From NCBI GenBank assembly GCA_934613415.1, contig CAKTSY010000001.1, positions 300,001 to 332,000 on the forward strand: 32,000 nucleotides of DNA. The letters run 5' to 3'. Position numbers and translations under genes: made by a program. The notes beneath the pieces are model-generated. The model was not told the origin of the DNA. It searched no databases and worked only from the letters and a program-made list of their open reading frames with translations. Of this stretch, positions 1-32,000 are shown one piece after another. Position 1 is the first letter of the stretch, and every line of letters begins with the position of its first letter. This DNA is from an uncultured Opitutales bacterium (GTDB taxonomy: Bacteria; Verrucomicrobiota; Verrucomicrobiia; Opitutales; Intestinicryptomonadaceae).

Positions 1-1150
1 TTACGCACGCCAAGTTTTCGCCCACAAAAAATGCCTCGAGCATACGCTGAGTTGCCGAGTGTATTTCTCCGCGCGAAATGAGGTATTCTGCGGCTTTCAC
101 AGCCTTGTCGGCATCGTTTATGGCCTCTTTGCAAAGGGCATCTATAGTAGAAGTTGTAAGTTTTATGTCTACCCCACCGAACATTTGCCCTTTAAGAGAG
201 TCTATGCCTTCTATTTTGCCGTCTTCGGCCGCAAAAAGATAGCGGTAAAAATCGTTTGCAATCATTGCATGGTAGTACCTGCGCTGAAGGAAAAACTGCA
301 CAATAAGACTTTGGAAATCCATCTTTTGATTTACCCTTGAAGATGCCTCGTACGATTTATTTTCCTTAATTTTTGCCTCGGTTTCCTGAATGCGTTTTTT
401 TATTGGGTCTATCTCGTAATCGCGCGAAGGCGGCGGAGTGGCATCTTTACCGCGCATCATTGCAATAAATTCGCGCCTGTCCATACTTGAAATCATACGC
501 ATTCCCGACTCTTTGCGAGTTCTGTCCTGCTCTAGTTTTTCGTTTTGTATGGCAAGCTTTTCTATCTTTTTTGTGGTTTGCCAAAAGTTTACAACCTTGT
601 CGGCAATGGTTCGGCAAAGTTGGTCGTCCATAGGGTATTCCTGCGCGTTAAACAGCATTCTCCAAGCGTCTAAAGTGCGCTCGGCGTCGCTACCGCCGCC
701 CTTGCCCGCCAAACGCTGGCTTATGTCTACCAAAAGCTGGTTGTAGGCCAAGTCTTCGCTGCTGGTAGCCGGCGGCGAATTTAAATATTTTTCGAAGCGC
801 GCCCTTATGATTTTCTGTTGGGCATCGTCTACCTTTTTGCCCGAAAAATCCACAAGGTTACCCTGATTTTCTAAAAGCGAAATAATTGCCGAGTTGTCGC
901 CGCCGGCAAACCCGCCCAAATTTATAGGCAATGCCGCAATATTGCCGTTTGTTGCGTTTGCGCTGCTGCTTTCCGAAGCCGCCTTTTTAGATTGCTCCGG
1001 CAAAGAGTTTTTTGCTGCATTGTTTTGCGTTGCCTGCCCACTTGCCGTGTTAGAAGGTGTCTGCTGTGTGCTCTGCAAATTTTGCGTGGCTTGCTGTGCA
1101 TACAACCCGCAAGCTGCAAATATAAAAACATATAACAAAGATTTATTCAT
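1..1150 (-). CDS. hypothetical secreted protein, 3' end cut by window edge
   Basis: Not in the ORF track because it has no in-window stop. From ATG at 1150-1148 I checked every plus-strand triplet in register 2,5,8... down to position 2 and found no tta/cta/tca, giving 383 open codons. The N-terminus MNKSLLYVFIFAACGLYAQQ is signal-peptide-like. The ATG lies 1 nt after the stop (1152-1154) of the upstream gene. Plus-strand ORFs 59-340, 438-746 and 894-1301 are antisense shadows. No family recognised. Confidence 0.6.
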   Translation of the reverse strand, partial: MNKSLLYVFIFAACGLYAQQATQNLQSTQQTPSNTASGQATQNNAAKNSLPEQSKKAASESSSANATNGNIAALPINLGGFAGGDNSAIISLLENQGNLVDFSGKKVDDAQQKIIRARFEKYLNSPPATSSEDLAYNQLLVDISQRLAGKGGGSDAERTLDAWRMLFNAQEYPMDDQLCRTIADKVVNFWQTTKKIEKLAIQNEKLEQDRTRKESGMRMISSMDRREFIAMMRGKDATPPPSRDYEIDPIKKRIQETEAKIKENKSYEASSRVNQKMDFQSLIVQFFLQRRYYHAMIANDFYRYLFAAEDGKIEGIDSLKGQMFGGVDIKLTTSTIDALCKEAINDADKAVKAAEYLISRGEIHSATQRMLEAFFVGENLACV

Positions 1151-1151
1151 A

Positions 1152-1535
1152 CTACATCTTTCTAAAATCTGTCAGCAACAATTTGCCGCCTTCGTCTATG
1201 CGAACGCTAAAATTATATCTTTGCCCTACCGACGGGTTAAAACCTTCAAGTTTGGCGGGAACAAGCAAAGGCAAAGACTTGCCCGAATTTGTTTTTATTA
1301 AAATAATGCGCCCTGCACTTTCGGAATATGCAAGCTGGCTGTCTACAAAAGCGCAAATAGAATATTCGTTGCCCGCAAACAATTTGGGCTGTTCGCAATA
1401 TTCGACTACGGGCAATTTAGTGCCGTCTGTTGCGCCAGAACCGTTTTTGCCGTTTATGTATAAAAAGCCGCCAACAATAAGCACCGATAACACCGGTATT
1501 GCGGCCGCAATGATAACTGAACGTTTATCTTTCAT
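1152..1535 (-). CDS. small N-terminally membrane-anchored hypothetical protein
   Basis: 127-aa ORF with one N-terminal hydrophobic helix (VIIAAAIPVLSVLIVGGFLYI). It is packed 10 nt after the MauE-like stop and 1 nt before the next ATG. Confidence 0.6.
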   Translation of the reverse strand: MKDKRSVIIAAAIPVLSVLIVGGFLYINGKNGSGATDGTKLPVVEYCEQPKLFAGNEYSICAFVDSQLAYSESAGRIILIKTNSGKSLPLLVPAKLEGFNPSVGQRYNFSVRIDEGGKLLLTDFRKM

Positions 1536-1545
1536 ATGTTGTACT

Positions 1546-1968
1546 TTATAATATAAATTTTTTTGTGTTTAACAAGAATATAATGGCGCACATAAAAAGT
1601 AAAATTATGTCTCTTATTAATGTCCAAACAGTGTCTGAAGTTGAATTGCCAAAGCATCCGCACGAAATATCCAAATTGCGCCACATAGCCGACACTATTG
1701 CCCCACTAAAAACAAGCAGCATGGCAACAATTAAAAGAAGCGCGCTTTTTTTATAACTTTTTATCAAAATAGTTGCAGCGCACACAAATTCCAACGCGGG
1801 CAAAAAATATGCGGTAAGTGCCGCAAAAGATTCGGGCAAAATTTTGTAGTTTAAAACTGCGCCATAAAACTCTTGCGGGTTTGCCAACTTTGCAACGGCG
1901 GCCCATGCAAAGACAACTGCCAAAGTTGCGCGCAATGCAAATTCGGTTATCTTTTTTGTTCTTTCCAT
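1546..1968 (-). CDS. MauE/DoxX-family redox-associated membrane protein
   Basis: Four hydrophobic helices plus the CGCFG motif (DISCGCFGN) typical of the MauE/DoxX family. The track start at 1977 is TTG, so I prefer ATG at 1968 (MERTKK...). It overlaps the rhodanese stop by 22 nt. Confidence 0.75.
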   Translation of the reverse strand: MERTKKITEFALRATLAVVFAWAAVAKLANPQEFYGAVLNYKILPESFAALTAYFLPALEFVCAATILIKSYKKSALLLIVAMLLVFSGAIVSAMWRNLDISCGCFGNSTSDTVWTLIRDIILLFMCAIIFLLNTKKFIL

Positions 1969-2354
1969 TTTCGCCAATCTTCTTTAAGCACAAACACGTT
2001 TTTTATTTTTAACTCGTTTTTCAACTTATGGGCAACGCTTGCTCCGTCATTTGCAGAGCTTGTTTTGCAATATACCAAAACGGCATATTCTGGTTGCCAC
2101 ACGTCCAAGAAATCGCCCAGATGATTTTCAAAATCGTCGGCAGGCAAATTTACAGCATTTTCTATATGCCCAATTTTGTACTCGCTTTTTGGACGCGCAT
2201 CTACAACAAGCAGCTTATTTGGCAGCAAATCCGCTTGGGCAAACGTAATTTCGTGCGGGTTAAATATTATGCGATTACAATTTAGCATAAAATTTGCAAA
2301 GGCCAAAACCAAGCTTAAAAACAGAATAACAAATATGCCTTTAATTGTTTTCAT
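1947..2354 (-). CDS. membrane-anchored rhodanese-domain sulfurtransferase
   Basis: The stretch LLVVDARPKSEYKIGHIENAVNLP...VLVYCKTSSANDG matches the rhodanese fold with an active-site Cys loop. The N-terminal TM is MKTIKGIFVILFLSLVLAF. The track start at 2399 is TTG; ATG at 2354 overlaps the upstream stop by 14 nt. Confidence 0.8.
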   Translation of the reverse strand: MKTIKGIFVILFLSLVLAFANFMLNCNRIIFNPHEITFAQADLLPNKLLVVDARPKSEYKIGHIENAVNLPADDFENHLGDFLDVWQPEYAVLVYCKTSSANDGASVAHKLKNELKIKNVFVLKEDWRKWKEQKR

Positions 2355-3666
2355 ATTCTCCCAAGAAAAGGCTTGTCCAATTAGGGATATAGTCTCCAAC
2401 GCCGTTAAGCATTATAACCGAAATGCCGGGATTTTTTTCGGAAATTTCCGTCCATTTTTTGCGGTTGCGCCAGTCCGAAAACATACCCAAATAAACGCTT
2501 GTGTTTTCAAGCTTTAAATTGTCGCATTCGTCGCTAAGCGGCACATTTAATAGAACTTTTTTGTCTGCGTTTATCGAGGAAATTTCGCCGGCATCTTTTG
2601 CCTGACATATTAGCGCAGTTTTAAATTTTGCGTTTGGCAAGGTGTCGCAAACAAGCACTGTAATGTTTTTTTGTTTGCAAAATTCGGCAAGCTCGCGGCC
2701 AAATCTAAGCCCCAAAGATTTTTCGTCGGGCGCAAAAAGAAGGTATTCTGCCGTATCTGAACCGCCGCAAAGAACGTTGCCGTTTTCGTAAAGCTTAAGT
2801 TTATATTGCCTAGGCAATGCAATAGACACAGCACAAATTGCCGAAAATGCAGCCAAAGTTAGCACAACAACCGACAAATAAAACCTGCCGCACAACAAAC
2901 GCCTTCGGTTGCATACAATAGCCGCAACAAGCACCGCCAAAGGCATTATCCACAAAACCCAATAGTTTGCAACATTGCTAAACGACGCACACAACCCAAA
3001 ACACAGCCATGTTGCAAACGCGCTAACGCAAAATAGATTGCCCGAAAGCGTAAAACTTATGCATAAGGCAAAAACCCAAAAGGCAACATATGCAATTTTC
3101 AAATATAAATTATGCCCGCACATAAATTCTAAATGCGAATTTATAAGCGATAGATACTGCGCGCTGTCGTCTGGGTCTTGATACCAATTTGCATACACTT
3201 GCGATGGAGATTTTTCGCCCGTGCCGTTCGGAATATCGGTAATCATTTTCAAGCCCGATAAATATATCTGGGCCCTGCAGTTTGCCGACGAACTTTGCAA
3301 AGTGGCCATATTAGTCATTCTTAGCGAAAGCGTGCTGTTTAAATACATAACGCCAGCAACTAAAATAGCCGCCGCAATAAAAAATGCGCGCCATTTATTG
3401 CGCGTAAACCCGCGCAACAAAACAAAGGCGACGGCAGAAATTGCAAGCCCAACAAATGCCCCGCGCGACTGCGTTTGCAGCAAAAAATTAAACAAAACAA
3501 GCGATGCAATTACGCAAATATAAAAGCCTGCTTTTTTGAAAACTGCGGCAAACACCCAAACGGCAAAAATGGCACAAGCAATAAACGCCGCAGTGCGGTT
3601 TGCGCTGGAAATACCGTAGCCAAACCAGTCTAGCCTTTCGGGAATAATTTCAAGCAAAAGATTCAT
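2341..3666 (-). CDS. O-antigen ligase (Wzy_C)-like polytopic membrane protein with extra C-terminal soluble domain
   Basis: Many TM helices and the motif LQTQSRGAFVGLAISAVAF, resembling the Wzy_C/O-antigen ligase signature. The C-terminal ~150 aa are non-hydrophobic. ATG at 3666 forms an ATGA overlap with the upstream stop (3663-3665); the track start at 3687 is TTG. Confidence 0.6.
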   Translation of the reverse strand: MNLLLEIIPERLDWFGYGISSANRTAAFIACAIFAVWVFAAVFKKAGFYICVIASLVLFNFLLQTQSRGAFVGLAISAVAFVLLRGFTRNKWRAFFIAAAILVAGVMYLNSTLSLRMTNMATLQSSSANCRAQIYLSGLKMITDIPNGTGEKSPSQVYANWYQDPDDSAQYLSLINSHLEFMCGHNLYLKIAYVAFWVFALCISFTLSGNLFCVSAFATWLCFGLCASFSNVANYWVLWIMPLAVLVAAIVCNRRRLLCGRFYLSVVVLTLAAFSAICAVSIALPRQYKLKLYENGNVLCGGSDTAEYLLFAPDEKSLGLRFGRELAEFCKQKNITVLVCDTLPNAKFKTALICQAKDAGEISSINADKKVLLNVPLSDECDNLKLENTSVYLGMFSDWRNRKKWTEISEKNPGISVIMLNGVGDYIPNWTSLFLGEYENN

Positions 3667-4733
3667 TTTTCTATTATTGTCCCCCAAGCCTTTGCAAGCG
3701 GCTTTGTAGGCAACGAAACCATATACTTTCTGTCGGCAACGTTACCCACTGCCGACTCTACCGGATACGCCACCTGGTTTAAATAGTCTCCAACATATAT
3801 TGGGTGGCGCAAAAGGTAAAATTTATCTATTGGGGGCGCAACCCAATTTGGATTGCTGGCATCTGGAACAAAATTTATCAAATACTTAAAAAACTCTAAA
3901 GAAAGGTTGTCTATTTGTGCGTTTGTTGCGTGCCCCAAATTTTCGCCCGCCTTAAAAATTACGGCGCAACCTAAATCTATCATTCTTTCGTAAAACCTTT
4001 TTGCCGCCGAATAGCCATATTCAAGTTCGCCCGTTGTTACTAGCCAGACAATGCCCTTTGCGTTTGCGTTGGGGGTATCGTAGCTAGAATTTACATGAAT
4101 GTGTATGCCAGAAAAATATTGCGGTTTGCGCATGGCCATTCTGTGTGCAATTTGCGCGCCGCCGCTAAAGCCGTATAGCATAACTGCGTTTTTAGGCAGC
4201 ACAAATTTGTTCATAACGCGCTTAAAACCCGTTTCCCATTCCGACAACCTGTCGTTAAAAATAAATTCGTAGTCTTTAACCTGCCTGGTGCTCATTTCGT
4301 CGGTACTTACCGAAGGCGAATATCCGCCAAAGTTAGACCATGTTAGCATAGCCAAATTGTTTTCGTCGGCAAATTTTATAAGGTGCTTATAATAGCTTTC
4401 CGAATAAGTAAGGTTGTTCCTTAAATCGTTAGGCAATTTGTTCCAAGTGCATATTGCAATAACACCCCTAACGCATGGGATATTCGTTTTTTTTGCGTTT
4501 TCAAACTTTTCTTTAGTCCAAGATTGCGGCATACGCACAACATAGGTTATTTCCTCCAGCTTGTTGCGCTTTTTCCAGTTCTTTTTGGCTACCTGCGTTT
4601 TTGCATCGGTACGGTAAACGCTCATAAAAATTCTGTCGCCTTCAACTACATATTGCTCGGGCGGCGGCATCTGAGTGAATGCAACAAGCGGCAACCCAAG
4701 CAAAAATATGCGCAATAAAAGCCTAAAAATCAT
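3663..4733 (-). CDS. secreted alpha/beta hydrolase (esterase/depolymerase-like)
   Basis: Nucleophile elbow LYGFSGGAQIAH, a late His (ENLGHATN), and signal peptide MIFRLLLRIFLLGLPLVAFTQ. ATG at 4733 forms an ATGA overlap with the upstream stop; the track start at 4754 is TTG. Confidence 0.75.
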   Translation of the reverse strand: MIFRLLLRIFLLGLPLVAFTQMPPPEQYVVEGDRIFMSVYRTDAKTQVAKKNWKKRNKLEEITYVVRMPQSWTKEKFENAKKTNIPCVRGVIAICTWNKLPNDLRNNLTYSESYYKHLIKFADENNLAMLTWSNFGGYSPSVSTDEMSTRQVKDYEFIFNDRLSEWETGFKRVMNKFVLPKNAVMLYGFSGGAQIAHRMAMRKPQYFSGIHIHVNSSYDTPNANAKGIVWLVTTGELEYGYSAAKRFYERMIDLGCAVIFKAGENLGHATNAQIDNLSLEFFKYLINFVPDASNPNWVAPPIDKFYLLRHPIYVGDYLNQVAYPVESAVGNVADRKYMVSLPTKPLAKAWGTIIEK

Positions 4734-5635
4734 TGTTCTTGAATCCTTCTCCAAGTTTCAATCAGCTCTTTGCTTCTAAACGGGCAATACATTTCCGATT
4801 TGTCGTTAAAAACAAATCCGTCGTCGTCGGAACTTGTAATGTCGCAATAAATATCTTTTTGCGGTTTTTTGTCGCCACGCCAAACGGCAAGTTCTTCGTC
4901 GAAAAACTCGCGTATAAATTTTTCGAATTTCGCGCTGCGGTTGTGCCCTGTATTTGAAATGCTAACCCATATCCACGGGCGTTTGTCTCGGCGCCCCTTG
5001 TAGTAGTAGGCAAAGGTTGGCTGCCAACGCATTCCGTCTTTTTCGCCACAGGCAACAATGCCGCGCGCTTTTGTAAGTTTTGCGCCGCTTTTTGGATAAT
5101 CCCAAAACTGGGCCGAATATGCGCACCACGCCAAAACTCTATCGGGGCACCAGTCTATAAACCTGCTTACAAAATGCGCCCCGCCCGAAAACCCGTATAA
5201 TACCAAGGGCAAATCTTTGCCGTATACGCGTTTAACTTCGTCTAGCAAAGCCTGCCCCGAACCGTATTGCGGCCAGTAGTAGCCCGTTTTTGTTTCGTAT
5301 AAATCTTCGGTGGCAGACCAATAGTTTAGGGCTATTATCCCCAAATTGTTTTTCTTTGCAAAATCAAGCCACGGGGTTTCTTTTGTAAAAAATTCGCCGT
5401 TTGTGTTCATACCCGGGGCAAGCACCAAAACGGCCTTTGGGTTTTCGCAAACAACATTGCAAAACAAAAACTTGCTGTTAGCCCTAAGGGATATAGAAGC
5501 AAAACACAAAATTATTGGCAGGTAAAACTTTGGTACAAAACAAAAAATTGCCTGTTTTTTGCGGTTTAAACAAAGGCAAAAACGCCAAGGCATGCCCAAA
5601 AGATTTTTTATTTTGCTTATGTTACCAAACCTCAT
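4730..5635 (-). CDS. alpha/beta hydrolase, paralogue of 3663-4733
   Basis: Same GFSGG elbow (LYGFSGGAHFVS) and late His (SNTGHNRS). The start is uncertain. The track start at 5671 is the TTG of a TTGACA -35-like hexamer. ATG at 5635 (MRFGN) and ATG at 5593 (MPWRF) are both possible, and neither has an SD. Confidence 0.7.
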   Translation of the reverse strand: MRFGNISKIKNLLGMPWRFCLCLNRKKQAIFCFVPKFYLPIILCFASISLRANSKFLFCNVVCENPKAVLVLAPGMNTNGEFFTKETPWLDFAKKNNLGIIALNYWSATEDLYETKTGYYWPQYGSGQALLDEVKRVYGKDLPLVLYGFSGGAHFVSRFIDWCPDRVLAWCAYSAQFWDYPKSGAKLTKARGIVACGEKDGMRWQPTFAYYYKGRRDKRPWIWVSISNTGHNRSAKFEKFIREFFDEELAVWRGDKKPQKDIYCDITSSDDDGFVFNDKSEMYCPFRSKELIETWRRIQEQ

Positions 5636-5665
5636 ACGCAAAACAAAACATACATTTGCAAAACT

Positions 5666-5690
5666 TGTCAAGCGTTTTTTGTGATATTTT
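5666..5690 (-). promoter_or_regulatory. putative promoter -35 (TTGACA) plus shared upstream 15-mer AAAATATCACAAAAA
   Basis: Minus strand reads AAAATATCACAAAAAACGCTTGACA. The same 15-mer sits just upstream of the -35 at 9176-9190 and 13374-13388. No convincing -10 was found at 17 +/-1 spacing. Confidence 0.3.
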
Positions 5691-5828
5691 TAATATTTTG
5701 CAACCATATTTATAAATAGGCATATTGTTTACATAATTTTGGAAATTCTTGTTTTATTACAAAAAATAAAGCCTGCAAATACACCGCATATTCTTTTATG
5801 CAACAGCCTATGCGGCAAATTTTTTAAC

Positions 5829-6836
5829 TTACTTTAATGCTTTTTCAAGCTTTTTAGCTAGTTGCGACATTTGATAAACGCTATTTCTTTTTAGGTCGAA
5901 AACCGTTGCAGATTCGGGAATTTCCAGCATCATATTTTTAGAAATCTTAGCCTTGTCGGTTATGATTTTATTTATTTTTATAATTTCGCTTGCATATAGT
6001 TTGGCATTGTATGTATCGCCATTTGCGCTTTTGTTTATGGCGTATAAATTAACAACTATCTTGTGCGGAATGGATATATTGGCTCCTTCAATTTGCTTAT
6101 ATTCGCTATATAAAATTTCGCTTATAACGGGCAATTCAATTTCGCGTTTGTCTTTGCCAATACTAAGCAAACTTGTTGTAGCGCGAACAGGATAAATTTT
6201 TCCAAAAATTTCCTTTAAATAAAGCCTATATAAATCGTAAACATCAAAAATTTTATCTGGGCTTTTATTCTTATATTTGCGTATGGTCAAAACCGCCGAA
6301 CCGTTTTTTGCCGTATAAGATATGTCGGAATTTCCCGCATTCAAAATTAAATTCTTAATATCTACAAAGTTTACGCCCATTTTTTGCGTATCGCTAAATG
6401 CCGATAAGTAGCTAAAAAGAAATGGGTCTCTACCATTGTTTAAATCAAAGTCTGCAAATTCAACCAAGTCGCGATTTGGTATATAACGCAATTTTTCGCT
6501 TGGCGAAATGTAGTATAGATATTGCGAATCCGATGCGTCTTTTGCATTTTTAGGATACAGCCTATTTATGGAATACAAAAAACAGCCCTTGCCGTCTGCA
6601 AACACTTTACATTTTGCATTAGGCGTATACAAAACCTGCTTTTTGGCGTCTATATCGGCACCTTCTACAACCCTTTCGTATTCAATGCAAATGGGCATAT
6701 TCGCAAGCCCAAACTTATTTTGCAGCAATTCAAAAACTGCCTCATTTGCAAACAAATTGCACAGCGGTAAAGCACAAAACAAGATATAGCCAAGAATAAG
6801 TTTCTTACCTAAAAGCCAAAATTTAAACCGTTTCAT
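5829..6836 (-). CDS. secreted hypothetical protein, LolA/LppX-like paralogue (P1)
   Basis: 335-aa ORF with N-terminal signal-like segment LILGYILFCALPLCNLFA. By-eye collinear similarity to 13520-14521, for example ISEILYSEYKQIEGANISIPHKIVVNLYAI versus VAEYIYSDFAKIKNGVKIPKKIVYNMNVIA. Confidence 0.65.
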   Translation of the reverse strand: MKRFKFWLLGKKLILGYILFCALPLCNLFANEAVFELLQNKFGLANMPICIEYERVVEGADIDAKKQVLYTPNAKCKVFADGKGCFLYSINRLYPKNAKDASDSQYLYYISPSEKLRYIPNRDLVEFADFDLNNGRDPFLFSYLSAFSDTQKMGVNFVDIKNLILNAGNSDISYTAKNGSAVLTIRKYKNKSPDKIFDVYDLYRLYLKEIFGKIYPVRATTSLLSIGKDKREIELPVISEILYSEYKQIEGANISIPHKIVVNLYAINKSANGDTYNAKLYASEIIKINKIITDKAKISKNMMLEIPESATVFDLKRNSVYQMSQLAKKLEKALK

Positions 6837-6842
6837 ACAAAT

Positions 6843-6872
6843 ATTTTAAAGGCGCTTAGCACTTTCAGTCAA
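6843..6872 (-). promoter_or_regulatory. putative sigma70-type promoter TTGACT-N18-TAAAAT for 5829-6836
   Basis: Minus strand reads TTGACTGAAAGTGCTAAGCGCCTTTAAAAT, followed by ATTTGT and then ATG (6836). The -10 is only 6 nt from the start codon. Confidence 0.4.
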
Positions 6873-6985
6873 GAATTATGCGCCATATTTTAATATTTTT
6901 GGGCACTCCTATAGCCGACAAAAAATCTATAGCAAACTTTGTTTGCGGTTATAAACGCAAACAAACTGGTTTTTCTTTGTAAACC

Positions 6986-8008
6986 TTACAATTGCGGCAT
7001 TATTTTATGGCTTTTTAGGACATCGTCAAAAGACGACTCAAAAAAGACATTCGCAATTTGCATATTGCCATTTGTGCCTTTCACAACATAGGTATATCTA
7101 AACCTGATTTCGTTTTCTTTTAATCCAATTTGTTCTACAACAACGTATAGTGGCGCAAGCGAGATAATGCCTACAACTTTTGTATTGTTTAGTTGTCTTC
7201 TAGTTTTATATTTTGCGCCAAATTCGAACACATTCATATTTATTAGTTCCCCGACTTTGCGCCTTGAACTTTCAGAGCAAAAAGATGTTACCAAATCTAC
7301 ATCTCCAGAAATTCTTGCCTGAACAAACGCATTATAAAAACCTAATACATCTGGTTGTTCTTTCAAAAAATTCATCTTTTTAAAATCAAAACCATTCGGG
7401 AATTTTAGTTTTGGCATTTCCTTTTCGGTGTCAATTTGCGTAAAACCAAACGCCTTGTAGCTTTCAGACTTATAATAAGTCGCTAACGAATACGCGCACA
7501 AAGATTCCATCGCGTCGCATGGCTTGACAAGCAGCTTGTAATTTCCATCTAAAGCTTTTTTAAATGTAAGATAAGATACCAATTTTTTGCCGCTTGTTTT
7601 CGGGTCGTTAATTTCGTAAAAAACTTTAAATGTGTCTTTAAACTTAAATACATCAAGCAAGTGCACCGATTTAAAATCCAGCCCCGACAACGAGAACTTC
7701 TCCAACATTTTTTGAACTAAAATAGATTTTCCGTCTAAAGACATATTTTCTACTGAAACTTTGTCTTTAGCATTTAGGGCGGCAAAAAAATCGCGCACTG
7801 TTTTTGCCGGTAAATCGCCCGCCAAAAACTTGTTTTTTAAGTCGCATACCCCTAAATTTACCGGAAAACTATTTATACAAAAACTTGCACTTGTCTCTAA
7901 GGGGCCTGCATCTTCCAATTCAAAATATAGCGGAACTTTAACCGCCGCATATGCACTAGCGCACATTGCATATACGGCAAACATACACCCAAGCAAAAAA
8001 CTTTTCAT
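6986..8008 (-). CDS. secreted hypothetical protein (P2), possibly tandem NTF2/SnoaL-like domains
   Basis: 340-aa ORF with signal peptide MKSFLLGCMFAVYAMCASAYA. The segments DFFAALNAKDKVSVENM and FYNAFVQARISGDVDLVTSF resemble NTF2-like domain openings (weak, by eye). It starts 7 nt after the upstream stop. Confidence 0.6.
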   Translation of the reverse strand: MKSFLLGCMFAVYAMCASAYAAVKVPLYFELEDAGPLETSASFCINSFPVNLGVCDLKNKFLAGDLPAKTVRDFFAALNAKDKVSVENMSLDGKSILVQKMLEKFSLSGLDFKSVHLLDVFKFKDTFKVFYEINDPKTSGKKLVSYLTFKKALDGNYKLLVKPCDAMESLCAYSLATYYKSESYKAFGFTQIDTEKEMPKLKFPNGFDFKKMNFLKEQPDVLGFYNAFVQARISGDVDLVTSFCSESSRRKVGELINMNVFEFGAKYKTRRQLNNTKVVGIISLAPLYVVVEQIGLKENEIRFRYTYVVKGTNGNMQIANVFFESSFDDVLKSHKIMPQL

Positions 8009-8015
8009 TTTAACC

Positions 8016-9116
8016 TTATTTAAAGAAAATTTCAGAATCTACACCCATAATTTTTGCATTCTCGATAGCCGCAATCTGAATGGGATTAAATTTTACAAAC
8101 TTATGTTCGATGTTTTTGCCGTCTTTATTAAAAACAATGCTAAGCGAACCGCTATTTTCTACAATATCTGCTATCTTCTGCAAAGTTAGCGTCTTAAAAT
8201 CAACGCCGTTAATTTTCAAAATTTCGGCAGTTAACACACCCTTTTTTGCAAAATCTTTATATAAATATTTAGACCATTCTTTGTTTAATTCTATGCGGTT
8301 TAATAAAATTTCTATTCCGTAATAGCCCTTGTTTTTTTCTGTTTTTAATTTGTAGGTTATGGGGTCAAAAAATTTATAGTCTGCAAGGGATATATGCTTT
8401 TTGTTAAACGAGTTTTCCACTTTAAACTTAAAATTTAAATTCGGAACATCAATTTGCAGATATTCAAGCATATCGTTTTTTGCCAAACTTGCCTTAATAG
8501 AAAACTTGCCGTCGCATATAACATCTATCTTTTTATTGGAAAGCAATTGCTTTATGTTGGCTTTTACCGCCTCTTTTAGTTCTGCTACAACTGCGGTGTT
8601 TAGTCTTGTACGGTAGTCTTTTGTCAACTCGTCAAGTATAGACGAAATATTTTCTACACTTGGGCACAAATAACGCTGCACATTCGGGTAAGTTCTATTT
8701 TCTGTAAACAGTCTTGAATATTCGTCGCTTGTGTATCTGTCGTTTTCCGAATTTTTACGAAATACGCCGGCTTTGGAATATATTTTGCGCTCATTATATT
8801 TTTTTGGCATAGCGGCGGCATTGGCTTCCATAACTTCCGTATTCTCAAGAACGAAAGCTTCGCTAGCATTTACGTTATAGGTTATGGAGCTTTCCGCATA
8901 CCAGTCGTTTGAAAAAGATGCTTTTGTTTCTACAAACTCTATTTTTGCATCGTTCAAAATTTCGAAAAACTGCATAGATTTAACATCGTTTTTTAAAGAC
9001 AAATGCTCGGCAAGCCCTTGCATTGAAAAGTCGCCTGCATACATCGCCCCTCCGCCAATTGCAAAGACAAAAAATCCAACTTTTAGAACAAACTTTTTTG
9101 CACAAACAAATTTCAT
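8016..9116 (-). CDS. secreted hypothetical protein (P3): LolA-like region plus C-terminal PDZ-like domain
   Basis: 366-aa ORF with a hydrophobic N-terminus (FVLKVGFFVFAIGGGAMYA). The C-terminal segment GVLTAEILKINGVDFKTLTLQKIADIVENSGSLSIVFNKDGKNIEHKF has the PDZ pattern (xILxINGxxV...LxVxRxG-like). Confidence 0.6.
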   Translation of the reverse strand: MKFVCAKKFVLKVGFFVFAIGGGAMYAGDFSMQGLAEHLSLKNDVKSMQFFEILNDAKIEFVETKASFSNDWYAESSITYNVNASEAFVLENTEVMEANAAAMPKKYNERKIYSKAGVFRKNSENDRYTSDEYSRLFTENRTYPNVQRYLCPSVENISSILDELTKDYRTRLNTAVVAELKEAVKANIKQLLSNKKIDVICDGKFSIKASLAKNDMLEYLQIDVPNLNFKFKVENSFNKKHISLADYKFFDPITYKLKTEKNKGYYGIEILLNRIELNKEWSKYLYKDFAKKGVLTAEILKINGVDFKTLTLQKIADIVENSGSLSIVFNKDGKNIEHKFVKFNPIQIAAIENAKIMGVDSEIFFK

Positions 9117-9143
9117 AACACTCTTTCTTTTGTATCCATTGGT

Positions 9144-9190
9144 AGAATAAGTTTTAAGGCAAATACAGTCAAGTATTTTTGTGATATTTT
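9144..9190 (-). promoter_or_regulatory. sigma70-type promoter TTGACT-N17-TATTCT with upstream 15-mer, drives 8016-9116/6986-8008
   Basis: Minus strand reads AAAATATCACAAAAATACTTGACTGTATTTGCCTTAAAACTTATTCTACC. The -35 is at 9167-9172 and the -10 at 9144-9149. Near-identical to the cassette at 13343-13389. Confidence 0.6.
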
Positions 9191-9239
9191 CATGTCAGCG
9201 CTTTTGGTAAATCGGTATAAGTTATTTAGCAAAGCAACT

Positions 9240-10199
9240 TCATTTTTCTTTCAATTTTGCCGCATAAAACGCGGGATTTTCCGAACCATTATATATAATG
9301 ACTTCGTTTTCAACAAACTCTACACGCCCCATAAAAAAATCCTTCTTTGAATCAAAATCGATTCTCTTGCCAAACTTATCAAACAATTTAAGAGCTGCCA
9401 AGTTAAACACGCGTTTTTTTATAACACCAGAATCCTCGTCGACAACTATAATTTTATAATTACGCGTTCTAGACTTTTCGCTAACAACAAGCACTTTATT
9501 GTCGATATTCCAACCCGTTGAGCGCAAATATATCTGTTTTTCTATATTCTCAACAAAAGTATTGTACGGCAAGTCTTTCGAGTATTCTAAGTTTGCATTT
9601 TCCGGATAAAAGAACTGCATTACATTTGCATTTTCAATAGTTATATCATTTATTTTGCAAAAATTGCCATATATCCTGTTTTCAGACGGGGGTTTTTCCA
9701 AATCGTAAATCATAATAAAATCAGAAGTTGCTTCGCTTACTGCCACTCTCGGATAAAATTTTTTAAATATCAGATAACGCCCCGAAGGAGATTGCAACAT
9801 TGGAACGTCGTCAGACAAAGCAAAATGAAGCAATATATCAATAATTTTAAAGTCTTTTGCATCTACTATTATCGTGATTATTCCAAATTGCGAATCGCCC
9901 GAAAAAATCAGTCTGTTTTTATAAGCCGAATACCACAACAAACGCGAAAATGCCGAAGGAACTTTTAGCAACTTTTCACCGCACTCGTTTTCAATATACC
10001 TTGCAACATTTTCGGGGCACTTATCGCATTTAGATTCTATTAATTTATATTCGGCTCTTTTATTGGCAAACTTTTGTTTTAAATGTTCTGCCTTAGGGAA
10101 CACCGCTTGCATCTTGCAATCAAACACGACTTCGTGTTTAAGATTAAAACCAGCACTGGCAACCTGCAGCAACCCAATAAAAAGCAATATCATTCGCAT
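9240..10199 (-). CDS. secreted hypothetical protein (P4)
   Basis: 319-aa ORF with signal peptide MRMILLFIGLLQVASA. The composition is beta-rich with repeated hydrophobic-strand patterns, and no motif is recognised. Confidence 0.6.
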   Translation of the reverse strand: MRMILLFIGLLQVASAGFNLKHEVVFDCKMQAVFPKAEHLKQKFANKRAEYKLIESKCDKCPENVARYIENECGEKLLKVPSAFSRLLWYSAYKNRLIFSGDSQFGIITIIVDAKDFKIIDILLHFALSDDVPMLQSPSGRYLIFKKFYPRVAVSEATSDFIMIYDLEKPPSENRIYGNFCKINDITIENANVMQFFYPENANLEYSKDLPYNTFVENIEKQIYLRSTGWNIDNKVLVVSEKSRTRNYKIIVVDEDSGVIKKRVFNLAALKLFDKFGKRIDFDSKKDFFMGRVEFVENEVIIYNGSENPAFYAAKLKEK

Positions 10200-10217
10200 A
10201 ATTCGGCCAGACTTACA

Positions 10218-10892
10218 TTATTTTTTTCTTAATTTTTTTATAAAAAGAGCATTGTCGCCCAAAGCAGTATTAACTTTTTCACATTCGCCCAAATAAAAGC
10301 TTTTTGGCATTAATGCCCAATCTTTGATTGAAAAAGGATAATCGTCTACAAAATTCTTATATAAAGCCGCTATTTCCAACAACTCTTCGGGCGAAAACTC
10401 TATGAAATTTGTCATATAGCAAATCCATTCTCTTTTTGCAGCCTCAGTCAATCCATTAAGGTGCAACCTAATCGATATTTTTTTAGCATCACTAAGGCCC
10501 AACTTTGAACGCATCTGATATATTTCGTGAAACATAGATGAAGTTGCATATTGCAGAAGAAAATCCGTATTATTCGGAAATGAAGAATAATCGCTTTTTA
10601 TTAACGCTGTAGATTCGTTTGCAAACAATTTATATCTTATGCCAGAATTCTTGCATTCTATTTTTACAAAAACTACAATACCACTCAACAGCGAATTCTT
10701 ATTTATAATAAGTTGTCCGTCTTTTGCAGATTTTGATGAAATTCTTAACATTAAAGGCATTTTTTTATCTGCAAGCGAAAGCTTAACTTCAATGTCTGAC
10801 ATACTATTTATAATGTCTATATACTTAGTTGTAGCATTGCCCCAAAAGGCAGAAAAACACAATAAAATCAAGATATAGTAGAATTTTTTCAT
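10218..10892 (-). CDS. secreted hypothetical protein (P5), paralogue of P6
   Basis: Preferred start is ATG 10892 (MKKFYYILILLCFSAFWG, signal-like). An alternative in-frame ATG lies at 10913. Confidence 0.6.
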   Translation of the reverse strand: MKKFYYILILLCFSAFWGNATTKYIDIINSMSDIEVKLSLADKKMPLMLRISSKSAKDGQLIINKNSLLSGIVVFVKIECKNSGIRYKLFANESTALIKSDYSSFPNNTDFLLQYATSSMFHEIYQMRSKLGLSDAKKISIRLHLNGLTEAAKREWICYMTNFIEFSPEELLEIAALYKNFVDDYPFSIKDWALMPKSFYLGECEKVNTALGDNALFIKKLRKK

Positions 10893-10963
10893 ATCAATTA
10901 CATGTACATACATTTCCGTTTACGGATTTAACATCTTTTTTATCTTGGATTGCATGGCTTGTT

Positions 10964-11545
10964 CTACAATGCAAGTTTTTCTTTTTCGGGAACGTAGCTT
11001 TTGGCAAGAGCAAGCCACTGTTCTAAAACTTCGCCATCGAGAACGATTGGCTTTGAGTACACCGTCAATTTATTGGGATCTAAGCCTCTAATTTTCACAA
11101 AATTCTTTAAACTGGCAGATATTTCAATTGCTTTTACTTTTTTGGGGTTTGTATTTAAAATATTATCTTTTATAACTTCCAAAAGTTTTTCAACAAAGCC
11201 ATAAACCAAAAATTGATTCTTTAAAGCATTGCCATATGAACTTTCAACCCCACAGCTTATATAGTTTACATTGCTGCATTCGCGAATCATTACACTTTCG
11301 TTGTCATTCGCTCCCACTACACTAGCACATACAGAAACATACATAAAGTTTAACGCATATTCATTGAACGAAATTTCGCGCAAATCTTTGGATTTATCTA
11401 TAAAAAGCTTAAACGGCGCACGCAATTTTGGTTCTACAACCAAGCGCATTTTAAAGTTGTCGGCAAAAAACTTTAAATCGTCTGTTGTGTCTGCCACGGC
11501 ACACAACCCCAACATAAAAGACATGCAAATTATAAGTTTTTTCAT
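10964..11545 (-). CDS. secreted hypothetical protein (P6), paralogue of P5
   Basis: 193-aa ORF with signal peptide MKKLIICMSFMLGLCAVA. Collinear by-eye matches to P5 are given in the findings. Confidence 0.6.
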   Translation of the reverse strand: MKKLIICMSFMLGLCAVADTTDDLKFFADNFKMRLVVEPKLRAPFKLFIDKSKDLREISFNEYALNFMYVSVCASVVGANDNESVMIRECSNVNYISCGVESSYGNALKNQFLVYGFVEKLLEVIKDNILNTNPKKVKAIEISASLKNFVKIRGLDPNKLTVYSKPIVLDGEVLEQWLALAKSYVPEKEKLAL

Positions 11546-11587
11546 TTCACTTTAGGCATACGCTAATTACAAATGCGTGCGGTGGAG

Positions 11588-12256
11588 CTAGTTTTCTTCA
11601 CAATATGTTGCAATTTTGTTCTTATTTTTATCATAAACTGTACGAAATATCCCCGCAACTGACGCTAATTTAGTTTTAACCACATACTTTCCATCGGCAA
11701 AAATAATTTTTTGTGTCATCTCGCCATTGCTTTCGTCTTTTTTTAAAATCTCTATTTTGCCGTCGGGCAAATGCTTCATTTCGTATATCGTTTCGCCGTT
11801 TAGCACTGTTTTTACTTTTTCAAACTTTTCGTTATAAAAAAACTCCCTTACATTCCCCTCCGAATCGCTTTCTCTTATTATGTCGCCGTTGGCGTTAAAT
11901 AGGCGTGTAAGTTGCGTTTTCCATTCCTTATCGTTTGCAGACATCTTTTCGATTTTCCTTACTTTCATAGACGCTTTGCCCGGGGCTCCTATATACATTG
12001 TCCGTGTCTTTTCGCCTGTAGATGGGTTTTGCGTTATTTTTATCGCCTGTCTTACGCTATAGTCCCATATCTCGGCGTAGCGGTTTTCTGGCTTTTTGTA
12101 GGCTATAGTTACTTCCATTGTGCTGTTGTTGCGCCTGCGGTCTGCCTTAAATTCGCTATTATTATATTCGGGGCTGTCTTTGTCGTACAATGGGTTTCTT
12201 ACTGCATATTCGCCGCCGCTGTCGGATATTATCATACCGCTGGTTGCGTCCCCCAC
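11588..12256 (-). CDS. YD/RHS-repeat-like hypothetical protein (P7), possibly the C-terminal part of a frameshifted gene
   Basis: GTG start with no signal peptide. It has YD-repeat-flavoured segments (NANGDIIRESDSEGNVREFFYNEKF, HLPDGKIEILKKDESNGEM). It overlaps the 3' end of 12232-13158 by 25 nt across a G5 run. Confidence 0.55.
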   Translation of the reverse strand: MGDATSGMIISDSGGEYAVRNPLYDKDSPEYNNSEFKADRRRNNSTMEVTIAYKKPENRYAEIWDYSVRQAIKITQNPSTGEKTRTMYIGAPGKASMKVRKIEKMSANDKEWKTQLTRLFNANGDIIRESDSEGNVREFFYNEKFEKVKTVLNGETIYEMKHLPDGKIEILKKDESNGEMTQKIIFADGKYVVKTKLASVAGIFRTVYDKNKNKIATYCEEN

Positions 12257-13158
12257 TCTATGTAGCCACTAAGCCCACTGTTTTTATTAACTTGTTCAAC
12301 CCTATTGGCAAATACGTTTAGCTGCTTGCTTTCCTCTTTTGTAAGGCACTTGCGGCTTTTCTTTTCGTTGCAAGCTTTATAGGTATATTCAAGGCATTCG
12401 CCGTCTGTAAACTTTATAGACGATACCAATTTGCTGAGCCCAGCTACCCCGTTTTGCCCTATGGTTTTAAATTCTTTATAAGATATTTGAACCGACTTTT
12501 TGTCTTTTATAAATCTTATTTCAGACAACAACCCCTCGCTATTATACGCAAATTCTACCGCTATTGCTCGTTTTGTTTGGTTGTATATTACCGACGGAAA
12601 GCCATTGTTTTTATACGACACTCTAAAAACGTCGCCTCCCTCGCCTACGCAAAATTCCGCCAAACAACTGTTTTTAAATATAAACTTGTTTTTCGGATCT
12701 CGCACATTCGAGATATCTATTTGCTCGTTCTTGGCTATGTTCAGTTTCCAAGAGGCGTTTGTGTTTAATATATAGCTTTCCTTATAACCTCTTTCTGTTG
12801 TGGGGAGTTTATTAAATGTATATGTTCCGTGGTTGGGGCTTTTCCATAAATATCTGCTGTTCGACAGTTTTACCGCCTTTGTCTCTATAAAAGCTATGCT
12901 CCAATATTGCCCCATATATTTGGGCTCTAAATATGGCGCCGTGCAAAACTTAAAAAACATATCTGCTCTGCGACCGTTGCCCAGGTCTAGTTCGTAAAAA
13001 ACCTTGTCCATTCGGGCAAAGCCGTTGCTGTCGGCATTGCCTATGGGCGACTGCCGCGGCGAACGCACAAACTGCGCATTTGCCTGCAATGCAAACAACG
13101 CGCAAAATGCAAATGCAAGTTTTGCCGCAAAAACAAACACTTTGCGCAGCGTTCCCAT
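12232..13158 (-). CDS. secreted YD/RHS-repeat-like hypothetical protein (P8)
   Basis: ATG at 13158 gives MGTLRKVFVFAAKLAFAFCALFALQANA, which is signal-peptide-like; the track start at 13269 is TTG. The segment FRVSYKNNGFPSVIYNQTKRAIAVEFAYNSEGLLSEIRF resembles YD repeats. The start is 1 nt after the P9 stop. Confidence 0.6.
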   Translation of the reverse strand: MGTLRKVFVFAAKLAFAFCALFALQANAQFVRSPRQSPIGNADSNGFARMDKVFYELDLGNGRRADMFFKFCTAPYLEPKYMGQYWSIAFIETKAVKLSNSRYLWKSPNHGTYTFNKLPTTERGYKESYILNTNASWKLNIAKNEQIDISNVRDPKNKFIFKNSCLAEFCVGEGGDVFRVSYKNNGFPSVIYNQTKRAIAVEFAYNSEGLLSEIRFIKDKKSVQISYKEFKTIGQNGVAGLSKLVSSIKFTDGECLEYTYKACNEKKSRKCLTKEESKQLNVFANRVEQVNKNSGLSGYIEWGTQPAV

Positions 13159-13159
13159 A

Positions 13160-13315
13160 TTATTCGCCAAGCTGTTGCGGCATATTGTCTTCGCCAGGGT
13201 TGCCGCTGCAGCCTTTGTCTCCGGGTTCGCAACCTGCACAATCATCTGCCAACGCATTAAAAGACGCAAGCGTTATCATAAGCGCAAATATTATTTTTAT
13301 AATCTTAGTTTTCAT
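13160..13315 (-). CDS. 51-aa secreted pre-peptide with acidic Cys-containing mature region (P9)
   Basis: Sequence is MKTKIIKIIFALMITLASFNALA|DDCAGCEPGDKGCSGNPGEDNMPQQLGE. It has the best SD in the window (GAGGTG, 5 nt before ATG 13315) and lies directly downstream of a TTGACT-N17-TATTCT promoter. The upstream in-frame ATG at 13360 lies between the -35 and -10. The stop is TAA, then 1 nt, then the ATG of P8. Confidence 0.55.
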   Translation of the reverse strand: MKTKIIKIIFALMITLASFNALADDCAGCEPGDKGCSGNPGEDNMPQQLGE

Positions 13316-13342
13316 AACAACACCTCTTTTGTAGTTGTAGGT

Positions 13343-13389
13343 AGAATAAAAATCCCGCATAACACAGTCAAGATTTTTGTGATATTTTT
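13343..13389 (-). promoter_or_regulatory. sigma70-type promoter TTGACT-N17-TATTCT with upstream 15-mer, drives 13315->9240 unit
   Basis: Minus strand reads AAAAATATCACAAAAATCTTGACTGTGTTATGCGGGATTTTTATTCTACC. The -35 is at 13366-13371 and the -10 at 13343-13348. Confidence 0.6.
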
Positions 13390-13432
13390 ATATTTGCATA
13401 CTTTTAACAAATATAAATAGCGTTTTATATAC

Positions 13433-13476
13433 ATATAATAAAAATGTCTTTTGTCCCTATAGACAAAAGACATTTT
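13433..13476 (-). terminator. intrinsic terminator downstream of 13520-14521
   Basis: Perfect 15-bp inverted repeat aaaatgtcttttgtc / gacaaaagacatttt (13441-13455 / 13462-13476) with a 6-nt loop. On the minus strand it is followed by TTTTTATTAT. Confidence 0.75.
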
Positions 13477-13519
13477 GCGTATAAAACAGACAATTTGTCT
13501 GGAAAATTTATTGTTCGCT

Positions 13520-14521
13520 TTAATAGAATTTTACAATATCGCCAACGTCGAATGCAGTTGAATTTATTTCATCTATAAGCCTTGTATCTTTCGGTAAAGA
13601 TACGCATGATTTTTCAGCAATTTTTTGTTTGTCGGCAGAAATTTCTTTCACGACAACCGTTTGCCAAAATACGCGCTTTTGCCTAACCGACAAAATTTTG
13701 CCCTGCTCGTCCATCTTCGGGGCAATAACATTCATATTATAGACTATCTTTTTGGGAATTTTAACGCCGTTTTTTATTTTAGCAAAATCCGAATATATGT
13801 ATTCAGCAACTACGGGACTTTCTATTTCGTTGCCAAAAAAGTCTGTCAATAAAAAGCGGTGCTGAATGCTCGCTAAAGTTTTATCGGTTTTTGTGCCTAT
13901 AAAATTAAAAACGTACATATCCATTATCTTTATGCGCTTGTCTACAGCGTCTCTTTTGTCGACATAAAACGCAGCCTTAAAGCCATTTTCGGTTGCCGAA
14001 AAAACCAGCTTGTTGCCGTCTAGCCTAGACATTTGCAGTAGTTGGGCAAATGTTTTTGTAGGATATGTAAAATCGTCGTCTGGCACTTTAGCCAAAAAAT
14101 CCATATAAGACTGACGGCCTATATAAGGAGAGACTTCTTTTTTCACAACCGCAAGCTTTCTAGACGGAACGTATGTAAGCCAAATTTTGTCTTTTGTAAT
14201 CGCGCGAATATAATTTGCATTTACTTCGGTTGGCTTTTTATATGACACATAAAAAACCTGCCTGCCCGATTCGTCTACAACATATTCGCCGTAAAAACTT
14301 GGCGTTGAAAACTCTACTTCTTTTGGATTTACGCCTTTTGCAACAACCCCGTCAGATTCGCATTCGAACGAAATATATACGGGGATTTTCAGCGAATTAA
14401 ACTCGTTAAAAAGGCTAAAGGATTTGTCGACAATATTTTCGGCAAAAAGCCCAACCGAAAACGCACAAAAAAGCGCAACGGCAAAAACTCTTTTAAATAT
14501 TTTACAATTACTTGATTTCAT
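13520..14521 (-). CDS. secreted hypothetical protein, LolA/LppX-like paralogue (P10)
   Basis: 333-aa ORF with signal peptide FKRVFAVALFCAFSVGLFA. An SD-like AAGGTG lies 5 nt upstream of the ATG. Collinear similarity to P1. Confidence 0.65.
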   Translation of the reverse strand: MKSSNCKIFKRVFAVALFCAFSVGLFAENIVDKSFSLFNEFNSLKIPVYISFECESDGVVAKGVNPKEVEFSTPSFYGEYVVDESGRQVFYVSYKKPTEVNANYIRAITKDKIWLTYVPSRKLAVVKKEVSPYIGRQSYMDFLAKVPDDDFTYPTKTFAQLLQMSRLDGNKLVFSATENGFKAAFYVDKRDAVDKRIKIMDMYVFNFIGTKTDKTLASIQHRFLLTDFFGNEIESPVVAEYIYSDFAKIKNGVKIPKKIVYNMNVIAPKMDEQGKILSVRQKRVFWQTVVVKEISADKQKIAEKSCVSLPKDTRLIDEINSTAFDVGDIVKFY

Positions 14522-14529
14522 AACACACC

Positions 14530-15495
14530 TTAATGTTGCCTATTTTTTTGCGAAATTTTAAAGATGTTGTCGCTTAAATTTTCGCTCTTAAAACTTTCTA
14601 TAACAGTAATCCGAATTTTAAATTTCTTGTCGTACACTCCGCAAATATCCGCCAAAATAGTCGACAAATATACGTCTTTATAGGCTATGTAATTGCGGAA
14701 AATTGCCGTATGCAAAATTTTATCAGCGTTGCCGCGCCCATAGGTTTGCATAGATTCAATAAAAGCAAAATCGTTTTTGCATTGGTATAAAGATCTCGTG
14801 CAAATTTCCCCATAGCCTGTTAGTTCCGCAAAGCAATTTTGTTTTTGTTTTTCGTATTTAACGCTTACGCCATCAGGACCTTTTATCATAAAATTAAGGT
14901 ACGGATTTACCAAAAAAGTGGGCACTAGGGGCGACTGCGTATATTTTTTGTCGGCTTCGGAAGTCGGCCATTCGTTCAGAGATTTTCTCGTTTCGCTATA
15001 AACACTCACAGTTTTGCCGAATATGCAAAATTCGTCGCCAGCGCACATGCCAGACTCGCTATTTGCGCTCTCTTTTAAAGAGTGCAAAACAGTTTTTATA
15101 TCTGTATTGCGCAAACAAAATGTGAATTTTTTATCGGAATAAATTTGGGCGATATTTTTGTAGGAATTTGCCAACTGCAAAGCCGAATTATTACCCGAAC
15201 AAGAATCGGAAAAAAGCGGCAATGCCTCAAGTTTTTCGAAAAGTTGCCTAGCAGAAGGTTCGTCTAAAACAAGCTCTAAATTTACACCCGTTGCCACAAC
15301 GCCCGCGCCGCGCATTTTTGCGTATTTTGCAACGGAATTTTCAAGCGGGCGGTAAAAAGTGTCGCCCGTTATGGCGCAACTAGCGCACAACAATAAAAGT
15401 ATTGTTTGAAATATACAAAATATACGTTTTATAGGCATTCTACTCATAATATCTAAATGATTATTTCTTAAGCTCGATATACGGCAAAGGCGCAT
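14530..15495 (-). CDS. secreted/lipoprotein-like hypothetical protein (P11), LolA-like C-terminal motif
   Basis: 321-aa ORF. The true start may be ATG 15447 or 15438 (MSRMPIKRIFCIFQTILLLLCASC), because the predicted -10 lies only ~14 nt from 15495. The C-terminus KIRITVIESFKSENLSDNIFKI resembles the terminal strand motif of P1, P10 and P3. Confidence 0.6.
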   Translation of the reverse strand: MRLCRISSLRNNHLDIMSRMPIKRIFCIFQTILLLLCASCAITGDTFYRPLENSVAKYAKMRGAGVVATGVNLELVLDEPSARQLFEKLEALPLFSDSCSGNNSALQLANSYKNIAQIYSDKKFTFCLRNTDIKTVLHSLKESANSESGMCAGDEFCIFGKTVSVYSETRKSLNEWPTSEADKKYTQSPLVPTFLVNPYLNFMIKGPDGVSVKYEKQKQNCFAELTGYGEICTRSLYQCKNDFAFIESMQTYGRGNADKILHTAIFRNYIAYKDVYLSTILADICGVYDKKFKIRITVIESFKSENLSDNIFKISQKNRQH

Positions 15496-15508
15496 CTTTA
15501 TTGTCCTA

Positions 15509-15538
15509 ATTATAGATACAGTTTTGATATTTTTGCAA
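15509..15538 (-). promoter_or_regulatory. putative sigma70-type promoter TTGCAA-N18-TATAAT for 14530-15495/13520-14521
   Basis: Minus strand reads TTGCAAAAATATCAAAACTGTATCTATAAT. It sits immediately downstream of the GH-gene terminator. Confidence 0.45.
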
Positions 15539-15575
15539 GACTTTTATAGTAGCTGCTACAAGTATATACAAACGC

Positions 15576-15604
15576 AAAAAAAGCGCAGGGGTTTAGCCCT
15601 GCGC
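15576..15604 (-). terminator. intrinsic terminator of the glycosidase-like gene
   Basis: Minus strand reads GCGCAGGG-CTAAAC-CCCTGCGC followed by TTTTTTT, starting 31 nt after the stop at 15635. Confidence 0.8.
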
Positions 15605-15634
15605 CGTTGTAAAAGCTTTTAAGCCGAGATGCCG

Positions 15635-17626
15635 TTAGTATGGGAATTCGTCGTTAAGCATAAATGTTCTGCGGTCTATCTTGTTCGAAAGCGTAAAGGG
15701 AACTTTGAACGTATTTTCGCCGCATTTAAGAATTATACGGGGGGCACTGCCGTCTTTTGCCACGTTTTTAAGCGACAATATTTCGACGTGGCGCTTTTCG
15801 TGCGCAAACAGCGTAAACTTGCGTTTTACAATGCTCTTATAGCCAGAAACTTGAACGTCTAGCTCGCATTCCAAATCCTTGTCGGAATTGTTTATTATGT
15901 ATGTAAAAAAGTTGTTGCGGAAAATATTTGCATAGGGAACAACTTCTACGGGCATTTCGTAGTCTATAACTGCGCGACTGTTAGACGGGAAGTTTTCTAC
16001 CACCAAATATTTGCTGCCGAACACGTCTTCTATAGACGACTTAAGGGTTTTACCGTTTACGCTAATTTTCGGGTTAACTGCGCAAGGCGGCATTAACATT
16101 CTAAGTTTTGTTTTGTCGTGCTTAGAATATAGTGTAAACAGAATTTTGTTTTCGGGTTTTTGCCATTCAAAAGAATAGTCTACAAACGCATCCGAAACGG
16201 GGTATTTTAGGAACACTCTCGACTTTCTTTCCTTGGTATAAACAAATCTGGGCGAAAGCGTTATGTCTTTAAAAAGCTTACCGTTGTCTACAACGCCAGC
16301 CAAGCCGCGCGTTTGCGCATACATCAATTCTGCGCCAACCCAGCCTCTGGGCCCGCCGGCAGTGTCGTTGCCTGCATAGTCGTACAAAAACGAAATTTTG
16401 CCGGTTTTATATACTTTGTTGCCCGTGCGCATTAGTATGTCTACGCCGTAGTCTTCCATACCGTTTTCGAACGCGCCCACCGCAAGCTGGCCTGCAACAT
16501 AAAAGCCCACTCCGCCGTTGGTATACCTGCCTGCTTTGTAGCCGTTAAATACGGGGAAAGACGGGTCTAAAGTTCTAAAGTCGTCGTAAAGCCCGCCATA
16601 GTTTTCGCGCATAAGGCGGTACGTTTGCAATATGGCGCGACATTGCTGGGGGCTTGCCACATTTCTGTTTAAGTTGTACGAATTCGACAAGCTAAGCTGG
16701 TTTGCCAAGTCTACCCCCAAGTTTGCCTTGTCCAGCTCTAGGTAGTGCTTGTAAAAACGGCCATTCCACAAATGCTTGTTTACGTTTTCCTTAAACTCGT
16801 TATACTTTTTGTTCCACTTTTCGGCGGCTGCTTTGTCGCCCAAATGCGAATACATTTGCCCCATTAAATACATTGCGTTGCAAAGCCCCGTATTGTCGCC
16901 GTGCATTGCGCCCATTGGGTTGTCGGGCATAATGCTTCGGTCTAGGCCGCTGTAGGGAGCGTTTATAAAGTCCCAAGTGTCGATAGTATAAACCCTTTTT
17001 GCCAAGTTATGCGACTTGTCCCAACGGGTGGGGTCTGTCATAATATAATTAAGCCCCTTTTCTAGTTTGGGCATGGCCTTTTTAAGCCAGTTGTCGTCGC
17101 CAGTTGCCTGCCAAATGTAATAGGCGCCCTCAACACAAAGGTATTCTATATCGGCTTCAATCTCCAAGCGCGTCAGACCAAAGCCCGTGTTGGGCAAAAT
17201 CTTTCTGAACTTTTGCGGAACAATGTCGTTGCCGTGAACGTCGCTAAGCGAAGTTATAATTTCGTAGAAAAACCCGTCTGGCGTTTGCTCGTCTAGCACA
17301 AGGTCATAAAACGACTTTATTTCGGCGTCGGTATAGCGGCGGCTTTTCAAGATAAGAATATAGTCGCGCAGCCAGTGCACGTTGGCGTGTATAACTTTGT
17401 CGCCCACAATAAAGTTGCGTTCGTTCCAGTCTAGGCCCGACTTGCATATATTAAAATAGTAGTACAGGGGCGCGCCCATATAGGCTGTGCTGGCATCGGG
17501 AATATAAGAGCCCGCAATAAAGCTAGGCATCTTATCTTCGTTAACCTGGCTTTTATATTCCTGCCCGAAAATCGGCGCGGCACAAAGTGCTGCCGAAAAC
17601 AAAACAATTTCTTTCATCATATTCAT
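15635..17626 (-). CDS. secreted (alpha/alpha)6 six-hairpin glycoside-hydrolase-like protein with C-terminal beta-sandwich region
   Basis: 663-aa ORF with signal peptide IVLFSAALCAAPIFGQ. The middle is helix-repeat-rich with Trp/Gly/Asp motifs (DTWDFINAPYSG, HLWNGRFYKHYL, GGVGFYVAGQ) typical of six-hairpin glycosidases. The family is not resolved. A divergent AraC regulator is adjacent. Confidence 0.5.
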   Translation of the reverse strand: MNMMKEIVLFSAALCAAPIFGQEYKSQVNEDKMPSFIAGSYIPDASTAYMGAPLYYYFNICKSGLDWNERNFIVGDKVIHANVHWLRDYILILKSRRYTDAEIKSFYDLVLDEQTPDGFFYEIITSLSDVHGNDIVPQKFRKILPNTGFGLTRLEIEADIEYLCVEGAYYIWQATGDDNWLKKAMPKLEKGLNYIMTDPTRWDKSHNLAKRVYTIDTWDFINAPYSGLDRSIMPDNPMGAMHGDNTGLCNAMYLMGQMYSHLGDKAAAEKWNKKYNEFKENVNKHLWNGRFYKHYLELDKANLGVDLANQLSLSNSYNLNRNVASPQQCRAILQTYRLMRENYGGLYDDFRTLDPSFPVFNGYKAGRYTNGGVGFYVAGQLAVGAFENGMEDYGVDILMRTGNKVYKTGKISFLYDYAGNDTAGGPRGWVGAELMYAQTRGLAGVVDNGKLFKDITLSPRFVYTKERKSRVFLKYPVSDAFVDYSFEWQKPENKILFTLYSKHDKTKLRMLMPPCAVNPKISVNGKTLKSSIEDVFGSKYLVVENFPSNSRAVIDYEMPVEVVPYANIFRNNFFTYIINNSDKDLECELDVQVSGYKSIVKRKFTLFAHEKRHVEILSLKNVAKDGSAPRIILKCGENTFKVPFTLSNKIDRRTFMLNDEFPY

Positions 17627-17693
17627 AATAGTAAATATTTTAACATTTTAATTTTATATTATGTTGACAGCCTTAACAAGATAAAAATATGGT

Positions 17694-18665
17694 ATGCAAA
17701 ACATAAAAATTGGTATGCGCAAAAAATCGGAATATTTGTGGACTCTTTCGAACGAAAATTTAACCGTGTTTTGGACAAAGGAAACGTCGGAGGAATATCT
17801 TAGTTGCCCAACTATTCTAATGCCGAAATATCTTGTTAACGATAAAAACACAAAAAAGATAATCGCGCCAAAAAAGACCGCCCCGCAAAGCTTTTTAAAA
17901 CACGGCATAACCTATGCGGGATTTTCGACAAAGGCAAAGGGCTACTTTCACGTTTTCGGCAAAACCAACTACACAAACCTTGTATTGATAGAAAGCGGAA
18001 CTATTAGGCTGCGCTACGCAAACCGCGTAAGCACACTGAAAGCGGGCGACATTCTTCTTATTTCGCATAATAAAGAAAACGTGCAAATTTCGGTTGAAAA
18101 GGGAAAATCCGTAATATTTTGGTGCCATTTCAACGATTCCTGGAATGGCGTTTTGCGCGATTTAAACGGGGTTGCATACTACCCTTTCGAAGCGGCTTCG
18201 CAAATTTTATGTTTGGCGCACGCCTACCGCAGCGAAATATATTTAAACACCCCATCGGTTGCCGTATGCGAAAGTTGCGCTACCGCCATAGCCGATATTT
18301 TCAGACGCCATTTTGCAAAAAAATTCGGCGTAGCCGTTAGCTACGACAAATTTTTTGAAACGCATTTAAACAAAATAAAAAGCGGCAAAATTCTGCCCCA
18401 AAGCGCAAAAACTTTTGCAAAATCGCTAAAAAAGTCTTCTGCAAAGCTCAGCAAATATTGCGAATGCCGCAACGGCAAAACCCTTTCGCAAACGCTGTTC
18501 GAAGCCAAGATGAACAAGGCTTTGCGCCTTTTAAATTTGGGCAAAAACGTATGCGAAACCGCAAAGCAAACGGGCTATGCCAGCGCGTTTTCGTTTTCGC
18601 GTGCCTTTAAACGACACTTTAGGCTTTCGCCAAGCGAAATTTGCAAAAACAAAAAACAAAAGTAA
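17694..18665 (+). CDS. AraC-family transcriptional regulator (cupin-like sensor + HTH)
   Basis: C-terminal HTH_AraC signature (GYASAFSFSRAFKRHFRLSPSEI) and an N-terminal cupin-like segment (LKAGDILLISHN). Confidence 0.85.
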   Translation: MQNIKIGMRKKSEYLWTLSNENLTVFWTKETSEEYLSCPTILMPKYLVNDKNTKKIIAPKKTAPQSFLKHGITYAGFSTKAKGYFHVFGKTNYTNLVLIESGTIRLRYANRVSTLKAGDILLISHNKENVQISVEKGKSVIFWCHFNDSWNGVLRDLNGVAYYPFEAASQILCLAHAYRSEIYLNTPSVAVCESCATAIADIFRRHFAKKFGVAVSYDKFFETHLNKIKSGKILPQSAKTFAKSLKKSSAKLSKYCECRNGKTLSQTLFEAKMNKALRLLNLGKNVCETAKQTGYASAFSFSRAFKRHFRLSPSEICKNKKQK

Positions 18666-18672
18666 AACAAAG

Positions 18673-18744
18673 CGTTCCCGCTGGGAGTCGAACCCAGATT
18701 TGCGGTTCCGGAGACCGCCGTTTTATCCATTAAACTATGGGAAC
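18673..18744 (-). tRNA. tRNA-Arg (anticodon CCG)
   Basis: Folded by hand into a cloverleaf.
- Acceptor stem is GTTCCC/GGGAAC, with an A7.C66 mismatch.
- D stem is GTTT/AAAC, with a GG-containing loop.
- Anticodon stem is GCGGT/ACCGC, with loop CTCCGGA.
- T stem is CTGGG/CCCAG, with loop TTCGACT.
- Discriminator is G, and CCA is not encoded. Confidence 0.85.
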
Positions 18745-18767
18745 AAAAATTTTAAACAAAAGCCGCC

Positions 18768-19460
18768 CTATTTGTTCGGGCGTTCCTCGCCTACATACTT
18801 GCCGTCTACCAGCTTTATTATGCGGTCGGCAATGTCAAGTATGCGGTTGTCGTGGGTAACTAAAACCACGCTAACGTTAAGCTCGCGCGACATTTTTTTT
18901 ATGAGTTCAACAATGTCTCTGCCGTTCTTTTCGTCTAGCGAAGCCGTGGGCTCGTCTGCCAAAATTATTTGGGGTTTTCGCACCAAAGCCCTTGCAATGG
19001 CAACTCTTTGACGCTGCCCACCCGACAAGTGTAGCGGCTTTTTGTGCGACTGCGTGCCAACGCCAACAATGTCTAGCATTTCCTGCGCCGCCTTTTTAGA
19101 TGTTTGCGCCGTGTGACGTTCGTCGAAAGCCAGCGGCAGCTGCACGTTTTGCAAAACGTTAATGGAATCTAGCAAATGGTGGCTTTGAAATATAAACCCA
19201 ACCTTTCGCCTTATGCTGCGAAGCTTGCTTTGAGTTGCCCCGCTAAGTTTTTGCCCGTGTATTTCTATTTCGCCGCTTTGTATTGTTAATTGCGCACCTA
19301 TAAGCTTAAGCAATGTAGATTTGCCCGAGCCGCTGGGTCCCATAATTATAACGATTTCGCCGGGCATAAAATCTAAAGTAATGCCGTGCAAAACCTCTTT
19401 TATGCCGTCGCCTTCCTTATAAGAATGGCGCAAATTCCTTACCTTTATTAAAGCGTCCAC
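18768..19460 (-). CDS. devA: ABC transporter ATP-binding protein, DevA/MacB-NBD-like
   Basis: Walker A GPSGSGKST, signature LSGGQRQRVAIARAL and Walker B ILADEPTASLD. GTG start. Divergent from devB-devC. Confidence 0.9.
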   Translation of the reverse strand: MDALIKVRNLRHSYKEGDGIKEVLHGITLDFMPGEIVIIMGPSGSGKSTLLKLIGAQLTIQSGEIEIHGQKLSGATQSKLRSIRRKVGFIFQSHHLLDSINVLQNVQLPLAFDERHTAQTSKKAAQEMLDIVGVGTQSHKKPLHLSGGQRQRVAIARALVRKPQIILADEPTASLDEKNGRDIVELIKKMSRELNVSVVLVTHDNRILDIADRIIKLVDGKYVGEERPNK

Positions 19461-19487
19461 TTTTCATAGATTCGTTTTTTAAAGTTT

Positions 19488-19532
19488 AATTTTCAATAAT
19501 AAAATTGAAATCCTTAAAAAATTTTCAATAAT
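19488..19532. promoter_or_regulatory. candidate operator/promoter region between devA and devB
   Basis: A perfect 13-bp direct repeat aattttcaataat occurs at 19488-19500 and 19520-19532. A 7-bp inverted repeat TTTCAAT-N6-ATTGAAA spans 19491-19510. The plus strand also carries TTGAAA (19505-19510)-N18-TAATCT (19529-19534), 7 nt before the devB ATG. Confidence 0.4.
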
Positions 19533-19541
19533 CTGTAGCTT

Positions 19542-20453
19542 ATGAAAAAATACATTCTTTGCGTTTTGGCGTCTTTAACGGTTTTCTCGGCATATGCCGA
19601 CATAGACGCAGTTGGTTGCAAGGGCAAAATTTCGCCCGACGGCACTGTATATAGGGTGTCGGCGGCAAACCCGACGGCGGCGGCAACACTGCTCGGCAAG
19701 CTGTGCGTAAAAAAAGGCGACTTTGTAAAAGAAGGTCAAGTTATTGCCCAGCTTAAGGGAACCGACAAAGCCCTTTTAACGTTAAAAAGCTCGGCTGCCG
19801 AACTTGAACGCGCAAAAAGCCTTTCGGCATTAAATATTTTAAGGCAAAAACAAAATCTTGAAGACCTAAAGGGCAATTTTGAACAAAACAAAGAAGTTTT
19901 AGAGAAAAAAGACCCTCCGCGCAGAGAAAGAGAACAGCTAGAGTTTGAACAGACCACCCTTAAACGCCACATAGCTTTTGCCGCTGAAATGCTAAAGGCA
20001 ATTACCGCCAACGAAAACGCAAATGTAGAGGCCGCCACCGCCGCCCACGAAGAGGCAAAAGCCCTTTATAACGAATATTTTATAACATCGCCCATAGCGG
20101 GCGTTGTTGTGGAAACCTACTCTAAGGCGGGCGAAATGGTTGCAAGCGAAGGCATTTGCGAAATTGCCGATACATCGGCTATGTATGTAGACGCCGAAGT
20201 TTACGAAAGCGATGTAGAAAAAATAAAGGTTGGGCTAACAGCCCACTGCAAAAGCGATGCCAGAAACGGCAAGACATTGTCGGGCAAAGTGGTTGAAATT
20301 TCGCAATATGTAAAGAACAACAATTTGTTCTCTAGCGACCCGAGCGACTTTACAAATTCAAGAGTTGTTCCCGTAAAAATAAAGCTCGACAACCCGCAAG
20401 ATGCGAAAGCTCTTATAGGCTCGCAAGTAGACGTAAGAATTTTACTTAAGTAA
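19542..20453 (+). CDS. devB: ABC exporter membrane fusion protein, DevB/HlyD family
   Basis: Signal/anchor N-terminus, a lipoyl-like hairpin (VKKGDFVKEGQVIAQL), a long coiled coil, then ITSPIAGVVVE...MYVDAEVYESDV...SRVVPVKIKLDNP, which is typical of the DevB family. Confidence 0.85.
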   Translation: MKKYILCVLASLTVFSAYADIDAVGCKGKISPDGTVYRVSAANPTAAATLLGKLCVKKGDFVKEGQVIAQLKGTDKALLTLKSSAAELERAKSLSALNILRQKQNLEDLKGNFEQNKEVLEKKDPPRREREQLEFEQTTLKRHIAFAAEMLKAITANENANVEAATAAHEEAKALYNEYFITSPIAGVVVETYSKAGEMVASEGICEIADTSAMYVDAEVYESDVEKIKVGLTAHCKSDARNGKTLSGKVVEISQYVKNNNLFSSDPSDFTNSRVVPVKIKLDNPQDAKALIGSQVDVRILLK

Positions 20454-20485
20454 AAGTTTATAATCCCCACAAAAAACAGCAAATT

Positions 20486-21673
20486 ATGCCGCATTGCAAA
20501 AAATCGCTATTCGAAAGGATATTTCCGCTACAAATTCCCCTTTCGTGGCTTCAGCTTACAAGCGAGCGCAAAAGGTTTTTTGTGGCAATTGCAGGGATAA
20601 CTTTTGCAGTTACAATGATGTTATTCCAAATGGGCTTAAGGGGCGCGCTGTTTAAGCAGGTGGTTGCCCCCATTCTTTTGCTAGACGGCGATGTTTTTGT
20701 TGTTGGCTATAACTACGAATATTTCGGGGTTGGCAGGGGGTTCCCAAAAGTAAGACTTAATCAATGCTATGCGGTAGATTCCGTAGAATCGGCACAGGCG
20801 GTAAAGCTTGGAGGTATGTCGTTTAAAAATCCCTCTACGGGGCAGGAACGCGATATTTTTACCATTGCATTCGATCCTTCTAAAAAAGTTTTTTCAGACC
20901 CCGAAATTCTTGCCAACCAAAACGTTTTAAAGAAGAGCAACTATGTGCTTTTCGACAGGCTTTCGCGCGACCAATATGGCGATATTTCGGAGCTTTTTGC
21001 CAAAAACGGCGTTGTAGAAACCGAATTGTCGGGAACAAGAACAAAAATTGGCGGGCTTATTTCCATAGGGGCAACCTTTGCCGCCGACGGCAATGTTTTG
21101 ATGAGTTTGGCAACTTTCGACAAAATAATGCGCGATACTTCGCAAACCGTAAATGTAGGCGTTATAAAGTTAAAGCCAAACGCCTCGGCAAAACAGGCGG
21201 TAAAAGACCTAAAAAAAATATTCCCAAAAGACGCCGTTGTTATGACCCGCAACGACTTTATTGAAAACGAAAAGGAATATTGGGCGGTAAGAACCCCAAT
21301 AGGCTTTGTTATAGGGGCTTCCATGGCGGTTGCAATTTTTGTGGGGGCTGTAATTGTATACCAAATTTTGTATACCGACGTAAGCGACCATATACCCGAA
21401 TATGCAACGCTTAAGGCAATAGGGTTCGACGACGGATTTTTTGTTAAAATAATATTGCAAGAATCGCTAATTTTGTCGTTCTTGGGCTTTATACCAGGGG
21501 CGGTTTTTGCCGAAATTTTATATTATTTAACGAGAACATTCGCTTATATGCCAACGTATTTGTCGGCTGAAAACCTCGCCATAGTATTTTGCCTTACGCT
21601 TTTTATGTGCGCTGTGGCGGGCTTACTTGCAACGCGCAAACTAAGGTCTGCAAACCCAGCCGACATATTTTAA
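20486..21673 (+). CDS. devC: ABC exporter permease, DevC family (FtsX-like domain)
   Basis: 395 aa. It has an N-terminal TM (FFVAIAGITFAVTMMLFQMG), a large periplasmic loop and a C-terminal 3-TM FtsX-type domain, which is the DevC architecture. Confidence 0.85.
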   Translation: MPHCKKSLFERIFPLQIPLSWLQLTSERKRFFVAIAGITFAVTMMLFQMGLRGALFKQVVAPILLLDGDVFVVGYNYEYFGVGRGFPKVRLNQCYAVDSVESAQAVKLGGMSFKNPSTGQERDIFTIAFDPSKKVFSDPEILANQNVLKKSNYVLFDRLSRDQYGDISELFAKNGVVETELSGTRTKIGGLISIGATFAADGNVLMSLATFDKIMRDTSQTVNVGVIKLKPNASAKQAVKDLKKIFPKDAVVMTRNDFIENEKEYWAVRTPIGFVIGASMAVAIFVGAVIVYQILYTDVSDHIPEYATLKAIGFDDGFFVKIILQESLILSFLGFIPGAVFAEILYYLTRTFAYMPTYLSAENLAIVFCLTLFMCAVAGLLATRKLRSANPADIF

Positions 21674-21677
21674 AAAA

Positions 21678-21908
21678 ATGCCCATATTCGACTTTAAATG
21701 CTCTAAGTGCCAAAACGTGTTCGAAGCCATAACAAAAACGGCTTCGGAAAAACCGAAATGCCCGAAATGCGGCTCTAAATCGGTAAAAAAACTGCCAAGT
21801 CTTTTTGCCGCCGCAAAAACGCAAAATCAACCCCACTGCCACTGCGCCTGCGAAAGCCATCATAGCCATTCGGAACATTGCAATTGTTGCAGCTGTCGAA
21901 ACCATTAG
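21678..21908 (+). CDS. FmdB-family CxxC-CxxC zinc-ribbon protein with Cys/His-rich tail
   Basis: MPIFDFKCSKCQNVFE...KCPKCGSKSVKKL is the FmdB/CxxC_CxxC_SSSS signature. The last 24 residues (HCHCACESHHSHSEHCNCCSCRNH) contain 7 Cys and 7 His. It starts 4 nt after the devC stop. Confidence 0.8.
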   Translation: MPIFDFKCSKCQNVFEAITKTASEKPKCPKCGSKSVKKLPSLFAAAKTQNQPHCHCACESHHSHSEHCNCCSCRNH

Positions 21909-21909
21909 A

Positions 21910-22776
21910 ATGTATAGACTTTTTGCAATTTTTGCCGTTATTACCCCGCTTTTGTTTTGCGCGTGCAGTTCTACCGATGCAAACAAAAAGCCCAAGCGCG
22001 TGCAGTCGCTTTCTATGGCAAAGATAGAGCTTTTTGAAATTTTAGACGACCAAAAAGCATTGCTAGACAGCGCAAAAAAACACTCTCTTTCCGAAAAAAG
22101 CGGCGAGCTTGCCGACAAATACCGCAAACTTAACGCCCGCTGGAATTCGTATATAGACCGCTACGAAGACGACCTGCAAGCCAAGATTTTATACGGCAAA
22201 TTTTTAAGGAGCATAGGCGAAGACCTGCCCGCCTACAAAATATTTTTGCAGGTGCAAAGCCAAAACCCGAACATTGCGGTAGTTAACCAACAGCTAGCCT
22301 CCTACGAGGGCGACTGCGCCATGGCCGAAAAGGCGTTGCAACACATAAAAGAAGCAATAAGGCTAGACGGCGAGTGCGCAATATATGTATATCAATATGC
22401 GGAACTGCTTTTGGCGTTAAAAGAGCAATACATTGTTATTTTAAACACAAGCTACGGCAACCTAAACAAAGAAATTACCGATTCTTTTAAAAAGGCGATT
22501 TTGCTAAGCCAAAACAACAGGCAAATAAAAAAGCGTTTTGCGGAGTCGTTTTTTGAAAAGACCGACGCCGACTGGCAAAACGCTCTACCCGCCTGGAACG
22601 ACTATATAAAAACCTGCACACTTAATCTTGAAAAACAAACCGCCCTTTTGGGAAAGGCAAGAGTGCTTGCCGAGCTTTATAAAGACAAAGAAGCCCTGCA
22701 AACTTTGGCTTTGGTAGATTTGCCGCAGCTAAAAAGCGAAAGGCAACGAATAGAAAATATTATAAAAGCAAAATAG
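21910..22776 (+). CDS. TPR-like helical-repeat protein with signal/lipoprotein-like N-terminus
   Basis: ATG at 21910, 1 nt after the FmdB stop, gives MYRLFAIFAVITPLLFCACSS. The remainder is helical repeats. The track ORF start at 21805 overlaps the FmdB gene and is rejected. Confidence 0.7.
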   Translation: MYRLFAIFAVITPLLFCACSSTDANKKPKRVQSLSMAKIELFEILDDQKALLDSAKKHSLSEKSGELADKYRKLNARWNSYIDRYEDDLQAKILYGKFLRSIGEDLPAYKIFLQVQSQNPNIAVVNQQLASYEGDCAMAEKALQHIKEAIRLDGECAIYVYQYAELLLALKEQYIVILNTSYGNLNKEITDSFKKAILLSQNNRQIKKRFAESFFEKTDADWQNALPAWNDYIKTCTLNLEKQTALLGKARVLAELYKDKEALQTLALVDLPQLKSERQRIENIIKAK

Positions 22777-22780
22777 TTTT

Positions 22781-23452
22781 ATGGAAAATATGGCCCACAT
22801 TTTATCGGAAAGCGGCATTGCATATATTGCATTGCTTATGGCGTTAACTGTTCACGAATTCGGACATGCATACGCCGCCGACCGACTAGGAGACCCTCTG
22901 CCGCGCCTAGACGGCAGGGTTTCGCTAAACCCGCTTGTGCACATAGACTTGCTTGGCACGGTAATTTTGCCGCTACTTATGATAATAAGCTCGGTTTCGT
23001 ACGGAGGCGGCTTTATGATTTTCGGGTGGGCAAAGCCCGTAAGAGTTTCACTGCCAAACCCCAAACACCGCGTGCGCGACGACATTATCAGCACTCTGGC
23101 GGGCCCTTTTATGAATCTGGTTTTTGCCGTGGTTTGCCTGCTTATTACCGTTGCATTGTATGCCGCGGGGCTAAAAAGCTACGCTGGGCTGCCCGCAATT
23201 ATAATGGAAATAAACATTGTATTATTCGTGTTTAATATGCTGCCGGTGCCTCCCCTAGACGGCTCGCGTCTTTTAAAGCACGCCTTGGGCATGAGCGAGT
23301 TGGCCTATGCAAAGCTTTCGTCGTACGGCTTTATTATAATTTTGGTTATGATAAACTTTGCCCCAATAAGAAGGTTCATAAGCTTTTTGATTGCCGCAAT
23401 AATGTCGGCACTATACTTTGTAGGCGACTTAATTTTAAACGCAATAAACTAA
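22781..23452 (+). CDS. site-2 protease family (peptidase M50) intramembrane metalloprotease
   Basis: HEFGHAYAA (HExxH) in TM1 and NMLPVPPLDGSRLL (NxxPxxxLDG). Polytopic, 223 aa, with no PDZ domain. Confidence 0.9.
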   Translation: MENMAHILSESGIAYIALLMALTVHEFGHAYAADRLGDPLPRLDGRVSLNPLVHIDLLGTVILPLLMIISSVSYGGGFMIFGWAKPVRVSLPNPKHRVRDDIISTLAGPFMNLVFAVVCLLITVALYAAGLKSYAGLPAIIMEINIVLFVFNMLPVPPLDGSRLLKHALGMSELAYAKLSSYGFIIILVMINFAPIRRFISFLIAAIMSALYFVGDLILNAIN

Positions 23453-23453
23453 A

Positions 23454-23717
23454 ATGCCAATATATACATATCAGGTTGTAGAGCCCGACGGCTCGGACGG
23501 CGAAATCTTTGAAGTAGAGCAGTCTATAGACAGCCCCGCCCTTACCCGCCACCCTGAAAACGGCAAAAAAGTGCGCCGCATATATTCAAGGGTAAACATA
23601 AATTCCGAATACACAAAAGGCAGAGAAGACAAACTTTCGCAGATAGACTATATAAAGAAAAAGGGATTCGAAGTTCTGCAAAAAGACAAAATTTCGGGAA
23701 ATTACTATAAACTTTAA
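23454..23717 (+). CDS. FmdB-like small protein lacking all zinc-ribbon cysteines
   Basis: The N-terminus MPIYTYQVV...EIFEVEQS...LTRHPENGKKVRRIYS is collinear with the FmdB signature MPIxxYxCxxC...FE...CPxCG...vkR. The 87-aa protein nevertheless has zero Cys. It starts 1 nt after the M50 stop. Confidence 0.65.
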   Translation: MPIYTYQVVEPDGSDGEIFEVEQSIDSPALTRHPENGKKVRRIYSRVNINSEYTKGREDKLSQIDYIKKKGFEVLQKDKISGNYYKL

Positions 23718-23760
23718 ATTTGTTTTGACCAACTTGTTATATTTACAGTAGCATTGCAAC

Positions 23761-24402
23761 GTGGAAAAAAATATTAAAGACGGTGTTTTGTCTTCGAACC
23801 TGGAAGACTATCTTGAAGCCATTTCGTGGCTGTCGCAAACGCAGGGGCACGCGCACCCAAGCGAAATTGCCGAATTTATGCGCGTAAAAAAGCCGTCGGT
23901 TACAAGCGCACTTAACACTTTGCTTAAAAAGGGCTACATAGAATACGAAAAGTACCGCCCCGTTACCCTTACCGAAAAAGGGGCATGTATTGCCGACAAC
24001 ATAAGCTCGAAACACCACGTTTTAAAGGACTTTTTTGAAAACATATTGGGGGCAGACTCTAAAAAGGCAAACTTGGCCGCCTGCGAAATGGAGCATTCGC
24101 TAGACGACGACCTTATGGAAAGACTTGTGCTTTTCATAAAAAACGCCAACCAATGCGCAGCGTGCGCGGCAAACAAAATTTGCGACAAGGACTGTCCGAA
24201 CAAAGAACAGCTTTGCTCTTTAAAGGAAAACGAAAAGGCAATAGTTGTAAAAACGCCCGACAAAACCCTTAAGATTTCGGAGGGCGACCAAATTAAGATT
24301 TTAAACCCGAATTTCGACGGCCGAATTTTGCTTAAGATAGGCAATGCCGAACTTGCGGTAAAAAGATCCGACGCCAAAAGCATTTTGGTTAAAAAAATTT
24401 AG
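23761..24402 (+). CDS. DtxR/MntR-family metal-dependent repressor with FeoA/SH3-like C-terminal domain
   Basis: LEDYLEAISWL, a wHTH (PSEIAEFMRVKKPSVTSALNTLLKKGYI), the metal-site motif ACEMEHS, and a C-terminal FeoA-like segment (KISEGDQIKILN...LLKIGNAELAV). GTG start. Confidence 0.85.
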   Translation: MEKNIKDGVLSSNLEDYLEAISWLSQTQGHAHPSEIAEFMRVKKPSVTSALNTLLKKGYIEYEKYRPVTLTEKGACIADNISSKHHVLKDFFENILGADSKKANLAACEMEHSLDDDLMERLVLFIKNANQCAACAANKICDKDCPNKEQLCSLKENEKAIVVKTPDKTLKISEGDQIKILNPNFDGRILLKIGNAELAVKRSDAKSILVKKI

Positions 24403-24441
24403 GCGCCTAAGCCTTTTTTGGGGGAATAATATTTTGTTGCA

Positions 24442-27027
24442 ATGAACACCCCCTTTGTTAGATTTTACTTTATGTTTATTTTAAGGTTTGCAGTGCCGTT
24501 TTTTGCGTTGGTTTTTGCGTGCACGTTTGCGTATGCAAAAACAAAAACGCCGCCTTTAATGGATTCGCCCGCGCAAATGGGCACATTGCAAAAGGTTAAG
24601 GCCGTTGCCGCAAAGGCCGCCCTCGAAAACGGGCTTCCAAAACTGGCGCAAAATATATGCGAAAAACTGCTAGAAGACCAAGCTTTGGCAGACAACGCCG
24701 AAATTAAGCTGGTTTTGATGGACTCGCTTTTAGGACAGGACAAGTCCGACGCCGCCGAAAAACTTATGGCAGACTTCGACGGCGATACAACCGGCAAAAT
24801 GTATCTTAGAAGAGCAGTTCTTGCCCTCTACAAAAACAGGCTGGATTTGGCGCAAAATTTTTTGTCGAAATGCAACGTTGCAACCCTCTCGCCAAACGAG
24901 GCAAGCTGGTATTTTCTATGCAGGGGGTTGTCTAGCAAGCTTTCGGGCAAACTAAACGAAGCAAAATCGTTTTTCGAAACCGCAAAAAAGAATTCATCGA
25001 ACGACATCGTTATAACTGCCGCGCAGGCTAATATATACGAATGCGAAATACAGTTTGCAAAAGACCCCGAAGAACTAAAGGTAATTGCCGCCTCTTTGCG
25101 CGACAAAATAAACCTTAACAAAAATATTGAAGACGGCTTTTTGCTTGCAAAGGAATATGCAATTACCCTTTTCGCTCTCGGCAAAAAAGACCAGGCAAAG
25201 GCGGTTTTGCAAGAACAGCTAGATATTCCCCTTGTTCCCGAAATCGTATACGACGATTTTTCGCTTTTGCTGGCAATAATGGATTCCGACGCCCCAGACG
25301 CAAAACGCGCAAGGCTTTCGGCGTTGATTTCAAAAACAAAGTCGGTTTCTGATATGGAAACGGCGTTGCTTTTGCTTAAAAACTCGCTTACCGACAAAGC
25401 CGCATTGCTAAAAGAGCTTTTGCTTATTTTGGAGAAACCCAACTGCCCCTTAAAAGACAGGATTATGCTAGAATGCGCCCACATAAATTTAGACTTGGGC
25501 AACACAAGCAAGGCGGTAGAGCTTGCAAACGAGCTTTTAACATCGTACCCGGCTTCGATTTACGCCGAAAATGCCTTGGGCGTTTTGGCATGGAGCGCGT
25601 TTTCGTCTGAAAACGAAACACCTCAATATGCGCAGGCAGGCAAGTATCTCGAAAAAATGGCGGCTATGACAAAAAACGAGAAAAAGGCCGCCGAAATAAA
25701 ACTTATGGCCGCCGACTGCCTGTATCTTGAAGGCGACTACGAAATTGCAAGAATTTCGTACCAAAATCTTTACAAAAACAAAAACCTAGAGCGTTTTAAG
25801 GGCACAATGCTTAACCGCCTTGTAGACTGCCTTATAAAAACGGGCAAGGTAGACGAGGCCTACCGCCTTATATACAACGCCATTGCCGAACGCAAAATAT
25901 CTGCCGACGATATTTGGGCTGCGCAATGGAACCTTATAAATGCCTACAAAAAAGACGGCCGCTACGGCGACGCCCTGAATATGCTAGAGCACTTTATAAA
26001 GGCGTCTATGGCGAATACCGACGGCATTTTGCAGATAAGAATGCTGTGGGCAAAAGCAATGCTTTGCTTTGAAAACGCCAAGAAAAACGAATGCATTTCG
26101 CTTTGCGACGAGATTCTGCAAAAGGCCGAAAACCTGCCCGACGAATATATGTCGCTAAAGATTTTAATTTCCAGCAACACAATGCTTTTAAAGGGCAAGG
26201 CGCTATCGCTTGCGGGCAAAATTTCGGGCGAAAACGGAGCGTATGCCGTTCTCGAAAACCTGCGCCACGTTTTCCCAAAAACAAAGGCGGCATTGGCATC
26301 TTATATAAGCGAGGCAAACATCTTTGCCAAAGAGGGCAACTGCCTTAAGGCGGCTTCGCTTTGCGAAGAACTTTTCAACACAAACCCAGATTCCGAATAC
26401 GCGCCCTACGCGCTTTATCAGGCGGCGCAATACTATGTAAAAACACAGGCGGAATCGTCGTACAAAAACGCGCTGTTGCTGCTCGACAAGCTTTGCGAAA
26501 AATTCCCCGAAAACCCGCTGGCTTTCCACGCAAGAATTTTTCAGTGCGAAACAATGCGCTTATTAAACGCCTTTAACGAAGCGAAGAACCTTTACTTAGA
26601 CATAATAAACAAATACGCAAACAACCCCGAAATAGACACTGCAAAACTCGGTCTGGGCGACACATACCTAGCCCAGCCCAACAAAGAGGGGGAAGCTGCA
26701 ATATACTACGAAAAGCTTTGGGCAACGCCGTCGGCAAAAACCGAAATCAGAGCCGAGGCCGCCTTTAAGCTGGGCTTTGCGCTAGACAGAATTGGCCGCA
26801 AAAAAGAGGCGCGCGAAGTTTGGTGGATTGCCGCCAACGAGCTGCTAAACAGCGGCGAAAGCAACGGCAAAGCCGATTATTGGATAGGCCGCTCGCTGCT
26901 ATATTTGGCGCGTTCGTTCGACGCCGACAAATCCCCCGCGCAGGCGCGCAAAGTTTACGATTTATTGATAGAAAAAAACCTTCCCGGAAGCGGCGAGGCT
27001 AAAATAAGACTTAAAAGGACAAACTAA
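24442..27027 (+). CDS. large secreted tetratricopeptide-repeat protein
   Basis: 861 aa with signal-like FAVPFFALVFACTFAYA. TPR-like A/L/Y-rich helical repeats run throughout. The stop overlaps the exbB ATG (TAATG). Confidence 0.8.
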   Translation: MNTPFVRFYFMFILRFAVPFFALVFACTFAYAKTKTPPLMDSPAQMGTLQKVKAVAAKAALENGLPKLAQNICEKLLEDQALADNAEIKLVLMDSLLGQDKSDAAEKLMADFDGDTTGKMYLRRAVLALYKNRLDLAQNFLSKCNVATLSPNEASWYFLCRGLSSKLSGKLNEAKSFFETAKKNSSNDIVITAAQANIYECEIQFAKDPEELKVIAASLRDKINLNKNIEDGFLLAKEYAITLFALGKKDQAKAVLQEQLDIPLVPEIVYDDFSLLLAIMDSDAPDAKRARLSALISKTKSVSDMETALLLLKNSLTDKAALLKELLLILEKPNCPLKDRIMLECAHINLDLGNTSKAVELANELLTSYPASIYAENALGVLAWSAFSSENETPQYAQAGKYLEKMAAMTKNEKKAAEIKLMAADCLYLEGDYEIARISYQNLYKNKNLERFKGTMLNRLVDCLIKTGKVDEAYRLIYNAIAERKISADDIWAAQWNLINAYKKDGRYGDALNMLEHFIKASMANTDGILQIRMLWAKAMLCFENAKKNECISLCDEILQKAENLPDEYMSLKILISSNTMLLKGKALSLAGKISGENGAYAVLENLRHVFPKTKAALASYISEANIFAKEGNCLKAASLCEELFNTNPDSEYAPYALYQAAQYYVKTQAESSYKNALLLLDKLCEKFPENPLAFHARIFQCETMRLLNAFNEAKNLYLDIINKYANNPEIDTAKLGLGDTYLAQPNKEGEAAIYYEKLWATPSAKTEIRAEAAFKLGFALDRIGRKKEAREVWWIAANELLNSGESNGKADYWIGRSLLYLARSFDADKSPAQARKVYDLLIEKNLPGSGEAKIRLKRTN

Positions 27028-27701
27028 TGGGCGACATTATAAAAACAATGCAACTGGGCGGACCCGTAATGATTCCGCTTTTGATATTGGCGTTTGCGGG
27101 CTTCGTTATCTTTGCCGAAAGAATGTTATATTTGCACAAAGGGCAAATTAAGGCTGTTGAATTTTTAACGGGCATAAAAAGCGCGCTAAAAAATAAAAGG
27201 CTTATAGAAGCCCTTACAATTTGCAACGAAGCCCCGGGGCCTGTGGCAAGAATTGTAAAGGCGGTTTTGCTGCACTGCGAACGCACGCCCGACGAAATGC
27301 GTCAGGCCGCTTTAAGCGCGGGCTTGCTTGAAATACCCCTTTTGCAAAGGCGCATTCCAAGCGTGGCGTTAATAGCAAAATTGTCGCCCGTAATTGGGCT
27401 TATAGGAACGGTGCTTGCAATGCTAAAATGCTTTCAGATTATGCGCCAAAGCGGTCCTTATGCCGACATTACCCTGTTTTCGGGGCAGATATACAACGCG
27501 CTTATAAGCACCGCAGTAGGCCTTATGTTCTTTGTTATATTTTGGCTTTTCTACAATGTTTTGCACGGCAAAATGAGGGCAATAATTCATGATATGGAAT
27601 GGGCCTCGGCGGAACTTATCTTGTTTATAGCAAAAGGTATGCCGCAAAACGAAAACATATATCTAGACGGCGATGACCAAGCAAAAAACGACAAGCAATA
27701 G
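27027..27701 (+). CDS. exbB: MotA/TolQ/ExbB-family proton channel protein
   Basis: Three TMs and the conserved segment KLSPVIGLIGTVLAMLKCF...ALISTAVGLMFFV typical of the MotA_ExbB domain. Confidence 0.85.
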   Translation: MGDIIKTMQLGGPVMIPLLILAFAGFVIFAERMLYLHKGQIKAVEFLTGIKSALKNKRLIEALTICNEAPGPVARIVKAVLLHCERTPDEMRQAALSAGLLEIPLLQRRIPSVALIAKLSPVIGLIGTVLAMLKCFQIMRQSGPYADITLFSGQIYNALISTAVGLMFFVIFWLFYNVLHGKMRAIIHDMEWASAELILFIAKGMPQNENIYLDGDDQAKNDKQ

Positions 27702-28155
27702 CGGCGGCTTTTGGGGCGTAGACCTGCTTTCGAAAGTCGAAAAAGAAGGCATTTCGCTAAACGGAGCGGCGTTGATAGACGTTGCCTTAGTTACCATTAT
27801 GTTTATGGCGTTGTCGTCTAAATTCATACTTGCTCCCGGGCTTGGCATAGACTTAAACGGCGAGCCGAAAATGCCGACTATAGACGCCAACGATGCCGTG
27901 TTGTGCAACTACGACGCCGTTGTTTTGCACATACAGGGCAAAAATATGTTTATATTCGACGGCAAAATAAACACTTTTGAAGCCTTTAAGAAAACACTTA
28001 AAGACAAGGGCGACTTGCTAAAAAACCAAACCTTGCTGCTTAAAACCGACAAAAATTGCGATGCGCAAACCATAATAGACGTTTGCGCGGCGGCAAAAAG
28101 CGCGGGGCTTAAAAGCGTGCAAATTGCGGCCTGCCCCGAAAAAGAAATTAAATGA
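27673..28155 (+). CDS. exbD: ExbD/TolR-family biopolymer transport protein
   Basis: A single TM (LIDVALVTIMFMAL) followed by a periplasmic ExbD-like domain (LLLKTDKNCDAQTIIDVCAAAKSAGLKSVQIA). It overlaps exbB by 29 nt. Confidence 0.75.
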   Translation: MTKQKTTSNSGGFWGVDLLSKVEKEGISLNGAALIDVALVTIMFMALSSKFILAPGLGIDLNGEPKMPTIDANDAVLCNYDAVVLHIQGKNMFIFDGKINTFEAFKKTLKDKGDLLKNQTLLLKTDKNCDAQTIIDVCAAAKSAGLKSVQIAACPEKEIK

Positions 28156-28832
28156 AAACATCGGCGGGCATTTGGACGGTTTCGGTTTTGTTCGGGCTTT
28201 TTGTAAGCTTTGCCCTTGTGCTGTGCCTGCCTAAAATTAACTGCAATACCAAGCCGGAAGCCAACACCGCTCCGTTTGTTTCGATAATAGACCAAGGCAA
28301 CTCGGTTCGCTACGAGCAAATAAGAATGTACGACGAAGCCCCGCTGTTTTTGTCTACAAGCGTAAACAACAAAATTTCGCGGGTAAGCGAGCGTTTCGAT
28401 TTCGAAATTCCGCTAAACGACAAGTCGCTTAAGCTAGATTATAAGGGAGCTGTAATATCGCGCCCAAAGCCCGTAAAAACAAGCGAAAAAAGCGCAATGT
28501 ATTCGGGAGCGCAACAGTTGTTTTCGGTTTTCGGCGGCAATGCCGAAAAAGAGAGGCTACCCGCCGACACGCCTATTTCGTTCGAAATATTCGACTTGGC
28601 AAACGGGCAAAGCCTGCAAAAAAAATATATGAAAATAAACAACAATAAAAGGCTGTTTGCGCCAATCGAAGCCTTTGTTGTTGTAGACGAATTTGGACAG
28701 ACCGAAATTTCGGCAATATCGGGCGGAACAGCAAACAGCGAGCTAGATACCGAAATTCAAAAATCGCTAAACAACATTTCGGGCACCGAAAACCTCGAAA
28801 AAGGAACATACAAAATTATAGTAAGCCCCTAA
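28152..28832 (+). CDS. membrane-anchored protein, weak TonB-C-terminal-like
   Basis: ATGA overlap with exbD and an N-terminal TM (IWTVSVLFGLFVSFALVLCL). The C-terminus FVVVDEFGQTEISAISGGTANSELDTEIQKSL loosely fits the TonB_C pattern (VxVDxxGxV...S.g...LD). No Pro-rich spacer. Confidence 0.35.
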   Translation: MKTSAGIWTVSVLFGLFVSFALVLCLPKINCNTKPEANTAPFVSIIDQGNSVRYEQIRMYDEAPLFLSTSVNNKISRVSERFDFEIPLNDKSLKLDYKGAVISRPKPVKTSEKSAMYSGAQQLFSVFGGNAEKERLPADTPISFEIFDLANGQSLQKKYMKINNNKRLFAPIEAFVVVDEFGQTEISAISGGTANSELDTEIQKSLNNISGTENLEKGTYKIIVSP

Positions 28833-28857
28833 AAATTTCTAACACAAAAAAATCACT

Positions 28858-29352
28858 ATGGATAACAAACCCGAAGTACTAGTAATAATGGGAAGCGCAA
28901 GCGATTGGGACACCATGAAAGAATGCGCAAAGAAACTCGACGAATTTAAAATTTCGTACGAAAAACACATAGCCTCGGCGCACAGAACGCCCGCATTGGC
29001 TGCCGAATTGGCGGCAACCGCGGCAAAAAGAGGCGTTAAGGTTATAATTGCAGCCGCAGGCGGCGCGGCGCACTTGGCTGGCGTGCTTGCCTCGCAAACG
29101 GCTTTGCCCATAATAGGCGTGCCAATGAAAGGCTGGGCTTTGGACGGCTTAGACTCGCTGCTTTCGACAGTGCAAATGCCAAAGGGTATGCCGGTATTTA
29201 CACTTGCAATAGGCAAGGCTGGGGCCGTAAACGCCGCCGTTGGCGCGCTGCAAATTTTGGCGTTGTCTAACCCACAAAAGGCCGAAACTTTGGCAAAATT
29301 CAGAGCCAAACAAACGCAAGATGTTTTAAACGCAAAGTTCCCCGAAGAATAA
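28858..29352 (+). CDS. purE: N5-carboxyaminoimidazole ribonucleotide mutase
   Basis: VLVIMGSASDW...SAHRTP...VIIAAAGGAAHLAGV...GVPM...DSLLSTVQMPKGMPV.TLAIGKAGAVNAA matches PurE nearly motif for motif. Confidence 0.95.
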   Translation: MDNKPEVLVIMGSASDWDTMKECAKKLDEFKISYEKHIASAHRTPALAAELAATAAKRGVKVIIAAAGGAAHLAGVLASQTALPIIGVPMKGWALDGLDSLLSTVQMPKGMPVFTLAIGKAGAVNAAVGALQILALSNPQKAETLAKFRAKQTQDVLNAKFPEE

Positions 29353-29373
29353 AATTTTACCTAAGAATGCGTA

Positions 29374-29404
29374 AAAAAGGCGGCAAATTTGCCGCCTTTT
29401 TTTG
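29374..29404. terminator. bidirectional intrinsic terminator between purE and sod
   Basis: aaaaaa-GGCGGCAA-at-TTGCCGCC-ttttttt. The GC-rich 8-bp stem is flanked by an A-run and a T-run between convergent genes. Confidence 0.85.
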
Positions 29405-29430
29405 CAAGTAAAAGCCTAGGCAAAAACAAC

Positions 29431-30063
29431 CTAGTTTACGGCCACTGGCATTTGCATACGCGCTGCAACCTTTTGCCAGTCTACAATATTCCAAAACGCC
29501 TTTAGGTAGTCGGCGCGGCGGTTTTGGTATTCCAAATAATAGGCATGCTCCCACACATCTACGCAAAGCAAGGGCGTTAGGTCATCGTAAAAATTGCGCG
29601 TAATAACGCTATCTTGGTTTTGCGTATTTACAATTTCAAGCAATCCGCTTTTGTTCAGACACAGCCACGTCCAACCGCTGCCGAACAGCGACAATGCCGA
29701 AGTTTCGAACAAAGTTTTAAAGCCCTCCATATCTCCAAACGAAGCCTTTATTTTTATTGCCAAATCTTCGGGGATTGCCGTGTGTTTTGGACTTAGCGAA
29801 AGCCAGTAAAAATTGTGGTTAAACAGCCCGCCGCCGTTGTTGCGCACTGCCATTCTAATCCTTTCGGGAATATCGCTTAAGTTGCCCAAAAGCTCTCTAA
29901 CCGTGTCTGGCGGCCTAAATTCGGGCATTGTCTGCAAAGCCGCCTCAAGCTTTTCGGCATAGGCAAAGTGATGCTTTTCGTAGTGGGTTTTAACCGTTAT
30001 TTCGTCTAAATACGGAGCTAACTGGTTGTATTTGTAGGGAAGTTCTATTACTTTATATTTCAT
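29431..30063 (-). CDS. sodA: Fe/Mn-family superoxide dismutase (Mn-type signature residues)
   Basis: KHHFAY, GGGLFNHNFYW, FGSGWTWL, NQD and DVWEHAYYLEYQNRRADY. The GGG..NH and NQD patterns favour the Mn type. The ATG at 30063 (MKYKVIELPY) is preferred over the track start at 30114. Confidence 0.9.
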   Translation of the reverse strand: MKYKVIELPYKYNQLAPYLDEITVKTHYEKHHFAYAEKLEAALQTMPEFRPPDTVRELLGNLSDIPERIRMAVRNNGGGLFNHNFYWLSLSPKHTAIPEDLAIKIKASFGDMEGFKTLFETSALSLFGSGWTWLCLNKSGLLEIVNTQNQDSVITRNFYDDLTPLLCVDVWEHAYYLEYQNRRADYLKAFWNIVDWQKVAARMQMPVAVN

Positions 30064-30142
30064 CAAAAAACATATCGGAACTTTTTTATAGAACTTGACA
30101 AATTTGCCGCACAAAAAAGACTAAAAAACAAAAAAATTAACT

Positions 30143-30424
30143 ATGGCTACAAAACTTATATTGGCTTCGCTTAGGATAAAAGGCGGCAAGGAAAGCGAAT
30201 TTTTCGAGCTGTTCAACCCAATTGTAGATGCAACCCGAAAAGAGACCGGCTGCATTAGGTACGACATTTTTAGGAATACGCGCAACGACAGAGAATTTAT
30301 GTTTGTCGAAGAATATGTAGACGAAGCCGCCTACCAAAGCCACCGCCAAATGCCCTATATGACGCCAATGCGCCCCAAAAGAGACGCCATGGTAGAAAAA
30401 TATTTGGGCATTATAGAACGCTAA
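30143..30424 (+). CDS. antibiotic-biosynthesis-monooxygenase (ABM) domain protein / putative quinol monooxygenase
   Basis: 93 aa, with RIKGGKESEFFELFNPIVDATRKETGCIRYDIFRN...FMFVEEYVDEAAYQSH fitting the ABM ferredoxin-like fold pattern. Confidence 0.75.
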   Translation: MATKLILASLRIKGGKESEFFELFNPIVDATRKETGCIRYDIFRNTRNDREFMFVEEYVDEAAYQSHRQMPYMTPMRPKRDAMVEKYLGIIER

Positions 30425-30451
30425 CTTGGACTTTGCATTCCGCAATAGGCT

Positions 30452-32000
30452 TTAAAAAAGCTCCATCTGTTCGGGCGCACAATTTTCGGGCTTTAAGCCG
30501 CCTAAAAACTCCGAATATCTTTTAATCCAATCGTTTAGCTTGTCTAAATAATAGCTTTTCGAATAGGGATAATTTTTTGCGTCGTACAATTCAACGGGGC
30601 GCGCGTTTTTCCAGTCGGGCTGGCGTTTTTGCGATTCGGTTATGTAGTAGGAAACCTTTTCGCCCGTATGCGGGGGCACAGCAAGCATTAACGCCGCCTG
30701 ATACGCCGCCCTTTTTGGCTTTTTATTTGTTTGCACTTCCTTTAAATAGTTAGCAAGCGAGCCCGTTAAATATTCCGACTTTGCCAAAAGCGAAATATCG
30801 CACTTGCCGCTTTTAATCTTTTCGGTAAAGTCGGCTACAATGCTTTTCATATCGCCCTTTTTAGCGCCAAGCATTATCGACACAAAGTCGCTTGTAAGCA
30901 TTCGCAAAAACGGCTCCATTGCCCTGCTCTTTAACGCCGAACCCTTAACGGATATTTTGCCGCTTTCGCCATCTAGCAAGGCATAGTTTTTTGCCTTGTA
31001 GCAAAACATTGCGCCAAAGCTGCCGTCGTGCTCTAAGCTTACGCCTTCGGGCAAAACATTGCGCGAAGATTCCAAAAGCTTTTCGGGATTTGCAAAATAT
31101 TCGCGGCTGGAAAGGTAAATACCGTCGGTATCTACCTCTAATATAAGGCAGCCTTTGGCTTTAAAAAGAGCAATTAAGTCGCCCAACAAACGCCTGCCAG
31201 TAGACGTAATTTTGTCTGCCAAGGCGCAGTCGCCAAAGCGCGCGCTAGAAAGCCCCAAATATCCGTAAAACGAGTTTATCAAAATCTTGTAGCTTTTTTG
31301 GCGCGCGTCGTATTCGGTTTTTAGGTCTTTGTCGGAGCTTTCTTTTGCAAGTTTTTTATATTTTAGCCTATATTGCCTAAGCTCGGCCAAGCTGGTTAAA
31401 AAAACATTCAGATAGTCGTTTGCAGGAGGCGTGTTTAGCGAAAGCAGCAAGCTTGGGTATAGCGACGCGATGTCGTAGTGCAAAACGTCCTTAAAAACGC
31501 CTTTTTCAAAAATCTCCGACATCGCCCCCGATATATAGCTTTGCTGCGCCATATCGGGCAACTTTGCCGAAGCCGAATAATATTTTTCAAGCAACAACGC
31601 CTCTACCTTTACGCCCGAACCCCTAAGCATACACTCTTGAAATGTCATCGGGAAATTTGCACACTGTGCAAAATAGGTGGGCAACAATAAATCGGCCAAA
31701 CCTTTTGTTTCGCGCAGGTCGTCTAAAAGGTATTTTCTAAAGCTTTCTTTGTCGGTGCGAAAGGCGTCTTTTATATGCGCGCCTTCTATGTAGGTTCTTT
31801 GTGTTTCTTTGCTAATGCCGAAATATAAGGCTGCGTTTTTAAGCGAATACGATTCCAACTCGCGCTTGGAAACGTCGAACATTTGCAGCAAAATGTAGGT
31901 GTCGGCAACGCTGCGCCCCGCAATGTCGAATCGGGGGAAATCGAATGTGCGCTCGGCAATGCTTACCCTGCTTTTGCGCATTTTTACAGAGCCATCGAAC
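30452..32000 (-). CDS. polB: family-B DNA polymerase, 5' end beyond window
   Basis: Motif A is DIASLYPSLLL, motif B is KILINSFYGYLG and motif C is LEVDTDGIY. The frame stays open upstream of the track ATG (31981) to position 32000 (..FDGSVKM..), so the exonuclease/N-terminal part lies outside the window. Confidence 0.9.
   Translation of the reverse strand, partial: FDGSVKMRKSRVSIAERTFDFPRFDIAGRSVADTYILLQMFDVSKRELESYSLKNAALYFGISKETQRTYIEGAHIKDAFRTDKESFRKYLLDDLRETKGLADLLLPTYFAQCANFPMTFQECMLRGSGVKVEALLLEKYYSASAKLPDMAQQSYISGAMSEIFEKGVFKDVLHYDIASLYPSLLLSLNTPPANDYLNVFLTSLAELRQYRLKYKKLAKESSDKDLKTEYDARQKSYKILINSFYGYLGLSSARFGDCALADKITSTGRRLLGDLIALFKAKGCLILEVDTDGIYLSSREYFANPEKLLESSRNVLPEGVSLEHDGSFGAMFCYKAKNYALLDGESGKISVKGSALKSRAMEPFLRMLTSDFVSIMLGAKKGDMKSIVADFTEKIKSGKCDISLLAKSEYLTGSLANYLKEVQTNKKPKRAAYQAALMLAVPPHTGEKVSYYITESQKRQPDWKNARPVELYDAKNYPYSKSYYLDKLNDWIKRYSEFLGGLKPENCAPEQMELF

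What the first reader, a model, noticed from the sequence alone, without database searches (positions are those of the whole stretch)
13160..13389. Short secreted Cys-containing acidic peptide leads the longest operon of the block
The first gene after the strongest-looking promoter in the window (TTGACT-N17-TATTCT) encodes a 51-aa pre-peptide. It also has the only canonical SD I saw in the block (GAGGTG-N5-ATG).

The sequence is MKTKIIKIIFALMITLASFNALA followed by a 28-aa predicted mature part, DDCAGCEPGDKGCSGNPGEDNMPQQLGE. The mature part has three Cys in a CxxC-x6-C pattern and a net strongly acidic charge.

Its TAA stop is 1 nt from the ATG of the YD-repeat-like secreted protein, which implies translational coupling.

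A leader-position exported mini-protein co-expressed with YD-like and other secreted proteins could play several roles:
- a metal- or disulfide-based cofactor
- a signalling peptide
- a chaperone or immunity-like partner
- a modified-peptide precursor

None of these is established.
Basis: partly seen in the sequence, partly recalled or inferred. Interest (0 to 1): 0.65.

Follow-up and report, generated by a model that had tools for sequence, protein, structure and literature searches.

The report
Tiny acidic partner peptide of RHS-like protein
A real, conserved gene for a roughly 28-residue exported acidic peptide sits directly in front of, and is translationally coupled to, a secreted RHS/YD-like protein in human-gut Opitutales bacteria; it defines an unannotated micro-protein family that most likely binds that protein.

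Summary
On the minus strand, 13315..13160 encodes a 51-aa pre-peptide: a Sec-type signal peptide followed by DDCAGCEPGDKGCSGNPGEDNMPQQLGE. It has the best SD of the block, and its TAA stop lies 1 nt before the next ATG.

It is not a chance ORF. An intact homologous mini-ORF lies immediately upstream of the homologous ~510-aa protein in 42 of 47 assessable loci from gut Opitutales (Verrucomicrobiota), even where the partner is only 32-39% identical. The mature part is under purifying selection (pN/pS 0.03-0.15).

Family hallmarks:
- one invariant Cys, 22 residues from the C-terminus in 59 of 69 variants
- an invariant Met at -6
- the C-terminal motif M-x-x-x-[LI]-x-[ED]
- net charge about -8

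The partner has an RHS/YD-type beta-hairpin fold but no Rhs-core protease. Its C-terminal ~100 aa are swapped by recombination together with the downstream cassettes. The peptide travels with the constant N-terminal part.

There is no Pfam or NCBIfam match. An exhaustive search found only 27 clusters.

Best reading (about 0.45) is a periplasmic, disordered subunit or cap of the RHS-like protein, analogous but not detectably homologous to Bdellovibrio Bd0108/Bd0109. The main rival is a cis-acting leader peptide.

In this window the partner gene itself is frameshifted.

The parts
13441..13476 (-). Terminator-like hairpin (16-bp stem, then a T-rich tail) after the upstream 333-aa gene. It separates that gene from the peptide's promoter.
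13343..13371 (-). Sigma-70-like promoter TTGACT-N17-TATTCT. The -35 element is conserved at the same distance in most related loci.
13321..13326 (-). Shine-Dalgarno GAGGTG, 5 nt before the ATG. It is the best SD of the block.
13247..13315 (-). Signal-peptide part of the mini-ORF (MKTKIIKIIFALMITLASFNALA): n-region with 2 Lys, hydrophobic core, A-x-A cleavage site.
   Evidence: (helix 2-23)
13163..13246 (-). Mature 28-aa acidic peptide DDCAGCEPGDKGCSGNPGEDNMPQQLGE. Family-invariant Cys29 is encoded at 13229-13231 and invariant Met45 at 13181-13183. The C-terminal motif is MPQQLGE.
13158..13162 (-). Stop/start junction TAA-T-A(TG). The downstream gene has no SD of its own here, which implies translational coupling.
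12232..13158 (-). N-terminal 308 aa of the RHS/YD-like partner protein, with its own signal peptide. This is the constant, basic module.
12250..12254 (-). G5 run holding a GG insertion relative to intact relatives (GAGTGGGGGAC against GAGTGGGAC). It splits the partner gene.
11588..12235 (-). C-terminal part of the split RHS-like gene (ATGA overlap start, MIISDSGGEY...). It includes the recombining variable C-terminus.
9117..9200 (-). Second copy of the promoter/5'UTR module (AAAATATCACAAAAAT..TTGACTGT..TTATTCTACC..ACAAAAG), in front of gene 8016..9116.

Best explanation
The mini-ORF encodes a small subunit of a two-gene module.

Shown:
- It has a Sec-type signal peptide.
- It has a strongly acidic, Pro/Gly-rich mature part of about 27 aa that is predicted to be disordered on its own.
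- It is always placed directly before, and stop/start-coupled to, a Sec-exported, basic, RHS/YD-fold protein of about 510 aa.
- It co-inherits with the constant N-terminal ~400 residues of that protein, not with its recombining C-terminus.

Inferred mechanism:
1. Ribosomes load at the peptide's strong SD and re-initiate on the partner gene, giving roughly equimolar synthesis.
2. Both products are exported by Sec and cleaved by signal peptidase I.
3. In the periplasm the invariant Cys (position -22) pairs with a second Cys (at -15 or -7), or ligates a metal together with the invariant Met.
4. The C-terminal segment M-x-[I]-x-[L]-x-[E/D] has alternating hydrophobic residues. It docks as an added strand or anchor on the open RHS-like sheet.
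5. The fixed-length acidic spacer lies over the basic surface of the partner.
6. The peptide thereby caps, stabilises or regulates the RHS-like protein, in the way the disordered CxxC protein Bd0108 binds the truncated RHS protein Bd0109 in Bdellovibrio.
For: Pairing:
- An intact homologous mini-ORF lies immediately upstream of the partner in 42 of 47 assessable loci from at least 7 Opitutales species and many gut metagenomes. This holds even at 32-39% partner identity.
- Each paralogous partner has its own peptide.

Coupling:
- Junctions are TAATG or ATGA overlaps, or gaps of 1-18 nt.
- The partner has no SD in the window.
- There is no conserved RNA structure at the junction.

Selection acts on the amino-acid sequence:
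- pN/pS of the mature part is 0.15 (34.5 synonymous, 18.5 nonsynonymous) and 0.03 (20 and 2). This is lower than for the signal peptide (0.33 and 0.25).
- The Gly codon of the motif varies among GGA, GGC, GGT and GGG.

Exported-peptide features:
- n/h/c regions and small -3/-1 residues are present in all 35 variants.
- There are 1-6 Cys in the mature part.
- The Cys-to-C-terminus spacing is 22 residues in 59 of 69 variants, and it is kept even where 16 residues are inserted between the signal peptide and that Cys.

Other support:
- Predicted disorder: AF2 gives pLDDT 52-59 for the mature part.
- Charge: peptide -4 to -11; partner N-terminal 400 aa +6 to +19; partner C-terminus about +1.
- Peptide identity tracks the partner N-terminus (rho 0.60), not the C-terminus (0.17).
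- Partner fold: all beta-hairpins, pLDDT 83, Rhs/teneurin/TcB-TcC hits.
- Precedent: Bd0108 binds Bd0109 (PMC3818213, PMC4267844).
Against: - No direct evidence of expression, export or binding.
- A complex prediction could not be run with these tools.
- The co-inheritance with the N-terminal module is also what simple physical linkage would give.
- Most proteins of these loci are basic, so the charge complementarity is weak evidence. Peptide and partner charges do not correlate (rho -0.14).
- No consistent parity between peptide Cys number and the two conserved partner Cys.
- A few loci have a decayed peptide ORF next to an apparently intact partner (L056, L040).
- In this window the partner is frameshifted while the peptide is intact.
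- Reduced synonymous change in the last 8 codons (pS 0.07-0.11 against 0.16-0.30, small counts) shows that part of the C-terminal conservation may be nucleotide-level, reflecting the ribosome binding site of the partner.
Confidence: 0.45

Rival explanations
1. A cis-acting leader ORF. Its main job would be to load ribosomes for the SD-less partner gene. Its nascent chain (conserved C-terminal motif, fixed Cys spacing, export signal) might also tune that coupling by pausing or arrest, as in CruR/DUF2946, SecM, MifM or VemP.
For: - It heads the transcription unit in most loci, behind a conserved -35 element.
- It has the best SD, while the partner has none in the window.
- Its stop and the partner's start overlap or nearly touch.
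- The most conserved residues lie in the last 7 codons, and synonymous change there is lower.
- The Cys-to-C-terminus spacing is ruler-like. This recalls the fixed CXXC-RAPP spacing of CruR, which also has an export signal and heads its operon (PMC9426467).
Against: - The motif M-P-I-E-L-G-E resembles no known arrest motif (RAPP, RAGP).
- The invariant Cys is only 22 residues from the C-terminus. It would therefore sit inside the exit tunnel at termination (tunnel capacity of about 30-40 residues is from general knowledge). In CruR the CXXC is 45 residues away and exposed.
- The distance from signal peptide to C-terminus is not conserved (27 against 43 residues).
- There is no conserved hairpin, and no spacer for Rho, between the two genes.
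- The whole mature part is under purifying selection, not only its end. The signal-peptidase site and the Cys pairs are conserved.
- The downstream gene is not a localisation factor.
Confidence: 0.17
2. The peptide is a payload rather than a cap. The RHS-like sheet would enclose or carry the disordered peptide and deliver or release it. This is the encapsulation idea proposed for Bd0108 in Bd0109.
For: - RHS/YD folds are known containers (Foldseek hits to Rhs, TcB-TcC and teneurin shells).
- The peptide is disordered and small.
- Stoichiometric co-synthesis.
- Published hypothesis for Bd0108/Bd0109 (PMC4267844).
Against: - The partner is only about 470 mature residues, and its TM-scores to full Rhs cocoons are low (TMq 0.16-0.38). 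A closed shell is therefore doubtful.
- A conserved acidic 27-mer has no obvious effector activity.
- The variable, cassette-linked element of the system is the partner's own C-terminus, not the peptide.
Confidence: 0.1
3. An independent periplasmic metal- or redox-active mini-protein. Cys and Met would be soft-metal ligands (for example for Cu), or the CxxC would act as a redox switch, and its linkage to the RHS-like gene would be regulatory or incidental.
For: - The only invariant mature residues are one Cys and one Met.
- CxxC is present in the window type.
- There are many carboxylates.
- CxxC in disordered Bd0108 was discussed as a possible redox motif.
Against: - CxxC is absent from the large Pro-rich subtype, and some members have a single Cys.
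- No metal-homeostasis genes are conserved nearby.
- The peptide never occurs away from the RHS-like gene: the exhaustive profile search found only 27 clusters of this same family and no other context.
Confidence: 0.1
4. A secreted signal, bacteriocin-like peptide or RiPP precursor.
For: - It is small, exported, Cys-containing and operon-leading.
- A secreted C39-like peptidase occurs in some downstream cassettes.
Against: - It has a Sec signal peptide rather than a leader or double-glycine leader.
- No modifying enzyme, ABC exporter or sensor kinase is conserved with it.
- The C39-like gene is in only 7 loci and does not follow the peptide subtype.
- A strongly acidic peptide is atypical for antimicrobials (general knowledge).
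Confidence: 0.05

Closest known systems
Bd0108 / Bd0109 of the Bdellovibrio bacteriovorus hit locus (PMC3818213, PMC4267844)
   Same: - A small pre-protein with a 23-residue Sec signal peptide, cleaved before acidic residues (ASA-DE).
- The mature part is intrinsically disordered and has a CxxC motif.
- It is encoded first and co-transcribed with a Sec-exported RHS/YD-repeat protein that lacks the Rhs protease and toxin.
- The two proteins bind each other in vitro.
- Related predators also have small signal-peptide neighbours next to Bd0109 homologues.
   Different: - Bd0108 is three times longer (78 mature residues). It starts ADENANRP and ends AGTGRQ (derived from primers), so it lacks the M-x5-[ED] C-terminus.
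- Its conserved and binding part is N-terminal.
- It was not detected by the peptide profile in an exhaustive search.
- The Bdellovibrio genes lie in a Tad/type IVb pilus operon. No pilus genes were seen here.
- The Opitutales partner has a recombining C-terminus with matching downstream cassettes, which is not described for Bd0109.
- Homology of the two RHS-like proteins could not be tested.
CruR (DUF2946, Bp2923) and Sec/YidC-monitoring arrest peptides (SecM, MifM, VemP, RAPP family) (PMC9426467, PMC7897499, PMC10987492)
   Same: - The first ORF of the unit.
- An export signal.
- A conserved Cys motif at a fixed distance from a conserved C-terminal motif.
- Control of the next gene at the translational level is plausible.
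   Different: - Those peptides are 95-170 aa, with RAPP/RAGP-type motifs and an intergenic region that forms a hairpin or Rho site.
- Here the ORF is 50 aa, the motif is MPIELGE, and the stop and start overlap.
- There is no conserved RNA structure.
- The Cys would be inside the ribosomal tunnel.
- The target is an RHS-like protein.
Canonical Rhs/YD polymorphic toxin loci with upstream accessory genes (EagR chaperones, PAAR, VgrG) and downstream immunity genes (PMC3482391; bioRxiv 10.1101/2024.02.26.582050)
   Same: - RHS-type beta-hairpin fold.
- Constant N-terminal part and a C-terminal tip replaced by recombination together with the downstream genes.
- A small accessory gene immediately upstream.
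- A Sec-dependent route is one of the listed export modes for RHS toxins.
   Different: - The partner is about one third the size of Rhs cores.
- It has no Rhs-associated core or DPxGL aspartyl protease and no recognisable toxin domain.
- Its variable tip is itself predicted as beta-hairpins.
- There are no T6SS, PAAR, VgrG or Eag genes.
- The accessory is a 27-aa exported acidic peptide, not a cytoplasmic chaperone.

Membership tests
Sec/SPase I-exported small protein | Positively charged n-region, hydrophobic h-region of about 12 residues, small residues at -3/-1 | tested here: met
   All 35 distinct family members have at least 1 K/R, a 12-residue window with mean Kyte-Doolittle 2.3-3.4, and an A/G/S at -1. 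AF2 gives a helix at 2-23. SignalP was not available.
Bd0108-like partner of a truncated RHS protein | Small disordered Sec-exported protein encoded directly before, and co-expressed with, a Sec-exported RHS protein lacking protease and toxin | tested here: met
   Synteny and stop/start coupling. Mature part pLDDT 52-59. Partner has an RHS fold without DPxGL or the Rhs core.
Bd0108-like partner of a truncated RHS protein | Sequence homology to Bd0108 | tested here: not met
   The exhaustive profile search returned only 27 clusters, all with this family's own motif. The Bd0108 termini derived from published primers (ADENANRP......AGTGRQ) do not fit the motif.
Bd0108-like partner of a truncated RHS protein | Conserved CxxC | tested here: inconclusive
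   CxxC is present in the window peptide and its subtype. It is absent in the Pro-rich subtype, which has Cys at -22 and -7.
Bd0108-like partner of a truncated RHS protein | Physical binding to the RHS protein | not testable with these tools
Bd0108-like partner of a truncated RHS protein | Tad/type IVb pilus gene context | tested here: not met
   No pilus families among the window genes scanned or among the conserved neighbours: DUF1573, two alpha/beta-hydrolase-like proteins and Wzy_C.
Rhs/YD polymorphic toxin (for the partner protein) | RHS/YD beta-hairpin repeat fold | tested here: met
   Foldseek hits to Rhs cores, teneurins and TcB-TcC with E 4e-11 to 1e-5, but TMq is only 0.16-0.38. The Pfam RHS_repeat is found only in P0040 (above cut-off) and P0045 (below cut-off), not in the window protein.
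Rhs/YD polymorphic toxin (for the partner protein) | Rhs-associated core with DPxGL aspartyl autoprotease preceding the toxin | tested here: not met
   No NCBIfam hit. No DPxG[LWIVM] motif in any of 44 family members.
Rhs/YD polymorphic toxin (for the partner protein) | Variable C-terminal tip exchanged by recombination, with cognate downstream gene(s) | tested here: met
   L023 against L038: 95-100% identity over most of the N-terminal part, falling to 17-23% at the C-terminus. L015 against L023: 60-90% in the N-terminal half, then 100%. The tip type matches the downstream cassette family.
Rhs/YD polymorphic toxin (for the partner protein) | Recognisable toxin domain and immunity protein | tested here: not met
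   No Pfam, NCBIfam or PADLOC family for the tips or for the downstream window proteins.
Regulatory arrest peptide / CruR-type uORF | Known arrest motif (RAPP, RAGP or similar) near the C-terminus | tested here: not met
   The C-terminal motif is M-[PSDG]-x-x-[LI]-x-[ED] in all 69 intact variants.
Regulatory arrest peptide / CruR-type uORF | Intergenic RNA element (hairpin masking the SD, or a Rho-dependent terminator) between uORF and target | tested here: not met
   Gaps run from an overlap of up to 4 nt to about 18 nt. RNAalifold predicts 0 pairs over 16 diverse junctions.
Regulatory arrest peptide / CruR-type uORF | Ribosome stalling on the motif | not testable with these tools
   Needs toeprinting or Ribo-seq.
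RiPP precursor | Leader/core peptide next to modifying enzymes and a dedicated exporter | tested here: not met
   No such families in the window or in the conserved neighbourhood.

The most novel reading that the evidence does not exclude
The pair is a previously unrecognised two-component module.
- The first component is a ~27-residue, disordered, acidic 'key' peptide. A ruler-fixed 22-residue segment separates one invariant Cys from the C-terminus.
- This peptide would be an obligatory subunit, or loaded ligand, of a new class of short, Sec-exported, polymorphic RHS-like proteins of human-gut Verrucomicrobiota.
- The module would be the first counterpart outside predatory bacteria of the still unexplained Bd0108-Bd0109 pair. 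That would turn the pair into a general principle: a small disordered protein gating an open RHS sheet.
Probability: 0.3. Interest if true: 0.75.

Novelty: new variant of a known kind. Interest (0 to 1): 0.6.

Why it matters
- Micro-proteins of about 50 codons are routinely missed or mis-started by annotation. Here gene callers gave 51-, 66- and 74-aa versions. This one defines a family with unusually clear rules and a strict partner.
- If the peptide binds the RHS-like protein, 'small disordered exported protein + truncated RHS protein' would be a recurrent design rather than a Bdellovibrio oddity.
- Dozens of natural sequence pairs would then be available to work out how such peptides recognise RHS sheets.
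- It would also mark a lineage-specific, highly recombining surface or secreted system in gut Opitutales, an under-studied and partly cultured group of the human microbiota that appears in Hadza and other gut metagenomes.
- Such a system may matter for competition or host interaction.

Tried and rejected
- **Family libraries:** Pfam, NCBIfam and PADLOC scans of the peptide, the partner and the block proteins gave nothing usable. The exceptions were DUF1573, C39, Wzy_C and a weak RHS_repeat in relatives.
- **Rfam:** only a tRNA at 18673-18744, and no RNA element near the ORF.
- **Viral contigs:** no relatives of the partner.
- **PDB sequence search with the partner profile:** only a marginal Rhs hit, E 0.039.
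- **Fixed intermolecular disulfide:** the peptide Cys number shows no parity relation with the two mostly conserved partner Cys (C173, C233).
- **Charge co-variation between peptide and partner:** rho -0.14, p 0.43. The partner's basic charge is only moderately above the locus background.
- **Conserved mRNA structure at the junction:** none.
- **Natural fusions of peptide and partner (Rosetta stone):** none among the exhaustive search hits. P0140 is a deletion chimera.
- **Split-gene idea** (the peptide as the N-terminus of the partner): rejected, because the partner has its own signal peptide and the frames differ.
- **PEP-CTERM or lipoprotein signal:** rejected by inspection. There is no C-terminal transmembrane segment with basic tail, and no lipobox.
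- **Link to C39 peptidase:** rejected, as it occurs in 7 loci and is independent of peptide subtype.
Full report
**1. What is in the window**

The feature lies on the minus strand.
- A 16-bp hairpin (13476..13441) follows the upstream 333-aa gene.
- Next come TTGACT-N17-TATTCT (13371..13343), the SD GAGGTG (13326..13321), and the ATG at 13315.
- The ORF ends at the TAA at 13162-13160.
- The product is MKTKIIKIIFALMITLASFNALA | DDCAGCEPGDKGCSGNPGEDNMPQQLGE, with Cys at 26, 29 and 36 and a net charge of -6 for the mature part.
- The next ATG (13158) is 1 nt after the stop.
- The peptide's SD is the best among 16 gene starts of the block. The next gene has none.
- The promoter match alone is unremarkable: 9/12, and such sites are not enriched over shuffles.

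**2. The ORF is real and belongs to a family**

- Exact and near-exact copies occur in human-gut metagenome assemblies, including Hadza samples.
- The downstream protein belongs to a family of 94 clusters of about 500-540 aa.
- A scan of one genome per species found 7 loci, all from Opitutales. These included Candidatus Merdousia and Puniceicoccaceae bacterium Marseille-Q1082. A metagenome scan added 42 loci.
- An intact mini-ORF of the same design lies immediately upstream in 42 of 47 assessable loci. In one further locus it is cut by the contig end.
- Four loci are defective: L020 (second copy frameshifted), L040, L056 and L059.
- The mini-ORF is present even where the partner is 32-39% identical (L051-L054). 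Each paralogous partner has its own copy, as in L019 and L020.
- A word-indexed profile search found 50 clusters. An exhaustive profile search of 1.84 billion representatives found only 27, all 40-124 aa and all of this family. None was fused to a larger protein.
- No Pfam or NCBIfam model matches above threshold.

**3. Anatomy of the family**

- All members have a Sec-type signal peptide with small -3/-1 residues.
- The mature part is usually 26-33 aa, and 40-45 aa in one clade.
- It is about 30% Asp+Glu and about 32% Pro+Gly, with a net charge of -4 to -11.
- There are two main subtypes:
  - CxxC-x6-C ... [N/S/Y]M, which is the window's type.
  - A Pro-rich form, for example C-NPTPPEPPDPDPGE-CM.
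- Only one Cys and one Met are invariant in the mature part.
- The Met is always 6 residues from the last residue.
- The invariant Cys is 22 residues from the last residue in 59 of 69 distinct sequences, 21 in 8, and 23 in 2.
- This spacing holds although the intervening sequence differs completely between subtypes. It also holds in the clade that has 16 extra residues between the signal peptide and this Cys.
- A second Cys sits at -15 or at -7.
- The C-terminal motif is M-[PSDG]-x-x-[LI]-x-[ED]-stop, with alternating hydrophobic positions.
- AF2 predicts only the signal-peptide helix. The mature part is coil with pLDDT 52-59.

**4. Selection**

Differences were summed along minimum-spanning trees of alleles.
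- Pro-rich subtype, mature part: 34.5 synonymous and 18.5 nonsynonymous differences, pN/pS 0.15.
- Window's subtype, mature part: 20 synonymous and 2 nonsynonymous differences, pN/pS 0.03.
- Signal peptide: pN/pS 0.33 and 0.25.

The Gly codon of the motif uses all four codons, so the conservation is at the protein level. Synonymous change in the last 8 codons is somewhat lower. This is consistent with an embedded ribosome-binding site for the partner, since ...GGAGAA TAA TG is common.

**5. Expression signals**

- A TTGAC(A/T) -35 element about 55-65 nt upstream, and a purine-rich SD, are conserved in most loci.
- Stop/start junctions are TAATG or ATGA overlaps, or gaps of 1-18 nt.
- RNAalifold predicts no conserved structure at 16 diverse junctions.
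- Promoter proximity is not universal:
  - In L011/L012 the mini-ORF overlaps the stop of a 330-aa gene. That gene carries the same 5'UTR and the same signal peptide.
  - In L008 the mature peptide is fused to the signal peptide of the upstream gene.

**6. The partner**

- The AF2 model (pLDDT 83, pTM 0.73) is made entirely of beta-hairpins.
- Foldseek finds Rhs cores, teneurins and TcB-TcC at E 4e-11 to 1e-5, but with TMq of only 0.16-0.38. It is therefore an RHS-type sheet about one third the size of a cocoon.
- It has its own signal peptide.
- It lacks the Rhs-associated core and the DPxGL protease motif, and it has no recognisable toxin domain.
- It is polymorphic in the manner of Rhs toxins. 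The first ~420 residues and the last ~100 have different histories:
  - L023 against L038: 95-100% over most of the N-terminal part, then 17-23%.
  - L015 against L023: 60-90%, then 100%.
- The tip type matches the family of the downstream genes.
- The usual locus order is: peptide, partner, 1-4 variable secreted proteins, a DUF1573 protein, two alpha/beta-hydrolase-like proteins, and a Wzy_C-like protein.
- Peptide identity follows the N-terminal part of the partner (rho 0.60), not the tip (rho 0.17).
- The N-terminal 400 residues carry +6 to +19 net charge, while the tip is near neutral. Most locus proteins are basic, however.

**7. Interpretation**

The data show a two-gene module in which the peptide belongs to the constant part. 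The most likely mechanism is a trans-acting periplasmic partner.
1. Both proteins are made in roughly equal amounts through coupled translation, then exported by Sec.
2. The Cys-defined segment is fixed by a disulfide or a metal.
3. The C-terminal M-x-I-x-L-x-E docks on the RHS-like sheet, and the acidic spacer covers the basic surface.

This is inference; no binding was tested.

The literature offers one close functional precedent, the Bdellovibrio pair Bd0108/Bd0109 (PMC3818213, PMC4267844).
- Bd0108 has a 23-residue signal peptide and a disordered mature part with a CxxC disulfide.
- It is encoded first in the operon.
- It binds Bd0109, a Sec-exported RHS protein without protease or toxin.

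The present peptide is not detectably homologous to Bd0108. It is much shorter, has different termini, keeps its conserved part at the C-terminus rather than the N-terminus, and the gene context lacks pilus genes.

**8. Main rival**

The main rival is a cis-acting leader ORF of the CruR or SecM kind (PMC9426467).
- For: the ORF heads the unit, has the SD, has a conserved end, and has a fixed Cys spacing.
- Against:
  - The motif is unlike known arrest motifs.
  - The Cys would be inside the exit tunnel at termination.
  - The distance from signal peptide to C-terminus is not conserved.
  - There is no intergenic RNA element.
  - The whole mature part, the cleavage site and the Cys pairs are under selection.

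The payload, metal/redox and signal/RiPP readings are less likely, for the reasons given under the rival explanations.

**9. Caveat for this window**

In this window the partner gene is interrupted by a GG insertion in a G-run (12250-12254). At least four independent assemblies share the insertion, so it is a real allele. The module may be inactive or phase-variable in this strain, although the peptide ORF itself is intact.

**10. Verdict**

- The peptide family is unannotated and lineage-restricted.
- It is best classed as a new variant of a kind known from a single, poorly understood example.

Noticed in passing
window 12250-12254 (minus strand G5 run), affecting genes 12232..13158 and 11588..12256: The RHS-like partner gene is split by a GG insertion (GAGTGGGGGAC against GAGTGGGAC in L011-L013, which encode one 507-aa protein). 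The same allele is seen in at least four independent assemblies. It may be a pseudogene or a phase-variable tract. The second ORF starts at an ATGA overlap.
   Followed up: partly
window 9117-9200 (minus) compared with 13316-13400 (minus): The promoter/5'UTR module of the peptide (AAAATATCACAAAAAT-CTTGACTGT...TTATTCTACC...ACAAAAG) is duplicated in front of gene 8016..9116. The long same-strand array therefore probably has internal promoters.
   Followed up: partly
L011 7012-8156, L012 2-1110, L008 8001-8168; window 13247-13315 and 14441-14521: Signal-peptide and promoter modules are shuffled. In L011/L012 an unrelated 330-aa protein carries the same 5'UTR and the same signal peptide as the mini-ORF. 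In L008 the mature peptide is fused exactly at the cleavage site to the signal peptide of the upstream 333-aa gene, which is otherwise deleted. Within the window's lineage one signal peptide precedes three quite different mature peptides (WIN, L043, L048/L009).
   Followed up: partly
window 11588-12000 and related loci (L015, L023, L035, L037, L038, L039): The C-terminal ~100 aa of the RHS-like protein are exchanged by recombination and co-vary with the downstream secreted-protein cassettes (gene families F12-F4-F7, F13-F5, F18-F10-F11 and F19-F20-F21, as numbered in the clustering). These tips lack any known toxin domain and are predicted as beta-hairpins.
   Followed up: partly
window about 5800-15500: A low-GC block (33-41%, against about 44% in the flanks). 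It consists almost entirely of signal-peptide proteins with no Pfam, NCBIfam or PADLOC match. It includes two paralogues of one family at both ends of the block (13520..14521 and 5829..6836).
   Followed up: partly
window 2341-5671; many loci: Conserved distal genes of the locus are a DUF1573 Ig-like protein (absent from this window), two alpha/beta-hydrolase-like proteins with a GFSGGAQ motif (4730..5635 and 3663..4733), and a Wzy_C / O-antigen-ligase-like membrane protein (2341..3666). This synteny is kept across Opitutales whose partner proteins are only 32-50% identical.
   Followed up: no
L031 3888-4409 and 6 other loci: A secreted stand-alone Peptidase_C39-like protein of about 175 aa (Pfam E 9e-7) occurs in one cassette type downstream of the RHS-like gene.
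   Followed up: no
window 18673-18744 (minus): A tRNA gene (Rfam 59.9 bits), about 3 kb beyond the upstream edge of the low-GC block.
   Followed up: no
L019 3718-5920: Two peptide/RHS-like pairs are arranged head to head, each with its own divergent peptide. L020 has two tandem pairs, the second with a frameshifted peptide ORF.
   Followed up: partly
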